From positions 1,280,001 through 1,344,000 of the forward strand of contig OZ240248.1 in the NCBI GenBank assembly GCA_965198235.1: a stretch of DNA of 64,000 nt, given 5' to 3'. Shown here one piece after another: positions 1 to 64,000 of this stretch; positions within the stretch are counted from its first letter, which is position 1, and each line of letters begins with the position of its first letter. The DNA is from Candidatus Poribacteria bacterium (GTDB lineage Bacteria > Poribacteria > WGA-4E > WGA-3G). A program made the translations under genes and the position numbers. Below the pieces are notes generated by a model. That model was given only the letters and a program-made list of their open reading frames with translations, searched no databases and was not told the origin of the DNA.

Positions 1-34
1 ATTTTCCCTCAGTGGAGTCCTTCGTCCCCGCTGG

Positions 35-94
35 CGAGGTTTCTAACCTCGCCCTTTCCCCAACAGCGGTAGGTGCGGTTTCCTAACCGCACCG
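35..94. repeat. Two REP-like palindromes
   Basis: ggcgaggtt-tct-aacctcgcc and ggtgcggtt-tcct-aaccgcacc hairpins; the first recurs at ~56321-56343 (gggcgaggtttaaaacctcgccc). Confidence 0.6.
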
Positions 95-196
95 GATCAC
101 TTCATATCCCGTCCTCTGCTCCTTAGTGGTTCACTCGCTAAGAATTTGTGATATAATTCTCCTATCTATTGAATTGAAATGGAAAGGAGAATTTAG

Positions 197-721
197 ATGG
201 GCAAACGTATACATCACCTTCGGGAAGTCAGTGAAGCAGAAGTCTCACAACTAAGGATCCTGTCTAACTCACAGACAGACTCGTATCGGAGTGTGCAGCG
301 CGCCAAGTTGATAGTCAGCATGATTGATGATGACACACTGACAGCCTCTAAAGCCGCAAAGCAAGTTGGTTTCAAATCAGAGGTTTCCGGTGCGTATTGG
401 GTCAATCGGTTCAACGAAGAAGGTGTCAAAGGTCTTTCGGATAAACCGCGAAGTGGCAAACCGCAGACGCATTCAATGCGAGTGCGGAGTCAACTCATTG
501 ATTTAGCGATGCGCAAACCTCGTCGGCTAGGTTATCCCTTCGAGGTGTGGACGCTGAAACGACTGCAAAGTGCCTTCAAGGAAAGAGAAGGGGTTCATCT
601 CTCGGATTCGACGATATGGGAGTGGTTGAAAAACGAGGGGTTGCGTTGGAAGCGTCAACAGAGCTGGTTTGGTGATGCCGAAAAACACGACGAGGCGTTT
701 GTAGAAAAAAGGGGGCGATAA
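197..721 (+). CDS. IS630 transposase, N-terminal HTH part (joined to the downstream ORF by a -1 shift)
   Basis: Motifs [20 protein letters not shown] and WTLKRL; A6G5 run at 705-715 just before the stop. Confidence 0.85.
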
Positions 722-774
722 TTGAGGCGTATACCAAGCGACCCCCTCAGACGCGTGTCATTTGTATTGACGAG

Positions 775-1338
775 ATGGGTCCGATAGCCGTGAAAACGTA
801 TCGGGGTGAGGTCTGGCAACCGGGTTTGAATCGTGCGACTTTTGAGCCGGACTACGGACGTAGAGGGAAAGTGTGGGTGCATGGCGCATTTGAACCGGCA
901 ACAGGTCAAGCGGAGATCGTGCTATCGCCTCGCAGAGACACAGCGAGTCATATTCAACTCATTGAGAAAGTGATAGATAAGTTTGCCTGCGAGAGGTGGT
1001 TACTCATTGAAGACAATCTTTCGACACATCACAGTCGTGATGTGAAGACAGCTTTATTAGCGTGGCCGGAGGTGCGGGTGCAGTTTATTCCGAAATATGC
1101 GTGTTGGTTGAACTTAATAGAACCTTGGTGGAAACAGTTGAGGTCTTTGGCATTGAAAGGTAGGCGATTTGAGACGCTGGATGAGTTGACCGATGCGCTC
1201 AACGGTGCCGTTTGTTGGTGGAATGCGCATAAATACCCTTACCGGTGGAAGAAAGAGCCGCAACAGCAACCCAGCTACAAGTTAGGTGCTTATGGGACTA
1301 GCATCGAAAAAAATATAACTCAACAACTTAGCGAGTGA
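775..1338 (+). CDS. IS630 transposase, DDE catalytic part
   Basis: DNLSTH and [14 protein letters not shown] motifs; the -1 frame is open from ~706 and carries the first catalytic Asp (VICIDE) upstream of the ATG. Confidence 0.85.
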
Positions 1339-1438
1339 ACCACTTAGTCCTGTAGGGACGATATGTTTATAGAAAAGCGTTTCCCGCTCCTCTTTGGTTT
1401 TCCATAGAGGTAGTATGCTTACAGGGTCTTTTCTATGA

Positions 1439-2293
1439 TCAATTTTCTTTGACTGGAATCGTATAACCGAATGCCTCCGATATCCTTGCTACAAAAGTCT
1501 TATCGTGTGGATCGACTGCCCGGTACCAGGCAATTAGGTAATCTGCAAGTTTGTCCGAAGAATTCGGTAATTTACGGATAGCGTTCCATCCATTAGGAAT
1601 CTTCTCGAAGATGGGTAGTAGCTGATATACTACCAACTTTTGATTATTTCTCTGCTCTCTTTCATCAATAGGACTTTCACGTAACTCATTTTCGCGTAAC
1701 GATAGCCAACTATGAAGGAATATGCCTTCGGGTAGCTGTGCTTCTTGATTATTAAGCAAGTTTTTCCAATAGTCCCTTAATGCCACTGCGTAATCAGTGC
1801 GCTTTGGGAATGCTGGATGAGTAAGCCATCGTTGGGCCATACGCCGAATGGTAAATACAGATGCGAGTTCACAAAGTGATTCATGAAACCAATTATTTGG
1901 ATTTTCTTTAAGGTTTTCATATCCCAACAGAACATGGCAAAATTCGTGAGCAAACTGGTACGCAAATTTGCACCAAAAATCATCTCGAGCAGAGATCCAG
2001 ATGGTATATGGTTCCTCTGGTGATGAACGATATAAAACCTTAGGATGATCGACTTGTGAAGGAACCACCTGAATTTTTTCATGAAAAGGAACCCAGAGCA
2101 ATCGGTTAATGTGAAAAGCGGTGTCTTGTAATAATGCAGCAATCTCGTTAGGTTGAATATTGCCCCAATCAGCCTGTGATACATGAAGTTGTATCTTAAG
2201 CATCTGCTTGTTTCCAGTCCGATGCACCTTAGTCTGCCTTTTTTTAGTTCGTTTTTTTGTGAGATGTCTAGCAGTGTCGCGTTTTTTAGCCAC
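1439..2293 (-). CDS. HExxH zinc metallopeptidase-like protein, last gene of the CBASS-strand run
   Basis: YQFAHEFCH plus downstream WFHESLCE; AGGAGG Shine-Dalgarno before GTG; basic N-terminal tail. Confidence 0.7.
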   Translation of the reverse strand: MAKKRDTARHLTKKRTKKRQTKVHRTGNKQMLKIQLHVSQADWGNIQPNEIAALLQDTAFHINRLLWVPFHEKIQVVPSQVDHPKVLYRSSPEEPYTIWISARDDFWCKFAYQFAHEFCHVLLGYENLKENPNNWFHESLCELASVFTIRRMAQRWLTHPAFPKRTDYAVALRDYWKNLLNNQEAQLPEGIFLHSWLSLRENELRESPIDEREQRNNQKLVVYQLLPIFEKIPNGWNAIRKLPNSSDKLADYLIAWYRAVDPHDKTFVARISEAFGYTIPVKEN

Positions 2294-2339
2294 TACATTT
2301 CCTCCTATCGAAACATACCACGTTACTAATGGATGCTTG

Positions 2340-3059
2340 TTAGGGGTTACTTCCCTTTAGGAGCAGTCTTAGAAATTCATCCTCATTGAAGTGACATTCT
2401 TTGTACTTCTTGCCGCTTCGACACGAACACGATCTGTTCAGATAATGTTTTATAGGTTCAACGTCGTTGAAGTGACATCTTTTGTACTTCTTGCCACTAC
2501 CACAAGGACATAAGTCGTTTCTACCGAGATTGGACTTCGCGTAATTGATCATTTCAGCAAAGTACTCTTTGATCCCTTCGGCACCATGCGAGTACTCTTC
2601 CCAATGGTCATTGCTACTTATATCAGTTCCAAATTTTTCCACGTAAGAAAGACGGTAAAGAAATGGAATCACGCGTTCGTGAAAGAAGGGTTCAATTCTA
2701 AAGGTTCGGTTATCGGGGGATTTAATACCTAGGCAACAACTATTATCCTCCGGATTGATGTGCAAATCAATAATCTCACTATTACAATTTTCAGCGATTT
2801 CTTGATACCTTTTGCCGACTTCATACACTTTCGGCCATCCGTTCATATCTAAGTCGCCTAAGCAAATCTCAACTTCGTAAACGTCGCGAATCAAGAAATC
2901 CATTTCATCAGCAAGATTACCAATTATTACTTCCTGTGATTTGTCATCGTACGCAGCACAGAAATCGAGTTCACCTACGATTTTTTGGGATTTTTCGTCG
3001 TATTGTAGGTTAGGAAAATGCACTTTTAACCATTGGATTTCATCATTGTTGATCTTCAT
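2340..3059 (-). CDS. CBASS-associated E2 (UBC-like) protein with two SEC-C Zn motifs
   Basis: PKVYE...HINPEDNSCCL (E2-like His/Cys), EYSHG, RNDLCPCGSGKKYKRCH plus a second CSCRSGKKYKECH; ATG 7 nt after the CD-NTase stop. Confidence 0.7.
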   Translation of the reverse strand: MKINNDEIQWLKVHFPNLQYDEKSQKIVGELDFCAAYDDKSQEVIIGNLADEMDFLIRDVYEVEICLGDLDMNGWPKVYEVGKRYQEIAENCNSEIIDLHINPEDNSCCLGIKSPDNRTFRIEPFFHERVIPFLYRLSYVEKFGTDISSNDHWEEYSHGAEGIKEYFAEMINYAKSNLGRNDLCPCGSGKKYKRCHFNDVEPIKHYLNRSCSCRSGKKYKECHFNEDEFLRLLLKGSNP

Positions 3060-3066
3060 AGCAAAA

Positions 3067-4035
3067 TCACCTTGCGTATAACTTCGGAGCACTTACTATT
3101 ACCGGAGCAGATTTCTTATTCCCGTTATCGTCTTTAAGTTCTCCGAAATTCTCACCAAACAACTTTCTCCACTTTCTGACGCTGGTATTGTGATCTTTGG
3201 CATCAAAAGCTTCGTTTATCTTAGAGTTGTAAAGATCGAACATTTCCCGGAAATGACGATATTTGTCTTGGTCCCAATGTCTGGTGAAACTTTCTGTGGA
3301 TAGGACTGGATTGCAAATTTCGGGCATTGAGATATTAGCCTGCAAAAAATTGTTTATCCGGTTTGAAATCGTTTTTAAAGACGTTGGAATGTCCTTAAAA
3401 TCTTCGCCCCATTCGTCACTGGAATAAACGCTGTTCCCAATGAGCGTGGTCAGGAGGATTGATTTCACGGAAAAGTTTCCTTTATGGTCACGAAGAAATT
3501 TTAACAACCGCGTATCCCGCTTTAGGTTTCCATTGGTGATTCTCGTTTTCTCGTTGAACCAATCTCTATAACCGGTGCCGTCGGTGAGTTCAAATTTATT
3601 TTCCTTGTTATTGCATATAAAATACTCTTCCTCTTGCGTAAGCCAATTCTGTTGTGTAATACATGGCACAAGATCTAGGTGAAAGTCGCCGGCATAATCG
3701 ATATAGACACATCTGGTTCTTCTATGTACCTTATCCTTATAATTGTCGTTTCCTTTCAAACAATCATAGACATCATTGATGTAGTCCTTCGGTTCTTTCT
3801 CCTCATCGTACGCCATGTACAAGAGTAGATCTGCGTCATATTCACGGGTGCCGACCGGTTTGATGATTGTTTTCAAACCGTAAGATCCTTGTCGTTCCGT
3901 TTTTTCGTATAAATCTAAATTTCCGCTCAGGAACGTATCCACAGCTGAGGAACTACTATCCAATCTTTGAAGTCTCGTTGGATTGAGGTTAACCTCTTCG
4001 GAAAGGAAATCTTGGAAATACGTTATATGCTTCAT
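3067..4035 (-). CDS. CD-NTase 2 (cGAS/DncV-like SMODS nucleotidyltransferase), intact
   Basis: QGSY...EYDAD and FHLDLVP catalytic motifs, SILLTTL, NPVLSTESF; AGGAG Shine-Dalgarno. Confidence 0.88.
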   Translation of the reverse strand: MKHITYFQDFLSEEVNLNPTRLQRLDSSSSAVDTFLSGNLDLYEKTERQGSYGLKTIIKPVGTREYDADLLLYMAYDEEKEPKDYINDVYDCLKGNDNYKDKVHRRTRCVYIDYAGDFHLDLVPCITQQNWLTQEEEYFICNNKENKFELTDGTGYRDWFNEKTRITNGNLKRDTRLLKFLRDHKGNFSVKSILLTTLIGNSVYSSDEWGEDFKDIPTSLKTISNRINNFLQANISMPEICNPVLSTESFTRHWDQDKYRHFREMFDLYNSKINEAFDAKDHNTSVRKWRKLFGENFGELKDDNGNKKSAPVIVSAPKLYAR

Positions 4036-4133
4036 TGGTCTATTTCTCCTTGTCTATCAGACTGAATAAAAAAATTAAAAATTCACATAAAATCTGTCGC
4101 TATCCGATTTTTGGATGTTAACGGGGCTAATTT

Positions 4134-5078
4134 TCATTTGTGCAATTTGTGAAAAGGCTTAAATGATTCAGCAGGATTACCCAAAAAAACCTCGCGAAGT
4201 TTAGGCAACTCATGGCGCGCTTGAAAAGCCCCCATACCTTTCAAGGAGTCAATTTCCTCTATTCCATCCAAACTAAATTTTCCTTCGGACACGTCTTCGT
4301 CAACTCTGATAACATTATCATGTCCTGCAAGAAGTTGTGCTGTTCCGAAAGACGCACTGGATTGGGCATGCATGAATACGTCAAAAAGCTTGAATGCCCA
4401 GTATGGTTTACCGAGTGGAGTTCTTCTTCCTTTGTTAACATTAAGTGGCTCGGTCGTGCAACCTAAACTCAAGACCTTCAGAGAATTCCTCGGCCAGTCA
4501 AGCACTGTAATTGCCTCAACAACAGCCATCCCTACGGGATTATTTGCCCATATGCCTCCATCTATCAAAGGGATTCCAACGGACGACTGATGAGTGGGAA
4601 AGTAAGTTGGAGCAGCTGCCGTTGCCAAAGCTACATCAACTACCCTTTCCTTATAGTCCATTTCTAATCGTGGATGATGAGCTGTTTTGTAGATGTAAAC
4701 TTTGCCATTTTCGAGATTTAACGACGGAATGACAAGTCGTTTTTTGCTATCACCTAATTTCTTATCACCAAAACAGGTTTCTAATGCCTTTTGAAGCGGG
4801 GCACTACTGTACTTGGTAGTACCCGGCCACCTGAACCAACGGTTTCCGTTGGTTCCACCAAAGATGACGGGACCAAATTCTTCGTAAAATGTCAATATTT
4901 CCTTAGCGGATAATCCCAATCCGAGCCCCAAAGCGATAATTCCACCTGTAGAGGTGCCGACGATCAGATCGAAATAATCTGCTATATTGCCTTCGATTGA
5001 ATTATCAACAGTAGCGAGAAAAGATGCTGGGCATACACCCTTAATCCCTCCCCCGTCGATTGTTAGGATACGTTTCAT
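4134..5078 (-). CDS. Patatin-like phospholipase CBASS effector (CapV/CapE type)
   Basis: DGGGIKG, GTSTG and DGG motifs; start set at ATG 5078 with AAGGAGG. Confidence 0.9.
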   Translation of the reverse strand: MKRILTIDGGGIKGVCPASFLATVDNSIEGNIADYFDLIVGTSTGGIIALGLGLGLSAKEILTFYEEFGPVIFGGTNGNRWFRWPGTTKYSSAPLQKALETCFGDKKLGDSKKRLVIPSLNLENGKVYIYKTAHHPRLEMDYKERVVDVALATAAAPTYFPTHQSSVGIPLIDGGIWANNPVGMAVVEAITVLDWPRNSLKVLSLGCTTEPLNVNKGRRTPLGKPYWAFKLFDVFMHAQSSASFGTAQLLAGHDNVIRVDEDVSEGKFSLDGIEEIDSLKGMGAFQARHELPKLREVFLGNPAESFKPFHKLHK

Positions 5079-5157
5079 TGTGCCCTCCTTAATTCCGAAA
5101 AAATTACTTTCTGTTTTTACTTGAAAGTTGTTTTCTGATACAATGTTTTCATAGGTA

Positions 5158-6327
5158 TTAGTTAATTTTGAGCACCCTTCTGAATCTATCCTGACTATCA
5201 TCATATTCATATACGAAAATCTCAGGATCTGATTTTGGCAGAAGAACCCGACCACACTCAACTGCAATTGGTGCTGGAACTGCTGGGATAATAGAGATTT
5301 GGCAAGAGTCTCCATGCGTAGATTGAATCTCGTTCAGCAATTTCCTGTATTCGCGACTGAACCCTTCTAACTGTTTACGGGATTTCAAAAAATATATAGA
5401 AGGTTCTTCAATAGTTATCTCATAAATGCTAAAACCTTCCGATTCCAACCTTTCATACCGATCACTATCAATTTTGTCACTTAGAGACAATACGACTGCA
5501 ACGTTTCTGCTGTTCTTATTGGTGTGATGAGAATTCACGACATAGCACGTTTCTGTGTCTTGTTCCTCCTCCGACCAAGACCAAGTTTGGTTTGTGTCAT
5601 CAATATTTCTGTGTGACTGGTATAAATCTGCTGGAACAGTATCACCTATGCACTTTCCCAAGAACATTAATAGAGGCATGGGACCAATGGCGAATACGGA
5701 AAGGTGTTTAATCTTTTTTTCATCTATTCCTTCCTCAAAGGACCACTTAACTTTTCGCTGAATCTCACTCGCAAAAGCCTGCCAGTACTCTGCATCGTTG
5801 TGACCATTAAAATTGTTCTTGGCGATACTAATTCCTTTTTCATCAGTCGGATATTTGGGAAACATTGCATTACGATATGCCTCGGGGTTAATCGGAACAA
5901 TTCTATCACCTATATTCACGGAGAATAATAGGACGGTAGATTTGTGAATATCCTCTGGATATCTGGTTTGAATTTCAATTCTAACCTCATGCTTCCATTT
6001 CCACTCGCTCAACAACTCTGGTGGATATTTGTCGGGTTTATCATCAATTTCCTTATGGCATTGTTGGCACAGCAGCATGAGATTAGAGAATTCAATTTGT
6101 AGATTCGCAGACTCTTCATTGCCTCTTGGACCGTCTTGACTCACGGGAATGATATGAGCTACCTCCCCAAAATTTCCATCGGTTAACGTCAGGTCATTAC
6201 GCCAAACAAGTTTGTTACAGCCACTAAATTCACAACGCCCTGCTGATTTCCCAAACAATTTCAACTTAGTATGTAGGGGAACATTTTTACGGGTAATCTT
6301 GGGTTTTACATTTCTTCTAATAGTCAT
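5158..6327 (-). CDS. HNH-SAVED nuclease CBASS effector (Cap5 type)
   Basis: GRCEFSGC...EVAHII...NLMLLCQQCHKEID HNH domain; SAVED-like HLSVFAIGPMPLLMFLG and PAVPAPIAVECGR. Confidence 0.88.
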   Translation of the reverse strand: MTIRRNVKPKITRKNVPLHTKLKLFGKSAGRCEFSGCNKLVWRNDLTLTDGNFGEVAHIIPVSQDGPRGNEESANLQIEFSNLMLLCQQCHKEIDDKPDKYPPELLSEWKWKHEVRIEIQTRYPEDIHKSTVLLFSVNIGDRIVPINPEAYRNAMFPKYPTDEKGISIAKNNFNGHNDAEYWQAFASEIQRKVKWSFEEGIDEKKIKHLSVFAIGPMPLLMFLGKCIGDTVPADLYQSHRNIDDTNQTWSWSEEEQDTETCYVVNSHHTNKNSRNVAVVLSLSDKIDSDRYERLESEGFSIYEITIEEPSIYFLKSRKQLEGFSREYRKLLNEIQSTHGDSCQISIIPAVPAPIAVECGRVLLPKSDPEIFVYEYDDSQDRFRRVLKIN

Positions 6328-6435
6328 GGGTTCGATCTCCTTATTTCCTATTATGATAGAGTTAGATTCTAACTATTCGTTGGATGATGCTAATGCTTGT
6401 GATTTGAATGATACGTAGACCTAACAGGCTTACCT

Positions 6436-7098
6436 CTAAGGTCTCCGACGAGTTATAGCATCAGGTGTTGTTTCCCTTATACGCCGTTTTACAGCTTCAA
6501 CTTGATCCATGTGGCATTTTTTATACTTTTTGTCGCTTCCACAAGGACATAAATCGTTTCTGTTAGGTTGGTGCTTTGCTAAATTTAACATTTCAACTTC
6601 ATATTCTGCCCGCCCTTTTTCGCCATGGGAATATTCGCCCCAAAGGTCATTACGGCTAGCGTCAATCCCAAATTTCTCTGTGTAAGAGAGTTGATAAAAA
6701 AATGGAATTACTAATTCAGGAAGGAAATCTTTGATGTGAAAATTCCTGTTACCCCCGTATTTGAGACTTAAGCAACACGTACTGTCATCTGGGTTAATGT
6801 GTAAATCTATGACTTCAACGTTGCACTTTTTTGCAATTTGATGATACCGTCCACCGACCTCATAAACCTTTGGCCATCCGTTTTCATCTAAATTGGCCAA
6901 GTGGATTTCAATCTCGAAAACGTCATAAATAAATCGCGCCATTTCTCTGGCATGGTCACCAATTCTCAACTCTCCTGACTCCCTATTATACGCTGTACGG
7001 ATGTCAAGTTCCCCTACGATTTTTGAGGAACTTGACTCGTATTGTAAACCCGGGAGATGTGACTCTAACCATTCGATTTCGTTAGCGGTTAGTTTCAT
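6436..7098 (-). CDS. CBASS-associated E2 (UBC-like) protein with SEC-C motif, paralog of 2340-3059
   Basis: Shares KIVGELD, NGWPKVYEVG, DLHINP-CCL, EYSHG and RNDLCPCGS with the paralog; ATG 8 nt after the CD-NTase 1 stop. Confidence 0.7.
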   Translation of the reverse strand: MKLTANEIEWLESHLPGLQYESSSSKIVGELDIRTAYNRESGELRIGDHAREMARFIYDVFEIEIHLANLDENGWPKVYEVGGRYHQIAKKCNVEVIDLHINPDDSTCCLSLKYGGNRNFHIKDFLPELVIPFFYQLSYTEKFGIDASRNDLWGEYSHGEKGRAEYEVEMLNLAKHQPNRNDLCPCGSDKKYKKCHMDQVEAVKRRIRETTPDAITRRRP

Positions 7099-7741
7099 GG
7101 CTGAAATTACCGTGCATAGGATTTACTGGGCACTACTGTTGCTGACAGAGTAGAGGCAGGACGACTTATTCTGTCGGGAACGCCTCGTAGTCCCTCATTG
7201 ATAGCTTGCTCACCCAAGCAAGGTTTTAGTGATTTTCCAACACTCTGAATATCACTCATGCCTAAAGCTTGGGTCAGATCATACTGTGCCTGCTTAAGCC
7301 ATTCCATGAAACACGTTTTTCGAATCGGATACTCTTGCCATTTGTCGGCGAAGTTTTCAAGTGGATTCACCGGATTACGTATAAGTGCCACATCATTGTT
7401 AGAATACTCAATATGACACGGCATTTCTGTGACAATCTTCAACAAAGCTTTTTGAAGATCTGCCTCATTGTCGTAGGCGTGGGCAGCGAGTGTTGTGATG
7501 ATGATAGAGATCGGTTTTGCATTTTTGTCATAGACTGATTGGTTCTTGTCAAACCAGATATCGCGGTGCCGCTTCAATATCTGAATTGACCGCTGAAGTG
7601 GGGTCTTCACTTTATATTCCGGAACATCATCAACCTGTCTTTGGATTAGGGACTTTTGAATGGCGTCGAACCTTGTTTGCATGCGACTTTGAAACCATTC
7701 TGTGAAGTGCATACGCTTATTTAGACCACAATTTCGCAAAG

Positions 7742-8581
7742 TTAAGATAAGGTTTGTCGTTGAAATTCCATAGGAGTCAAATACCCTAACGCCGAATGCG
7801 GGCGTTTCTGATGATACACCTGTGTGATAAAATGTCCGATGCGATCTCTCGCCTCGGTGATGCTTTGATAGTCATTGATGTGAACTTCTTCCTCTTTGAG
7901 CGTGCGAATGAGTCTTTCCGCATATCCGTTCTCCCAAGGCCGTCCGCGCTGTGCGACGGAAATCTCAACGCCATGTTCTTGGAGCGTTGTGATGTAGGCA
8001 CTTGAAAGATACTGCACGCCTTGATCGGAATGATGAATCTCAGGGACGCTGTGGCGTAATGCTTCTTTGAGCGGTTTGAGCGTCAGAGATTGGTTCAAGT
8101 GCTGACTGATCTGCCAAGCTTTGATGATTCGGGTGAAAACATCCATGAGCAGGCAGACATAGATGAAACGTCCATTGAGACGAACATAGGTAATATCAGA
8201 CACCCAGACCTGATCCTGACGAGAGACCTCAAGGGTTTCGAGCAGGTTGCTCCAAGGTTTTTCACCCTGAAGCGATTTTGTTGTTTGACACGCACGCTTG
8301 ACAGTGACCAAAAGATTCCTATTTTTCATCAATCGTGCGACGCGTCGGGTCCCAACGGTGTGTCCCATACGCAGTAGCAACTGCGTGATACGCCTATACC
8401 CGTATCTCGGATACCGTCCCGCAAGCGTCTCTATTTCCGATCGTAGCAGATCTTCGGACGGATCCTCTTGGGGGTGATAATAGAAACTGCTGCGGTTGAA
8501 ACCGAGTGTTTCACAAATCTCTCGCACGGAATACTCCTTGTGCAATGCCGAAATGAGGCTTCGCTTTTCGGATAAGGTCAT
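7742..8581 (-). CDS. IS3 transposase OrfB (rve integrase/DDE)
   Basis: YGYRRI, WVSDITY, HHSDQGVQY, ENGYAER, RPHSALGY; ATGA overlap with OrfA and an A8G slippery run at 8598-8606. Confidence 0.92.
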   Translation of the reverse strand: MTLSEKRSLISALHKEYSVREICETLGFNRSSFYYHPQEDPSEDLLRSEIETLAGRYPRYGYRRITQLLLRMGHTVGTRRVARLMKNRNLLVTVKRACQTTKSLQGEKPWSNLLETLEVSRQDQVWVSDITYVRLNGRFIYVCLLMDVFTRIIKAWQISQHLNQSLTLKPLKEALRHSVPEIHHSDQGVQYLSSAYITTLQEHGVEISVAQRGRPWENGYAERLIRTLKEEEVHINDYQSITEARDRIGHFITQVYHQKRPHSALGYLTPMEFQRQTLS

Positions 8582-8865
8582 TTCAACCAATCCAAAGCTT
8601 TTTTTTGGATGTCTAATGCCACGGTTAATCTCCCAACAAGCTGCTCAAGATGGGCGATACGCTTCTCGGAAACCTCACTCGACTGCTTATCAGTAGAGTC
8701 AAACAGCGTCGACGCATTTTCAAGCAACTGTCGCTTCCACTGTGAGAGTTGATTTTCGTTGAGATTATGTCGTCGACACACTTCTGCTTGGGAAGTCGCA
8801 CCGCTGAGGACTTCAAGAACAACTTCAGCTTTAAACTCAGGCGTGAATTTTCTTCGTTTCGCCAT
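8578..8865 (-). CDS. IS3 transposase OrfA (HTH)
   Basis: MAKRRKFTPEFKAEVV...QLSQWKRQ; AAGGAG Shine-Dalgarno. Confidence 0.9.
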   Translation of the reverse strand: MAKRRKFTPEFKAEVVLEVLSGATSQAEVCRRHNLNENQLSQWKRQLLENASTLFDSTDKQSSEVSEKRIAHLEQLVGRLTVALDIQKKALDWLK

Positions 8866-9502
8866 CGGATAACTCCTTTCTAATGAGATTGTATTGTAGC
8901 ACAATCTTCCTTTAGGGAGTGGTCTAAAAAACCGTAGGCAGTACACTGCATACCCTTTTGGATTACTATGGGGCCAATCAAGGTCGATCTTACAGTAGTT
9001 AGGTAGCGTATTATCCGTAATTGCAATTACTAAATCTGACCAGTTAGAGGGTGAGTAACCTCTTGATTTAAGGGATAGTTTGAATGGTTCAGCGTCTGGG
9101 ATCGCAGGCAATATATCCGCGTGGAACTGAGCACCATCTGCGTAATTCAGTGTCCAGCAGCGTCTGCTCTCTTCCGGTCGGGAATTCATGTTGTTAGCAT
9201 GGGCATAAGACTTGATTTCATGACCAACTAAATACTTTAGTCTTTCTTGGCTGACTTCAGTTTTTTGAAGGCTCAACTCGCTGACAAGGTCTATGTCATA
9301 CTCCTCAGCACCAGAAATGGGTTTTGTAACCGTGCCAATCAGAAAAGAACCTTGTGGATAAATATCAGGACTATAGCAAGTAACTATAGATTCATCCCGT
9401 TCGAGCCATGCACCAATGGATTCGTAGCGTTTTACGGCTTGTTCATAGTGATGTTCGGGGATGTCCAATGCTTCAGATATAGCCTCAAGTAGTGAGGTGA
9501 AA

Positions 9503-9598
9503 TTATACATGGGAGAATTCTCCTTCATTTTTAGGTTGGTTCGCGAGAGTGCGAACTCGATTATCATGAGTGGATTGGTTTCTACTTTGCCAGTTCAT
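9503..9598 (-). CDS. 31-aa leader ORF overlapping the CD-NTase 1 start
   Basis: AGGAGG (9606-9611) 7 nt before ATG; MNWQSRNQSTHDNRVRTLANQPKNEGEFSHV*; its last codons overlap ATG 9510. Confidence 0.45.
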   Translation of the reverse strand: MNWQSRNQSTHDNRVRTLANQPKNEGEFSHV

Positions 9599-9642
9599 TG
9601 CAAATCCTCCTATTTGATATTGTAGGAAAGATATATGTGTAT

Positions 9643-9671
9643 ATAATACCATCAATTAATTCACATGTCAA
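9643..9671 (-). promoter_or_regulatory. Sigma70 promoter of the CBASS operon
   Basis: TTGACA-17 nt-TATTAT with TGn extension on the minus strand. Confidence 0.7.
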
Positions 9672-9914
9672 GGAAAATTTAAATTTTTACTACTTTTTCT
9701 CTGAAATACATATATTTTTAAATTTTTCACATATATATTAATTTTTAATGTATAGATGAAAATTATATTATTAATAATAGTCGATAATAAAACAGATGTG
9801 AAGAAATTAGGTAAATTCCGTAAAAATCGAACGTGTTTTTTGTCTTTACTTAAAAGTTTGTTTTCTGATATACTATATTTGCATGTGTATTATCATTGGG
9901 GAGGAACAACTGTC

Positions 9915-11153
9915 ATGAAATTAGGAGAGCGTCTTCGTCTCATTCGTAAAGAGAAAAAGTTGATCCTGAAGGATTTGGGTGAACTCGCGGATTTGTCTGT
10001 GCCTTATCTTTCGAGTATGGAGCGCGGTGTTGTTAATCCTTCTGTAGAAACCCTACAAAAGGTTGCCAAAGCTTATAATATGACAGTCCAAGACCTTTTT
10101 AGTGGTGTGGAAGAATTAGGAGAATTGATACATACTACGCATCCTACAGGATTTGAATCCTTTCTAAGGGACTTCGAGTCTAGTTATGGAATTATTAGTG
10201 ATGACTGGAAGGAATTGCTGCTGAAAATCAACTTTCGCGGCAGGCAGCCGTCCTCTCAAACGGAATGGCTTGAATTATATCTTTCTCTCAGACGAATTCT
10301 TTCACCTAAGGAGGAGAAGGTGAACAATCCGAAAAAGCATATTATCAAATTGGTTCAGGATACTGTCAGAGAATATAGTTCAACCCAGGTTCCTAATTTT
10401 GGCGAAATATGCACTGGCTTGGAATTAGATGTACAAGAAGCCTCGTTACCAGACGGGATAGACGGAATGCATAGAGGAAGGACAATTTTTATTAATTCCC
10501 GGATTAAGAATGAAGAGCGTAAGCGATTTACCCAATTTCATGAAGTCACGCATTATTTGATTGAGAAGGATGGAGATCTAATCTCTAATCTTCACGATAC
10601 TACTTGGAGCCAGGATGATGGATACGAAAGGCAGTTGGAACAACTTTGTAATATTGGTGCGGCTGAGTTTTTGATGCCTAGAAAGGTATTTGCGGGACTC
10701 TATAAAGAAAGGGAGTTTAATGTCGAACTGATACCATATGCTGCGCGTTACTTTGGGAGTTCGACAATAGCGACAACTATACAACTTGCTCAAGTTGCAC
10801 CAAATTCGTGCATTACTGCTGTTTGCGAATTAATACATAGCGATCCAGAATCGTCGCAAACTCGTTTTTCTAGCGCAAAGGATAGCTCCACCAAGCAAAA
10901 ATTGCATATAGCCTATTCTGCCTCGTCCCCCTCAACTGAATATTTGTTAGCAAAATGCACAGAAATTCCTGAAGACCACTTAATCAACCAAGCATTTTCG
11001 CAAACTCAACTAGTTGGAGGGGACAGTTACGTCCCTTTTCGGAGTGGCAAGAAAATGCCTTGTTACTGTGAAGCATTGGCAGATGGCGATAGGATTTATG
11101 TATTATTCCATTTGACACCTTCGCCAAATCCTAATCAAGGGACACTTTTTTGA
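9915..11153 (+). CDS. DdrO-like XRE repressor fused to an IrrE/PprI-like metalloprotease (CapH/CapP-like regulator)
   Basis: N-terminal MKLGERLR...SVPYLSSMERG.VNPSVETLQ...NFRGRQP...WLELYLSLRRIL resembles DdrO; then RFTQFHEVTH, EQLCNIGAAEFLMP and SYVPFRSGKKM as in IrrE; start at ATG 9915 (GGAGG), internal AAGGAGG-GTG at 10320. Confidence 0.85.
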   Translation: MKLGERLRLIRKEKKLILKDLGELADLSVPYLSSMERGVVNPSVETLQKVAKAYNMTVQDLFSGVEELGELIHTTHPTGFESFLRDFESSYGIISDDWKELLLKINFRGRQPSSQTEWLELYLSLRRILSPKEEKVNNPKKHIIKLVQDTVREYSSTQVPNFGEICTGLELDVQEASLPDGIDGMHRGRTIFINSRIKNEERKRFTQFHEVTHYLIEKDGDLISNLHDTTWSQDDGYERQLEQLCNIGAAEFLMPRKVFAGLYKEREFNVELIPYAARYFGSSTIATTIQLAQVAPNSCITAVCELIHSDPESSQTRFSSAKDSSTKQKLHIAYSASSPSTEYLLAKCTEIPEDHLINQAFSQTQLVGGDSYVPFRSGKKMPCYCEALADGDRIYVLFHLTPSPNPNQGTLF

Positions 11154-11259
11154 GATTTTCCGATTGATGATATTAACTTTAAAGCACTTGAGTCGTTACG
11201 CGTGGAGACAGAGTTTTAATTGCTCTGTATGTGTGAAATCATAGATTGTTTTTACTTGA

Positions 11260-14217
11260 TTAATCAAGATACCAACTCGGGAAAGGAATACCCTTCAGTT
11301 TAAGCTTCGCTAATTCCGCGTCAAGATTGCACTTGCACTTCTTCTCACCTTGGATGCTTGGTTCTGCACAGAGCATTTCACGCAGCGTCTGCATGGATGC
11401 AAGAATACCTACATCTTTGATACCAAGCACCTCCGTCAGAATATCTGTATCCAATTCGTGTCGGATAGGGTCGTGATCACATTCATTGACTGGCAGCATC
11501 CGCTTATACTTTAACCGTTCAAAGAGGGCTTCAGCGTTTGCTAGCTGCTGATTGGAGAGTCGGCGAACATCCAGCGTTGGCAGTGTTTTTAATGTCTGCT
11601 GACGCAGCGTTCCACGCCCCATATCCTGTTTACTGCTATGTAACCAGTGGCAGAAAAAGCCAAATGTTGAATTGCACCAGAGGGTCCACGCAATTTCATG
11701 CCGCAGGTCATTGAGTAAAACATTTATCATTGAACGTACGCCAATGGAGGGTTCCTCAGTGAAGGAAGAAAGCATGGAGTTTGAAGTGAATCTCATATTG
11801 ATGTGGTAATGGGTCTTACTGTTGCAGTCTAAAGCGCGATTAACGATCGCGTTCTCATTTGAACGGGGGATCGCTGTTGCATTTGGTTCAGCCATCATTG
11901 ACCGCTGCAAGGGTGCCTCAACTTTCCATAGCGCAGGGTAGCCATCACTGTTCCGTTCATATCCCTTTACTATGATAAATGGACCGTTCTTTTTTCTGTA
12001 CAAATCTGCTGAGCCAACTTGTGCTATGTGTTGCACTTGACAAATATCAAGAGGGATAGGTTCTCTTTCCATAGGCAGATGCAGTGCTCCGGCCTTGAGC
12101 TTGTGTGCACTCTGTAGCAATGCCATTGATCGTGCCCGTGTTGCAACCCACGCAACACCATCTTTGATGGGACAGTCTAGTATCTGGCCACTCTTCGTGT
12201 TGCCAACGCTGATAATATTTCCTCCATTAGGGGCATCTTCGAGTTTTCGCGTGCCACTGCTCCGAGATATCCGATTTGCGATTTCCATTGCTTCAAGTGG
12301 TTTCTTGGGCCTCTGATTTAAGCAGACAAACGTGCCGCGTCCAGTATTTTCTCCTACGCCCTTTGTCGCAACGACGATGCATTCCGCCTTTTTTGTGTCT
12401 GCAGAGAATGCACAATCTGCAGCCTCTGCTTGTGCCATAGTTATCACAATAACATCGTGATATTCAGTTGCCCACATATCTCTAATTTTCTGTGTGATAG
12501 GTGATCTTAATACTGTCAACAGTAGAATGAAACCCATCGTCCCCCCATGCTTAAGTTTCTTGTCCGAGAGGTCAACAAAATTCGGAGCAAAGTCAGCAAT
12601 TCCATCGGATACTCTTCTATCTTTAAGTTTCAGTGCTGCCTGCATCATTTTCTGCTCTTCCTCAGAGCGGTCGCTACCTTGGAATGTAGATTTCGGTACA
12701 TCAGTGTTGCTATCTGATCCCCCTCTGGTAAACGGGGGATTTTGTATAACAATATCAAACTCAAAGTGTTGAAAAACTTGTTGGAATTTAACTACTGTGT
12801 TCTCTTTGCCGCCGATCTGTTCAGCATCCGTATCAAATAGTTTCACGTCGTCAAGCAATTCGAGGGAACCTATCGCATAACTACCGTCCTGCATAAGTCC
12901 ATAAGGTGCAGTCAGAATGCGGGTATCCGCTAGTTTGATATCCGCATACGTGCTGGCGAGAGCAGCTGCTGTCAAGTGTGTGGCATTCGGCATGACATCT
13001 GCACCGCCAATATTTTCCTTAAGCATCTTCTGGTGGATGTCCCTTCCGTTTCCACCTTGCTGTTCATATAGGGATAAAATGCGTTGGTATACGCCGTTGA
13101 GGAGTGCCCCAGTTCCACAAGCAAAATCCGCTACTTTCGGGAGTTTACCCTTAGGCAATTCAGGCATTACAAGGGTTGACAACAACGTCGCGCTTTCTGG
13201 CAGCGTATAGTTTGCCTTAACATATTTTCTATCGGTGATTAACTTTTGAAACACTATGCCCGCAAGTTCGTGGATTTGCGCGATACCGGTGTCAACGAGG
13301 TCTTTAGCTGCCTTGCACAGCAACTTTAAGATATGTTTAACCAGTTTGTCGTCTGTCGCAAGTGCCTTAACGAGTTCACGGGCATCCTCAAAGATAGGGC
13401 GGTAGTTGACTTTAAGAATAGTGTTCCAGTCTTCTATAACATCGGAATAGTCAATCGTAGAAAGGAGTTGACGGAGTGAACGGACAGATGTCATTTCTGC
13501 CTTGCCCGCGAGCGAACTCTGGAAAACGAAGGCATCGGTGATAATCAGTGCCGCCATGCGGAGGGTTTGTGTATTGAGTTTTTCTTTTTCGTCATTTTCA
13601 TCTTTAGAGAAAACCTCTTGGTGTAGGATTGACTCGATTTTCGTCCCGATGGCACGGTGATCAGTAATAGCGTTTTCAAGTAGATGGGCTGCCCTGTTGA
13701 TATTAAGTTCCATGTCCTCCGCTGCTTGTTCCAACTGTGAGTTGGGTATTGCACCGACGTGTAACGCATTGGCAATGTCTCCCACTGTGCCAGTTGTCCA
13801 CCCGTTTTCTGGGAAGTGTCCGACGGTATCCCCGAGAGTACTGACGAGTTTGTACTGTAAGTCATCCGCCTCATGGAGTTGTGGAGTAATGTCCCGTCCT
13901 GACATTCTCTTAAAACGATCAGGATATAGGATTGCCATGACATTGTTGAGGGTTTTCGCTGAGATATAGTATTCTGCTTCAAGTTCATAGACGAGTCTTG
14001 TTTCGGCTTGTTTGATAAGGTTTTTAGCATTGGTGGTAGTAGCGAATTTGGCTTCTATACCAATGGCTTCTCTACCGCGTTCAATCACGAGGGCATCAAG
14101 TTCGCTGTTGCCTTTGATGAAGGCATGAACAGCCGTTTCGACTTCCCATCCGTGGCGCATGTTTCGTAGGATATTAACCAAGTGATTTGTAATTGTCGTT
14201 TCGTGTTGATTCGGCAT
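11260..14217 (-). CDS. Type IIG-like restriction-modification enzyme (N6-adenine methyltransferase with N-terminal nuclease-like domain)
   Basis: DFACGTG (motif I), QNPPF (motif IV), N-terminal LD...IEAK PD-(D/E)xK-like motif; 985 aa. Confidence 0.75.
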   Translation of the reverse strand: MPNQHETTITNHLVNILRNMRHGWEVETAVHAFIKGNSELDALVIERGREAIGIEAKFATTTNAKNLIKQAETRLVYELEAEYYISAKTLNNVMAILYPDRFKRMSGRDITPQLHEADDLQYKLVSTLGDTVGHFPENGWTTGTVGDIANALHVGAIPNSQLEQAAEDMELNINRAAHLLENAITDHRAIGTKIESILHQEVFSKDENDEKEKLNTQTLRMAALIITDAFVFQSSLAGKAEMTSVRSLRQLLSTIDYSDVIEDWNTILKVNYRPIFEDARELVKALATDDKLVKHILKLLCKAAKDLVDTGIAQIHELAGIVFQKLITDRKYVKANYTLPESATLLSTLVMPELPKGKLPKVADFACGTGALLNGVYQRILSLYEQQGGNGRDIHQKMLKENIGGADVMPNATHLTAAALASTYADIKLADTRILTAPYGLMQDGSYAIGSLELLDDVKLFDTDAEQIGGKENTVVKFQQVFQHFEFDIVIQNPPFTRGGSDSNTDVPKSTFQGSDRSEEEQKMMQAALKLKDRRVSDGIADFAPNFVDLSDKKLKHGGTMGFILLLTVLRSPITQKIRDMWATEYHDVIVITMAQAEAADCAFSADTKKAECIVVATKGVGENTGRGTFVCLNQRPKKPLEAMEIANRISRSSGTRKLEDAPNGGNIISVGNTKSGQILDCPIKDGVAWVATRARSMALLQSAHKLKAGALHLPMEREPIPLDICQVQHIAQVGSADLYRKKNGPFIIVKGYERNSDGYPALWKVEAPLQRSMMAEPNATAIPRSNENAIVNRALDCNSKTHYHINMRFTSNSMLSSFTEEPSIGVRSMINVLLNDLRHEIAWTLWCNSTFGFFCHWLHSSKQDMGRGTLRQQTLKTLPTLDVRRLSNQQLANAEALFERLKYKRMLPVNECDHDPIRHELDTDILTEVLGIKDVGILASMQTLREMLCAEPSIQGEKKCKCNLDAELAKLKLKGIPFPSWYLD

Positions 14218-14396
14218 AATGTTCCCTTAGAATTGCTTTCAATGATGTGTGAATCTAGTGAAGTTACGGGAAAGCACCTGCCAGGTGTGGTGGCGATGCA
14301 TTTCTATAGAAATGCCATCCGTACGGGGCTGAAAAATTAACCTTGCAACTGGGCGATGTTACAAATCCTGCCAGTTGGAAAAGGACATTTGTAATG

Positions 14397-14771
14397 CTAC
14401 CAAATTTTCACAAGGGTAGCAACGATTTGCAAAACCTGAACAACGGTTTCATCTGGCATATCCCCTGCGTGCCGCGCGCGTCTTTCCCACCAATCAAGGC
14501 TTTTGATATGATCTGCTTGGATGACTCCGTCAAGTTCAATAATTCTGGTAAGGTCCTTGCTACGGATTTCTACTCCTGGTGGGATCGGAACATCAAGATC
14601 TGCGCGGTAGGGTTTCCGGCTGGTCGTGATTGGACACATAATTGCCAACCACAGTCTGCGATTATAGATTTCTTCAGAGAGTACAAGAGCCGGACGCTCT
14701 TTTGCTTGCTCATGTCCAGCGTGGGGCTCAAAGTCAATCCACACAATATCACCGTGTCGTGGAACATACAT
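14397..14771 (-). CDS. mazF: PemK/MazF family toxin
   Basis: YVPRHGDIVWIDFEPHAGHEQAKERPALVLS...CPITT...ADHIKSLDW. Confidence 0.9.
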   Translation of the reverse strand: MYVPRHGDIVWIDFEPHAGHEQAKERPALVLSEEIYNRRLWLAIMCPITTSRKPYRADLDVPIPPGVEIRSKDLTRIIELDGVIQADHIKSLDWWERRARHAGDMPDETVVQVLQIVATLVKIW

Positions 14772-14779
14772 AGTGGCGT

Positions 14780-15019
14780 TTACCAAACCTCCCTGCCCAC
14801 TGGCGGTCCGGTGTCTGTCTCTTCTGAAAGGCCGGGTTTTCGGACTTCAACTTTAGGTTCCGGTACCTTGGCTAAAAGTTCTTCTATTGTATAATTCGGA
14901 CGCGGTATAGGTCTACGCCTTTCTTGGTTACAAGGTGTTATCTCAACCTTCTTACCACGCAATTTAGATTCTGGAGTTTTGGCAGAGAATTTCTCGGGCG
15001 TACAGTCTGTTTTTTTCAC
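14780..15019 (-). CDS. MazE-like antitoxin with an atypical N-terminus
   Basis: C-terminal YTIEELLAKV...DTGPPVGREVW typical of MazE; AAGGAG before GTG 15019; no recognisable AbrB WGNS motif. Confidence 0.6.
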   Translation of the reverse strand: MKKTDCTPEKFSAKTPESKLRGKKVEITPCNQERRRPIPRPNYTIEELLAKVPEPKVEVRKPGLSEETDTGPPVGREVW

Positions 15020-15063
15020 AAGGTGGCTCCTTAACGATCGAAATGAACAAAACACTTGAGTAA

Positions 15064-15627
15064 TTATAATTTGAATGTTGTATATTCGTCTGCTTCAACA
15101 CCCATCAACTCCCGGTAGGTTTCAAGTGGAATGAATGGCGTTTCGCCTTCTTGTCGATCCGCATCAAAGTAGTCGAAACAGACTTCCCATAAAACGAGGG
15201 CGTATTTACTGGTGAACTGGTTTTGCAGCCGTAGGTTCAACTTGGCGTAGACGCGCGGGTTGTGAAGTCTCAGCCGCAATGTGTGTGGGAACTGATAGAA
15301 GCAGATACCATCGTGAATACGAACCTCTGCTAAGAGATGCGCTACACCCCACTCTTGCTTTTTGTCTTTGCCGAGAATGTTCCATTTCACTTTGAAATCA
15401 GCAATAGATTCTAATATCTCTTTTAGGTAGTCATCGTTCTTGCTATCGAAACCAAGCTTCGCTGTCAATTCAACCATACTCACGCGATGGATTTCTTTAT
15501 CTGGAAGTTCCTTGTAGGCGTTGGCGAGCAGGACGTTCCATGCCCGGCGTTGTAGGAGCGACATCTTGCTCTGGACATGAATCGCCGGACTTGCTTTGAT
15601 AACATCACTAATTTCTGTTAAATTCAT
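15064..15627 (-). pseudogene. Rep_3/RepB plasmid replication initiator, 3'-truncated
   Basis: SLLQRRAWNVLL, NPRVYAKLNL, FTSKYALVLWE, YRELMGV...Y..FK; stops at the start of the second winged-helix recognition helix. Confidence 0.75.
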
Positions 15628-15690
15628 GAGATATACCCCCTTTTAGTATAGTCTGTCATAAAGGAAAAGACTTGTCAAGACTAAATTATA

Positions 15691-15817
15691 CCTTTAACCC
15701 CATAAACCTATGCCTTTAACCCCAAAAAACTGTACTTTCTTTCAGCTATAGTCAGGAATCTACAAGCGTTACTGCCTTTTCCCCATAAACCTATGCCTTT
15801 AAGTCCGGAAACGTAGG
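15691..15817. repeat. Four 21-22-bp iteron-like direct repeats followed by an AT-rich tract
   Basis: cctttaaccccataaacctatg (15691), cctttaaccccaaaaaactgta (15713), ccttttccccataaacctatg (15775), cctttaagtccggaaacgtagg (15796), upstream of rep. Confidence 0.75.
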
Positions 15818-15871
15818 CGTGGCGTGGGTTAGTGGCACCTTTAAAACATTTAAAAGTATATATTAAAATAG

Positions 15872-16965
15872 TTAGGACTTACGCAATAATGTTTGACATA
15901 GACTCCGCAAAACACTAATATGGTGTTTGAGGAGGTAAATAAAGATGGTTAGCCCCACACGTCTGGATTACTGTCAGTATCTACTCAGCACGCCTATTCA
16001 CTATACGTTGACTCATTTCGCAGACCCCTGTGAGAGATTTAGTCATGATCAGATAAACCGTTATCTCGCAGGTGACCGTCTCAGACCGCGCACCATCTGG
16101 GAACATGTCAAATCTGATGTCGTGCAAACCGTCGATGGATATATCATTTTTGATGACACCGTCTTAGACAAACGGTATGCCAAAGAGATAGCACTTGCGC
16201 AGAAACAATATAGTGGCAACGCGGGTGGCATCATAAATGGTATAGGCATTGTCACGTGCGTCTACGTCAATCCAGTGTTAGACCGGTATTGGCTAATTGA
16301 TTACCGTATCTACGATAAACAAGGCGATGGTAAATCAAAGTTGGATCCTGTTCGAGAGATGCTCTCAGTCTTGGTAAACTCGCGTAAAGTTGCTTTCTCG
16401 ACGGTGTTGATGGACTCGTGGTATGCCAGCAAATCGCTGCTGCTCTACATTGAAAGTCTTGATAAGACGTATTATGTTCCGTTGAAATCCAATCGTCTTG
16501 TTGACGATTCTAAGGGCAGCAAGCCCTATCAACGCATTGATACTTTACACTGGACAGATGCTGAACAGCAATCGGGTAAACGCGTCAAACTCCATAAGTT
16601 TCCGAAGCATCAGAAGGTGAAAGTCTTCCGGGTAGCGTCTTCTCGACGCACGGATTATATTGCCACCAACGACTTGAGTCAATCCGATGTGTCCGTCGTC
16701 CGACAGGTGTGCGATGTCCGCTGGAAGATTGAACAACTTCACCGTGAATCGAAACAGTTGACAGGACTTGAAAAATGCCAATGTCGTCTCCCCCGTATTG
16801 TTCGCAATCACATCGCATCTACGTTTCTCGTTTGGGTTCATCTGATGCGTCAGGCTTATGAAAAAGGTCAAACGCTTTATCAGGTCAAACATGGAATGCT
16901 CTCTGAATATCTCTGTCAACAACTTAAATCACCTATGCTAAAAATTGGGAATGCGTAAGTCCTAA
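15872..16965 (+). mobile_element. IS701-family insertion sequence
   Basis: Perfect 14-bp inverted repeats ttaggacttacgca / tgcgtaagtcctaa around a DDE transposase; no clear target duplication. Confidence 0.85.
15945..16958 (+). CDS. IS701 family transposase
   Basis: IIFDDTVLDK, QYSGN, VLMDSWY, RWKIEQLHRESKQLTG, CQCR. Confidence 0.9.
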   Translation: MVSPTRLDYCQYLLSTPIHYTLTHFADPCERFSHDQINRYLAGDRLRPRTIWEHVKSDVVQTVDGYIIFDDTVLDKRYAKEIALAQKQYSGNAGGIINGIGIVTCVYVNPVLDRYWLIDYRIYDKQGDGKSKLDPVREMLSVLVNSRKVAFSTVLMDSWYASKSLLLYIESLDKTYYVPLKSNRLVDDSKGSKPYQRIDTLHWTDAEQQSGKRVKLHKFPKHQKVKVFRVASSRRTDYIATNDLSQSDVSVVRQVCDVRWKIEQLHRESKQLTGLEKCQCRLPRIVRNHIASTFLVWVHLMRQAYEKGQTLYQVKHGMLSEYLCQQLKSPMLKIGNA

Positions 16966-17033
16966 AAATGCACTTTTTTTCAGAAAAATCGGTGAAATTC
17001 GTCATTTTAACGCAAAAAAGTTGCATTTTTAAT

Positions 17034-17062
17034 TTGACATTTGCTTGGAAATGTGGTACCAT
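17034..17062 (+). promoter_or_regulatory. Sigma70 promoter
   Basis: TTGACA-17 nt-TACCAT with TGn. Confidence 0.55.
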
Positions 17063-17340
17063 AGATATAATGGAAGGCTATATAATGGAAAGCGGAGGGC
17101 AACCCGCAATGTATAGAAGCCATCAACGATTAACCTTGAAAGCCTCGTCCAAGCGGCGCAACGCGTTAGACGGGCCACCTGCCCCACATACAAAAGCAAA
17201 CGCGGGCAGATTTATCAGGCAACCGCGAAGGTCTATTTTAATTATACTGCATACCGACGCGGTTGTCAAGAGGACGAAGATGACGAATTTGGTTTTGATG
17301 ACTTGACACTTCTCTCTCAGAAAGTAAGGAGAAACTATCG

Positions 17341-18153
17341 ATGATACGAGTATTGGTGATAAAGGTCATAGCTTGCGCATGTCTAGCTTCTGCGTTCCCT
17401 GTACTAAGCGCAGCTGAAGTTAGCGTAGATGACGCAATCGGGATATGGCTCTTTGACGAAGGTAAAGGAAATGTAGCTAAAGATTCCTCACCCAATGGCA
17501 ATGACGGCGAGCTCATAGCCGGACCCAAATGGGTTGAAGGTAAGTTCGGCGGTGCTCTGGAATTTGATGGCAGCGGGACCTCGGTCGAGACGGAAAGTGC
17601 TGACAAACTGAAAGAGTTTGAACTCGGCGATAAGACCGACTTTACGGCTACCGCTTGGTTTAAAACGGATACGGGCACGGGGTTCGTAATGAGTAAAACA
17701 AGGCTGGCTGGAGACTGGACTGGGTTTGAAGTCAAGTTCAGTGGCGGAGGACAAATCAGGACCTGACTGCAGACTGAACCTGTCACAGTTTGTGACAACA
17801 GAGGCGCGGGTCTTGACGACGGGAAGTGGCATCATCTTGCGGTGGTTTTTAGCAGAACAAAGGGTGAGCGATATATCTACGTCGATGGAGAACAGCAGGG
17901 AAACCCTATTGACCATCGCGCGGTCAAAGGTAGCATTGATCACGAGAACGGCTTTGCAATCGGAGTCAGCATGGGGGATCACAGAGGCGGTTCATTTTTC
18001 AACGGTGTCATTGACCAGGTCGCCCTTTTCAAAGGTGAGCTGGATAAAGACGATATCGAGACGGTCATGAATAATATGGAGGAATTTCTCCCAGTTTCTC
18101 CATTGGGGCACCTCACTACCACATGGGGTAAGGTTAAGCAGGCTTCCCAATAG
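17341..18153 (+). pseudogene. Secreted LamG-like jellyroll protein with one in-frame TGA at 17764-17766 (nonsense mutation or recoded)
   Basis: ORFs 17341-17766 and 17842-18153 share a frame; read-through gives signal peptide, WLFDEG, GALEFDG, DGKWHHLAVV, YVDG, FNGVIDQV and the tail LTTTWGKVK. Confidence 0.8.
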
Positions 18154-18227
18154 ACACTCCCTTTCATACAACTTATGGCGCAAACGGCAGATTAGATGCT
18201 CCGCGAAGCGCATAAGCCGAGTTTTTG

Positions 18228-18265
18228 GAAGTGAGAAAGCGGAGGTTTCACCGCTTTCTCACTTC
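18228..18265. terminator. Perfect 15-bp stem-loop downstream of the LamG gene
   Basis: gaagtgagaaagcgg-N8-ccgctttctcacttc; no U-tract on the + strand. Confidence 0.45.
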
Positions 18266-18619
18266 GCGTTATTGGCGGATTGATGATTTTTTCGTCTTTT
18301 GAAAAGTGTCAACCTAATTTTCGCGGGAAATGAACCATCCCCATATTTGTATATTTGCATATTCCTCTGACTTTTCCCCACTCACATATTCCATCTCCCA
18401 TAAAAGCGCAATTTCGTGTGGTGCTGGGTATAATCAAGGCTTCAGTATTATACATAAAACGCATTCCCTTCCACCCGGTTTAACTTCACATTCTCCCTCT
18501 TCGCCTCTGAGCTTTAGTGTTTTGATGTAATCCCGCGCTGCATTTCCTTTTCTGGTTGGCATCCTTTTCCCTGATCCATTCTTCTGATAGCCCACGAAAG
18601 GCATGGATAGGACACTGCA

Positions 18620-20605
18620 ATGAGATATATCTGGCGTTTCATCCTGATAATAACGGGTTTCTTGATACTGGCTCTGAGCGCGCCAAACGAAATCACTTAT
18701 CCTGCTAGCGAAACTGGCATGGCCTATAAGATGAAGTATATCCAGAGCGCGCTTGGCGAGAATATGTCCATCCAGGTTAAATTCTTCCGATCCGAGTTCA
18801 CTTTATCTGCGGGTGGCTTTCTCATGTCGTTAGCCGCTTTATTTGTCGGCATGATTCTGATAACCCCCTCGGCCCGGAAATGCCTTAAGTCGCTTATCCG
18901 CCAGCCTCGGCGGCTGACTCTTCTGCTTCTCGCTTTGGGATATCAACTCTTCACGTTGAAGCCAAGTGAGAAAGGCTGGCCAATTGTGTTATACCTCACG
19001 CTTGGAACAGCGGGGATAACGATGATATTCGTCGGTGCCTCATCCCTGGTGGACACTTTAATCTTTCAGCTGAGAAGTCTAGGACAAAAGATTGAGCGAT
19101 GGTTCTATGGGATGCCAGCTGGGACGCTGCTCGCGTCACTTTTCGCCCTGGTCTTCACCGCAACAAATCTGGGTTCTTATTTCCTTTTCGAGCACATACC
19201 CCACGTCGCAGACAGCGTTGACCAAGTCTTCCATGCCAAGATATTTCTTCTCGGCAGACTCACGGTTCCATCGCCTGAACCCAGAGAACTCTTCGACTTC
19301 ACACTCATGATTAACAATGGCAGGTGGTACTCCCAGTATCCGCCGGGACAGACCCTCTTACTGAGTCTCGGTCACATTCTTCACGCCCCCTGGATTATTA
19401 ACCCTTTGCTTGGATCCCTCTGCATCGTTCTGCTCTATTTCATCGGGAAAGAAATATACTCTGAAAGAATAGGAAGGCTGGCCGCACTCCTGGGTGCTTT
19501 GTCACCGTTCTTGGTCTTCATGTCGTCTGAGTATATGAACCATACACCCACACTCTTCTTCTTCGAGCTTTTCCTGCTCGGATTTGTGCGTATGGTAAAG
19601 AGACTCAGGACAAGGGACGCTTTACTGGCTGGGGTTGCTCTGGGATATGTGGTCAACATGCGCCCACTGACGGCTGTTGCTATTGGCATTCCGTTTCTTA
19701 TCTATGCCATATCCAAACTTGTTATGCTGTTTATGACATCGAGGAAGGAATCCTTTCGCTTTACAGGGCTCTGCTTCACGGCACTGGCAATGTTCGGAGT
19801 GATGTTCGGAGGACTCCTCACGTTCAACTATCTCACGAACGGCGATCCGCTGACCTTCGGGTACCACGTCCTGCATGGCACGGATCATGATCCCGGCTTT
19901 GGTCATAGTGCCTGGGGTGAACCTCATACACCCCGGCGGGGTCTCATCCAGACCCTCAACAACCTGAATGCCTTGAACAAGTTTCTCTTTGAGCTTCCGA
20001 TTCCATCTCTGATCTTCGTTTTCCTTGCATTCGTCTCTTTAAAAGCAAATACCTGGGATTGGCTTCTCATAGGTTATGCCTCGTCGCTGATACTTGCCTA
20101 CTTTACCTACTGGCATCAGGACTGGTGTTTGGGTCCCCGGGTTCTGTTTTCATCAACTGCTGCCTTCGTTCTGCTCACCGCACGTGGAATAGCCGCCGTG
20201 CCAGATATTGTCCACAACCTCTTCGGTATCGTCGATAAGAGCAGAGTGAAAGGTTACATTGCCATTCTCCTCATAGCCTGCTTTTGCCTGGGGTTCGCAT
20301 CGAACATACCGAGTCTGTTGAGAGTCTACTCGGACGGCTACTGGGGCGCAAACGCGCAGATTCTGAAAGCCGTCAAAAAGATGCAGATAGACAACGCCAT
20401 CGTGTTCGTCAGATCAGAGAGGCCTATGGGGTATAGAAGTGTATTTCCACAGAACCATCCGCTTTTGAAATCCGATGTTATCTATGCAAGGTTTCTCGAC
20501 GAGAGAAAGAATGCCGAGCTGATGAGGCAGTTTACCGACAGAAAGTTCTACATAGCAGACGGACCTTCTATTACGGAGTATCCGGTCAAGGCACCCACAC
20601 GCTAA
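18620..20605 (+). CDS. GT-C fold (ArnT/PMT-like) membrane glycosyltransferase
   Basis: Many hydrophobic helices; PHVADS, YSQYPPG, NMRP and GPR motifs. Confidence 0.7.
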   Translation: MRYIWRFILIITGFLILALSAPNEITYPASETGMAYKMKYIQSALGENMSIQVKFFRSEFTLSAGGFLMSLAALFVGMILITPSARKCLKSLIRQPRRLTLLLLALGYQLFTLKPSEKGWPIVLYLTLGTAGITMIFVGASSLVDTLIFQLRSLGQKIERWFYGMPAGTLLASLFALVFTATNLGSYFLFEHIPHVADSVDQVFHAKIFLLGRLTVPSPEPRELFDFTLMINNGRWYSQYPPGQTLLLSLGHILHAPWIINPLLGSLCIVLLYFIGKEIYSERIGRLAALLGALSPFLVFMSSEYMNHTPTLFFFELFLLGFVRMVKRLRTRDALLAGVALGYVVNMRPLTAVAIGIPFLIYAISKLVMLFMTSRKESFRFTGLCFTALAMFGVMFGGLLTFNYLTNGDPLTFGYHVLHGTDHDPGFGHSAWGEPHTPRRGLIQTLNNLNALNKFLFELPIPSLIFVFLAFVSLKANTWDWLLIGYASSLILAYFTYWHQDWCLGPRVLFSSTAAFVLLTARGIAAVPDIVHNLFGIVDKSRVKGYIAILLIACFCLGFASNIPSLLRVYSDGYWGANAQILKAVKKMQIDNAIVFVRSERPMGYRSVFPQNHPLLKSDVIYARFLDERKNAELMRQFTDRKFYIADGPSITEYPVKAPTR

Positions 20606-20685
20606 AGCGTGGGGAAACCTATGCTTCGTAGCAGTCAGCCTTCCGAGGAAGGACTTACATCTGCTCCACAGAGGGAGAAAATTTC

Positions 20686-22137
20686 ATGGACAATAACAGG
20701 AGTTCGACCCTACTATTTTTTGACGATTGGTACCTGCATCGCCGGGAAAACCTCGTCCGTCATGTCGGACGTCCTCAATTAGTAACTGAGGGGATATTTA
20801 TAGACCCTCATCTCGATGCTTCCTGGGGCTATCCAACTGTCTTTGTAGACGCCAATACCGGTCGCTGGCGGTGTCTGTATCAGGGTCAACTCGAGACTCA
20901 ATACACAAGGCGAGGCCGTCGGATGCAGCACGTCGCGGTAGCCGTCGAAAGCGATGACGGCGTCAGATGGGAGATTGAAGACCTATCGGATAAAATACAA
21001 ATCCCAGATCGTGCTTGTTCTCACCAGGTCCTTCCTCTTGAAGGGTTCGGCGAATGGGGCCCGTGTTTCTTTGATGCCCATACGGATAACGCCGCTGAGC
21101 GGATTAAGGCTTTTGTCAGTTCTAGTAACCTCAAAAAAGGCTCCCAAAGACACTCTCCTTTGTACGTTTCACCCGATGGTTTATCCTGGAAACTCATCGA
21201 AGATGCTCGGTGGCACCCATTTGGAATAGACCCGGCGGTATCGGGTTTCTGGAACCCTATCCGGGGTAGCTACGTTATTGCAGCAAGGCCGAAAGGGGGA
21301 GATCGCCGGATCTCGGTTTATGAAACCAAGGATTGGCGTACCTTCTCCCACCCCGAGGTGGCTCTCCGGACCGATGCCCAGGATACGCCAGCCTCTGAGG
21401 TCTATGGTATGCCCGTTTTCCCCTATGAGGGCATATTTGTCGGATTCCTGTGGATATACCAAGTGTCCCCTATTGTTGACAGCCCGGGTAAGTACATACA
21501 TGGAAAGGTGCGGTGCCAACTCGCTTACAGTTATAATGGGTTGCACTTCCAGCGAGCCCTCAGAGAGCCGTTTTTACCCAACGCCGAGCCAGGTGAATTC
21601 GGGTATGGGTGTATCTACCCATCGAGTATGGTCATGACTGAAGACAAAAAGATCAGGATCTATTCCAGTGCCTCAAAGGGAGAACATGCCCAGATCCACG
21701 CACGTCCGGATCTAGGGGAGGGAGCAATATTAACCCACGAGTTAAGGCTCGATGGATTTTCCTATTTTGAACCCCAAGGGGGTCCAGGATCTTTTACGAC
21801 GCGGCTGTTCTTCTTCCACGGTGAAAAACTCACCCTCAACGTCCAGGCCCCTCAGGGGGAGGTCCGGGTTCAGATAACAGATCCAGATGGCAAACCTCAC
21901 CCAGGGTATACCTTTGAAGATTGCATACCCTTTACGGGTGATGATCTTTTTTGGGAACCAAAGTGGAAGAATCACCCATCCGTCTCAGAATTTATGGAGA
22001 AGGTGGTGCGGCTCGAGGTAAAACTCTTCAACGGCAGGATCTACAGCATCCGCGGTAATTTTATCCCCATTCGGAGCGGAGATTACCGGGGATTCAAAGA
22101 TCAGGGCATACCCCCAAATCCAATGTATGAGCATTGA
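20686..22137 (+). CDS. Beta-propeller glycoside hydrolase-like protein
   Basis: LFFDD, SDDGVRW/SPDGLSW repeats, LRLDGF followed by a C-terminal beta domain. Confidence 0.6.
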   Translation: MDNNRSSTLLFFDDWYLHRRENLVRHVGRPQLVTEGIFIDPHLDASWGYPTVFVDANTGRWRCLYQGQLETQYTRRGRRMQHVAVAVESDDGVRWEIEDLSDKIQIPDRACSHQVLPLEGFGEWGPCFFDAHTDNAAERIKAFVSSSNLKKGSQRHSPLYVSPDGLSWKLIEDARWHPFGIDPAVSGFWNPIRGSYVIAARPKGGDRRISVYETKDWRTFSHPEVALRTDAQDTPASEVYGMPVFPYEGIFVGFLWIYQVSPIVDSPGKYIHGKVRCQLAYSYNGLHFQRALREPFLPNAEPGEFGYGCIYPSSMVMTEDKKIRIYSSASKGEHAQIHARPDLGEGAILTHELRLDGFSYFEPQGGPGSFTTRLFFFHGEKLTLNVQAPQGEVRVQITDPDGKPHPGYTFEDCIPFTGDDLFWEPKWKNHPSVSEFMEKVVRLEVKLFNGRIYSIRGNFIPIRSGDYRGFKDQGIPPNPMYEH

Positions 22138-22158
22138 AATGAGGTATCATCATGAGAA

Positions 22159-22217
22159 GTCAAGTACCCAAGTCTAAAGACTTGGGCTTGCGAAAGAGCG
22201 TTTAACTCCAGCAAGCC
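22159..22217 (+). mobile_element. IS200/IS605-type end remnant
   Basis: gtcaagta-cccaagtc-taaa-gacttggg-cttg hairpin; related gtcaaggcacccacacgctaaagcgtgggg at 20585-20614. Confidence 0.5.
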
Positions 22218-22235
22218 AAAGGAGGCTTTCAAATC

Positions 22236-23840
22236 ATGGAAAATAATGAGAAAGAAATTCTATATAATGGCATTCGTCTGCCCGAAGAGTGGCCCCCACG
22301 AAATTTGTCTGACACATCCCTTTCACCTCTCTCAGTACCCTACTTAGAAAATCCCCCGACAGTTATTTACATAGATAAGGGAAGACAACTGTTTGTAGAT
22401 GACTTTCTCATTGAAAATACCAATCTAAGAAGGGATTTTCACAAACCACGCTTATATGAAGATAATCCGGTTTTAAAGCCTGAAACGCAACTGGAGATCA
22501 ATAATGGGAAATATCCGGTTGCCTCTCCGTTTAATGACGGGGTTTTTTATGATGCCGAAGAACAGTTATTTAAAATGTGGTATCATGCTGGATGGTTCGA
22601 TGGTGTGGGTTATGCAATAAGTGAAGATGGCTTACATTGGGATAGACCCATGTTAGATGTAGTGCCAGCGACGAACAGGGTACTTCCGGTAAGGCAAGGA
22701 TATCGGCGAGATGGAGCCGCAGTCTGGTTAGACCCCGAAACAGACGACCCGAATCAAAGGTTTAAAATGTTTGTATATTTCCGTTCTCCTGATGGGGAAG
22801 GCGGGGAAGTTTATACCTCATTTGATGGTATCCACTGGGGGAAGCCAGTCAGAACGGGTCCTTGTGGGGATAATACGACTTTCTTCTATAATGCCTTCAG
22901 GAAAAAGTGGGTTTATAGTATTAGGACCTCGAATCGTACGCTTGGACGCACCCGAAGTTATCGCGAACACGAGGATTTTATCAAAGGCGCTTCATGGAAG
23001 AAGGAAGATGTGGTATTCTGGGCGAGAGCTGATGAACTCGACCCAGCTGACCCTGACCTCGGATACTCACCGCAGCTCTATGACGTTAACGCAGTTGCCT
23101 ATGAGAGCTTGCTTCTGGGCTTGTTTGCAATTTTTAAAGGTCCACCCAATGAGCTCTGTGCCATAGGGGGATTCCCTAAGACTAATGAACTGGTGTTAGG
23201 GTATAGCCGCGATGGTTTCCACTGGCATAGACCTGTTCGCAGTCCTTTTATAGCCGCATCGCGAAAGGAAGGCAGATGGAATAGGGGTTATATTCATGCG
23301 GCGGGTGGTGGATGTTTGGTAGTCAATGATAAGATTTACTTTTATTTTGGCGCCTGGTCGGGAGAGTCACCTACACTCGGTAGACATATGTATGCAGGAG
23401 GTACGACTGGACTCGCAATACTTCGCCGAGACGGTTTTGCTTCCATGAATGCCGGTTTATCTACTGAATCTTTAACAACTAAACCCGTGATATTTAATAA
23501 GGGCAAGCATCTTTTTGTGAATACGAATACAAAAAAGGGTATGCTCCAAGTTGAAATTTTAGACGATCAAGGCAATGAGATTCAGCCATATTCGCATATA
23601 AACTGCGTTCCCATAAGCAAGGATACTACCTGTCAATTAGTAAGGTGGAAAAAAGGAGAAGATTTATCTTCTCTGGCGGGTAAGTCGGTGAAATTTAGGT
23701 TTTATTTAACAAACGGAGAGTTATATTCTTTCTGGGTCAGTCCCGATTTAACAGGCGCCAGCGATGGCTATGTAGCGGCTGGAGGTCCAGGATTTAGCAC
23801 TGCCCTTGATGCCACAATTCCTTCAGTTGATTTGGACTGA
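22236..23840 (+). CDS. Beta-propeller glycoside hydrolase-like protein (GH32-like), related to the upstream gene
   Basis: RQLFVDD, SEDGLHW, SRDGFHW, LRRDGF. Confidence 0.65.
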   Translation: MENNEKEILYNGIRLPEEWPPRNLSDTSLSPLSVPYLENPPTVIYIDKGRQLFVDDFLIENTNLRRDFHKPRLYEDNPVLKPETQLEINNGKYPVASPFNDGVFYDAEEQLFKMWYHAGWFDGVGYAISEDGLHWDRPMLDVVPATNRVLPVRQGYRRDGAAVWLDPETDDPNQRFKMFVYFRSPDGEGGEVYTSFDGIHWGKPVRTGPCGDNTTFFYNAFRKKWVYSIRTSNRTLGRTRSYREHEDFIKGASWKKEDVVFWARADELDPADPDLGYSPQLYDVNAVAYESLLLGLFAIFKGPPNELCAIGGFPKTNELVLGYSRDGFHWHRPVRSPFIAASRKEGRWNRGYIHAAGGGCLVVNDKIYFYFGAWSGESPTLGRHMYAGGTTGLAILRRDGFASMNAGLSTESLTTKPVIFNKGKHLFVNTNTKKGMLQVEILDDQGNEIQPYSHINCVPISKDTTCQLVRWKKGEDLSSLAGKSVKFRFYLTNGELYSFWVSPDLTGASDGYVAAGGPGFSTALDATIPSVDLD

Positions 23841-23931
23841 GATTTTCTATCATTTCCATGCGATAGAGTCAATCACAGTCTTCATTATTTGTCAATGACT
23901 AACTGTCGAACTTCTATCAAAGGAGTAGCGA

Positions 23932-25056
23932 ATGGACACATCATCTATACATTGGAGTCAAACCGACACCGTCGCCCCAGCAAGCCGCGTGCAGGACCTG
24001 CTGCGGCCGGAAGTGCTTCAGGCATTTGACCGCACATTCTTCGAGCGCGAAGGATATTGGGTGTGGGAGGGGATACTGACCGATGCCGGCCGCAAGCGGT
24101 GGACGGAGAGCTTGCAGAAGCTACAGCAGATGAACGATGAGATCGCCATGGACACCGACTGGGCTGCCATCGACTTCGCGGGCCGGGGGCTACAGCCGCC
24201 GTTGCCGGAGCAAATCACCCCGGAGTTTTTGGCAACGTGTTGCGGGGGCTCAGAGCAGATGCGCTTCATGCCACGAGGACTGAATCAATACATGCGCGAC
24301 CCCGGGCTGTTCGGCCCAGGTCCTGCGTTGGTGACACGCGGGTACGAGTCGCAGGGAGTCATGCCGGAACATTTCTCGATTGGATACGACGACTTCATCA
24401 GGGATGTCGCCACCGCCCACCCTCAAATGATGGCGCTATTCAGCAAACTTTTCGGTGATCGCTTCATACTCGACCACTGCAACATGCTCAACCGGACCCC
24501 GGGCTCAATAGGGCGGCGGTGGCATGCTCACCAGTATCGGCAGGGGCAGTACGAGGTCGAAGATCCTATCGGTACCGGAGACGCCCTGACCCCCGAGTTT
24601 CTGCAACGGCAGTGTATTCGGACGCTCTGCTACCCAGAAGGTGCAACCCTCGAGGAGGGTGGGGAACTTGGGGTCATCCCGGGCGCTCATCTCTACCGCA
24701 TTCCGTACAAATGGAACACCGAGCGACCCGATGATGACACCGCCATGAAAGCGGGCTGGCTGAAGGGAAAGATCCACGCCTTCACCGGCAAGCCGTTGGA
24801 AATGGTACGCTTCTCGCTACCGCCCGGGAGCATGGTCTCGTTTCCCCATCACATGCCACATCATGTCGGCCATCGCAAGCCAGGAACCCCGACCCGATGG
24901 GGCTTGCTGATAGCGTATCGGACACCAGACCCCGACGCAAGCCCGGCCAAATGGACAAATGGCATACCTGCCCATTGGGTGGAACGGGCCGCGGCGGAAG
25001 GAAGGCTCTCCTCTGCGGCACGCCGAGTGCTTGAGGCGGACAATCCCCTCGACTGA
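23932..25056 (+). CDS. PhyH-like 2-oxoglutarate/Fe(II) dioxygenase family protein
   Basis: FEREGY, RRWHAH, GELGVIPGAH, PGSMVSF...H, TRWGL. Confidence 0.6.
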   Translation: MDTSSIHWSQTDTVAPASRVQDLLRPEVLQAFDRTFFEREGYWVWEGILTDAGRKRWTESLQKLQQMNDEIAMDTDWAAIDFAGRGLQPPLPEQITPEFLATCCGGSEQMRFMPRGLNQYMRDPGLFGPGPALVTRGYESQGVMPEHFSIGYDDFIRDVATAHPQMMALFSKLFGDRFILDHCNMLNRTPGSIGRRWHAHQYRQGQYEVEDPIGTGDALTPEFLQRQCIRTLCYPEGATLEEGGELGVIPGAHLYRIPYKWNTERPDDDTAMKAGWLKGKIHAFTGKPLEMVRFSLPPGSMVSFPHHMPHHVGHRKPGTPTRWGLLIAYRTPDPDASPAKWTNGIPAHWVERAAAEGRLSSAARRVLEADNPLD

Positions 25057-25197
25057 TTGGACATTTCAAATGGACAAAATCCGGCTTCAGCCAAAGCGTT
25101 ATGACTGACTTTGGTAGCAAAGCGCCACCCCCTACCAAGACGACCGACGGTTGGGAAATCAGGAAAGAGAATAGGGAGTTTTACTGCACCCTGACAG

Positions 25198-27159
25198 ATG
25201 AACAAGTCAAAACGGTTCGATACTTACTTAAACCCCACGAGCAAATCTGTTGGCATATCATCGCGGGCAGTTCTCATTGGGCTAGTCTGTGCCGCCGGGG
25301 AATGTATGATTGCGCCTTACAATGATTACGTGATTCGCAATGTCTTTCTCGCTGGCGGTCATTTTCCTGTCGGTCCATTTTTTGTCCTGACCATCCTCGT
25401 GCTGATTGGCAACCGCATCTTGAGCGCAGTTTCTCCCAAACTCGCACTGTCGGCGGGTGAATTGGTGACGATCTGGTGTATCATGGCAGCCGCCTCCGGC
25501 ATTCCTTCGACAGGCATGATGAGATATGCGTTTCGCCCGCTTGTCGCCTACCAGTATTTTGCAACACCCGAAAATGATTGGGAAGCACTTTTCCATCAAT
25601 ATATTCCCCACTGGCGCGTTGTTCGTGATGAGAATGCTATCAAATCCTTTTATGAAGGCATCTTTTTGGGGGAATCCATCCCCTGGGGGGCATGGCTGAT
25701 ACCTCTATTCGCTTGGACACTTTACGTGTTTGTCCTCTACTTCGTTGTGATATGCCTCTCGGTGCTGCTGCGCAGACAATGGGTCGAGATTGAGCGGTGT
25801 AGCTTTCCGCTGGTTGTGTTGCCTGTGGAGATGGCAAACAACCCGCCGGGAGCGAGAAATTCACTCTTCAGGAACAGAGCATTATGGGTCGGATTTGCCG
25901 TTCCCCTATGCATTCACACGTTGAACGGCCTTCATGCGTTCTTCCCTGGCGTGCCGGAATTTCCCGTCCGATTCAATCCCCATCCCTACTTAATTGAAAA
26001 TCCTTGGAGTGCACTGAGACCTTTGCAACTCAACTTGTATTGTTCGATAGTGGGGTTCAGCTATTTACTGCCGCTTGAGGTGTCGTTTAGCCTGTGGTTT
26101 TTCTTTCTATTCTTCAAACTCCAATGTCTTATCGGCTCGATGCTCGGTTTCCAAATCACCAAAGGTCCAGGCGTGCAGTGGAACGCGTATTCGTTCAGCG
26201 CTTCTCAGGAAATCGGTGCGTGCCTCACCTTTGTCATCTGCACCCTTTTCATAGCACGGCATCACATCAGAAGTATGCTTGTCAGTGCCTTTCGCAAAAG
26301 CGATGACTCAAACGAGGCGATGCCCTCTGGTTTGACAATTACCGGTCTCGTCGGCGGGATATTGCTGCTGGCGTTTGCAAATCATCTGATGGGAATGTCG
26401 TTGGGATTCGCACTGCTTTTTGTGCTGGTGCTTCTAGGAATTTACATTGTCTTGACATGGCAAGTCATCCACGGAGGAATTCCTTTTGTCAATCCTTCGT
26501 ATTCAGCGCATTACGTTCTCTTTACCACGCTGGGGTCGGCGAGAATCAATCCTTCAACCCTGACATCGCTGTTTATGCATCCGGTCTCTCTCACGCGCGA
26601 CTTGAGGGAGATTATGATGCCGTATGTGGCAAACGGTCTCAAGGCGGCCGATGACGTCAAGGTCAGACGGAGGGGGCTGTTAATAGGTATGGGCGCGGCG
26701 ATGGTTATCGGAACCCTTGTCTCATATTATTCCGTCCTCAAGGTCAGCTATGCACATCGTGCGCCGTACACAGGGGGGGCGGGCGACATGCGGTGGCTGA
26801 CTTCTCTGCTCGTTAGCGCCGAGACCGGGACGGACTGGACGAACACAGGTTTTATGGTCGGAGGCAGCCTTTTCATGGGGCTGTTGATGTGGCTGAGAAG
26901 GGTTTTCGTGTGGTGGCCGCTTCATCCAATCGGGTATACAATGCTTAGTTCTTGGGCCTCATTAAAGCTGTGGCCCTCAATCTTTCTAGGCTGGATGATG
27001 AAGTATATTCTCGTCAGGTACGGGGGATTGAGAATGTATCGAGGGGCGAGGCCGATATTCCTTGGGCTTGTGCTTGGCGAGATGACCTGCGCTGGAATCT
27101 GGGCACTTGTTGGAATGGCAACGGGCGTCAGCACGGGTTATCGAATCTTGCTTAGTTAA
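25198..27159 (+). CDS. Polytopic membrane protein, putative transporter (DUF6785/DUF6784-like)
   Basis: LRRQWVEIER..FPL, WWPLHPIGY and PIFLGLVLGE; many transmembrane segments. Confidence 0.65.
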   Translation: MNKSKRFDTYLNPTSKSVGISSRAVLIGLVCAAGECMIAPYNDYVIRNVFLAGGHFPVGPFFVLTILVLIGNRILSAVSPKLALSAGELVTIWCIMAAASGIPSTGMMRYAFRPLVAYQYFATPENDWEALFHQYIPHWRVVRDENAIKSFYEGIFLGESIPWGAWLIPLFAWTLYVFVLYFVVICLSVLLRRQWVEIERCSFPLVVLPVEMANNPPGARNSLFRNRALWVGFAVPLCIHTLNGLHAFFPGVPEFPVRFNPHPYLIENPWSALRPLQLNLYCSIVGFSYLLPLEVSFSLWFFFLFFKLQCLIGSMLGFQITKGPGVQWNAYSFSASQEIGACLTFVICTLFIARHHIRSMLVSAFRKSDDSNEAMPSGLTITGLVGGILLLAFANHLMGMSLGFALLFVLVLLGIYIVLTWQVIHGGIPFVNPSYSAHYVLFTTLGSARINPSTLTSLFMHPVSLTRDLREIMMPYVANGLKAADDVKVRRRGLLIGMGAAMVIGTLVSYYSVLKVSYAHRAPYTGGAGDMRWLTSLLVSAETGTDWTNTGFMVGGSLFMGLLMWLRRVFVWWPLHPIGYTMLSSWASLKLWPSIFLGWMMKYILVRYGGLRMYRGARPIFLGLVLGEMTCAGIWALVGMATGVSTGYRILLS

Positions 27160-27232
27160 AATGACTAAAATGCCCGGCGAAGGCGACATTGACACTCAGC
27201 ACAATCGGGGTCAGGTGTGCGGTAAAAAGATC

Positions 27233-27661
27233 ATGATGACACCCATGACAACCAAACAGACCAAACCAACCGTCCACACAGATGAAATCTTTGAGATGCA
27301 GGATCTCTTTGAATCGGAGCGCATCCCGAACATCGGGGTGGCGACCGACGGTGCCGCCCTGGCCTTTGCGAGGACAGGACGCCTGCTCCGCCGCAGTGAG
27401 GACGGCGGTCAGACCTGGAGTCCGATTCAGGAGGTTGGACAGGATGCCGGGGGCAGTGCTGTCATCGACGAAAATAGTGGAGATGTGATGGTCGTTCACG
27501 CCAGGGCCGGCCACCTGTGGCGCAGCCACGACCCTGGCAAGACATGGGAGAGAGAGACGATCTCCCCCAAGCCAAATGCGGTGGGACACGGGACGCCGGA
27601 CGCGGTTCCCGCGCAAACAGCCTGTTCAGAGTCAGGTGTCACGTTGCTTTATACCGAATAG
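27233..27661 (+). pseudogene. Sialidase/BNR-repeat protein, N-terminal fragment
   Basis: RIP motif and Asp-boxes SEDGGQTW, SHDPGKTW; ends abruptly inside the 3' end of the convergent gene. Confidence 0.6.
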
Positions 27662-28488
27662 AATGCCGCAGCGTTTTCATAAAAGAGCCTATTTTTCTCC
27701 GCGTCCGACGCATCCTCAACAGCCCATGAGAGTGCCGCTACCCATTCCTGATATGTTGCCGCCAAGGTACACACGGGCCAATCACTCCCAAACATCAGCC
27801 GTTCATAGCCGAAAGCCTCTACCAGATGACGGATATATGGCTTCAGTTCCTCACAGGTCCAGTTCTCACTCGCAGTCGTCACAATCCCCGATACCTTGCA
27901 GTGGACGTTTTCAAAGGAGGCGAGTTCGTTTATGTATGTTGCCCACGGCTCGAATTGTCCGCCTTTTATGTCCGGTCCCCCGCAGTGGTTAAGGGCATGC
28001 CGAACGTCCGGTGTCGCCTTGATGAGTTCGATTGCCGCCGGAAGCTGCGCATAATTCGCACAGAGCTCAAAAGAGAGATCAAACTTCGTCAGCAATTTCA
28101 CGCCATTAATCAGTTCAGGCGTAGCGTAGAACTGCGGATCGGGATGATGCCACGCCATTCGACGCACCCCGACGACAAGCCCGAATCCCGTAAGCTGCTC
28201 AAGAATAGCCTCGGCATTCGGCTTTTCAAGAGGTGCCGCCGCCGCTATTGCACCTATCATCCCATCTGTCTCGGATATTTGTGTTAGCCACTCGACCTCC
28301 TTGACGACATCCGCTTCAGCGGGATCCCCTTCAACGTGTACCGATCTGACGACGTTAAGGTCCCCAATCGCCTCACGATAGTCTTCCGCTGTGTATCGCT
28401 TTCCCAATAGGTCGAACCCTTCTAACCAAGGGTATTCCAAATTAGAGGTGTCCCAAAGGTGTTGGTGGGTATCAATTATTCTAAGCAT
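27649..28488 (-). CDS. Amidohydrolase_2 family (L-fuconolactonase-like)
   Basis: IDTHQHLW, LNHCG, CKVSG, FGSDWPV. Confidence 0.85.
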   Translation of the reverse strand: MLRIIDTHQHLWDTSNLEYPWLEGFDLLGKRYTAEDYREAIGDLNVVRSVHVEGDPAEADVVKEVEWLTQISETDGMIGAIAAAAPLEKPNAEAILEQLTGFGLVVGVRRMAWHHPDPQFYATPELINGVKLLTKFDLSFELCANYAQLPAAIELIKATPDVRHALNHCGGPDIKGGQFEPWATYINELASFENVHCKVSGIVTTASENWTCEELKPYIRHLVEAFGYERLMFGSDWPVCTLAATYQEWVAALSWAVEDASDAEKNRLFYENAAAFYSV

Positions 28489-28600
28489 CTATCGCTCCTC
28501 ACCTGAAAATGATTTGAATTTCGTCAGAATATCCTGTATAATTTCTTAACCTAACAGATATTTAACAGCAGCAATAAAACACAATGTGGAGGTGTCTATC

Positions 28601-29296
28601 ATGTTTTTGGGTTTCTTTGATCCGCTCTATTTCGTGTTCCTCGCACCGGGACTTGCACTGTCCCTCTACGCGACGTTTCGCACAAAATCGACATTCTCAA
28701 AATATTCAAAAGTCGGATCGCGTAGCGGGCTGACAGGCGCGCAAGCCGCCGATCTGATGCTAAAAAGACACGGTGTTAGCGACGTACGGATCGAACGTTC
28801 AAGTGGATGGTTAAGTGACCACTATGATCCGGGTCAGAAGGCACTTAGGTTGTCCGACAATGTCTATTCAAGTCAATCGCTTTCCGCAATAGGGGTCGCT
28901 TGCCACGAAGCCGGACATGCGATGCAGGATGCACACGGCTATGCAATGCTAAACCTGCGTACTGCCCTCGTCCCTGCGACGAACTTTAGTTCGATGTTCT
29001 CTTATATCCTGATAATGGTAGGGTTCTTTATTCAACCCTTCCTACTGTTCGGTGTTGGACTCTTTGCGGTAGGTGTCGTCTTTTCGTTGATAACGCTTCC
29101 CGTTGAATGGGATGCAAGCAAACGTGCCAAAGTCGCAATGGCGGAAGCGGGGATGCTCTCGCAAGAAGAGAATCAGCATGCCAGTAAGGTGCTCAACGCC
29201 GCATTTTTGACGTATCTCGCGGCGGCAGTGACAAGCCTCCTTACACTGCTCTACTACCTATTCCGATTGGGATTGTTGGGTGGCGGTGACGAGTAA
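28601..29296 (+). CDS. Neutral zinc metallopeptidase (YugP family)
   Basis: LSDHYDP, ACHEAGHA, TLPVEWDAS, AAFLTY. Confidence 0.9.
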   Translation: MFLGFFDPLYFVFLAPGLALSLYATFRTKSTFSKYSKVGSRSGLTGAQAADLMLKRHGVSDVRIERSSGWLSDHYDPGQKALRLSDNVYSSQSLSAIGVACHEAGHAMQDAHGYAMLNLRTALVPATNFSSMFSYILIMVGFFIQPFLLFGVGLFAVGVVFSLITLPVEWDASKRAKVAMAEAGMLSQEENQHASKVLNAAFLTYLAAAVTSLLTLLYYLFRLGLLGGGDE

Positions 29297-29310
29297 TTAG
29301 ATGGCTGGCA

Positions 29311-29469
29311 ATTTTTTAATTTATGGGCCTTTGAACTGCTCCCCATTTCATTACGGGCAGGTTTTCAGTACGATCCACACGGGTCAGGTTCGCTGAACCC
29401 CTTTCGTACTTAACCAGAAACCACCGCGTAACGTAGTGGAGCGGTGCCCAGGGCCCCATAATTAAAAAA
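29311..29469. repeat. MITE-like element with long imperfect inverted ends (family A)
   Basis: Left ttttttaatttatgggcc...ccatttcattacg; right cgtaacgtagtggagcgg...ccataattaaaaaa; right half nearly identical to the reverse complement of 56241-56306. Confidence 0.7.
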
Positions 29470-29476
29470 ATCGGCT

Positions 29477-29905
29477 TCAATTCTTGCTATCAATGTCTAC
29501 ACCGGGCCACTGGTCGTCTTGTTCGGTAATATCAACGACGATCCCATCCGGGTCTTCCACTTTGAATGCTACTGAAGGCGGTTCGTCCGAATTCGGGTTG
29601 TAAGGTTTGTTACCGTCTAATCCTTCCCAGGTGATTTCAAAACCGAGGTCTTCACATCGCTGTGCCGCTTCCCCCAAGTTCGGGACGCGAACGCCGATGT
29701 GGAGGTAGTCTAACATCCCGCCGACATGTTTCGGACGTTCGGGACCCCCGTGCTGAAACACACGGAAGTTGTGATAGCCGTCCGTGAGATCGTAGCATCC
29801 ATTCATCGTTGAGAAAACCCGCAATCCGAGCGCATCGCGCCAGAAGCGGATGCTCTTCTCCAGGTCAGTCGTGCGGACACCAATGTGTACAAGTGTTGTT
29901 GACAT
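29477..29905 (-). CDS. VOC/glyoxalase family protein
   Basis: HIGVRTTDLEKSIRFW, HIGVRV, EDPDG. Confidence 0.85.
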   Translation of the reverse strand: MSTTLVHIGVRTTDLEKSIRFWRDALGLRVFSTMNGCYDLTDGYHNFRVFQHGGPERPKHVGGMLDYLHIGVRVPNLGEAAQRCEDLGFEITWEGLDGNKPYNPNSDEPPSVAFKVEDPDGIVVDITEQDDQWPGVDIDSKN

Positions 29906-30020
29906 AGGAAATCTCCTTGTAAAAATATCATATCAGAAAGTTACAAACCCAGTACAAACTTGACCAAAAACCTGCCTGAAACGTAGTGGAAGGCAGACCA
30001 GAAACTTAATAATTAAAAAA

Positions 30021-30809
30021 TTAGATCCAGACAGTCGGTTCTCGGTTTTCTGCGCGATGCTCATAGAGCAATTTGACATCATCCGGTAACTTATCAAACG
30101 TTTCGCTGGGAATCGTGGCGGTATTCGCACCAAAAAGTTCTAAATTCAACCACCACGGCGCGTATCTGATGACAACCGCAGTCCGTTTACCGGCACTCGG
30201 GTTTTCTGCGTTGGAGTGCCAAATCCGGCTGTCCATGATGAGTACACTGCCCGCACTTCCAATGGCTTGCATTTCCCCGTCAATTGGAGCCCGGTCACCA
30301 ATGCCGTCTGCTTTGCCTCTGGGGTTCCGAAGGTCCACATGCGTCTTCGGAACAATCCAGGTCCCTCCGTTTTCTGTTGTGAACTCGGAAAGCATCCAGA
30401 GGGTAGTGATACCGATGACAGCACTCGGAAACGGCTGTGGAATGTGCCACTTCTGGTTCAGATCGTATGGAAAATCGGAGTGGTATGCACGCATCAATTC
30501 GTAATGTGGAGGACGGATCTTATACTCAGTCTGTGAAATACGTACTTGTGGCCCGAGTAACTGTTGGATAGTGGTGAGGAGCCGCTCGTTCGCGAGGTGC
30601 GCGGCGAATTTTGGCATGAAACTGATGACGTTACGTCCCCATACACCGTGCTCTTTTCTGAATTCATTATAGTCGGCTTCAGAGGTTTCGACCTCTTCGC
30701 GAACCTCATCAACCACATCGGCGGGTACAACGTTCTCTAAGACGCACCAGCCCTCTTCTCGTAGTTGCGTAACGTGAGGTTCAATTGTTTCTAATAGATT
30801 GTCTGACAT
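30021..30809 (-). CDS. Phytanoyl-CoA dioxygenase family protein
   Basis: YHSD, NGGTWIVPKTH, AGSVLIMDSRIWH. Confidence 0.88.
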   Translation of the reverse strand: MSDNLLETIEPHVTQLREEGWCVLENVVPADVVDEVREEVETSEADYNEFRKEHGVWGRNVISFMPKFAAHLANERLLTTIQQLLGPQVRISQTEYKIRPPHYELMRAYHSDFPYDLNQKWHIPQPFPSAVIGITTLWMLSEFTTENGGTWIVPKTHVDLRNPRGKADGIGDRAPIDGEMQAIGSAGSVLIMDSRIWHSNAENPSAGKRTAVVIRYAPWWLNLELFGANTATIPSETFDKLPDDVKLLYEHRAENREPTVWI

Positions 30810-30826
30810 TGACGCCTCCTGAAATC

Positions 30827-31225
30827 TTAGGAATTGAAACCTGTTTCTCGCTCGCGGTTGTAACGGACTGCTGCCTTGATGAGCGGTGCGAGCCGCATCA
30901 CCTTACCAAGGGAACCGATGATGCCGATCTCGCGTGTCGTTATCGCTCCCATAACGTTGAGTTTGCCTGTCCAAAATTTGTAGGCGACGTCACCCGTCAT
31001 AGTAAGTTCAACATCTGGGGGAGTGTCGTCACAGGTGCCGCGGGCAACGGTATATTCGCCATTTGCTGCCGTTAAGGTCATCTGGCAATCGGGCGCGCTG
31101 TAGTTAAATTGAACGCTCAGCGTCAGCGACTTCAGTGCCTCTTTCGCTTCCGGTAGCGTAGCGATTTCTTCAAACAGTTCACTGATGTAACTATAGAGCT
31201 GATCGGGTGTTTCAAATATAACCAT
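30827..31225 (-). CDS. SCP2 sterol/lipid-binding domain protein
   Basis: PDVELTM..D...KFWTGKLN...AI....I.I.G. Confidence 0.75.
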   Translation of the reverse strand: MVIFETPDQLYSYISELFEEIATLPEAKEALKSLTLSVQFNYSAPDCQMTLTAANGEYTVARGTCDDTPPDVELTMTGDVAYKFWTGKLNVMGAITTREIGIIGSLGKVMRLAPLIKAAVRYNRERETGFNS

Positions 31226-31273
31226 AGTTTGCGGTATAGCATACTGTACAACAAATTGGAAGTCAAATAAAAA

Positions 31274-31861
31274 ATGAAAATGAATCCATCTAAACTATTT
31301 CGTGAAGAAATCTCCAAGGAGATATCTTTTGATGCGCAATCTTACGAAAATGCTCGAAATTACTTTGCTTCTCGGACTATTGCCTACGAGTCTCCGATGG
31401 GATGTATGGGCATAGTCGCGGCAGATCAGGAGAGTATTTCGCATGTTTTCTTTACCGATGATTTTCCATTCCGTGAACCATCACCTATCCACATGCAATA
31501 TCCTGTACTGACTTATGCTCAGGAACTGCTCGACCGATATTTCGCTGGTGAGCCGCTTGAGGTCTCTGCAGTTCCGATCCGAGTAGACTGGGGGACAGAC
31601 TTTCAGAACAGGGTGTGGGAGACTATTCGTCAGATTCCTTATGGAGAGGTGCGTAGCTACAAGTGGATCGCAGAACAGGTAGGAAGACCAAAGGCAGTTC
31701 GGGCTGTCGGCAGCGCGGTTGGGGCAAATGCCGCAGTTATTCTCAATCCGTGTCATCGTGTCATTAGAAGCAATGGCGCGTTGGGAGGCTACGGTGGCGG
31801 TCTGGAACGGAAACTTCAGTTGTTAGCACTTGAAGGTTATCCTATCAAACAATTAAAATAA
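31274..31861 (+). CDS. ogt: Methylated-DNA--protein-cysteine methyltransferase
   Basis: GTDFQ..VW...IPYGE..SY, RAVG, PCHRV. Confidence 0.92.
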   Translation: MKMNPSKLFREEISKEISFDAQSYENARNYFASRTIAYESPMGCMGIVAADQESISHVFFTDDFPFREPSPIHMQYPVLTYAQELLDRYFAGEPLEVSAVPIRVDWGTDFQNRVWETIRQIPYGEVRSYKWIAEQVGRPKAVRAVGSAVGANAAVILNPCHRVIRSNGALGGYGGGLERKLQLLALEGYPIKQLK

Positions 31862-31914
31862 GTGCCTTTCTTTTGCAAGTGCTTCCAGCACAAAAACCTC
31901 CGAGGAGTTTTTTT

Positions 31915-33120
31915 ATGACATCTCAGAAAAATTTAGGTAAAGCCACCCAAGCCATCCATGCGGGCGAGGCACGGGCATCCTCCACTGAGAAAACTGGGGT
32001 CCCTTTGTTACCGCCTATCTATCAGAACAGTACTTTCCGTTTCGCTACGGCTGCTGAGTGCGCTGAAGCGTTCCGAGATGAGGAGAGCGGTTATGTCTAT
32101 ACGCGCTGGGGGAATCCGACGCAAGAGGTATTAGAGCAGAAACTCGCTGTCCTTGAAGCCGGCGAAGCCGCGCTCGCTACTGCGTCGGGGATGGGAGCGG
32201 TCAGCACGGCATTACTGACTGCCTTAGCAGATGGTGGACATGTCGTCGCAATGGAGAACCTCTATTCCGCTACATTCCAAATCCTCAATGAAGAGTTTCC
32301 ACGGTTCGGGATTGAGACTACGTTTGTTGACGCTACAGATACCACACAAATTGAGCGCGCTATCCGAGCGGATACCAAAGTCCTTTATCTTGAAAGCCCA
32401 ACAAATCCGCTCCTAAAACTGGTTGACTTGGGGGCAGCTGCTGAGATTGCAAAAGCACACGGCTTAACCTCGATCATCGATAACACCTTCGCCACTCCGT
32501 GCGGTCAGCAACCGATTACCTTTGGCATTGATGTCGTCGTTCACAGCATGACGAAGTACATGAGTGGTTCTGGCGCAGTTATCGCGGGTGCGATTATTGG
32601 GCAAAAGGAATTCGTTGTACGTGCCAAGGAAGGGGCACTCCGCAACTTTGGTGCAGTTATCAGTCCGTTCAACGCATGGTTAACGCTTCACGGTCTCACC
32701 ACCCTACCGCTGCGGTTTGCACGACACAGTGAAAACGCTACACGTGTCGCAGCGTTTCTTGAGGCGCATCCGGCAGTGGCATGGGGCCGCCACCCCAGTT
32801 TGCCGAGTCACCCGCAACATGAACTCGCTAAACGCCAGATGGATGCGTTTGGTGGTATGATAACGTTGGAGTTGAAAGGTGGATGCACTGCGGGTGAACA
32901 CCTCGTCGATCATCTCCAACTCTGTTCGCTGGCAGTCAGTTTGGGAGACGTGCGCACCCTCATCTGCCATCCTGCATCAACAACGCATTCACATGTTCCC
33001 GCAGGAATCCAGCGGCGGACCGGAATTACGGATGGCTTAGTCAGGATTTCCATCGGGCTGGAAGATGCCGAAGATATTATCGCCGACCTCGGACAGGCGT
33101 TAGAGTCCTACACTCCTTAA
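31915..33120 (+). CDS. PLP-dependent trans-sulfuration enzyme (methionine gamma-lyase/cystathionine gamma-synthase family)
   Basis: YTRWGNPT, ASGMGA, ESPTNP, DNTFATP, HSMTKY, SLGD. Confidence 0.9.
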   Translation: MTSQKNLGKATQAIHAGEARASSTEKTGVPLLPPIYQNSTFRFATAAECAEAFRDEESGYVYTRWGNPTQEVLEQKLAVLEAGEAALATASGMGAVSTALLTALADGGHVVAMENLYSATFQILNEEFPRFGIETTFVDATDTTQIERAIRADTKVLYLESPTNPLLKLVDLGAAAEIAKAHGLTSIIDNTFATPCGQQPITFGIDVVVHSMTKYMSGSGAVIAGAIIGQKEFVVRAKEGALRNFGAVISPFNAWLTLHGLTTLPLRFARHSENATRVAAFLEAHPAVAWGRHPSLPSHPQHELAKRQMDAFGGMITLELKGGCTAGEHLVDHLQLCSLAVSLGDVRTLICHPASTTHSHVPAGIQRRTGITDGLVRISIGLEDAEDIIADLGQALESYTP

Positions 33121-34338
33121 ATTTTGGATGTAATTCTCATTGATATTATTTGACGGATGGGTTGCCTCTTTGTGGGGTTCCGGAAATTCTGTGATCAACT
33201 TCTGATACGCGTCTACCGCTAAATCCGTGTCGCCACCGTCCTCATGGATTTTGCCAACCGAATATTGTGCTGCCCGCCGGGTGTCGTAATCGTAACTATT
33301 GTTATCCGCAACCTTCTGATACGCGTCAATGGCACTTGCCATATCGTTATTGGCATAGGCGATTTGCCCGATATAAATCTGTGAGTTGGCGGCGTTTTCA
33401 TTGCGCGGATACAGGTCAATGGCTTCTTCAAGTCGAGCGATGGCTTCGTCGTATTTGCCGAGCCGTTCATACGCCCATCCCATATAAAAGTACGCATCCT
33501 TCCCAACCTTGGTGTCTGGATAGAGGTCTATAACTTTCTGGTAGTCGTCAATCGCCTCCTGATATTTTCCCTCCGCGAAATACGATTGCGGGATACCGAA
33601 ACTCGCAATCGGTGCAAGGTCCGGGTCTCCGGAATCAACGACGTTTGCGAATTCCACTCGTGCGTTTTCATAGTCCTGCTTCCTAAGGTAAATTTCGCCG
33701 GTGACGTATAGAATCTGGTAAAGCAGGGGGTTGTCACTGAATGGTTCTCTGAGTGCATCAAACTGGGCAAGTGCGAGATTCAATTCACCCTTGCCATAGT
33801 AACACATGGCTGTATTGAACTGCGCCTGATCTGACAGTTCACTACCGGGGTATACCGCAATTAATTGATTGTAAAGTGCAAGAGCACGGTCATAGTAAGC
33901 ATCCACGGATTCAAGGGTGCCGGTCCTTTTTAACTGCTCCGCGATCTGATAGGAGGCGAAAGCGATGGCGTACATCGAATCATCTGTCCACTCACTATCT
34001 GGATAATTGTTAATAAGTCGGCGGAAGAGTGCGAAAGCCTCTTCATCGGTGCGTGGAATTCGTGAAGCGAGTTGATAGATAGCGTCGTCTCCCCACAAAC
34101 TGTCGGGGTATTTGTCGAAGACTTCGCGGTATGCGGCTCTGACTTTGCGTAAACGGTTTTTGTCTGGTTCGTCAAGTGTTATGGGTGGATTATCGAGTCT
34201 CTGTGCTGCTGTCCAGGCTTTGTCGGCGTTGTCGTAATAGTTTTCGTAACTCTTGTCGTTACTGGTAAAGCGCCCGAGCCAGAACCCAGCAACGAGCGCG
34301 AGCACAACGCAAATTTCTGCGATTATGAATTTCTTCAT
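33100..34338 (-). CDS. Membrane-anchored tetratricopeptide repeat protein
   Basis: N-terminal hydrophobic helix; repeated A...Y..LI..YPDS TPR units; AAGGAG Shine-Dalgarno. Confidence 0.85.
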   Translation of the reverse strand: MKKFIIAEICVVLALVAGFWLGRFTSNDKSYENYYDNADKAWTAAQRLDNPPITLDEPDKNRLRKVRAAYREVFDKYPDSLWGDDAIYQLASRIPRTDEEAFALFRRLINNYPDSEWTDDSMYAIAFASYQIAEQLKRTGTLESVDAYYDRALALYNQLIAVYPGSELSDQAQFNTAMCYYGKGELNLALAQFDALREPFSDNPLLYQILYVTGEIYLRKQDYENARVEFANVVDSGDPDLAPIASFGIPQSYFAEGKYQEAIDDYQKVIDLYPDTKVGKDAYFYMGWAYERLGKYDEAIARLEEAIDLYPRNENAANSQIYIGQIAYANNDMASAIDAYQKVADNNSYDYDTRRAAQYSVGKIHEDGGDTDLAVDAYQKLITEFPEPHKEATHPSNNINENYIQNLRSVGL

Positions 34339-34443
34339 CTTTTTTCTCCTTGGCAAGTATTGGTTCAGACTATACTAACAAGGTCTCCGAAATATGTCAA
34401 GTGTAGTTTATGGTAGCGTCCAAATGAATATACCTTTTGCTGT

Positions 34444-34557
34444 AGCAAATTTTATGCCGAGCTGAACCATACCGACCGCTGCAATTTTTAGCCGAATACC
34501 GAGAAAGTACTGCACGAAATGGGGCATACTTTATGTTCAGTTGCACGGAATCGGGCA
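34444..34557 (-). promoter_or_regulatory. Sigma54-type promoter with two upstream activator-like sites
   Basis: Minus strand cGGcataaaatttGCt (GG-N10-GC) at 34444-34459; TGCAC-N6-GGGCA at 34511 and 34542. Confidence 0.5.
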
Positions 34558-34580
34558 AATTGACAAAGCCTTTAATTTGC

Positions 34581-34609
34581 TTGACAACATGAGGGCGGTT
34601 TGATAAAAT
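34581..34609 (+). promoter_or_regulatory. Sigma70 promoter of the amino-acid ABC operon
   Basis: TTGACA-17 nt-TAAAAT with TGn. Confidence 0.65.
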
Positions 34610-34755
34610 GTATAAAATATAACACTCGCTTTTCTTTCTTAAGAAGAGCGTAAAAGAGATTTTAGTAAAATTGTTAGCAATTATAACTAACTTTAATCAA
34701 GGTCCTTCGCTAACGATCCCTATGGCGGGGATTACATTGAAAGGAGAGGATTTCT

Positions 34756-35772
34756 GTGCGTAAATTTTTGTTTCGCGTTTCCGCATTAGTTTTAGCAATT
34801 GCGTTGGTAGCCCCATTACTCGCCGAAGGTGAGGGAAGTGTTCTGGACAGAGTAAAAAATAGAGGGCGATTGATATGTGGGGTACATGGAGGTTTACCCG
34901 GCTTCAGCTTCCTAAGTGAAGATGGAAATTGGAGCGGTTTTGATGTGGATTATGGTAGGGCAATCGCTGCCGCTGTTCTCGGTAACCCTGACAAGGTTGA
35001 ATTCGTTCCCTTGAAAGCCCCCGAACGTTTTCCTGCCTTACAGACGGGGGAAATAGATGTCTTAATTCGAAACACAACATGGACACTGACTCGCGACACC
35101 CAAGTCGGTGCCGACTTTGCACCCCCAACCTTTTACGATGGACAGGGATTTATGCTTCGCAAGGATCTCGGCATCACATCTATAGAGGAATTGGCAGGCG
35201 CGAGTATCGGTGTAACGGCGGGTAGCACCACCGAGTTAAATTTGACGGATACAATGCGAGCTTTAGGTGTCGAATTTAATCCCGTTGTCGTTGAAGAAAC
35301 GGATACACTCTTCAACAGTTACGAACAAGGGCGTTGTGACGTTGTGACCTCTGATAAATCCCAGTTGGTAGCACGCCGCCAAGTCCTCAAGGATCCAGAG
35401 GCACATATTATCCTTGACGCGACGATCTCGAAGGAGCCGTTGGGTCCTGTCACGGTACATGGTGATAACAAATGGAACGATGTCGTGAGTTGGGTGGTTT
35501 ACGCGACGTTCTTCGCCGAAGAACACGGAATTACGAAAGCCAATGTCGGTGCTTTTGAAACTGGCAATCCTGAGATTAAACGTTTCTTAGGGAAGACCGG
35601 CGATACAGGGAAACAACTGAGTCTGTCGAAAGATTGGGCACATCAAGTGGTAGGTGCTGTCGGCAACTACGGTGAAATCTTTGAGCGCAATCTCACGCCG
35701 CTTGGCTTGCCACGCGGGGTCAATAAGCCGTGGACGCAAGGCGGACTACTCTACGCGATGCCCTTCCGTTAG
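34756..35772 (+). CDS. aapJ: General L-amino acid ABC transporter, substrate-binding protein
   Basis: RFPALQTGEIDVLIRNTTWTLTRD, YDGQGF, ISKEPLGP, VGNYGEIFERN. Confidence 0.88.
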   Translation: MRKFLFRVSALVLAIALVAPLLAEGEGSVLDRVKNRGRLICGVHGGLPGFSFLSEDGNWSGFDVDYGRAIAAAVLGNPDKVEFVPLKAPERFPALQTGEIDVLIRNTTWTLTRDTQVGADFAPPTFYDGQGFMLRKDLGITSIEELAGASIGVTAGSTTELNLTDTMRALGVEFNPVVVEETDTLFNSYEQGRCDVVTSDKSQLVARRQVLKDPEAHIILDATISKEPLGPVTVHGDNKWNDVVSWVVYATFFAEEHGITKANVGAFETGNPEIKRFLGKTGDTGKQLSLSKDWAHQVVGAVGNYGEIFERNLTPLGLPRGVNKPWTQGGLLYAMPFR

Positions 35773-35775
35773 AGA

Positions 35776-35994
35776 TTTTAATTTTTCCTTTTAAGGGGTG
35801 GTTGGATGTTTGTGGCGGTGGCTAACGTTATAATTGGCATCGTCCGCCTGCGTGCCTATAATGTAGAACAGATAATCCAAAGCACATAGCCCGTAATGAA
35901 ATGGAGGGGTTTTTGCTGGGGTATTTCTTCAGATTTAAGCAAGGAACGTCATACCCCGAACCCACTTTGTGTAACCGCAAGGTAAAATTAAAAA
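35776..35994. repeat. MITE-like element (family A, subtype ending aaccgcaagg-aaaattaaaa)
   Basis: Ends ttttaatttttcctt / aaggtaaaattaaaa; internal tagcccgtaatgaaatggagg also at ~38663. Confidence 0.6.
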
Positions 35995-36001
35995 GCAATC
36001 T

Positions 36002-37153
36002 ATGAGCATTCCCTTCTGGCGAGACATCCGCGTCCTACGCGTGCTCCTCCAAGTCCTTTTTCTCATTGGTATTTTCCTGTTGGCAGGGGTTCTCTATACA
36101 AATATGATCAGGGGGTTGAGCAACCTCGGATTAACGCTTAACCTCGATTTTCTGGGGAATGAAGCCGGGTTTGATATCTCCGAAGGGATTGAATACGACC
36201 CCTCAGAAACGTATCTCAAAGCGTTCTGCGTCGGGGTCGTGAATACCCTTAAGGTGAGTTTAATCGGCATTGTATGTGCGACGATTTTGGGGCTTGTTGT
36301 CGGTATCGCTCGCCTCTCAAGTAACTGGCTAATCCGAACCATAGCCGCTATTTATGTTGAATGTTTTCGTAACATTCCACTCTTGCTCCAGATACTGTTT
36401 TGGTACACTGCCGTAATCCTCCAGTTTCCAAGGGTCCGAGAGAGTCTCTCGTTGTTCGGAAGCGTGTTCATCAATCAGCGAGGTGTCTACCTTCCTTCAC
36501 CTGAACCTACTGCTGGTTTGAAGGTGTGGGGCGGATTTCTTCTTGCTGGCTTTGTTTTGGCGGTGATCCTTTATGTCCTGCGTGCGAAACAACTCCAGCA
36601 GCTGGAACGTCCCGGTTTTCGCGCGAAGTGGGCACTGCCGGCTTTCCTAATCATTGCGATTTTCGGATGGGTTCTGACACCGGAAAAACCGTTCACACTC
36701 GATTTTCCGGTCTTAGGGGGTTTCAACTTCGTTGGAGGATTGAGTTTATCACCTGAGTTCTCTGCGCTTTTAATCGGACTTTCTGTTTACACTGGAGCAT
36801 TCATCGCTGAAATCGTGAGAAGTGGAATACAGGCTGTCGCGAAGGGGCAACGGGAAGCCGCGAAAGCCGTCGGTTTAAGCGAAGCGCAAACCTTACAGTT
36901 AGTCGTTCTACCGCAAGCGATTCCGATCATCGTGCCGCCGCTCACCAGCCAGTATTTGAACATCGCTAAAAACTCCAGTTTGGCGATCGCAATCGGTTTC
37001 CCTGATGTGTTTAGTATTGGCAACACAATGATGCTGCAAACCGGACAGTCCATCCCTGTGTTCGCGATGATTATGGTGAGTTACCTGATTATGAGTTTAA
37101 CGACATCGGCTGGTATGAATTGGTACAATCGCTGGATTACCCGTAACCGTTAA
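36002..37153 (+). CDS. aapQ: Amino acid ABC transporter permease
   Basis: RLSSNWL, FRNIPLLLQ, AFIAEIVRSGI...GQREAA, YLNIAKNSSLA. Confidence 0.88.
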   Translation: MSIPFWRDIRVLRVLLQVLFLIGIFLLAGVLYTNMIRGLSNLGLTLNLDFLGNEAGFDISEGIEYDPSETYLKAFCVGVVNTLKVSLIGIVCATILGLVVGIARLSSNWLIRTIAAIYVECFRNIPLLLQILFWYTAVILQFPRVRESLSLFGSVFINQRGVYLPSPEPTAGLKVWGGFLLAGFVLAVILYVLRAKQLQQLERPGFRAKWALPAFLIIAIFGWVLTPEKPFTLDFPVLGGFNFVGGLSLSPEFSALLIGLSVYTGAFIAEIVRSGIQAVAKGQREAAKAVGLSEAQTLQLVVLPQAIPIIVPPLTSQYLNIAKNSSLAIAIGFPDVFSIGNTMMLQTGQSIPVFAMIMVSYLIMSLTTSAGMNWYNRWITRNR

Positions 37154-37297
37154 AAAAACCCTTGACTTCGGCGCATCGCTCCGCTACATTTCACGATGGT
37201 TTCTGGTCAATTTCAAGGAAACTAAACCCCGTAGGGGTGAAATCTCTGTAGGGGAACCAGAAGCCAATAAATTAAAAAATGCCCAGGAGTCCATAGT

Positions 37298-38446
37298 TTG
37301 AAAATTTTGTCATGGTGTAAAGAGAACCTGTTTAGCACGTGGTACAATACCCTGTTGACAATCGTCGCGCTCGGTTTCGTGTACTTTCTTTTGAAGGGAA
37401 TTTTAACATGGGCGTTCACGGATGCAAATTGGGGCGTTATCCCTGCGAACCTGCAACTTTTTTCAGTCGGGGCTTATCCGAGAGCCGAGATATGGCGGGT
37501 GTGGGTTGTCCTTTATACCGTGTGTGCCCTGTTGGGTTTAAGTGGCGGAGTTTGGGGAGGGCTCCCATTCCGATTTGCTCTCGGTATCGGTAGTATTGGA
37601 TTTGTATGTGTGCTCCTGCCCCTGTTTGAATGGGCAACACGTGGGTGGATATTCGGCAGCGTGGCGTTACTCGGTGCCTTTCTTGCTCTTGGTGTCAACA
37701 TCCGAGGCTTGGTTTCAAAAGTACGTCCTTGGATATTGGGTGCATGGCTATTCTCTTTCCCGTGGACGTTGATAATGCTACGCGGCTTCGGCGAAAATTC
37801 TGTTCTTACTACGAATTGGGGAGGACTCCTCCTAACACTGATTCTGGCGGCTGTCGGTATCGTCTTCTGTTTTCCACTCGGCGTACTTTTAGCATTGGGG
37901 CGACGGAGCACTTTTCCGGCTGTCAAGTGGGTTTCGACCGCCTATATTGAGTTAATTCGCGGTGTGCCATTGATAACAATCCTATTCATGGCACAGATCA
38001 TGATTCCTATTTTTATGCCGAATGTCCGCCTCGACAAAGTCTTGCGTGCCATGCTGGGGATAACGCTTTTCTCTGCCGCTTATATGGCGGAGAACGTCCG
38101 GGGCGGACTTCAAGCGGTTCCAAAAGGGCAATATGAAGCTGCGCACGCCCTGGGACTCAATTATCCACTAACGACGCTATTTATTATCTTGCCACAGGCA
38201 CTACGCTCCGTCATACCGGCGATTGTTGGGCAGTTCATAGCACTCTTCAAGGATACATCTCTCGTTACAATTGTTGGATTGTTGGATCTTTTGGGCATAG
38301 CGAAAACAGTCATAGCGAACCCGAATTGGTTGGGACTGCAAGCCGAGGTATACCTATTTGTTGCGGTGATCTATTTTGTGTTCAGTTACTCGATGTCCTA
38401 TGTCAGTCAGAGAATTGAAACAGCACTCGGTGTTGGAAAAACTTAG
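37298..38446 (+). CDS. aapM: Amino acid ABC transporter permease
   Basis: WGGLLLTL, IELIRGVPLI, AYMAENVRGGLQ...GQYEAA, FKDTSLV. Confidence 0.88.
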   Translation: MKILSWCKENLFSTWYNTLLTIVALGFVYFLLKGILTWAFTDANWGVIPANLQLFSVGAYPRAEIWRVWVVLYTVCALLGLSGGVWGGLPFRFALGIGSIGFVCVLLPLFEWATRGWIFGSVALLGAFLALGVNIRGLVSKVRPWILGAWLFSFPWTLIMLRGFGENSVLTTNWGGLLLTLILAAVGIVFCFPLGVLLALGRRSTFPAVKWVSTAYIELIRGVPLITILFMAQIMIPIFMPNVRLDKVLRAMLGITLFSAAYMAENVRGGLQAVPKGQYEAAHALGLNYPLTTLFIILPQALRSVIPAIVGQFIALFKDTSLVTIVGLLDLLGIAKTVIANPNWLGLQAEVYLFVAVIYFVFSYSMSYVSQRIETALGVGKT

Positions 38447-38710
38447 GAATAGTTGTCAGAAGAATAGTTGTCGGTTCGGATTTTTTCAAAAAAGCCTTTC
38501 AGGAGTCAGTTGTCGGACGAAGACGAAAGGATTATCGAAGTCCTCTTTTAACTGAAAACTGATAACTATTTACCAGCCTACTTCATTTAACCGCAAGTTT
38601 TTAATTAATGGTCTCTTGGACTGCGCTCCACTTCGTTACGCGCAGGTATCTGGCGAAGACCGTAGCCCGTAATGAAATGGAGGGCGGTTCTACGGAAAGG
38701 CACGTCGCAG

Positions 38711-39484
38711 ATGAAGACTCACCTGACCGAACCGCAAGGAAAAATTAAAAAGCCGATTATTGTCTGTGAAGATGTACATAAATGGTTTGACGATTTCCAT
38801 GTCCTCAGAGGGATTACGACCTCATTCCAAAAGGGCGAAAAGGCAGTAATATGTGGCCCCTCTGGATCGGGCAAATCCACGTTCATTCGGACACTGAACC
38901 GTTTGGAAGAGCATCAGCGTGGCAAAATTGTCGTTGATGGCGTTGAGCTCAGTGATGATCTCCGCAATATCAATCTTATCCGTCAGGAAGTCGGTATGGT
39001 GTTCCAGCAGTTCAACCTGTTTCCTCATCTGACGAACCTACAGAATATCACCTTAGGTCCCATCAGGGTCAGAAAGATGACAAAAAGTGAAGCAGAAGAG
39101 GTCGCTTTATCGCTTTTAGAACGGGTCGATATTGCAGATCAGGCGTACAAGTACCCCGCAGAAATTTCGGGTGGGCAACAACAGCGGGTCGCAATCGCAA
39201 GGGCATTGGCGATGGAACCAAAGATTATGCTTTTCGATGAACCGACAAGTGCACTCGATCCGGAGATGATCACGGAAGTTTTAGATGTGATGCGTGAACT
39301 CGCACGTTCCGGGATGACCATGCTTGTTGTTACACATGAAATGGGGTTTGCACGTGAAGTCGCCGATCGGATCCTCTTCTTTGATGAGGGTGCGATTGTC
39401 GAGGATGCGGCACCCGCAGATTTCTTTGATAACCCACAGCACGAACGCACGAAGCTTTTCATCTCGCAAACGCTGCAACATTAG
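38711..39484 (+). CDS. aapP: Amino acid ABC transporter ATP-binding protein (start uncertain)
   Basis: [34 protein letters not shown]. Confidence 0.88.
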
Positions 39485-39489
39485 AATTC

Positions 39490-39624
39490 AAGTTAGGGGT
39501 CAAAGTTGCTATACAATTTGTCGTACACACTTTCGAGCAAACAGGACACGATGTGAATATTCGCGTCATTTCTGCTCGTAAAGCCACCCGAGCCGAAATC
39601 AAACAATATGAGGAATTTAACTGA
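39490..39624 (+). pseudogene. BrnT toxin, C-terminal remnant
   Basis: Frame reads VVHTFEQ...IRVISARKATRAEIKQYEEFN*; TGA overlaps the antitoxin ATG; no N-terminus. Confidence 0.7.
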
Positions 39625-39824
39625 TGAAAGCAGAATATGATTTTTCAAAAGGTGAACGCGGTAAGTTCTACAATGCAGAAGCTGTTTTCCAAACTCCTAT
39701 CTATCTGGAAAAAGATGTTGATGACTTTATACGTCATCTTGCCGATGCCAAAGGAAAGGACGTTGGCGAACTTGTCAACGAATTGCTCCGCCGCAATATG
39801 CAGTTGATTCAGAGTATCCAATAA
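39624..39824 (+). CDS. BrnA/CopG-like antitoxin
   Basis: MKAEYDFSKGERGKFY...IYLEKDV...LVNELLR. Confidence 0.75.
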   Translation: MKAEYDFSKGERGKFYNAEAVFQTPIYLEKDVDDFIRHLADAKGKDVGELVNELLRRNMQLIQSIQ

Positions 39825-39843
39825 ACAAACGGAGTGTCGCCTC

Positions 39844-40602
39844 ATGCGGTTGAACGATAAAATTGCCATTGTCACAGGAGCTGGACGCGGTATCGGTAGA
39901 GCGATAGCCCTTCGCTTCGCTGAGGAAGGGGCTAAAATCGTCGTTGATGACGTGAACGATGCCTTGGGAACAGCAACCGTCTCTGCTATCATTGATGCGG
40001 GCGGTGAGGCACTGTTCGTCAATGCCGATGTCTCTGATACTGCTCAGGCAGAAAGTCTGATTGCGAGGACTGTTGATACCTACGGTACGGTCGACATTTT
40101 GGTGAACAATGCTATCTGTTCCACTGCCGATGTGCTGAACAACAACTGGGAGGCGAACTTGGCGGTCGCGCTCCAAGGCACCAGCCACTGTTCTAACGCC
40201 GTTATCCCTGTGATGCAAGAGGCTGGAGGCGGTAGCATTGTCAATATCGCTTCTGTCAATGGACTCATCGGGTTACAGGCGATCCACGCGTATTCTGCTG
40301 CGAAAGGTGGTGTTATCGCCTTGACCCGATCTATGGCAGTTGCACACGGTAAAGACAACATCCGTATCAACTGTATCTGTCCTGGGACGATTCAAACCGA
40401 AGTCTGGGAGCCGATGATTGAACGTAACCCACAGATCCTGGATGAGATCACGCCGTGGTATCCGTTAGGACGGATTGGGCAACCTATTGACATCGCGAAT
40501 ACCGCGCTCTTCCTTGCCTCTGATGAAGCGAGTTTTGCAACGGGGGCAGTCTTCGTCATTGATGGTGGGTTGACCGCGGGCAATCACCAATTTCCGATCT
40601 GA
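39844..40602 (+). CDS. SDR family oxidoreductase
   Basis: TGAGRGIG, LVNNA, YSAAK. Confidence 0.92.
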   Translation: MRLNDKIAIVTGAGRGIGRAIALRFAEEGAKIVVDDVNDALGTATVSAIIDAGGEALFVNADVSDTAQAESLIARTVDTYGTVDILVNNAICSTADVLNNNWEANLAVALQGTSHCSNAVIPVMQEAGGGSIVNIASVNGLIGLQAIHAYSAAKGGVIALTRSMAVAHGKDNIRINCICPGTIQTEVWEPMIERNPQILDEITPWYPLGRIGQPIDIANTALFLASDEASFATGAVFVIDGGLTAGNHQFPI

Positions 40603-40662
40603 CAGTTGGTAGAAGGGAACACCTAATTCAGACGCAGGACAATTGACACACGGAGGAACACA

Positions 40663-41514
40663 ATGGTAACACAGGAACAGATCAATTTTTTTCAAGAAAA
40701 CGGCTATCTCAAGTTCGGGAGAGTCTTAGATAGCGATGGCGTTGAAGCCATGCGCGCGGGCTTAGATGCGGTCATTGAGTTGGAACTTAACGAGGGCGAC
40801 GATTCCTCGCCAGAGTTCAAGTACGGACACGACCGACGCGAGAACCGACTCAATCGGGGAAGCGGTCACCCGCGCGCGATTCATCAATACGTGAACATGT
40901 GGAAACGGGATTCCCATTATGAGGCAGCCATTCATCATCCGCTCATCGCTGGGACGGTACGTGCGCTGCTCGATACTCCCGAAGTACGACTCTGGCACGA
41001 TCAGGTTATTTCCAAACCACCGGATGATAACGGACATTTCGCATTCCATCACGACTTCTTCTTTTGGCCCCTCAGTCCACCGAACATTGTGAGTTGCTGG
41101 CTCGCTTTGGACGATGCAACGGTGGATAGCGGGTGCATGCACGTTATGCCGAAGAGCCACAAAGACGAACGCTTTTCCGTCGCCGCGAGGGCTACGGCAA
41201 ATGCAGCAGCGGCGAAGGCGCGCGAAGAAGGGCGAGAACTACCTCCCGACCAGTGGGCAGAAAGACGGGAATTGAGCATCGATCACGGCATTCCGGTGGA
41301 ATTGAAAGCAGGCGAATGTATGTTTCATCATTGCCTTAACTTCCACGGCACGCCACCGAATGTCACGGAACGTCAACGCCGTGCGTTCGTGATGATTTTC
41401 ATGGCGCAAGACGTCTGCTATAACAACGCCCAATCGTCGAACCACGTCCTCGTTCCAACAATCGAGGTAGAGGATGGTGAACCGCTCGTCGGTGACGCGT
41501 TCCCAGTAGGGTAA
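40663..41514 (+). CDS. Phytanoyl-CoA dioxygenase family protein
   Basis: FHHD, SCWLALDDAT..SGCMHVMPKSH, FHHCLNFH. Confidence 0.9.
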   Translation: MVTQEQINFFQENGYLKFGRVLDSDGVEAMRAGLDAVIELELNEGDDSSPEFKYGHDRRENRLNRGSGHPRAIHQYVNMWKRDSHYEAAIHHPLIAGTVRALLDTPEVRLWHDQVISKPPDDNGHFAFHHDFFFWPLSPPNIVSCWLALDDATVDSGCMHVMPKSHKDERFSVAARATANAAAAKAREEGRELPPDQWAERRELSIDHGIPVELKAGECMFHHCLNFHGTPPNVTERQRRAFVMIFMAQDVCYNNAQSSNHVLVPTIEVEDGEPLVGDAFPVG

Positions 41515-41528
41515 CTGTGCATGGAATC

Positions 41529-41642
41529 GGGGTGTTTTTGCTTGGGGTGTTTTTGATAGGGTATTTCTGCGTATTGCTTGGGGTGTTTTTGCTTGGGGTT
41601 TTTGCTTGGGTGTTTCCCTGCGTATTGATAGGGTGTTTCCCC
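41529..41642. repeat. Modular G/T-rich tandem repeat array
   Basis: Shuffled units gcttggggtgttttt, gataggg(t)gttt, ctgcgtatt; the same units occur at 45901-46101. Confidence 0.8.
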
Positions 41643-41696
41643 AATTTCCTCAATTTTCCCCTCCTACAGCAGAGGTGCCGAGGTAAGGATAACGAC

Positions 41697-42953
41697 ATGA
41701 AAGATTCAACATTTATTACAAGAGTCGTCCTAAAAAACTATAAAAGCATCGCTGCATGCGATGTACGGTTGGGGCCCTTGACGTTCCTCGTAGGGCGTAA
41801 CGGTTCGGGTAAGAGCAATTTTCTGGATGCGCTGCGGTTCGTTGCGGATGCGTTGAATTCGTCACTCGACCACGCATTGCGAGATCGCGGAGGTATTAAG
41901 GAGGTCCGTCGTCGCTCTCGGGGGCATCCGAACCATTTCAGTATCCGTCTTGAGTTTATTTCGCCTGAAGGTTTTACTGGGCATTATGCCTTTCAAATCA
42001 GGACGCGTTCACCTGGGGGCTACAAGGTTCAGACTGAAGAGTGTAGCATTCAAAACAAACTGGGCCTCATGTCCGAAGAACGTTTCCGGGTTAATAATGG
42101 CGAGGTAATAGATACAAGTGTGGCGGTAGCACCCGCTGCCACAACCGATCGCCTCTATTTGGTCAACGCGTCTGGTCTGCCCGAATTTCGACCTGTCTAT
42201 GAAGCCTTTTCTCGGATGGGATTTTATAACTTCAATCTGGACAAAATCCGGGATCTCCAAGATCCTGATCCTGGGGACGTTCTCATGGGAGATGGCAGTA
42301 ACCTCACCAGTATCTTCGCCCAACTTCCACCCGCTGTGAAAATAGACATTGAGGAGTATTTAGCATTAGTCGTTCCTGATATTCGTGAGGTGGATGTCAA
42401 AGCGTTTGGCCACAAGCAGACATTAGCGTTCAGACAGAAGGTCACGTCGGACAAATACCCCTGGCAGTTTTTCGCAAATAATATGTCTGATGGCACACTC
42501 CGTGCATTAGGGATTCTCGTAGCACTATTCCAAGGAGATGGCGATGCACAAAAACGCGTGCCTCTCGTCGGAATTGAAGAACCGGAACTTGCACTTCATC
42601 CAGCAGCAGCGGGTGTACTGCTTGACGGGCTTAGAGATGCTGCCCACAAAACGCAGGTTATCGTTACCAGCCACAGTCCAGATCTTCTTGATGACAAGCA
42701 CCTTGATGTAAACTCAATGCTGGCAGTTGAAGCAGATGAAGGAAACACGGCGATCGCCCCCGTGGACGAAGTGGGAAGGTCTGTATTGCGTGATCGGTTG
42801 TTTACAGTGGGTGAACTTCTACGTCTTGATCAATTGCAACCAGATCCAAATCAAACATCTTTAGTTAACCGTGCGAAAGTTAAGCAGCTTGAGCTTTTTG
42901 ATTCCAACAAGAGAGATGCTGACCAAAAAGAGAAAAAAGGAACGTGTGAATGA
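41697..42953 (+). CDS. AAA_15/AAA_21 ABC-type ATPase
   Basis: LKNYKSI, GRNGSGKSN, MSDGT, IEEPELALHP, TSHSP. Confidence 0.88.
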   Translation: MKDSTFITRVVLKNYKSIAACDVRLGPLTFLVGRNGSGKSNFLDALRFVADALNSSLDHALRDRGGIKEVRRRSRGHPNHFSIRLEFISPEGFTGHYAFQIRTRSPGGYKVQTEECSIQNKLGLMSEERFRVNNGEVIDTSVAVAPAATTDRLYLVNASGLPEFRPVYEAFSRMGFYNFNLDKIRDLQDPDPGDVLMGDGSNLTSIFAQLPPAVKIDIEEYLALVVPDIREVDVKAFGHKQTLAFRQKVTSDKYPWQFFANNMSDGTLRALGILVALFQGDGDAQKRVPLVGIEEPELALHPAAAGVLLDGLRDAAHKTQVIVTSHSPDLLDDKHLDVNSMLAVEADEGNTAIAPVDEVGRSVLRDRLFTVGELLRLDQLQPDPNQTSLVNRAKVKQLELFDSNKRDADQKEKKGTCE

Positions 42954-43567
42954 CGGTCAAAATTGGATGTATTGTTGAAGGGCACGGCGAGGTAGAAGCC
43001 GTACCAATTTTGATTCGACGCTTGGCAGCGCTCCATTATCCTGAATTGACAACTGTCATTCCAACCCCTATCCGTATTTCCAGAAATAGGGTCTTTAAGG
43101 CAGGTGAACTTGAGCGTGCAGTCGGATTAGCAGTTCGGAATATCGGGAAACAAGGTGCTATATTTATCATCCTTGACAGTGATGATGACTGCCCCGCACA
43201 GCTGGGGCCCGAGCTGCTGCATCGGGCATCACAAGTTTTTCGTAATGTGCCTATTGCCGTTGTTCTTGCCAAACAAGAATTTGAAGCGTGGTTTCTTGCA
43301 GCAGCAGAATCGCTTCGTGGAAAAAGAGGTTTAAAAGAAAACCTCCGTTCTCCGAACAATCCGGAGGCAGTACGTGGTGCAAAGGAATGGTTGAACCAAC
43401 AAATGGAAAATAACAGAACATATCGTGCTAAACGAGACCAACCCGCACTCACAGCACTTTTTGACATAGAACAAGCGCGTCGCACAGATTCATTTGACAA
43501 GTGCTACCGCGACATCCTTCATCTCCTTGACGAATTACGAAAAGCAAGTGCCCCAAATAGTGTATAA
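42950..43567 (+). CDS. DUF4276-like (TOPRIM-like) protein coupled to the ATPase
   Basis: IVEGHGE, LDSDDDC, EFEAWFLA; ATGA overlap. Confidence 0.75.
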   Translation: MTVKIGCIVEGHGEVEAVPILIRRLAALHYPELTTVIPTPIRISRNRVFKAGELERAVGLAVRNIGKQGAIFIILDSDDDCPAQLGPELLHRASQVFRNVPIAVVLAKQEFEAWFLAAAESLRGKRGLKENLRSPNNPEAVRGAKEWLNQQMENNRTYRAKRDQPALTALFDIEQARRTDSFDKCYRDILHLLDELRKASAPNSV

Positions 43568-43615
43568 GTGGAAAAAAGAATATAATCTATCGCGTCCATT
43601 TATTGAGGATTTAAT

Positions 43616-45019
43616 ATGGAAAACAAGCCAAATGTCATCTTTATTTTAACCGACGACCAAGGACCGTGGGCAGCGGGCTGTTGCGGTAACGATGAAGTCC
43701 GGACACCCTATCTTGACCAGTTAGCCTCGGAGGGAACCCGCTTCCCCAATTTCTTCTGTACAAGTCCCGTTTGTTCGCCTGCGCGCGCGAGTCTCATGAC
43801 CGGTCGTATCCCTTCAGCACACGGCGTACACGACTGGATTCGCGACGGAAATATGCCACCAGACCCCGCCCGATACCTCGATGGATTGACCTGCTATACC
43901 GATGTTTTAGTTGACAATAACTATACTGTCGGACTGAGCGGCAAATGGCACCTTGGCGATAGTTTAACACCACAACACGGGTTCAGCCACTGGTTCACTT
44001 TACTTACGGGTGGGAGTCAGTACAACGATGCGGATATGATCCGAGATGAACAGGTTGAAATGCAACCCGGCTATCTTACCGATGTAATCACTGATGATGC
44101 GTTGGACTTTATCTCAGCGAATCAGGAGGGACCCTTTTACCTCAGCGTCAACTATAATGCCCCGCATACACCGTTTACGGGACACCCTCAAGACATCGTT
44201 GATTCCTATGACGATTGCCCCTTCAAAACGTGTCCACAGGAGGCGTTACACCCATGGGCTGTGCAAGGTGCAGCTGTACACATGGGCAATCGTGAGTCGT
44301 TGAAAGGCTATTTCGCAGCGATTACCGCGCTTGATTGGAACGTCGGTCGAATTTTAGAGAGGCTTGCACAGTTAGGGATCCGTGAAAATACGCTCGTTGT
44401 CTTCAGTAGTGACAACGGCTACTCGTGTGGACATCACGGGTTTTGGCATAAAGGGAACGGAACATTCCCGCTGAATATGTATGAAAACTCCGTCAAAGTC
44501 CCCTTCATTGTCAGCCAACCCGGCAGTATTCCAGAAGGTCGCGTCAGCGAAGCGATGGTGAGCCAATACGACTTCATGCCGACACTCCTCGATTATCTTG
44601 GATTACCCGATCCGAATGATGATATGTCACCCGGCAGAAGTTTTGGGCCCGCGCTTTCCGGTGAGACGAACGATGCGAAAGATGAGATCGTTATCTTCGA
44701 TGAATACGGTCCCGTCCGCATGATCCGAACACAGGAGTGGAAGTATGTCCATAGGTATCCATACGGTCCACATGAGCTGTACGACTTGGTAAACGACCCG
44801 GATGAACGGAAAAATCTGATAGACGACAAGTCTCAGAACGCCCGCGTAACTGACATGCGCCAACAGATGGGAGCGTGGTTTCAACGATACGTCTTACCAG
44901 AATTAGATGGCGCGAGGTGTTCCGTCACCGGTGGCGGCCAAGCGGCAAAAATTGAGGAAGGGCAATGTGGTGAAGGTGCCTTCCATCCCAGATACGCCCC
45001 ACCTCGACAGGATGTGTAG
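43616..45019 (+). CDS. Sulfatase
   Basis: ILTDDQ, CSPARA, GKWHLG, SDNG. Confidence 0.92.
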   Translation: MENKPNVIFILTDDQGPWAAGCCGNDEVRTPYLDQLASEGTRFPNFFCTSPVCSPARASLMTGRIPSAHGVHDWIRDGNMPPDPARYLDGLTCYTDVLVDNNYTVGLSGKWHLGDSLTPQHGFSHWFTLLTGGSQYNDADMIRDEQVEMQPGYLTDVITDDALDFISANQEGPFYLSVNYNAPHTPFTGHPQDIVDSYDDCPFKTCPQEALHPWAVQGAAVHMGNRESLKGYFAAITALDWNVGRILERLAQLGIRENTLVVFSSDNGYSCGHHGFWHKGNGTFPLNMYENSVKVPFIVSQPGSIPEGRVSEAMVSQYDFMPTLLDYLGLPDPNDDMSPGRSFGPALSGETNDAKDEIVIFDEYGPVRMIRTQEWKYVHRYPYGPHELYDLVNDPDERKNLIDDKSQNARVTDMRQQMGAWFQRYVLPELDGARCSVTGGGQAAKIEEGQCGEGAFHPRYAPPRQDV

Positions 45020-45020
45020 A

Positions 45021-45866
45021 ATGGCGAAAGCCTTTGCCCCCGGCAACATTTCGTGTGTTTTCAAGGTTATTTCACACGCCGATGCAACCCGTATGCACTC
45101 GCTCGGCATGGGTTTCACCGTTAAAGAGGGTGTAAAAGTCATCGTTTCTGAACACCATGAGACAAAAGTGCTGTTTAACGGGCAAAGCATCGATTTTCCT
45201 ACGGTACAGGCTGTTGCTGATCGGCTAATCCGAAGCATAGGTGCTGCAGGCATGAAGGTGGACATAACGTCCCCATTGCCCCTCGGTTGCGGCTTCGGGC
45301 TTAGTGGTGCCGCTTCGCTTGCAACAGCATACGCACTCAATGAACTGCTCCATTTGCACAAAGATGCGGAGACGCTCGCCATGGTAGCGCACGTCGCAGA
45401 GGTTGAAAATCGCACTGGATTGGGTGATGTCTGTTCGCAATACCACGGGGGTTGCCTCGTCAAGTTGAGGGAAGGCGCACCATTGGTTGCCGATAGGTTA
45501 CCGATAACAGAACAACCTATCTATTACCGTTACTTCGGGCCGATTCAGACCAGCGAGGTACTCGGAAACAGAGAACAGACAATTCGCATCAATCGTGCCG
45601 CCGATGCTGCGTTAAGTGTTTTGCGAACGCTTACCAGTACCAAGCCCAATACCGAACTCTTTAACGCCTGTTTTGAAGTATCAAAGCGGTTTTCAGTGGA
45701 GAGCGGCTTGCTCAGTGATGCCCGTGTGATAGAGACAATCGAACAGATTGAGGCGGAGGGTGGTGTCGCTTCAATGATTATGTTAGGGAACGGCGTTTTT
45801 AGCACGCATCCATTTGAGGATGCAGTGGAAACAAAGCTTGTTCATAATCCAGCGCGTCTCGTATAG
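45021..45866 (+). CDS. GHMP kinase resembling archaeal pantoate kinase
   Basis: AFAPGNISCVF, SLGMGF, PLGCGFGLSGA, AHVAEV...TGLGDV, SMIMLG. Confidence 0.75.
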   Translation: MAKAFAPGNISCVFKVISHADATRMHSLGMGFTVKEGVKVIVSEHHETKVLFNGQSIDFPTVQAVADRLIRSIGAAGMKVDITSPLPLGCGFGLSGAASLATAYALNELLHLHKDAETLAMVAHVAEVENRTGLGDVCSQYHGGCLVKLREGAPLVADRLPITEQPIYYRYFGPIQTSEVLGNREQTIRINRAADAALSVLRTLTSTKPNTELFNACFEVSKRFSVESGLLSDARVIETIEQIEAEGGVASMIMLGNGVFSTHPFEDAVETKLVHNPARLV

Positions 45867-45871
45867 CCAAA

Positions 45872-46169
45872 TAGCGGTCGGCAGTCGGCAGTCAGCAAGA
45901 GGGTGTTTTTGCTTGGGGTGTTTTTGATAGGGGTTTTTGATAGGGGTTTTTGCTTGGGTGTTTCTGCGGATTTCTGCGGATTTCTGCGTATTGCTTGGGG
46001 TGTTTTTGCTTGGGGTTTTTGATAGGGTGTTTCCCTGCGTATTGATAGGGGTCTTTGATAGGGTGTTTCTGCGTATTTCTGCGTATTTCTGCGTATTTCC
46101 CTTGTTAAATGAAAACCTCTTAACCGAAGATTTCCAGAGCTATAGTCATAAAACCGAAAGCCGATAGCC
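45872..46169. repeat. Heptamer-armed element (family B) enclosing a modular G/T array
   Basis: gcggtcg-gcagtcg-gcagtca-gcaagagg ... aacctcttaaccgaag ... ccgaaagccgatagcc. Confidence 0.7.
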
Positions 46170-46180
46170 AATACATCATC

Positions 46181-48277
46181 ATGGTAATCAAACAAATCAT
46201 AAAAATCCCAGTTCTGACTTTTTTTATAGTATCTGTTGCTGTGGGTGCCGTAGAAGTTGAGAATGTGACATTCGGATTCGGCGATGGTTACAAAATAGGT
46301 ACATGGGCACCCTTAACGATAACTGTACGGAATCAAGATGAACGCACTGTGTTTAGTGGAGAGTTGGTTGTGGAGGTGCGGAACTTTTCTTCGGACACCC
46401 CCATCGAACGTTACGCTACCTCACTGCACCTTATCGGGCCCGAGCGACAACGGAAAAACTTCTATGTTTACTGCCCGAAAAATGCTACGCAGCTTGTCAT
46501 TCGACTTGTACCGAGCACACCGTCAGAGACGGCAGGATTACGCGGGACAGCGTCCGGTCTGGTGAAAGATATATTGCTCCCAACACCACTTGCACGCAAA
46601 GACTACTTCGTGCTGGTATTGGCTCCGAGCGGCGACAAGTTGAAACGATTTGTTGATAAGAAACAGTTAGCGGTGCATGTCAAGTACCTTCCGAATTCGA
46701 TGTGGCTACCGCGCGACTGGATAGGCTATAATGCCGTTGATGTACTCGTTGTTCGTGAGGTTCGCTTAACCGAACGGCGTATCCTTAAAGCACAACAGAC
46801 GGCGATGCTTGATTGGATACAGCGTGGCGGTACGCTGATTGTCTCCGGCGGCAGTAGTTTTAACTATCTGCAAGGCAGTTTTATCGAGCCCTTTCTCCCG
46901 GTTGAATTAAAGGGTGTGAGGAAGGCGAATACGCTCCCAGTTGCTTTGCTGGAACAACTTAACAGAATGGCAGTCAGCAGTCAGCAGTCAGCAGTCAGCA
47001 CAGACTTGCCCACGCCTACTGATACACAGCTTTTGAAGCGCGTGGGAGAGTCTGAGCAAGAGGGCGTAACTTCACCAGAAAACCTCTTAACTGAAGGTTT
47101 CCGACAGCCGATGGCTGAAAGCCGTTTTGAGTGTATCCAATTTGTTCCAAAAGCAGGATGTGAGGTGTTGATTGGCACGGCGGAGCAGATTTATGTCGCA
47201 AAACGGAACTTTGGAGATGGACGGATTCTCTGCCTCGCGTTTGATTACAATGCACCCCCCTTTGGCGTAAGCGAAAAAAATATGGAGAGGTCGGAGCAAC
47301 AGGTAGCTGAAACGTTCTGGAACAGATTACTGAGTAGGCACGGTAAATCTCCGCGGCACCTCGCGGACCGGTATGCACTTGCACTCCAACATGAGGTGGA
47401 AATTCATAAGCACTTTCTCTCGAAGATGCCTACCCGGGTGCCGCTCATTAAACTGTTGGCTATAGTTTTGCCAATATATCTGCTTGGTTTTGGGGGTTTC
47501 TTGTTCTATTTCGGGAAGTCAAGGCAAAAATCACGCACCTATTGGATAGGCGGATGTCTCTTCGTTCTGCTTTCGGTGAGTACAATTGCAGCGGCGCGAA
47601 AAGTCTGGTTTCCGAACGCCGTCACAGCAGACAGATTGTCAATTGTATCGGTTTATCCTGAACGGCAGCGCGCACACTTATTAAGTTATGTTTCCCTTAG
47701 AGCCGCATCGCGTGCCGAAACGTCCATTGACTTCACAAAAGGGAGTTTCATTCGTCATCAGGAGGTTGAGGAGTCGAAGGGTGAACGCCTTCAAAAAATT
47801 GGGACATTGGTTCAAGATTCGCGTGTTCAACTACGAGGTTTATCGGTGGAACCGTGGCAGCCTACAACGTATGTGGAAGAAAAATTTTTGGCGTTGGATA
47901 CCCAGCAACTTCCGCATACTCTTGAAAAAACGTGGCGCGTTGCAGGAAAAGAGATGACTTACTTAGGAAATGTCGCGCTAAGAGTGGAATCGGGGTTGGA
48001 AACCCCTCCTACATCCGAACCTTCAATGGCACGTCTCCGACTGCAAGTAACACCGAAAATGCCGCCTGATGAGAAATTAAGCGGTGCCCGAAAGACGTTT
48101 GCGCAAATACTACAGCGAGATTACGTGTTGCGGTATTTGGCGACAGAGGCGAACCTGAATCCGCCACCCTACTTCATGGGGTGGGTTTCTCAGGGGTTTA
48201 CTGGTGTGGTAGCAGATGGGAGTATTGACACAAACGATGAAACTTTAGTAATTTTTCGTCCTGGTGCTGGACGTTGA
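46181..48277 (+). CDS. Exported/membrane protein with a class I glutamine amidotransferase-like domain and an in-frame repeat insertion
   Basis: Signal peptide, LP.DW.GY..VD, WIQRGGTLIVSGG, G.GRI, two TM helices; insertion at ~46967-47124. Confidence 0.65.
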   Translation: MVIKQIIKIPVLTFFIVSVAVGAVEVENVTFGFGDGYKIGTWAPLTITVRNQDERTVFSGELVVEVRNFSSDTPIERYATSLHLIGPERQRKNFYVYCPKNATQLVIRLVPSTPSETAGLRGTASGLVKDILLPTPLARKDYFVLVLAPSGDKLKRFVDKKQLAVHVKYLPNSMWLPRDWIGYNAVDVLVVREVRLTERRILKAQQTAMLDWIQRGGTLIVSGGSSFNYLQGSFIEPFLPVELKGVRKANTLPVALLEQLNRMAVSSQQSAVSTDLPTPTDTQLLKRVGESEQEGVTSPENLLTEGFRQPMAESRFECIQFVPKAGCEVLIGTAEQIYVAKRNFGDGRILCLAFDYNAPPFGVSEKNMERSEQQVAETFWNRLLSRHGKSPRHLADRYALALQHEVEIHKHFLSKMPTRVPLIKLLAIVLPIYLLGFGGFLFYFGKSRQKSRTYWIGGCLFVLLSVSTIAAARKVWFPNAVTADRLSIVSVYPERQRAHLLSYVSLRAASRAETSIDFTKGSFIRHQEVEESKGERLQKIGTLVQDSRVQLRGLSVEPWQPTTYVEEKFLALDTQQLPHTLEKTWRVAGKEMTYLGNVALRVESGLETPPTSEPSMARLRLQVTPKMPPDEKLSGARKTFAQILQRDYVLRYLATEANLNPPPYFMGWVSQGFTGVVADGSIDTNDETLVIFRPGAGR

Positions 48278-48438
48278 AGGAAAGTTGTGGTGAAGGCTAC
48301 GAAGGGAATGGCTATTAGTTTTCAGCAGAATATGCCGGGCCCCTACCCGTTATAGGGGAGGGGCAATTGTATTTGTCTGTGTGATGGACGGGTCCCCAAT
48401 TGCGTTGGTCCGTACCGGATACCATCGTGGAATGATTT

Positions 48439-48617
48439 TCTAACTATGGGAATCTGGTCACTGCTCCATTACATTTCGCAGTGGTTTTTGGTTAATGCCA
48501 ACATACTCCAGGAGTTCAAAGGATTCTGGCTTCATCAGAAACCGTTGTGAAACGAAGTGGAACAACGCCCAGGAGCCCATAAATTAAAAAATGCCCAGGA
48601 GGCCATAGTTTAAAAAA
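48439..48617. repeat. MITE-like element (family A) abutting the pfkB start
   Basis: taactatggg...ctccattacatttcg...ggtttttggttaa and inverse gaaacgaagtgg...cccataaattaaaaaa-tgcccaggaggccatagtt. Confidence 0.65.
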
Positions 48618-49544
48618 ATGGATGTGCTATCGCTCGGCATTTATGTCGTTGATGTGCTGGGGCGACCCATAGATCAGTTTCCCGAAAAGGGAAAATTAGC
48701 CCTCTTTGATGAACTCGAAATCCATACTGGAGGCTGTGCTAACAACACGGCTATTGCACTCACGCGCTTAGGTATCTCTGCTGGCGCGATGGGTAAGGTT
48801 GGCACTGATGCTTTTGGCGACCTGATTCTGCAAACGCTCATAGATAACGGTGTTGACACGGCGGGCATGCAACAGGAGGCGAGTGCCAGCACTTCCTTTA
48901 CATTCGTCGCCGTCGCCTCCGATGGCGAACGAACTTTCTACCATTACATCGGTGCGAACGGTGAACTCTGTGAGACCGACCTTGATTGGGAAGTCATAAA
49001 AAGTGCCAAAATTTTGCACATCGCTGGTGCGCTTGTCATGCCGCGTTTTGATGGCGCACCGATGGCGAACGTCCTCCGAGAAGCGAAAGCTTTGGGGATA
49101 ACCACCTCACTCGACACAGCGTATGATGCTACTGGAAAGTGGTTGGAGACACTCGAACCGTGCTTGCCTTATGTAGACATGTTTATGCCAAGTATCGTCG
49201 AAGCACAACACCTCACGGGTCTATCTGAGCACCGAGAAATCACCCAATTTTTGCGAAATAACTACGGTATCCATACAATTGTTATTAAAATGGGTGAAAA
49301 CGGCAGTTACGCCTCCACACCAGAGGCTGAACACTTAGCACCAGCATATTCTGTGAATGCCGTTGACGCAACCGGAGCAGGGGACGCTTACGTCGCCGGT
49401 TTTCTCGCGGGAACCCTCATGGATTGGGACCTAAAAGCAACAGCCGAATTGGCATCTGCGACGGGGGCAGCCTGTGTCACTGCCATTGGTACAACTGCCG
49501 GCATCCAAAATCTCGAAGAGACTCTGAAGATCTGTCAGAGATAA
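48618..49544 (+). CDS. PfkB family carbohydrate kinase
   Basis: GGCANNTA, GKVGTDAFG, DATGAGDA. Confidence 0.92.
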   Translation: MDVLSLGIYVVDVLGRPIDQFPEKGKLALFDELEIHTGGCANNTAIALTRLGISAGAMGKVGTDAFGDLILQTLIDNGVDTAGMQQEASASTSFTFVAVASDGERTFYHYIGANGELCETDLDWEVIKSAKILHIAGALVMPRFDGAPMANVLREAKALGITTSLDTAYDATGKWLETLEPCLPYVDMFMPSIVEAQHLTGLSEHREITQFLRNNYGIHTIVIKMGENGSYASTPEAEHLAPAYSVNAVDATGAGDAYVAGFLAGTLMDWDLKATAELASATGAACVTAIGTTAGIQNLEETLKICQR

Positions 49545-49580
49545 ATTCCACCGAGAGAGGAAACAACACTGTTAGGTTAA

Positions 49581-49729
49581 CCCAAGTTGCTACTAACAAG
49601 TTTTGAAGGTTCAAGGAGGCTTTTTACGCACTTTCCTCACCCCAGAGGGGTGATATGTCTATAGAAAGGACGTATTTTAGCAACTGCACTCCAGCGGAGT
49701 GCTATGTCTATAATAGGTGGCAACTTGCG
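49581..49729. mobile_element. Small MITE-like insertion carrying REP-like units
   Basis: Ends cccaagttgc / gcaacttgcg; flanked by direct repeat ttaggttaa (49572-49580, 49730-49738); internal gcactcc-agc-ggagtgc hairpin. Confidence 0.55.
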
Positions 49730-49850
49730 TTAGGTTAAGTGAAATTGGGGAAAATTAACCAGTGCTGGCAGCCTGCAACAACGGCGCAGGCGGATCTGGC
49801 AGAGGCAGGTGAACGAAAACCCACCTGAACGTACCGCAAGGAACATTAAA

Positions 49851-52026
<2,176 letters not shown>

Positions 52027-54615
52027 CTAATGGATAATCTTTACCTTAACAATAGGACTATCCTGTTCAAACGGTTTATTGTTAATCATCACATCGCCTC
52101 GGAATTTAAACTCATACGTCTCCGGCGTTAAAGAGCTGAGTGCCTTTAGTGGAACTTTGGCTTCAGTCTCATTCGCCGGGATGGTAACCGCTTCCGTAGT
52201 GAAGCCTTCTGGGACATCAATCGGTGTCAGTGGGACTTCACCTGTAAAGCCTCCCTGCCGGACTATCGTTAACGTTAATATCGCTTCCTTTGTTTGCGGA
52301 TCTTCGTTTTTTGCTGTTTCGGTATCTGCTATTGGGTTTGCCGCAATTGCCACGATCCCGACTTCAGACCCTGCCGTTGCGTCGCTTTTTGCGGATGCAG
52401 GGAAGACAATGCTAAAGCGCAAAGGCTCAACCGTTACAATAAAGGGTGCCTCGGCGATAGTCAAAGGGATAGCAGGGGTCGATTGTTTCACCGACTCGCC
52501 ATTGACAGTCGCCGTTCCGGTAACTGAAATATAACTTGTACCGGGTGTCGGCAGAACGGAAAATTCCTCTCTCCGTTCAAAAGTCCCAGCTTTAACCAAA
52601 ACCATCGCTTCTGTTTCGCCTTCTGCAATAGTGACAGGTTTTGCGGAAACAGGATCAGGAAGTGCCGAAACGCGATTTGGAAGTCCTGATACCGATAATT
52701 CGATCGGACCGACGAAGTCATCGCGGCGGTTCGCTGTTATGTGGAGGTCAACCGTCTTGTTGTGCACAGCACTTAAACCGATCTCTGCGAGCGTCAGTGT
52801 GAATTCCGGTGCTTCCATCACGGTAAGCAGGATCGGAGAAGGAGTGGCAACGCGCTCTATCTGGCGACCACCAACCGAGCAAACCCCAACGATAGAGAGT
52901 GGCATGAGTCCGAGGGGTGCATCCCATGGAGTCGTTATCGTGAGCAGTGCCCGGTTTTGGGCTGCTCCAACAATAGTCGGACTCACATCAAATGTTTTCG
53001 GAAGCGCAGGGCAGTGCAGACGGATAGGACCCTTGAATTCGTCGAGACGAGTAACATCAACCTGCAATGTAACACTGCTGCCTCTACTGACGCGCGGATT
53101 ATCCATAGAGGACGGAAGTTTCCGAATGTCAAGGGCAACTACAACTATACTGAGTTGGCAGTCCGGTTCCAACGGACGGATGTTTAATCGGTACGGGTAG
53201 GTTTCACCGCCTTGGTTGTTCAGATCTCGAATGGCGACAGAGTACTTTCCAGCTTCTTCAAAATTCCAGTCAATACGGGCATCGGCACCGCTGACAGCAT
53301 CGTCGTTTACCATTAAGACCTGCTCTTTGTCGTCACTCCACGCCATGTCTTCCGCTGTGCCCATTGGTTTTCCTGGACCGTAGAGCGTGAGAAGGGCATC
53401 AAGTTTTGATGATAGTTTAAGTGTCTCTACCTCGAAAACAAGGAGCTGCGGTTCTTCAATCTCAAACGAAAACCAGTCAACATCACCGGATTTATCGATT
53501 TTCCCATTGAGCGTTATCGGTGTGGTTACAGCGTTCGCATTTCCAGTCGTGTTATTCGGTTCAATCTCCACCAGTTCCGCCCAATTTCCGATAGCGAAGG
53601 GATGTGGATTGGTAGCCAACCCAGAGGGAGTCTGGACCCGTAGAGATTGATCACCTGTCGGCGTTTCGGCACCTATTGAAACCTGTATAGACGCTACTGT
53701 CTCAAGGTTCGCGCCGGTGACAGTAATCGTATTCTCGGTGCCGCGTCGTCCACCAAGCGGAAAAATTGTCTCCAGATACGGTAGTTCGCCGATGCTCAAT
53801 CGATAACCATAGCCATCTCCGCCTTTGTAACGAATATCCCGAATGTGAAGCGTGTGCTTCCCAGTTTCAGGTACTGTGTAATCCAGAACGGAATCTAAGC
53901 CATCACCAAGTCCGCTGCTGGCGACCTCAGTCCCGTTAGCATCTCGGAGAACGAGGTAGGAATCCAGTAACGAGCCTATTCGCTGTGCTGCCACTTCACA
54001 GATAAGCCGGGCATCCTTTTTCAGTTGAAAGGTGAAACTATCTTCGTCATCGATTGAAGCGATTGTGCCGTTCACGGTAACCGGTAGCGCAAGCCAGTCG
54101 GTTTCCATTGTAGACGAGTTTTCCAACCCCGATTCCTCTGTCTCCTCCTCGATTATTTCTCGCAGGTTTCCAACCACGAAGCTACCTGCGTTGGAAACAC
54201 CATAAGGGGTGACGACGCGTATCTGTTGGACACCTAACGGTGCATCGGAGGCAATCGTCAGAGATGCAACCAACTGCGCGTCGGTGGCTATACTTCCAGA
54301 AACGCCAACACCGTTGAAAACGACGGCGGCTTGCCCCGTTTTTTCCTTAATTTCCGCGGTGATACCGCTCCCACTGAACCACACCGCTGTTGCTGTACCG
54401 AGATTGGTTCCTGTGAGTGTAACTTCTACGCTTCGTCCCTGTTGACCGCCTTGTGGGAAGGCAATCGTCAAGGCGGGTTGCACCTGCGCGTATGCAAAAC
54501 CAGTCGTTAGGAGAAAGATCGCTATGACGAGAAAGGACTGTTTTGTTAAAAAATGAGGGAGCGGCGAATTAATCCGTCTCCTCTGCTGAAATAACATGTT
54601 AGGCATTGCGATCAC
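52027..54615 (-). CDS. PPC (pre-peptidase C-terminal) domain exported protein, planctomycete type
   Basis: FPQGGQQG..VEVTL.G.NL, E.EPNN, GDVDWFSF, LDS.L.L.D repeats. Confidence 0.75.
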   Translation of the reverse strand: MIAMPNMLFQQRRRINSPLPHFLTKQSFLVIAIFLLTTGFAYAQVQPALTIAFPQGGQQGRSVEVTLTGTNLGTATAVWFSGSGITAEIKEKTGQAAVVFNGVGVSGSIATDAQLVASLTIASDAPLGVQQIRVVTPYGVSNAGSFVVGNLREIIEEETEESGLENSSTMETDWLALPVTVNGTIASIDDEDSFTFQLKKDARLICEVAAQRIGSLLDSYLVLRDANGTEVASSGLGDGLDSVLDYTVPETGKHTLHIRDIRYKGGDGYGYRLSIGELPYLETIFPLGGRRGTENTITVTGANLETVASIQVSIGAETPTGDQSLRVQTPSGLATNPHPFAIGNWAELVEIEPNNTTGNANAVTTPITLNGKIDKSGDVDWFSFEIEEPQLLVFEVETLKLSSKLDALLTLYGPGKPMGTAEDMAWSDDKEQVLMVNDDAVSGADARIDWNFEEAGKYSVAIRDLNNQGGETYPYRLNIRPLEPDCQLSIVVVALDIRKLPSSMDNPRVSRGSSVTLQVDVTRLDEFKGPIRLHCPALPKTFDVSPTIVGAAQNRALLTITTPWDAPLGLMPLSIVGVCSVGGRQIERVATPSPILLTVMEAPEFTLTLAEIGLSAVHNKTVDLHITANRRDDFVGPIELSVSGLPNRVSALPDPVSAKPVTIAEGETEAMVLVKAGTFERREEFSVLPTPGTSYISVTGTATVNGESVKQSTPAIPLTIAEAPFIVTVEPLRFSIVFPASAKSDATAGSEVGIVAIAANPIADTETAKNEDPQTKEAILTLTIVRQGGFTGEVPLTPIDVPEGFTTEAVTIPANETEAKVPLKALSSLTPETYEFKFRGDVMINNKPFEQDSPIVKVKIIH

Positions 54616-54760
54616 CTTATTTTTGGGTAGTGAAAAACCTGCTCATAAGCAAACATTATCAATTCGATCCAGTAGGTCGAACTTCCTTTGCTTTTACTGA
54701 GCAGGCTTAACTAAAATCGGTGTTGATTACGCTATATCAGCGACACCGCTGCGAAACCGT

Positions 54761-56206
54761 TTAGAATATCCCGGCAATCGGTTCGCCTTTCACCAATTCG
54801 CGTGGCTGATCTAAATGGTTATAGACGATAGTATGCGGATCAATACCGAGTGTATGGTAGACCGTGGCGAGGATGTCGCGCGGATGCACCGGGTTCTCAA
54901 GCGGCGTTGAGCCTGTTGCATCGGACTTCCCATAGACCTGCCCACCTTTAACACCAGCACCTGCAATCAGACCTGTGTAACAATAGGGCCAGTGATCGCG
55001 TCCATCAGGCGCGTTGCTGTTACCGGAGGTACTAATACCCATCCGCGGCGAGCGTCCGAATTCACCGACCGTTAAGACGAGTGTGTCTTCCAACATACCG
55101 CGTTGATGCAAGTCTTCGAGCAGTGAGGAGACGGCACTGTCTAACTTCGGGCAGTGAAGGTTTTTCAACGGACCAAAGTTGGTCGCGTGCGTATCCCATG
55201 CCGTTGTGGTCGGATCACCGTTAGCAACAGAGGGCCAGTTCACCTGTACGAAACGGGTGCCTGCTTCCACCAAACGGCGAGCGAGGAGTGCGCTCTGTCC
55301 AAACGTGTGTCTACCGTAACGATCCCGGACCTCGTCCGGTTCTTGAGACAAATCGAAAGCATTGCGTGCCCGTTGCGACAAGATGAGATTATACGCTTTC
55401 TCATAATGCTCGTTCAAGGCGTAGGAGTCTGCTACCTTATCAATTTCGGGCATTCCTGCGTTAATCGTCTCAAGGAGCGTTTTCCGCCGTTTCAGACGCA
55501 TCGGCGGCACCTCTGGACGTAAACTCAAATCGTCGAGATTAATTTCTTCGTTCGGATCTTGGAAGAGGAAATACGGATCATACGCTCTGCCAAGAAAACC
55601 AGCGTTTCCACCCTTACCGATGATATTACTCTCCTGCATCGGGCGCGGGAGTTGCACTGCCGCGAGCATCGGTTCGTCTGGTGGACGGTAGTTTGCGATA
55701 TGCGATGCGGCATTCGGATGATCGGCTGGGGACGGCGGATCGAGCTGTCCCGAAGGCGCGACCTTGTCTGGGGTTTCACCAGTTACCATTTGATACATCG
55801 CAGCGGTATGGTTGAACAGTCCCGCCGGTGTGTAACTTACCGAACGGATAAGGCAAGCTTTATCCATCTGTTGTGCCAAACGCGGCATCGTCTCAGACAA
55901 CTGGATCCCCGGCACGTTGGTCGGAATCGGACTAAATTCACCGCGGATGTTTGAAGGTGCTTCCGGTTTCGGATCCCAGATGTCAAGGTGGCTCGGACCG
56001 CCCTGCAAGAAAAGAAGGATGACCGAATTGGCTTTCCCCCATCCGTTGAGCGGTTTCGCGGGGTCAACTGTCGTGTTCGCGTTGGCTTGGAGTGACAAGA
56101 CTTGTGGCAAACTAATGCCGAGCATCGCCGCACCACCGACACGTAGAAATTCACGACGTGAGAACCCGTCACATAAACGTCCGGGTAGTTGTGGTAACGA
56201 TAACAT
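54761..56206 (-). CDS. DUF1501 domain protein
   Basis: Tat-like SRREFL, GGPSHLDIWDPKP, LLARRLVEAG, WDTH, GEFGRSP, GRDHW. Confidence 0.9.
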   Translation of the reverse strand: MLSLPQLPGRLCDGFSRREFLRVGGAAMLGISLPQVLSLQANANTTVDPAKPLNGWGKANSVILLFLQGGPSHLDIWDPKPEAPSNIRGEFSPIPTNVPGIQLSETMPRLAQQMDKACLIRSVSYTPAGLFNHTAAMYQMVTGETPDKVAPSGQLDPPSPADHPNAASHIANYRPPDEPMLAAVQLPRPMQESNIIGKGGNAGFLGRAYDPYFLFQDPNEEINLDDLSLRPEVPPMRLKRRKTLLETINAGMPEIDKVADSYALNEHYEKAYNLILSQRARNAFDLSQEPDEVRDRYGRHTFGQSALLARRLVEAGTRFVQVNWPSVANGDPTTTAWDTHATNFGPLKNLHCPKLDSAVSSLLEDLHQRGMLEDTLVLTVGEFGRSPRMGISTSGNSNAPDGRDHWPYCYTGLIAGAGVKGGQVYGKSDATGSTPLENPVHPRDILATVYHTLGIDPHTIVYNHLDQPRELVKGEPIAGIF

Positions 56207-56240
56207 CTATTGTTTCCTCCATCTTTTAAATTGTTAACAC

Positions 56241-56437
56241 TTGGGCACCGCTCCATTACATTACGCGGTGGTTTCTGGTTAAGTATAAAAGGGTTTCAGT
56301 GAACCCGCTCTGTGCACCGCGGGCGAGGTTTAAAACCTCGCCCACAGAATCGTATAAATTCATAGAAACCTTGAGATTTCGCCAAGAACCCGCTCGTAAT
56401 GAAATGGAGAGCGGCCCAGAGGCCCATAGTTAAAAAA
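56241..56437. repeat. Family A element with a nested REP palindrome
   Basis: Inverted arms ctccattacattacg / cgtaatgaaatggag; ends ccatagttaaaaaa against the TAA of the next gene. Confidence 0.7.
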
Positions 56438-58915
56438 TTAGCGATTGAATAAGAAGGCGGGACTGTTAATGAGTGCCCACAACAAGTCTTGCGCACCCTC
56501 TTCCTTAGATTCAGCACTCGCAAGATGGTCAATCGCTACTGCGTATTCGTTCTTCTCCGGTAACCGAGAAAGCGTTGCGAGATATAGTTCCTCAACGAGA
56601 ACCCGGTCATCATGATTCGTTTTGATGAGTTGTGCAATACGTCCTTCTGGATCGATGAGTGCCTCTGCAACCGTCGGTCCATTAATAAGATTCATTGCGT
56701 GTGCGAGGCTGACCTCGGTGGTACGTTCACATTCACACGAACTTTCGCGCTCAGGTCTGCCAAACAACTTCAAGAATCCGTCATCTTTGACTTTGCTGTC
56801 TGGCAATTGCACTGCTCGGAATTTTTTCGGCATCTCTTCAAACCGCGGGCGGCTTCCTGTCGCGATGCCGATGGCATCTAACAACTGTTCTGCCGTCAAG
56901 CGTCTGGCAGCTGCATGCGAAAAATTAATCGTATCAGCCTTGTTCCACTTGTTTGTTTTGATGCTCTGTTGATAGGTTCGAGAACGGGTGATTGTCTTCA
57001 TGATATGTTTCATGTCAAATCCGCTCTCCACGAAATCCTTTGTCAACGCATCAAGCAATTCCGGGTTAATGGGTGGATTACTGGTGCGGATGTCATCTAC
57101 AGGTTCGATAATCCCACGTCCCATGAAGTAACTCCAGAGGCGGTTCACACCTGCCCGAGCAAACATCGGATTCTCTTCAGAGGTGAGCCACTCTGCGAGC
57201 ATTTCGCGTTTGTCGTCGGTGTCCGCTGCAACTTCTCCGAACGGTACTGAGGGTTCAACCACGGCTAACGTCCGGGGGTGTTTCACAGGCTCAGTGGTAT
57301 AATTGGCATAGACGACCTCATCGCCGGGGAGTTGTCCCGGCTTGACCCTGACATCCGCGAAGAACGCACCGAGTTCATAATACTGATTTTGCGTCCATTT
57401 TTCAAACGGATGGTCATGACATTTATTGCACGAGAACCGGACACCTAAGAAGAGTTGTGTCGTATTTTCCACGGCAGCCGTGTATTCACGGGAGACACGG
57501 AAATAGTTCGCCGCCGGATTCGTGTAGGTGCTACCGGTTGCGGTAATCAGATCTCGCACAAACTCGTCATACGGACGATTCTGGGCGATGGCTTGATAGA
57601 TCCACTGCTGGAAAAGCCAGATCCCGCGTTCACCGAGGAATTTACGGTTGGACTGTAAAAGATCGCCCCATTTATGTGTCCAGTGATCGACGAACTCCGA
57701 TGTCTCGGCGAGGGCATCAATGAGGTTCTCCCGTTTGGTTTTAGAGGCTGTGGTATCGGTCAAGAAACTCCGCACCTGTTTCGGAGTCGGGGGAATACCT
57801 GTTAAATCGAAATAGATACGCCGTACAAACTCTTCATCCGTGCAGAGATCTGAAGGTAGGATTTTCATCCGCTTCAGTTTATTGTGAACGTGCGTGTCAA
57901 TGTAGTTGTATTCGTGGGTGTCAACCCACTTGTAACCACTCCTGTTGCCCATAACGATGATGCCGTTCGTGCTATAGGCACCTTCATATCGAGTAAGAAT
58001 AGCAGTTTCGCCGCGGCGTTCTGCGGTTACCACACCTTCGTCTGTGATCTTTGCCACCTCATTGAGGCTACTTGTGAACTTTGCTTCACGGGTGACATCC
58101 CGCGTTGTGCCGTCGGGATAGTGTGCGATCACTATAAGTTGTTGCTTCATACCCGCCATTGCGAGCTCAGCAGTATTTGGTATGACTTCCAACCTTTCGA
58201 CGCGTTTTGTGGTTTCAACATCAGGAATAGCCCCTTCCGCTATCCATTGACGGATAATCTCATAATCCCGATCCCCTGGGACAACTACCTGTCCGCCTTT
58301 GTGCGGTACCTCCGATGTTGTTTTTAGCAACATCAGGCTTTGTTCGGGAAATGCCCGGTTAAACCGCCGTGCGGATATGTCCTCAATTAAGAGTTCATAG
58401 TCGAAATCGGGGTCGTAGCCACGGAGCGAGAGTTTGAACCCATTTTTGCCTTTTGCTGCCCCGTGACATGTGCCATTATTACACCCAGCGTGGGTCAAAA
58501 GGGGCATGACATCTCGCACGAAACTGATAGGGGGCGTATCCATGCTTTTAACGGTCACGGACAATTCAGTGCTGACACCTTTGACAGTCACCGTAATTTT
58601 TGTTCTGCCCACCGCCATCGGGAAGATATAACCATCTTCATACACCTTCACCCCTGCGGTGGTGGGTGTCAATGTCGCCCATGGTGTTACATCTACCCAT
58701 GTGCCACTTTTCGTCTTTCCTGACACAAGCACCCGTCTACCGTCACGCGCATGCTCCAATGTCAGTGACTCGGGATAAACTTTCAACGCTTGCACCGTTG
58801 GAACTTCTACACTCGCAGGCTGTTCCATCTCGCTCGACGCTGTCAGTTGGAACGCGAGACAGATAGAGAATGCAACAAGGAATGTTGTTACAAAGTTAGA
58901 CCTGGGTTTCATCAA
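56438..58915 (-). CDS. DUF1549/DUF1553 domain protein with Ig-like domains
   Basis: GCNNGTCHG, GFKLSLRGYD, FVRRIYFDLTG.PP, CNKCHDHPFEKW, NRLW...GRG..EP.DD, FGRP.R...CECER. Confidence 0.9.
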   Translation of the reverse strand: MMKPRSNFVTTFLVAFSICLAFQLTASSEMEQPASVEVPTVQALKVYPESLTLEHARDGRRVLVSGKTKSGTWVDVTPWATLTPTTAGVKVYEDGYIFPMAVGRTKITVTVKGVSTELSVTVKSMDTPPISFVRDVMPLLTHAGCNNGTCHGAAKGKNGFKLSLRGYDPDFDYELLIEDISARRFNRAFPEQSLMLLKTTSEVPHKGGQVVVPGDRDYEIIRQWIAEGAIPDVETTKRVERLEVIPNTAELAMAGMKQQLIVIAHYPDGTTRDVTREAKFTSSLNEVAKITDEGVVTAERRGETAILTRYEGAYSTNGIIVMGNRSGYKWVDTHEYNYIDTHVHNKLKRMKILPSDLCTDEEFVRRIYFDLTGIPPTPKQVRSFLTDTTASKTKRENLIDALAETSEFVDHWTHKWGDLLQSNRKFLGERGIWLFQQWIYQAIAQNRPYDEFVRDLITATGSTYTNPAANYFRVSREYTAAVENTTQLFLGVRFSCNKCHDHPFEKWTQNQYYELGAFFADVRVKPGQLPGDEVVYANYTTEPVKHPRTLAVVEPSVPFGEVAADTDDKREMLAEWLTSEENPMFARAGVNRLWSYFMGRGIIEPVDDIRTSNPPINPELLDALTKDFVESGFDMKHIMKTITRSRTYQQSIKTNKWNKADTINFSHAAARRLTAEQLLDAIGIATGSRPRFEEMPKKFRAVQLPDSKVKDDGFLKLFGRPERESSCECERTTEVSLAHAMNLINGPTVAEALIDPEGRIAQLIKTNHDDRVLVEELYLATLSRLPEKNEYAVAIDHLASAESKEEGAQDLLWALINSPAFLFNR

Positions 58916-59342
58916 AAAACTCGGCGTGGGACCCCCGGCTGTGATCGACGAAGGAAACGCCGTCCTCCTTAAATCTGATTTTTTACGATTGAGTTTTTGC
59001 TCTGTTTTTCTCCGTGTTGATCATCAACTCGTGCCTTTATAAAATGTGGAAGACGAGTTGACGGTCAAGAAAACGGATTCCTGCCTAATTGGTAGCGAAG
59101 TATTTCTGCGTATTTCCCTAAGAAAACCTCACTGGTGGTTAAATTATGCGATTTTAGACGGTTGACCTGTAAGTCACGTCAAGATAGCATAATTGGATAA
59201 TGGACCCTTAATCGTCGTTAATTTGCCTCAATCTATCATCTGTCTTCGTTCTATGTTTCAAACTAAAATTTCTTATTATTGCTATTCTTGCAGTAGATTT
59301 ACGATTTTTTATCGCCTTAGGTTCGCTGACGAACATCTCGCG

Positions 59343-60197
59343 CTATTTCTGATTTTTCAGTCGTCCCCACACGATTGGCAGCTTACCGCCAGCGGAAACC
59401 TCCGCGAATTCCGATTCACTTGCTAACCAGTTGATAACGTTTTCTGTGAGTTTCTCTATTTGATCAATATCCTCGTTGTTCTTATGATAATTTGGGAGCC
59501 GCCAGTTCATATTGAATACTTTACCGTCCCCAGCTTCCCAATAACCGAACGCTGCAATCCTGTCCGTGTAATTGGTGCCCCGCTCCCAAGCATGCGCAAG
59601 CGTCGTAAAATTCTTCCAAATTTTGTCGTAATAGTCACCACTTTTCGGATATCCAGTTGAATTGACCTGAATCCAATCCTCGACTTTCGGTGTCTTCCCA
59701 TCAACGTTCTTGAGTCCATCTATCAACCCGAGTGCCAGTGTCTCTTTGAGGACGATAATACCGACATTGCTTCCATCGTTTTCAACGGGTCCAAATGCCC
59801 GTGCTTGCGCATCTTCTAATCCCATCGATGTTGCATAACGAATCGCCCAACCTGTTAAGAGGACCGCGCCGCCGCTTTCAGCGTAGTCTAAAAACGCATC
59901 AATTTCTGCCTTGGACAGTGCCCCCGGATCAGTATCACCTTCATGCCACCAGATAACACCGAACTCCTTGAATGTGTCGCTCTTCAAATCCGCTTTCGCG
60001 AGTTGCTTCGTTTTGAACGTCTTTTCAGCAAACTCCAATGCGGGTGAAGTGAAGTCACCTTTATCACCGAGGTAAATAAACCCAACTTCCACTGCAGTAT
60101 TACCAATACTTATACCAAAATAGAGAAGAAATGTCAAACAAAATACGATTTGGCAAAATGTGTAAGCCGAATCTTGCCATTTAAAAGTCCGTTTCAT
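59343..60197 (-). CDS. Exported protein (ThuA/DUF4960-like) with a C-terminal KLP..WG.LK tail
   Basis: Signal-like N-terminus, VIWWH, Y...GG.VLL.G; tail VSAGGKLPIVWGRLK. Confidence 0.6.
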   Translation of the reverse strand: MKRTFKWQDSAYTFCQIVFCLTFLLYFGISIGNTAVEVGFIYLGDKGDFTSPALEFAEKTFKTKQLAKADLKSDTFKEFGVIWWHEGDTDPGALSKAEIDAFLDYAESGGAVLLTGWAIRYATSMGLEDAQARAFGPVENDGSNVGIIVLKETLALGLIDGLKNVDGKTPKVEDWIQVNSTGYPKSGDYYDKIWKNFTTLAHAWERGTNYTDRIAAFGYWEAGDGKVFNMNWRLPNYHKNNEDIDQIEKLTENVINWLASESEFAEVSAGGKLPIVWGRLKNQK

Positions 60198-60375
60198 GAT
60201 TGCTCCTTGTATGTTTACACAAAGTGGCGCGCAAATGCTTACACCTACTGATAGCATCCTCCAAAAATGGCGTTGATGCTCGTATCAGGCTTTTCTTTCC
60301 TCTGGTTCTCCATAATAGTATCATGCAATAATGTTTTTGTCAAGGTCTTTGGCGTAGAATTCGCGGATATTGTCC

Positions 60376-61167
60376 CTATAAAGACAAGTCTGAGTCGTTA
60401 TAGCACTCACGAAGTCGTTCGTTGCCCATTTTCACGAAACTCGGTTCAATCTCAAATCCGATAAAATCCCGCTGATGCCGCTTACACACCACAGGACAAG
60501 TACCGACTCCAGCAAAGGGATCCAAAACCAAATCCCCCGGTGATGAACTCGCTAACACAATCCGCTCAATGAGTCTCTCCGGTTTCTGGATGGTATTAAG
60601 TGTCTTTCTACTCACTAACTCCTTGGATTTATAGGTTAATTGCTTTATATCGCCCCAGACATCGCCGGGATTCTTTCCTTTCGGATTATATTTTGTTTTC
60701 CCGAACTTACCGTTTGTTACCGATGGCACATTTTCACACCGACTCCGATGCTCTAGCTCGACAAGTTGCGCGACTCTGATCGCATCAAGGTTGTAGCACC
60801 GCGGCTTTTTGCCCTTGATGAAATAACAGATAATATCGTAGTTATTGGTGTAACTGATTCGTCCCTGTGCAAGCCGACTTGGCTGATACCATACGATCTT
60901 TGAACGAAGATTTAAGTATTCTCGATAGTCTATGAAGTCAATACAATCCGATTTACCAAACAGATAGAGCGCGCCTCCGTCCTTCAATTTCGACGCGAAA
61001 TCTTTGATAAGCGCGAGATTGAATTCCTGAATTGAGGGTATTTTATCCCACGGCTCCTCTGTTATGCCATACGGTCCATCACACACAATCAGGTCCACTG
61101 AAGCGTCTTTTACCTCTTTCAGTAGGGTGAAGGTATCGCCGCAATAGATCGTGTTGCGCTCAAGCAT
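60376..61167 (-). CDS. Orphan beta-class N4/N6 DNA methyltransferase
   Basis: VDLIVCDGPY, QKPERLIERI, GDLVLDPFAGVGT. Confidence 0.88.
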   Translation of the reverse strand: MLERNTIYCGDTFTLLKEVKDASVDLIVCDGPYGITEEPWDKIPSIQEFNLALIKDFASKLKDGGALYLFGKSDCIDFIDYREYLNLRSKIVWYQPSRLAQGRISYTNNYDIICYFIKGKKPRCYNLDAIRVAQLVELEHRSRCENVPSVTNGKFGKTKYNPKGKNPGDVWGDIKQLTYKSKELVSRKTLNTIQKPERLIERIVLASSSPGDLVLDPFAGVGTCPVVCKRHQRDFIGFEIEPSFVKMGNERLRECYNDSDLSL

Positions 61168-61197
61168 AATTTCGTTATCTCAGTTCCACCGGCAGGT

Positions 61198-61290
61198 TTA
61201 ATCTTTGTTAGCGTGGTGTATTGCTTTTCCAGCGACTATCCCCAACCCTGTAAGAAACACTACAAGTGTCAAAATTGCGACCCATTCCAT
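61198..61290 (-). CDS. 30-aa single-pass membrane peptide
   Basis: GAGGA Shine-Dalgarno at the sulfatase stop; MEWVAILTLVVFLTGLGIVAGKAIHHANKD*. Confidence 0.5.
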   Translation of the reverse strand: MEWVAILTLVVFLTGLGIVAGKAIHHANKD

Positions 61291-61299
61291 CACAATTCC

Positions 61300-62748
61300 T
61301 CACATCGGTCCCACGCGCCGGGGTCCTCTGTCCATGGCAGACATGGATGCATCAAAACTCTGTTTTAAAAGTTCAAATTTGATGTCCTGTTTCGCATCGA
61401 CATGCCAGAGATTCTCAAACTCGTCCGGGTCATTGATGAGGTCGTAGAGTTCACCCTCTTCGTGTCCGTGATAAACTACTAATTTGTAACGTTCATTTCG
61501 GTACATTGTTGCGAAAGTGTGATCCGGCAGATCCACAGCGTCGTAGTACTCACATCGGACGAAATCACGGTGATGGTTCGGATCCGCTTCACCTCGGAGA
61601 ATAGGCAGGAGTGATGTGCCGTGCATCTCCTCGGGGACTGTTAAGCCTGCCAATTCCAAGAGTGTCGGTGCTTTGTCAACGAGTTCAACAAGTGCGTCAC
61701 TCTTAAGTCCGTTCGCAAACTGTCCTTGCCATGAGAAAATCAGTGGCACCCGGACCAAGCCTTCGTAAAACCTACAACCCTTTTGGATGAGCCCGTGGTC
61801 GCCGAGTGTTTCTCCATGGTCACTCGTGAAAATGATGACAGTGTTTTCCCGTTGTCCTGTTTCGTCAAGCGTTTCAAGGATCCTACCCAACTGCTCGTCA
61901 ATCAGTTGGATCATCGCGTAATAGGCAGCTATGAGTGTTTTAGCATCTCTCGCCCCGACTGCCTCTGTTTCTTGACGCGGTGTCTGCGGTAAAATTGGAC
62001 TCCGAATATCCAGTTCATCAGGTGTACGTACTTTGGATTGAAAATCAACCGCTTGGAGCCGGGTCTGCTGTTCCAGATCGCTGTTTCGGAAAAGCGGCTC
62101 TGGCATTTCCGCCGGATTGTATTGGTCTCGGTGTGTCTGTGGTGGATTGAACGGCGGATGCGGGTCGTAAATATTGACACTCGCAAGCCAAGGGCAATCC
62201 CGGTCTTCGCGAATAAACTCAATCGTCTTTTCCGCACACCATGTCGTCTGATGCAACTCCGCTGGCACACCTTCCGGATTCTGGTTCAACTCGCCTAAAA
62301 CGTATCCCTTCGTGCCGACCCAATCAGCATAGTCGTGTCCCTGTTCCCAGTCATCGCGTGGCGCATGGCTGTATTGCCAATAACGGTAACCGTCGTTTAC
62401 ACGTGGCTCCACCCGGCCGTAAGCACTCGCAAGATGAAGTTTGCCAATCAGTCCGCAATCATAACCGATGTCCGCAAGGGTGCGCGTTACAAGCGGATAC
62501 GCATCTGGAAAAAAGTCGTTTCCGTTACGAATCGCGTGTGTTGCGCTTGGGTACATACCTGTGAGAAAGCTGGCTCGGCTCGGCGTGCAGATAGGGCTTT
62601 GACAATAGGCGTATGTAAACGAGACCCCTTCCGCCACTAAATTATCAATGTTCGGTGTTGACACGGACGGGTTACCTAATGCGCCAATTGTGTCGTAACG
62701 CTGCTGATCCGTGCAAACCCAGAGGATATTTGGAGTCTTAGCAGCCAT
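61300..62748 (-). CDS. Sulfatase
   Basis: CTDQQR, CTPSRA, GKLHL, TSDHG. Confidence 0.92.
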   Translation of the reverse strand: MAAKTPNILWVCTDQQRYDTIGALGNPSVSTPNIDNLVAEGVSFTYAYCQSPICTPSRASFLTGMYPSATHAIRNGNDFFPDAYPLVTRTLADIGYDCGLIGKLHLASAYGRVEPRVNDGYRYWQYSHAPRDDWEQGHDYADWVGTKGYVLGELNQNPEGVPAELHQTTWCAEKTIEFIREDRDCPWLASVNIYDPHPPFNPPQTHRDQYNPAEMPEPLFRNSDLEQQTRLQAVDFQSKVRTPDELDIRSPILPQTPRQETEAVGARDAKTLIAAYYAMIQLIDEQLGRILETLDETGQRENTVIIFTSDHGETLGDHGLIQKGCRFYEGLVRVPLIFSWQGQFANGLKSDALVELVDKAPTLLELAGLTVPEEMHGTSLLPILRGEADPNHHRDFVRCEYYDAVDLPDHTFATMYRNERYKLVVYHGHEEGELYDLINDPDEFENLWHVDAKQDIKFELLKQSFDASMSAMDRGPRRVGPM

Positions 62749-62771
62749 ATCAACCTTTACATGTCTACCGA

Positions 62772-63149
62772 TTAGAGAAAAAAACTTTTAATAAGGGCAG
62801 CAAGGGCAATGACAGTTGGGGTGATCCACGCCGCATGCTTCCACAAGCGGACGGCAAACTCACGCTGCCCGCGCTGAAACGTGACAAGTTCCAACACTCT
62901 ATCGAGTTTCGTTTCCATACGATCCATGCGCGTTTCAAGGCGGTCCTGGCGTTTCTCTAGTGATGCGAATCGGCTATCTATTGCCTCAAACCGGGTATCT
63001 ATTGCCTCAAACCGCTGAGCTATCATCTTATCCTGTGCCTCAAACCGCTGAGACATAATCCTATCTTGTGTCTCAAACCGCTGCGCTATCATCTTATCCT
63101 GTGCCGCAAACCGCTGAGACATAATCTCTTGAAGCTCTTGGACTGTCAT
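62772..63149 (-). CDS. Coiled-coil repeat protein with a C-terminal membrane helix
   Basis: 11-aa repeats QRFEAQDKMIA (33-bp DNA repeats), then 7-aa RFEAIDT repeats and a hydrophobic tail. Confidence 0.7.
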   Translation of the reverse strand: MTVQELQEIMSQRFAAQDKMIAQRFETQDRIMSQRFEAQDKMIAQRFEAIDTRFEAIDSRFASLEKRQDRLETRMDRMETKLDRVLELVTFQRGQREFAVRLWKHAAWITPTVIALAALIKSFFL

Positions 63150-63175
63150 GAGAAATCCCCAATATCCTTCGCGCC

Positions 63176-64000
63176 CTATTTAACCTTCGCACTAAACCCG
63201 GTCCCTTTCACGATGTTCGCGAGATCGTCCGCGGTGGCGGTGTTCTTTCGGACTTTAATGACGGCTTGGTCGGGGAGAGAAACCTCAACGCTGATAACGC
63301 TTTGGTGTTGTGTAAGTGCATCCTGCACCTTGGCGACACACGCCCCTCACGTCATGCCTGTCACTACCAGCGCGACATCCTCGCTTCCCGCGGGTTCGAT
63401 CGGGACGGACATAAAGGCATTCAGTAGCTTACCGGTGGCGGTATCAAATATCCGAATCTTTCCGTCAAAGCCGCCTGTGGCGAGCTCTGTGCCGTTGGGA
63501 TGGAACGAGACCGCGAAAACACCAACTGCATCGCCTTGCATGCTTGCTAAACGCTTCCCGTTTTCCACGTTGTAGATACGGGCTTCACCGCCTCCGCTGC
63601 CAATAGCAAACCGACTGCCGTCTGCTGAAAACGCAACCCCTTCAATTGAACCCGACTGTGCTTCATACGCCTGGATGAGGTTGAAATCTGTGTTACCTAC
63701 ATCTCTCCGTATTTCGCGAAAGATTTTGTAGAGCCGCGGGATCCGATCTTCGCCAGCACTCAAAACCTGATCTTTGGTCGGGTGCCGTGCGATGGTGTTG
63801 ATTTCCCCATAACCCTTGTTACTGGAGTTGATGTCGTCAACAAAAGAGCCTGTATCTACCTCAACCAATTTGAGGGCAGTGTCGCGCCCACAACTCACGA
63901 AATGCGTGCCATCGGTGGAGAAAATCGTACCAAAAACCCAGTCACTGTGATTGTCGAATTTAATCAATTCTTTCTCGTCTTCAACCGATAGGACGCGTAC
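63176..64000 (-). CDS. WD40-repeat protein (5' partial) with a C-terminal HMA domain reached through an in-frame UGA at 63347-63349; probable selenoprotein
   Basis: WD40 units HSDWVF...FS.DG; ...LVVTGMT-[TGA]-GACVAKVQDAL...GFSAKVK-TAG; hairpin 17-33 nt after the UGA. Confidence 0.8.

Follow-up and report, generated by a model that had tools for sequence, protein, structure and literature searches.

The CBASS locus in our window, the whole 64,000-nt stretch of DNA that was analysed, probably combines two E2-only (type II short) CBASS modules, each self-sufficient, that were joined tail to head with deletion of the second regulator. Module 1 consists of Cdn1, E2a and Cap5, and module 2 of CapV, Cdn2 and E2b (Table 1).

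Two single-E2 CBASS modules lie in one gene run

Genes were called from open reading frames (ORFs) and family searches (Pfam, PADLOC and NCBIfam). The minus-strand run reads Cdn1 (split by an insertion sequence, IS), E2a, HNH-SAVED, patatin, Cdn2, E2b and an HExxH protein, and is faced by a plus-strand DdrO-IrrE (CapH-CapP) fusion regulator. The initial annotation had described a single co-oriented run with two cyclase–E2 pairs and without E1 or JAB genes. This was confirmed by the ORFs and family searches, with cyclase-to-E2 gaps of 8 nt (Cdn1–E2a) and 7 nt (Cdn2–E2b) and no E1 or JAB protein detected with Pfam or PADLOC among ORFs of at least 150 aa in positions 1–14300. The PADLOC check matched cyclase, E2, endonuclease effector, capP and capH models at the locus, and each unit is a single-E2 CBASS, as had been proposed. 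E2a and E2b share 56% identity, whereas Cdn1 and Cdn2 align only locally, at 23–27% identity. Remnants of IS630-like, DDE-transposase and Rep_3 genes were observed in the surroundings of the locus.

Table 1. Features of the CBASS locus, by position in the window
Feature	Position	Strand	Evidence
HExxH...E metallopeptidase-like protein, basic N-terminal tail	1439..2293	-	sub-threshold Peptidase_M78
E2b, 239 aa, E2a-type catalytic loop, two SEC-C motifs	2340..3059	-	PADLOC E2 4.5e-28
Cdn2, 322-aa CD-NTase, ending ...SAPKLYAR	3067..4035	-	SMODS 5.4e-30, PADLOC cyclase 7.4e-118
Patatin phospholipase effector (CapV-like), 314 aa, ATG at 5078	4134..5078	-	Patatin 5.2e-28
Cap5–CapV junction between modules, 79 nt	5079..5157	.	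regulator-promoter remnant
HNH-SAVED nuclease effector (Cap5-like), 389 aa	5158..6327	-	SAVED 2.5e-45, HNH 2.4e-05
E2a, 220 aa, H100-x-N-P...C108-C109-L loop, one C-terminal SEC-C zinc motif	6436..7098	-	PADLOC E2 1.1e-26
Cdn1 C-terminal part, ending ...VVPSKSYAR	7107..7702	-	PADLOC cyclase PDLC00780 1e-59
IS3-family insertion sequence, 1243 bp: orfA (HTH_Tnp_1), orfB (rve)	7703..8945	-	
Cdn1 N-terminal part, GS and DxD motifs, ends at target-site copy	8946..9510	-	PADLOC cyclase PDLC00770 8.2e-70
Small leader gene remnant, 31 codons	9503..9598	-	full 102-aa AHJR-like ORF in G042
Highest-scoring promoter-like site for the operon, TTGACA-17-TATTAT, 11 of 12	9643..9671	-	promoter scan
Regulator promoter-like site, TTTACT-18-TATACT, TG before -10	9845..9874	+	conserved before relatives' regulators
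Fused HTH repressor and M78 metallopeptidase (DdrO-IrrE / CapH-CapP type), 412 aa	9915..11153	+	Pfam HTH_3 2.1e-12, Peptidase_M78 1e-13

In module 1, the N-terminal half of Cdn1 had 9woo as its closest PDB entry (2.1e-42), and its sequence marks Cdn1 as a predicted CdnG-like cyclase. The HNH-SAVED effector matched the PADLOC endonuclease effector model (9.2e-122) and PDB entries 8ysq (2e-62) and 7rwk (8.1e-44). In module 2, the patatin scored 262.5 bits against the NCBIfam CBASS_lipase cut-off of 200 and matched PDB CapV entries at 3.4e-37 to 1.4e-34. The best PDB matches of Cdn2 were SmCdnG (5.8e-13), BcCdnD (2.5e-11) and BfCdnB (7e-10), and its NCBIfam cGAS score was under the cut-off (79.4 vs 150 bits); judged from sequence, Cdn2 is a short, divergent cyclase whose assignment to clade G is not clear.

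Both E2 proteins carry Pfam SEC-C matches (E2a, 4.4e-10; E2b, 2e-12 over two stretches), and the catalytic loop of E2a contains invariant residues. The E2a structure model had a pLDDT of 83. A Foldseek search of the SEC-C proteins for a UBC/E2 fold gave no PDB match at E ≤ 0.001, and the E2 sequence profile recovered only SEC-C peptides from the PDB, not SmE2.

The terminal HExxH protein had Peptidase_M78 as its sole family match, below threshold (E 0.0083, 16.4 bits vs cut-off 22). Its gene follows an E2 gene in three places: in the window, in G031 and on a contig of run X2 (2480 nt) that covers 1345–3796. Its membership of the system, as first annotated, is not consistent at relatives' loci. 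The gene is probably a passenger or neighbour, neither a core part of CBASS nor specific to it, though it may have a role there.

A regulator-promoter remnant marks the joint between the modules

The longest ORF of the regulator begins at 9756, and the likely start is the ATG at 9915, where relatives align. Residues 1–130 matched DdrO (6rnx, 2.2e-30) and residues 183–404 IrrE (8slm, 3.5e-30), with PADLOC matches to capP (2.6e-24) and capH (2.4e-8), bearing out the facing DdrO-IrrE fusion that had been annotated.

Promoter-like sites were scanned by consensus match, which returned 23 sites in total compared with 20.5 in shuffles (sd 4.8). The only strong minus-strand site lies upstream of Cdn1 and none was found on that strand in the Cap5–CapV gap. 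Therefore, the whole run looks like one transcription unit, in line with the initial annotation, and module 2 now seems, from its sequence context, to rely on the promoter that precedes Cdn1. The same TTGACA...TATTAT/TATAAT arrangement occurs in the upstream regions of relatives. Weak 9-of-12 promoter-like sites at 6393–6366 and within CapV may provide an internal promoter for module 2. One RNA-library contig, from a 93%-identical relative, covers 4262–5694 and hence the junction, a weak hint of a module-spanning transcript. The G042 copy of the leader gene scored just below the Pfam AHJR-like cut-off (1e-05, 25.5 vs 26.1 bits), and G001 has a homologous reading frame at the same place.

The Cap5–CapV gap aligned with the regulator-proximal promoter element of six other regulator regions, and contains neither the TTGACA box nor a start codon for the regulator. 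The remnant (TTTACT-17-TACAAT) is on the plus strand at 5116–5144, and the CapV ribosome-binding site directly follows ...CGGAATT. This leftover of a second regulator's promoter indicates that the merger arose by deletion.

The modules occur singly and in several pairings

An E2 profile search matched 24 of 176 genomes, whose loci were fetched and mapped. Eighteen of the 24 had a single cyclase family, either Cdn1 (n = 6; G054, G001, G087, G043, G047, G141) or Cdn2 (n = 12; G090, G092, G040, G028, G022, G056, G031, G029, G016, G130, G158, G139). Where the region upstream of a single module was fetched, in most cases the module faced capH/capP or a fused gene of its own. Both families were adjacent in five genomes (G000, G042, G060, G055, G155), in four different arrangements, and the remaining locus (G046) was cut by a contig end. 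In G060 and G055, capP-capH sits between the two modules, which presumably represents the earlier state.

The two cyclase–E2 families do, then, co-occur elsewhere, as the initial annotation had anticipated. The IS-free junction exists in contigs of runs X15 and X18, and the other pairings are variously arranged. The order with both effectors in the middle, which it had singled out, results simply from placing module 1 (cyclase-E2-effector) ahead of module 2 (effector-cyclase-E2), in keeping with the 18 single-family genomes. Side-by-side Cdn1-family and Cdn2-family modules were found in 5 genomes compared with ~1 expected under independence (one-sided Fisher test, P = 0.0015, with kin not independent), and the pairing may therefore have been selected rather than being accidental.

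Effectors are exchanged between cyclase families

CapV orthologues 65–85% identical to that of the window adjoin either cyclase family, and they did not group by neighbouring cyclase (16 rows; 4 changes vs a shuffled mean of 3.7–3.9). The window CapV, beside Cdn2, is 85% identical to the G042 CapV, beside Cdn1-AGS-C. CapV is also paired with Cdn1-like cyclases in G087, G043, G047 and G155, the last having one CapV with each family. In G042 (CapV-Cdn1(AGS-C)-Cap5-Cdn2-E2b), the Cap5 gene lies between the two cyclases.

This exchange of effectors, with one CapV and one Cap5 serving two cyclases in G042, could reflect selection for sensing breadth, in which the cyclases respond to different phage cues and make the same or a cross-reacting dinucleotide, so that either fires both effectors. 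VcCap5 is reported to answer several dinucleotides at higher doses (PMC12804361). We consider this account unlikely overall, because neighbouring genes may be mismatched in recombining islands, the PDB relatives of CapV carry names that give cGAMP or cUMP-AMP as activator, and genome kinship inflates the apparent recurrence.

Somewhat less likely still is the scheme initially proposed, an integrated unit selected as such, with distinct nucleotides, Cap5 acting on DNA, CapV on membranes, and dedicated E2s. The marked divergence of the cyclases and their different best PDB relatives would fit it, as would the recurrent adjacency of one module per family and the single strong promoter. The E2s also clustered with their own cyclase family (20-row tree; 2 changes vs a shuffled mean of 6.5, with 0/500 shuffles as low). 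However, finding CapV beside either family weakens the idea of two signals, most genomes have one family only, and the E2-linked tails of both families share the motif P-x-K-x-[Y/F/H]-[A/G]-x. The two-signal, two-effector scheme was thus not supported; of the dedicated E2s, the grouping by family holds, but the common tail motif leaves their dedication uncertain.

Within that motif, K318 and A321 of Cdn2 were invariant in 16 sequences, and natural Cdn1-E2 fusions retain ...YA(Q/D) plus an 11-residue linker. Prediction of a Cdn2–E2b complex gave weak support, with a score of 0.44 (runs 0.01, 0.44 and 0.77; best of three controls 0.00), at least 49% of contacts in common between runs and a partner pLDDT of at least 74. 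The mark for this prediction was reached by 58/80 solved complexes and 2/110 mismatched pairs; those reaching it with scores of 0.60 or under were just 7 of the 80 solved complexes and both mismatches.

An insertion sequence splits Cdn1

The IS3-family element in Cdn1 has the ends TGTAC.../...CTTCA, an A8 slippery run between orfA and orfB, and a 3-bp duplication (CAG at 8946–8948 and 7700–7702). Removal of the IS and one CAG restored the Cdn1 reading frame, and public contigs of the two runs with the IS-free allele join 7699 to 8946. A second copy elsewhere in the genome is 100% identical over bases 1–1243, which suggests that the insertion is recent. As the IS splits Cdn1, module 1 is without a cyclase in this genome, and transcription of all genes downstream is probably impaired. 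The least probable account is that the locus is a decaying, functionless remnant in this strain, with Cdn1 killed, the only promoter blocked and module 2 silent: the IS does separate that promoter from all downstream genes, the leader is down to 31 codons, mobile-element remnants surround the locus and G022 likewise has IS-cut Cdn2 copies, but the downstream ORFs are all full length with catalytic motifs kept, the insertion looks recent, IS-free alleles persist, and weak internal sites or read-through out of the IS could allow expression.

Comparison with known systems

The composite of two modules was compared with published systems. The initial annotation had not recognised the architecture, but single-E2 CBASS, CapH-CapP fusions and co-regulated CBASS pairs are already in print (PMC12948482; bioRxiv 10.1101/2022.04.27.489752; PMC11506125).

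Each module resembles Serratia marcescens SmCdnG-SmE2 (PMC12948482; PDB 8hsb) in having a cyclase followed by a lone E2 without E1 or JAB, an E2 with its catalytic Cys in a loop that follows the beta-sheet, a cyclase C-terminal tail at which cutting and covalent capture are likely to occur, and natural cyclase-E2 fusions. In that account, SmE2 removes a C-terminal fusion while bonding covalently with the cyclase tail, the tail Gly is 'highly conserved', and E2-CBASS cyclases are long. In contrast, the window E2s have C-terminal SEC-C zinc motifs (one in E2a, two in E2b), the cyclase tail places Ala, or sometimes Gly, before one last residue, Cdn2 is short and not clearly of clade G, and two cyclase–E2 pairs share one operon.

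Entry 9woo is Vibrio cholerae VcCdnG, a 3′2′-cGAMP synthase whose product activates VcCap5 (PMC12804361), and Cdn1 and the HNH-SAVED effector resemble such CdnG-Cap5 pairs, for which Asticcacaulis and Lactococcus Cap5 are further comparators (bioRxiv 10.1101/2021.08.31.458341). Unlike them, the window has an E2 between cyclase and Cap5, and Cdn1 is IS-broken, its product being predicted from sequence. Module 2 shares the effector-first order CapV-cyclase-E2 with CapV phospholipase CBASS (8zr9, 9kh7; PMC12480259). Its differences are the sub-cut-off cGAS score of Cdn2 and a lone E2 as accessory gene. The classical Vibrio operon has Cap2 (E1-E2) and Cap3.

The regulator is an HTH repressor with an M78 peptidase, divergent from a defence operon, as in E. 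coli MS115-1 CapH/CapP and Deinococcus DdrO/IrrE (6rnx, 8slm, 3dte, 7t5t), and is nearer DdrO/IrrE (~1e-30) than E. coli CapP/CapH (~8e-4). It is fused, whereas many congeners have two genes, and, unlike with these comparators, two CBASS modules seem to be under its control. Apparent CapH-CapP fusions are reported in 15 CBASS systems, with single-stranded DNA and DNA damage both stimulating cleavage (bioRxiv 10.1101/2022.04.27.489752). Two CBASS at one locus under one regulator are also described for the Myxococcus xanthus DdvS/DdvA island (PMC11506125), which combines type I and E1E2/JAB type II CBASS with separate promoters, an ECF sigma factor and a CRISPR system; in contrast, the window has two E2-only modules in an apparent single operon, with a repressor-peptidase fusion.

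Proposed mechanism

We propose that a deletion took out the regulator and promoter of module 2, leaving a single strong promoter, located upstream of Cdn1 and facing the fused DdrO/CapH repressor and IrrE/CapP peptidase, to drive both modules. By analogy with the families involved, DNA damage or single-stranded DNA would cause the peptidase half to cut the repressor half, turning the operon on. Each E2 would then trim and covalently capture the neighbouring cyclase tail at [Y/F/H]-[A/G]|x, priming the cyclase, and infection would lead the cyclase to make a cyclic dinucleotide, probably 3′2′-cGAMP for Cdn1 given its likeness to VcCdnG. This signal would trigger DNA cutting by Cap5 and/or membrane lipid cleavage by CapV. 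In conclusion, the locus is a reshuffling of known parts: two E2-only CBASS under one DNA-damage-type regulator.

Two cyclase-E2 modules joined in one gene run

ORF calling with Pfam, PADLOC and NCBIfam searches revealed a single co-oriented gene run on the minus strand at 1439-9567, which is probably one operon. The run encodes two CD-NTases (Cdn1 and Cdn2), each with a lone E2-like partner (E2a and E2b), an HNH-SAVED nuclease (Cap5) and a patatin lipase (CapV), i.e. two effectors of families that sense cyclic nucleotides, the patatin being of CapV type and above its NCBIfam cut-off. No E1 or JAB gene was present among ORFs of at least 150 aa in 1-14300, and no further cyclase exceeded the SMODS cut-off elsewhere in the genome. 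These data bear out the initial annotation of a double single-E2 CBASS (type II short: cyclase and lone E2) facing a DdrO-IrrE fusion regulator. In agreement, the E2 genes, proposed to follow their cyclases within 7-8 nt, start after gaps of 8 and 7 nt; the remaining gaps are 108, 79, 98 and 46 nt. The effectors had been described as lying in the middle, and that order is seen, but the genes read as module 1 (cyclase-E2-effector, Cdn1-E2a-Cap5) and then module 2 (effector-cyclase-E2, CapV-Cdn2-E2b). E2a and E2b share 56% identity, and Cdn1 and Cdn2 aligned only locally (23-27% identity). Two autonomous module types, both described before, are fused in this locus, and one of them is inactivated here.

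Features of the locus and its surroundings, in window positions
Feature	Position	Strand	Evidence and remarks
IS630-like transposase gene	197-1338	+	in two frames; left of locus
HExxH protein	2293..1439	-	sub-threshold M78 match only, E 0.0083
E2b	3059..2340	-	PADLOC E2 4.5e-28; two SEC-C stretches
Cdn2	4035..3067	-	SMODS 5.4e-30; PADLOC cyclase 7.4e-118
CapV-like patatin lipase	5078..4134	-	NCBIfam 'CBASS cGAMP-activated phospholipase' 262.5 bits, cut-off 200
Cap5-like HNH-SAVED nuclease	6327..5158	-	SAVED 2.5e-45; PADLOC endonuclease effector 9.2e-122
E2a	7098..6436	-	PADLOC E2 1.1e-26; one SEC-C motif
Cdn1 C-part	7702..7107	-	PADLOC cyclase 1e-59
IS3-family element	7703-8945		within Cdn1
Cdn1 N-part	9510..8946	-	PADLOC cyclase 8.2e-70
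Regulator	9915..11153	+	412 aa counted from ATG 9915
Eco57I-type N6-adenine methylase-like protein	11260-14217	-	985 aa; Pfam 2.2e-06; NPPF motif; convergent with regulator
Rep_3 (plasmid initiator) fragment	15064-15627	-	farther right
DDE transposase	15945-16958	+	farther right

A fused CapH-CapP regulator faces the run

Divergent from the operon, the regulator combines an XRE-type HTH repressor with an M78 HExxH peptidase (HEVTH in its sequence), and its alignment to relatives begins at the annotated ATG. Residues 1-130 match full-length DdrO (PDB 6rnx, 2.2e-30) and residues 183-404 match IrrE (PDB 8slm, 3.5e-30; 3dte, 9.5e-28). Matches to the CapP and CapH chains of E. coli are weak (7.7e-4 and 8.3e-4), and PADLOC gave capP at 2.6e-24 and capH at 2.4e-8. 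The regulator is a single fused ORF here and in the related genomes G001, G090, G042 and G016, and is split into two genes (~135 and ~280 aa) in many congeners. Since it is fused, the locus differs from the CapH/CapP (DdrO/IrrE) type with two separate genes. CapH/CapP genes are described ahead of CBASS types I-III and in the opposite orientation, upstream of the operon, with 15 systems carrying an apparent CapH-CapP fusion and DNA damage as the inducer (available text of 10.1101/2022.04.27.489752). By analogy with its family, this repressor may be cleaved upon DNA damage or by exposure to single-stranded DNA.

An apparently recent insertion interrupts the module 1 cyclase

The element within Cdn1 is 1243 bp long, with ends TGTAC.../...CTTCA and orfA (HTH_Tnp_1) and orfB (rve) reading frames separated by an A8 run. 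This orfA/orfB organisation with a slippery run, the DDE (rve) transposase, the TG...CA ends and a 3-bp duplication (CAG at both flanks) identify an IS3-family member. A second copy elsewhere on the chromosome is 100% identical over bases 1-1243, and at least 11 places in the genome resemble the element. Removing the IS and one CAG brings the Cdn1 parts into frame (...PKGYA / EWFQ...). The corresponding empty-site joint (7699-8946, with a 3-letter overlap) occurs in contigs of two public sequencing runs: a 1773-nt contig with 2 other letters in run X18, and a contig with the same joint, with 27 letters on its shorter side, in run X15. An intact Cdn1 allele therefore occurs naturally, and the insertion appears to be recent.

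A separate case was seen in G022, where two contigs (loci L023 and L024) carry IS-truncated Cdn2 copies with identical scores, only residues 158-322 remaining and an intact E2 behind. The IS is akin to that of the window (orfB 69-70% identical); thus, IS hits on a cyclase gene recur in this genus.

Cyclase tails and their E2 partners

The Cdn1 halves carry the active-site motifs QGSF, DIDL and HADI, so the GS...DxD...D pattern is present though the IS interrupts the gene; the motifs of Cdn2 are QGSY, DADL and HLDL. The nearest solved relatives of the Cdn1 N-half are VcCdnG (PDB 9woo, 2.1e-42), BdCdnG (5.1e-09) and SmCdnG (1.9e-07). VcCdnG makes 3'2'-cGAMP and so activates VcCap5 (PMC12804361). 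Cdn2 could not be placed in a clade: its NCBIfam scores were all under the cut-offs and its PDB matches were weak and spread over SmCdnG (5.8e-13, residues 11-164), BcCdnD (2.5e-11) and BfCdnB (7e-10). Assignment of Cdn2 as a DncV-like (cGAS equivalog) cyclase beside CapV was rejected, with NF041078 at 79.4 bits versus a cut-off of 150.

In both families, the E2-linked cyclases share the C-terminal pattern P-x-K-x-[Y/F/H]-[A/G]-x, usually with Ala at the [A/G] position (KLYAR, KSYAR, KPYAR, KPFGR), and K318 and A321 of Cdn2 are invariant in 16 sequences. Cdn1-E2 fusions (in G001, G060 and G055) retain ...YA(Q/D), followed by 11 residues and then the first Met of the E2. SmE2 removes a C-terminal GFP while bonding covalently to the cyclase tail (PMC12948482). 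Given the tail motif, the fusions that keep YA and the cutting by SmE2, the predicted cutting site is probably between [A/G] and the terminal x. The same source, in its available text, reports cyclase-E2 fusions, a highly conserved C-terminal Gly in E2-CBASS, and long E2-CBASS cyclases, 73.65% of them in clade G (PMC12948482); in contrast, the tails here mostly have Ala in place of Gly, and Cdn2 is short.

Across 21 sequences, the E2 residues H100, C108 and C109 do not vary. Modelled with AF2 (pLDDT 83.1), E2a shows a helix, four strands, a Cys loop and helices, then SEC-C. No PDB entry was hit at E <= 0.001 when this model was searched with Foldseek, and the weak matches at the top of its list were mostly UBC/UEV entries (best Ufc1, E 0.31, TM 0.42). 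Searches of the E2 against solved structures by phmmer and a 16-sequence profile returned SEC-C peptides only, and the available text of literature mentioning both SEC-C and CBASS did not tie SEC-C to a CBASS E2. A complex of Cdn2 with E2b was weakly predicted, with a score of 0.44 (runs 0.01, 0.44 and 0.77) compared with 0.00 for the best of 3 controls, a score that may partly reflect likeness to a similar solved complex. At least 49% of contacts were common to the runs, and partner pLDDT was at least 74. Among solved pairs, 58 of 80 reached the prediction mark, as did 2 of 110 mismatched pairs; scores of 0.60 or below came from just 7 of those 80 solved pairs and from both mismatches.

Modules occur singly and in adjacent pairs among relatives

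With the E2a protein as query, 19 of 101 related genomes yielded full-length relatives, and an E2 profile matched in 24 of the 176 genomes of the phylum set, whose loci were fetched and the window proteins mapped on them. A two-E2 alignment search of genome contigs gave 152 pattern matches, with 1 true relative and 2 SEC-C-motif-only matches.

Arrangement of modules in the 24 genomes (G000, genome of the window; other G numbers, related genomes)
Class	Genomes	Gene order
Cdn1-family only (6 genomes)	G054, G001, G141	Cdn1-E2-Cap5
Cdn1-family only (same 6)	G087, G043, G047	CapV-Cdn1-like-E2
Cdn2-family only (12)	G090, G092, G040, G028, G022 (cyclase cut by IS), G056, G031, G029, G016, G130 (patatins just 29-34% identical), G158, G139	CapV-Cdn2-E2
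Both families adjacent (5)	G000	regulator <-> Cdn1-E2a-Cap5-CapV-Cdn2-E2b
Both families adjacent	G042	regulator <-> small ORF-CapV-Cdn1(AGS-C)-Cap5-Cdn2-E2b
Both families adjacent	G060, G055	Cdn1~E2 fusion-Cap5, then capP-capH <-> CapV-Cdn2-E2
Both families adjacent	G155	CapV-Cdn2-E2, then HTH <-> CapV-Cdn1-like-E2
Remaining genome (1)	G046	locus cut by contig end

Where the upstream side of a single module was fetched, the module is in most cases faced by its own capH/capP or fused gene. As anticipated, both cyclase families also co-occur outside the window, adjacent in all four other genomes of the paired class; in one of these, G042, Cdn1 is a 519-aa protein with an AGS-C domain (3.3e-32) and without its own E2. 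Adjacent pairs were found in 5 genomes; with 11 and 17 carriers in the set of 176, the expectation is about 1 (one-sided Fisher p 0.0015, G046 left out). This figure overstates the excess, since the genomes are related to one another and a single arrangement is common to G060 and G055. The four distinct arrangements suggest that the pairing of Cdn1- and Cdn2-family modules forms repeatedly.

Downstream of its Cdn1~E2-Cap5 module, G001 also has a second Cdn1-like cyclase (428 aa; locus L015, 5959-7245), with no adjoining E2 and, in place of a ...YA-x tail, the ending ...SPMCHEANR.

The junction between the modules retains a regulator-side element

In the upstream regions read from relatives, a conserved element, GTATCAGAAA...AAGTAAA...TTTTTACGGAATT, comes after the regulator start; behind it, most of these regions have a TTGACA-type and a TATAAT-like box for the CBASS genes. 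The 79-nt Cap5-CapV gap of the window retains this regulator-side element without the regulator start codon or the promoter boxes, and the CapV ribosome-binding site lies directly behind ...CGGAATT. In a promoter scan whose total of 23 sites is equal to the shuffle expectation (20.5), the gap element read as a plus-strand promoter (TTTACT-17-TACAAT, 5116-5144), the same type of site as that of the regulator (9845-9874), and no minus-strand site was detected in the gap. The best minus-strand site (11 of 12) was upstream of Cdn1 at 9671-9643, with weak 9-of-12 sites at 6393-6366 and within CapV. We propose that a G060-like ancestor lost the second regulator and its promoter, which would leave module 2 to read-through.

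An RNA-library contig from a 93%-identical relative covers 4262-5694 and so spans the junction, which as a contig is no proof of transcription or of a single transcript. In another RNA library, a contig joins the CapV start to the regulator region (5078 to 9908), the stand-alone form. All runs were seen as contigs, which carry no level, strand or transcript ends; the RNA libraries contain mainly the IS (word shares 0.06-0.19), and uncovered parts in runs X1 and X2 were not counted as evidence.

The first gene behind the operon promoter of G042 (locus L028, 15693-16001) is a 102-aa ORF (MRRQSRNQSTHDNRVR...) with a near-threshold Pfam match to AHJR-like restriction endonucleases (1e-05, 25.5 bits, cut-off 26.1). 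A homologous frame occupies the same place in G001 (upstream region of L015), and only 31 codons of this leader ORF remain in the window (9503-9598, minus strand).

Cyclase-E2 pairs are retained while effectors exchange

The initial annotation proposed two signals, each with its own effector. In an E2 tree of 20 rows, cyclase family required 2 changes compared with a shuffled mean of 6.5 (0 of 500 shuffles as low), a clustering that gene neighbourhood and genome kinship make easy. The rows exclude the E2 of L001 (frameshifted), L024 (a duplicate), L032 (partial) and the later loci L045-L049. In contrast, cyclase family was unclustered in a CapV tree of 16 rows (4 changes versus 3.7-3.9; CapVs of L045-L049 left out), and the window CapV, beside Cdn2, is nearest to the G042 CapV (85%), beside Cdn1-AGS-C. 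Therefore, the cyclase-E2 pair travels as a unit and effectors swap between families. On these comparisons, effector exchange argues against a fixed scheme in which a Cdn1 signal would serve Cap5 and a Cdn2 signal CapV. With CapV beside either cyclase family, the two-signal proposal gains no support from the comparative data.

The excess of adjacent pairs could also reflect selection. The two modules would then be a selected pair, in which differently triggered cyclase-E2 sensors with one tail-recognition code contribute to a nucleotide pool, shared or cross-reacting, that fires both nuclease and lipase; such a pair would have formed repeatedly (four arrangements, five genomes), and here and in G042 would be a single operon under one damage-sensing regulator. 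We regard this as unlikely, and retain the reading of the locus as two autonomous modules that became fused.

The HExxH gene and the genomic setting

Among the 101 genomes, only G041, G003 and G031 have orthologues of the terminal HExxH gene with more than 70% identity. The gene follows E2 in G031. Run X2 has a contig of 2480 nt that matches 1345-3796 with about 94.5% identity, so the HExxH-E2b-Cdn2 adjacency recurs there. In G041 and G003, it lies directly behind an AbiTii-domain gene (Pfam 3.2e-40; L034 2406-3326 and 1489-2349; L035 539-1447 and 1501-2355), and neither the E2a query nor the E2 profile found an E2 in these genomes. A role for the HExxH protein as a stand-in for a Cap3-like trimming peptidase was dropped for lack of support; its nearest orthologues are those that follow AbiTii in G041 and G003. 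Paralogues (31-49% identity) have apparent signal peptides and dockerin-like tails and are located elsewhere in their genomes. The protein belongs to no NCBIfam or PADLOC family, and a Foldseek search with its model (pLDDT 73) had no match at E <= 0.001; by TM, the M1 peptidase ERAP2 ranked first (TMq 0.45, probability 0.47). We treat the gene as a defence-island passenger. A CoiA-like nuclease gene follows the AbiTii-HExxH pair in G041, and an ORF start similar to that of the 102-aa leader lies beside the pair in L035; AbiTii-HExxH(-CoiA) may form a defence module of its own, with two or three genes.

The setting is mobile and island-like, with transposase genes on both sides and a plasmid initiator fragment. 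The methylase-like protein has weak matches to BREX PglX and MADS methylases, and its gene also adjoins the regulator in G054, G001 and G042. Between the IS630-like gene and the HExxH 3' end, the stretch at ~1344-1385 has very high summed contig depth in X15 and X18 (33,796 and 91,788 in bin 1300-1590, versus 11-58 in the next bins). It is the starting point of many different loose contig ends, and a hairpin, GTCCTGTAGGGAC, lies at 1347-1359; the stretch looks like a very abundant short repeat.

Relation to described systems

The combined architecture had not been recognised as described, and likewise we found no account in the literature of two E2-only modules in one operon, although supplements of the relevant surveys may list comparable loci. 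The nearest precedent, in the available text, is a co-regulated CBASS pair in Myxococcus (PMC11506125). A search for papers on PDB entries 8YSQ, 8YSC, 9KH6 and 9WN0 found none of relevance. Because every part comes from a described family, the locus is not a new defence principle.

Instead, the genus provides a series of natural rearrangements of E2-only CBASS, which has been little studied. Within it, cyclase and E2 are separate or fused, as are CapH and CapP; an AGS-C domain stands in place of an E2; either effector occurs beside either cyclase family; one tail motif is shared by the E2-linked cyclases; and the E2 carries SEC-C zinc motifs. These natural alleles make testable how E2 recognises its cyclase, how specific effectors are for their signals, and whether modules talk to each other.

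Follow-up and report, generated by a model that had tools for sequence, protein, structure and literature searches.

Within the window analysed here, a 64,000-nucleotide stretch of a Candidatus Poribacteria genome, one gene at 9915–11153 joins a DdrO/CapH-like repressor to an IrrE/CapP-like metallopeptidase in a single polypeptide of 412 amino acids. We regard it as probable (roughly 70%) that this protein is a CapH/CapP-type switch of the DdrO/IrrE family, in naturally fused form, for the CBASS anti-phage operon that adjoins it. CapH/CapP and DdrO/IrrE are model systems for protease-controlled, RecA-independent sensing of DNA damage. As described by Lau et al. (2022), CapH is a repressor that CapP cuts at F82|R83 given single-stranded DNA (ssDNA), and capH and capP lie upstream of the defence operon on the opposite strand. 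In published accounts of the Deinococcus pair, IrrE, stimulated by ssDNA, cuts a loop before the last helix of DdrO, and repressors of the DdrO type bind DNA as a dimer held by the last helices.

The reading frame is listed from 9756, and its credible start is the ATG at 9915, which has a GGAGG about 10 nt on its 5′ side; from there 412 codons run without an internal stop to the terminator TGA at 11151–11153. Searches against solved structures aligned residues 1–130 with residues 1–129 of the 129-amino-acid DdrO of D. deserti (6rnx; E = 2.2e-30), residues 183–404 with D. geothermalis PprI (8slm; E = 3.5e-30) and residues 188–401 with D. deserti IrrE (3dte; E = 9.5e-28). The preliminary description of this DNA had proposed a complete DdrO fused in frame to a complete IrrE/PprI, and the uninterrupted 412-residue frame, with both halves matched at E of about 1e-30, bears this out; the structure alignments likewise show both the cleavage motif and HExxH to be intact. 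In the 6rnx alignment the loop ‘INFRGRQP’ lies opposite ‘IELRGKRP’ of DdrO, so that F107–R108 faces L106–R107, and in the PprI/IrrE alignments ‘HEVTH’ is paired with ‘HEISH’ and SYVPFRSGKKMP with SYVPFRSGRRMP. Pfam places HTH_3 at residues 7–61 and Peptidase_M78 at 176–287, and the fusion matches the PADLOC models for both capP (1.8e-24) and capH (2.6e-8). Its parts are as follows.

9915–11153, plus strand: fused gene, 412 amino acids, DdrO/CapH-like repressor and IrrE/CapP-like metallopeptidase (open reading frame, structure and PADLOC matches)
9915–10112, plus strand: XRE helix-turn-helix DNA-binding domain, residues 1–66 (Pfam HTH_3; DdrO N-terminal domain 6rnz, E = 7e-19; Foldseek 6rnz, TM 0.96, 64% identity)
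10152–10304, plus strand: DdrO-type C-terminal dimerisation domain, residues 80–130, with helices 80–91, 96–104 and 115–129 (6rnx/6ro6 alignment, AF2 secondary structure)
10233–10238, plus strand: putative cleavage site F107–R108 (faces DdrO L106–R107; CapH is cut at F82|R83)
10308–10322, plus strand: internal Shine–Dalgarno sequence AAGGAGG, 5 nt and in-frame GTG (codon 136), the ancestral protease start
10320–11150, plus strand: IrrE/CapP-like part, residues 136–412, comprising peptidase, middle helical region and GAF-like domain (8slm, 3dte; PADLOC capP 1.8e-24; Foldseek 8slm, TM 0.74)
10539–10553, plus strand: HEVTH zinc-binding and catalytic motif (H209, E210, H213)
10800–11129, plus strand: GAF-like C-terminal domain, residues ~296–405, containing SYVPFRSGKKMP (PprI/IrrE alignment; beta strands in the AF2 model)

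All 26 sequences compared have R108, G109 and P112, and all 89 aligned sequences have H209, E210, H213 and E242; judged from these alignments, every residue required for IrrE-type cutting is conserved in the fusion. An AF2 model of the full chain, built on the 89-sequence alignment, has a mean pLDDT of 81 and a pTM of 0.63. Foldseek ranks PprI/IrrE first for this model (TM 0.74 on the target), followed by DdrO, then CapP (7t5t; TM 0.51) and the Mycobacterium tuberculosis helix-turn-helix regulator 6cyy.

With CapH/CapP, as these are described, the fusion shares an XRE repressor, a C-terminal oligomerisation domain cut before an arginine (F82|R83 in CapH, predicted F107|R108 here), a zinc peptidase with a GAF-like domain, and a divergent placement upstream of a CBASS operon. 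It is nevertheless far closer in sequence to Deinococcus DdrO and IrrE: identity to Deinococcus DdrO is 46–49% (64% within the helix-turn-helix domain), and the solved CapP and CapH structures (7t5t, 7t5u) are matched at E of about 8e-4, against about 1e-30 for the Deinococcus proteins. The stretch between H213 and E242, the position of the CapP cysteine switch, contains no cysteine and aligns without gaps with IrrE, so that the switch has no counterpart in the fusion, which is IrrE-like in that respect. As the loop bearing the switch is reported from only a subset of CapP proteins, this does not exclude membership of the CapP group; together with the greater closeness to DdrO/IrrE, it does mean that control may differ from that of E. 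coli CapP. IrrE is less tightly controlled than CapP, according to a 2026 preprint.

The likeness to the Deinococcus pair (de Groot et al. 2019, PMC6868357; Reuzeau et al. 2026, PMC12828697) extends over the full length of both proteins and includes, in the accounts given there, the loop that separates the repressor’s final two helices, the HExxH motif, the GAF-like domain and the lack of a cysteine switch. The Deinococcus proteins, however, are described as the products of separate genes that govern a chromosomal DNA-repair regulon through the RDRM, a 17-bp palindrome near promoters, whereas here a single polypeptide is encoded in an accessory island with CBASS as its neighbour.

By Pfam and PADLOC, the CBASS operon adjoining the fused gene lies divergently on the minus strand and consists of a CD-NTase gene cut by an IS3 element, an E2 gene and an HNH-SAVED gene. 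Sigma-70-like promoter sites point both ways between it and the fused gene. The features on this side are as follows.

9845–9874, plus strand: promoter-like site of the regulator, TTTACT, 18 nt and TATACT with a TG extension (a conserved block when the upstream regions of 21 loci are aligned)
9836–9855, no strand assigned: candidate operator only, a partly palindromic block TTTTTTGTCTTTACTTAAAA over the regulator −35 (best palindrome-constrained motif, present at the corresponding position of most of 21 loci)
9643–9671, minus strand: promoter-like site of the CBASS operon, TTGACA, 17 nt and TATTAT with TG (11 of 12; TGTCAAG conserved in relatives)
8947–9567, minus strand: N-terminal half of the CD-NTase, first gene of the CBASS operon, reading through into IS3 orfA (PADLOC Cyclase 8e-70; intact homologues in relatives)
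7707–8946, minus strand: IS3-family element (orfA, orfB) of 1240 bp within the CD-NTase gene (Pfam rve and HTH_Tnp_1; terminal inverted repeats)
7107–7706, minus strand: C-terminal half of the CD-NTase (PADLOC Cyclase 1e-59)
6436–7098, minus strand: CBASS E2-like protein with SEC-C motif (PADLOC E2 1.1e-26; Pfam SEC-C)
5158–6327, minus strand: HNH-SAVED endonuclease effector, Cap5-like (Pfam SAVED 2.5e-45 and HNH; PADLOC 9e-122)
2340–5315, minus strand: second CBASS set, with a patatin phospholipase (4134–5315), a cyclase (3067–4035) and an E2 protein (2340–3092)

Another copy of the IS3 element elsewhere in the genome is 100% identical, and the insertion is therefore recent. With its CD-NTase broken, the operon in this genome may currently leave the switch little to control. 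The arrangement itself is shared by relatives. A pattern scan of species-representative genomes for the linkers ‘..RRT.EMQF..’ and ‘..IIDRKAIMNHM..’ returned no loci beyond 20 already known, all titled Candidatus Poribacteria. When 15 kb around 20 modules of relatives were compared, the module, fused or split, proved to be directly divergent from CBASS genes in 16, and these genes are homologous to those of the window and include intact versions of the broken CD-NTase. CBASS is not found beside the module in the remaining 4 of 20; in two of the 20 other PADLOC defence genes take its place, the module facing an AbiTii-like gene in one and an AriA/PtuA-like ATPase in the other, and in two the module faces no recognised defence family.

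We propose that the DdrO-like N-terminal part dimerises through its C-terminal helices and binds between the divergent promoters (9643–9874), where it would shut down both the CBASS operon and its own gene. Single-stranded DNA arising from DNA damage or phage infection would activate the IrrE-like metallopeptidase, which would then cleave the repressor’s loop between F107 and R108; the repressor would no longer dimerise or bind DNA, and CBASS would be expressed. The fusion itself probably arose from an overlapping two-gene pair by a small change at the junction, which in this lineage leaves a spacer one base shorter, and the old ribosome-binding site and GTG of the protease are retained, so that free protease (residues 136–412) may also be made. 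We infer repression, the ssDNA trigger, the cleavage site and the use of the internal start by homology; self-cleavage, whether in cis or in trans, is predicted on the same footing.

An operator could not be defined by searches for inverted and direct repeats in the window, for exact-arm palindromes in 21 upstream regions against mononucleotide shuffles, or by palindrome-constrained expectation maximization. These searches yielded only a T-tract/A-tract dyad over the regulator’s own −35 and phased AAATT repeats, and the recurrence of the TTTTTTGTCTTTACTTAAAA block among the 21 loci is not independent, as the loci are homologous.

The fused gene has both fused and split relatives. Of the phylum’s 176 genomes, 27 contain the IrrE-like part at E = 1e-88 or better: in nine it is fused, in one the two parts share a frame that an in-frame TAG interrupts, and in 17 they are two adjacent genes in overlapping frames. 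Fused and split states both occur within the genus to which the window belongs. Among the 120 matches listed from a collection of 5.8 billion proteins, 54 contain both halves, at identities from 92% down to 55%, and the other 66 are proteins of 260–299 amino acids that consist of the protease part alone; among the best 150 matches in a set of 1.84 billion cluster representatives, the query’s own cluster alone spans both halves. A scan of metagenome contigs for other types of fused linker gave one unrelated weak match. A search of a plasmid collection returned only Deinococcus ddrO paralogues and two weak ImmA/IrrE matches, and a search of a phage collection returned no matches. One 406-residue protein with a DdrO-like C-terminal part (P0240) was considered as a fusion in reverse order and rejected because it has no M78 domain.

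In most split loci the protease gene starts within the last codons of the repressor gene, in a different frame; in two of them (L011 and L028), for example, the junction reads ..AAGGAGGACAAAAGTGAATGA.., with a GTG start, a TGA stop and an overlap of 8 nt. In the window’s fused type, ..AAGGAGGAGAAGGTGAAC.., the Shine–Dalgarno sequence and the GTG are one base closer together, which leaves a single frame. In another family the same codon is CAG in a fused locus (L008) and TAG in a split one (L009), a second route between the states, and in a third fused type (L010) the linker is longer. The preliminary description had offered a recent loss of the ddrO stop codon as an alternative, which does not fit this lineage: its split relatives overlap in different frames, and the fused spacer is one base shorter.

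We built a tree of the protease part from 114 sequences, namely 26 genome loci, 50 of the 54 fused database matches (four partial ones were left out) and 38 of the 66 split matches, sampled down the ranking to limit size. On this tree parsimony gives 13 changes of the fused or split label, and well-supported branches force at least eight; the label ‘split’ of database proteins derives from their length and a methionine at the aligned start rather than from DNA, and the direction of individual changes cannot be read from an unrooted tree. Because lineages switch repeatedly between the two states, the fused and split forms appear to be functionally interchangeable. Among the fused genes, all 55 comparisons that could be computed, in both halves, give a dN/dS of 0.05–0.31, at dS values reaching about 0.7–2.8. 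Both halves are under purifying selection, and at such divergence the fusion is thus neither new nor decaying; the fused state has been kept for too long for a loss of the stop codon to be called recent.

The internal start noted in the preliminary description holds up, and more precisely than was proposed. AAGGAGG (10308–10314) and, 5 nt further on, GTG (10320–10322; codon 136) stand in the frame of the fusion, and this is the exact start of the stand-alone protease gene in relatives, whose proteins begin at the position of V136. In an alignment of 51 fused proteins, the query included (alignment A2), all 51 have a start-capable residue (V, L or M) at this position, and the linker residues beside it vary. 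Proteins with the ‘..EEK-V..’ type of linker have V in 28 cases, L in two and M in one, and M is found in 17 of 17 of the ‘..xMQF/xMRL..’ type and in three of three of the ‘..IMNHM..’ type. GGAGG precedes an in-frame GTG by 4–5 nt in six of eight fused loci. The codon is GTG in all seven V-type fused loci, an observation that we do not count as evidence in its own right, as three of nine invariant valine columns have an equally uniform codon and the uniformity is not significant. Because the internal Shine–Dalgarno sequence and GTG coincide with the start of the stand-alone protease in relatives, a free protease isoform of residues 136–412 is plausible, and the fact that this start has been retained suggests continuing production of free protease.

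The reading of the preliminary description in a strong form, which we think rather unlikely, makes the fusion a one-component sensor whose self-cleavage is obligately intramolecular, as a metalloprotease counterpart to LexA/CI autoproteolysis, with properties unlike those of the split pair, such as fixed 1:1 stoichiometry and concentration-independent kinetics. It draws on reports that IrrE, itself a monomer, pairs 1:1 with a single DdrO subunit and cleaves monomers rather than dimers, and on AlphaFold 3 models of CapP–CapH, described as packing the repressor’s last helix on the peptidase domain. In the AF2 model, only about nine residues lie between helix 115–129 and helix 139–154, the first one in the peptidase part, and with so short a tether an intramolecular complex is plausible; the maintenance of the fused state under purifying selection points the same way. 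On the other side, frequent switching and the retained internal start suggest that the fused and split forms work alike and that cleavage in trans is possible. Docking in cis was also sought in the AF2 models, and the beta bridges at F107 and R110 were set aside as uninformative because they appear alike in the full-length model and in that of the DdrO part alone (residues 1–135). A complex prediction for two full-length copies gave a score of 0.14 (mark, 0.42), which counts neither for nor against. We hold only tentatively the combination of a single-chain, ssDNA-triggered self-cleaving repressor, free protease from the same mRNA and single-base switching between one gene and two that tunes the induction of CBASS.

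Another reading, that the protein is the master regulator of a general radiation- or desiccation-type damage regulon, as in Deinococcus, with its position beside CBASS incidental, takes its appeal from the very high similarity to both Deinococcus DdrO and IrrE. We consider it improbable, given that the module is present in so few genomes of the phylum (27 of 176), that defence genes adjoin it in 18 of the relatives’ 20 loci, that it occurs as a single copy in its genome, with IS elements, a MazF gene and a Rep3 gene around it, and that the same genome encodes a LexA-type DNA-binding domain in a 240-amino-acid frame. The preliminary description had cast the gene as a RecA-independent damage sensor and had passed over the CBASS operon beside it; a general role in damage control suits neither its divergence from CBASS, nor its patchy occurrence, nor the presence of the LexA-type domain. 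Because of the CBASS context in relatives, the patchy distribution and that domain, we conclude that the module is probably an accessory regulator of a defence island and not the cell’s general damage regulator.

RmrA, the antitoxin of the RosmerTA toxin–antitoxin defence system, is described as a protease-domain protein that often has an N-terminal helix-turn-helix (Ernits et al. 2023, PMC10440598), and like generic HTH–M78 fusions such as M. tuberculosis 6cyy it carries a helix-turn-helix and an M78-type domain in one chain. An RmrA-like antitoxin would thus have the same broad architecture as the fusion, and weak PADLOC RmrA matches (best E = 2.1e-12, mostly through the helix-turn-helix) could be taken in its favour. 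Similarity to both RmrA and 6cyy is weak, however; RmrA acts with a toxin partner, and here the fused gene stands alone, its upstream neighbour divergent and its downstream neighbour convergent, so that no operon partner is present. The capP model scores far better (1.8e-24), and the fusion has a complete dimerisation domain of the DdrO type, cleavage loop included, all of which makes the antitoxin reading very improbable. Nothing we found indicates such a domain in RmrA or in the generic HTH–M78 fusions.

The junction at 10300–10320, where a stop codon or an indel had been thought conceivable, is spanned without an indel by contigs from three studies. A contig of run X1, which may be the source sample of the assembly, covers 9920–10561, including 10300–10322, without differences; contigs of run X2 at 10079–10368 span the junction in two copies, one identical and one with 26 substitutions; and a contig of run X7 (9500–10553) spans it with 18 substitutions. 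The sole indel across four runs is a G inserted behind 9902 in X7, on the 5′ side of the start codon. Although relatives in the same genus carry two genes and the difference is a single base within an A-rich spacer, we think it very improbable that the junction is an error of assembly or sequencing, or that two genes were united by a disabling mutation of recent date, given these contigs, the 54 two-part proteins among the 120 database matches listed, down to 55% identity, and the low dN/dS in both halves of the fused genes.

Among other known systems, in ImmR/ImmA of ICEBs1 and phage-type XRE/COG2856 pairs, too, DNA damage leads a dedicated M78 peptidase to cut the repressor; as described, such systems consist of two proteins and govern the induction of mobile elements, and ImmA, unlike the fusion, has no GAF-like domain. 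If the fusion cleaves itself, LexA and lambda CI would be its functional analogues, as single-chain repressors inactivated by damage-triggered proteolysis between their DNA-binding and dimerisation functions. Their folds are unrelated to that of the fusion, and they use a Ser–Lys dyad and RecA filaments in place of the metallopeptidase, triggered directly by ssDNA, that we infer here.

The novelty first assumed for the gene was too high, as 15 CBASS systems in which capH and capP appear to be fused are already listed by Lau et al. (2022); with fused genes counted in that year, no new principle is involved. What is added to the account given there is modest: repeated single-step switching between fused and split states in one bacterial group, and a conserved internal start. 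Among open-access papers and preprints we found no characterization of a fused CapH–CapP or DdrO–IrrE protein and nothing on CBASS regulators of Poribacteria, and the present loci document CBASS regulation modules in uncultivated sponge symbionts. The enzyme–substrate complex of CapP–CapH and IrrE–DdrO is short-lived, and models are all that exists of it to date. With enzyme and substrate naturally joined in one chain, cleavage in cis or in trans becomes directly testable, and, if our reading is right, the tether combined with a dead active site (E210Q) would trap this complex for structural work. Relatives that differ by one base between the fused and split forms provide a ready comparison of how stoichiometry relates to the leakiness and induction of a toxic abortive-infection system.

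In metatranscriptome run X6, the RNA contigs stop at 10306 and resume at 10339, so that none spans the junction, and they may be DNA carry-over. They are identical to the gene at 9897–10306, 10339–10585 and beyond, a weak hint of expression.

The two divergent promoter-like sites, one serving the regulator and the other the CBASS operon, are spaced about 175 nt apart in the window, as they are in the three relatives closest to it, versus about 55 nt elsewhere. The additional stretch between them is AT-rich and contains both a 26-nt direct repeat (9696–9748) and a 23-nt inverted repeat (9719–9767), and AAATT-type repeats with a phasing of 9–10 nt occur immediately upstream of the −35 element of the regulator.

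Features of the window (coordinates, strand where assigned, description)
9672–9844: interval between the two divergent promoter-like sites, which includes the additional AT-rich stretch
7707–8946: IS3-family element, 1,240 bp, interrupting the CBASS CD-NTase gene
11260–14217 (−): Eco57I/PglX-like N6-methyltransferase-type protein, 985 aa, downstream of the regulator and convergent with it
14397–15627 (−), 197–1338 (+) and 15945–16958 (+): MazF/PemK-like toxin gene, Rep3-type replication initiator gene and two further transposase genes, flanking the island

Some relatives of the regulator carry possible traces of exchange or loss. The protease part of database protein P0010 (411 aa) is the sister of the protease part in the window in our tree, whereas its repressor part ('EFLAGMKYRGKQ..KLHDPKK') matches another lineage, that of the P0022 and P0026 type. 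Because the two parts match different lineages, the sequences suggest recombination near the junction. One relative's locus (L028, genome G130) has a DdrO-like gene with 82% identity to the repressor part in the window, with no more than about five codons of the protease gene behind it. The sequence beyond is unrelated, and the locus resembles a remnant that kept the repressor alone.

The IS3-family element has another genomic copy that is 100% identical and two further copies that are 94% identical. The N-terminal half of the CD-NTase continues in frame into the orfA of the element, forming a 329-aa open reading frame (8578–9567).

The Eco57I/PglX-like protein has a homologue at the same position in 7 of the 20 relatives' loci, three of which lack an upstream CBASS operon, and its gene could be part of this island or of another system. 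Given the toxin, replication initiator and transposase genes that flank it, the island is suggested to originate from an integrated plasmid-like or mobile element.

Two CBASS gene sets are arranged in tandem on the same strand (2340–6327, −), and gene order varies among close relatives (for example, in genome G156). As called, the long open reading frame of the patatin gene shares 158 nt with the end of the HNH-SAVED gene. Because the alignment of the patatin protein to its relatives begins only at about residue 76–81, the gene probably starts near 5080 instead.
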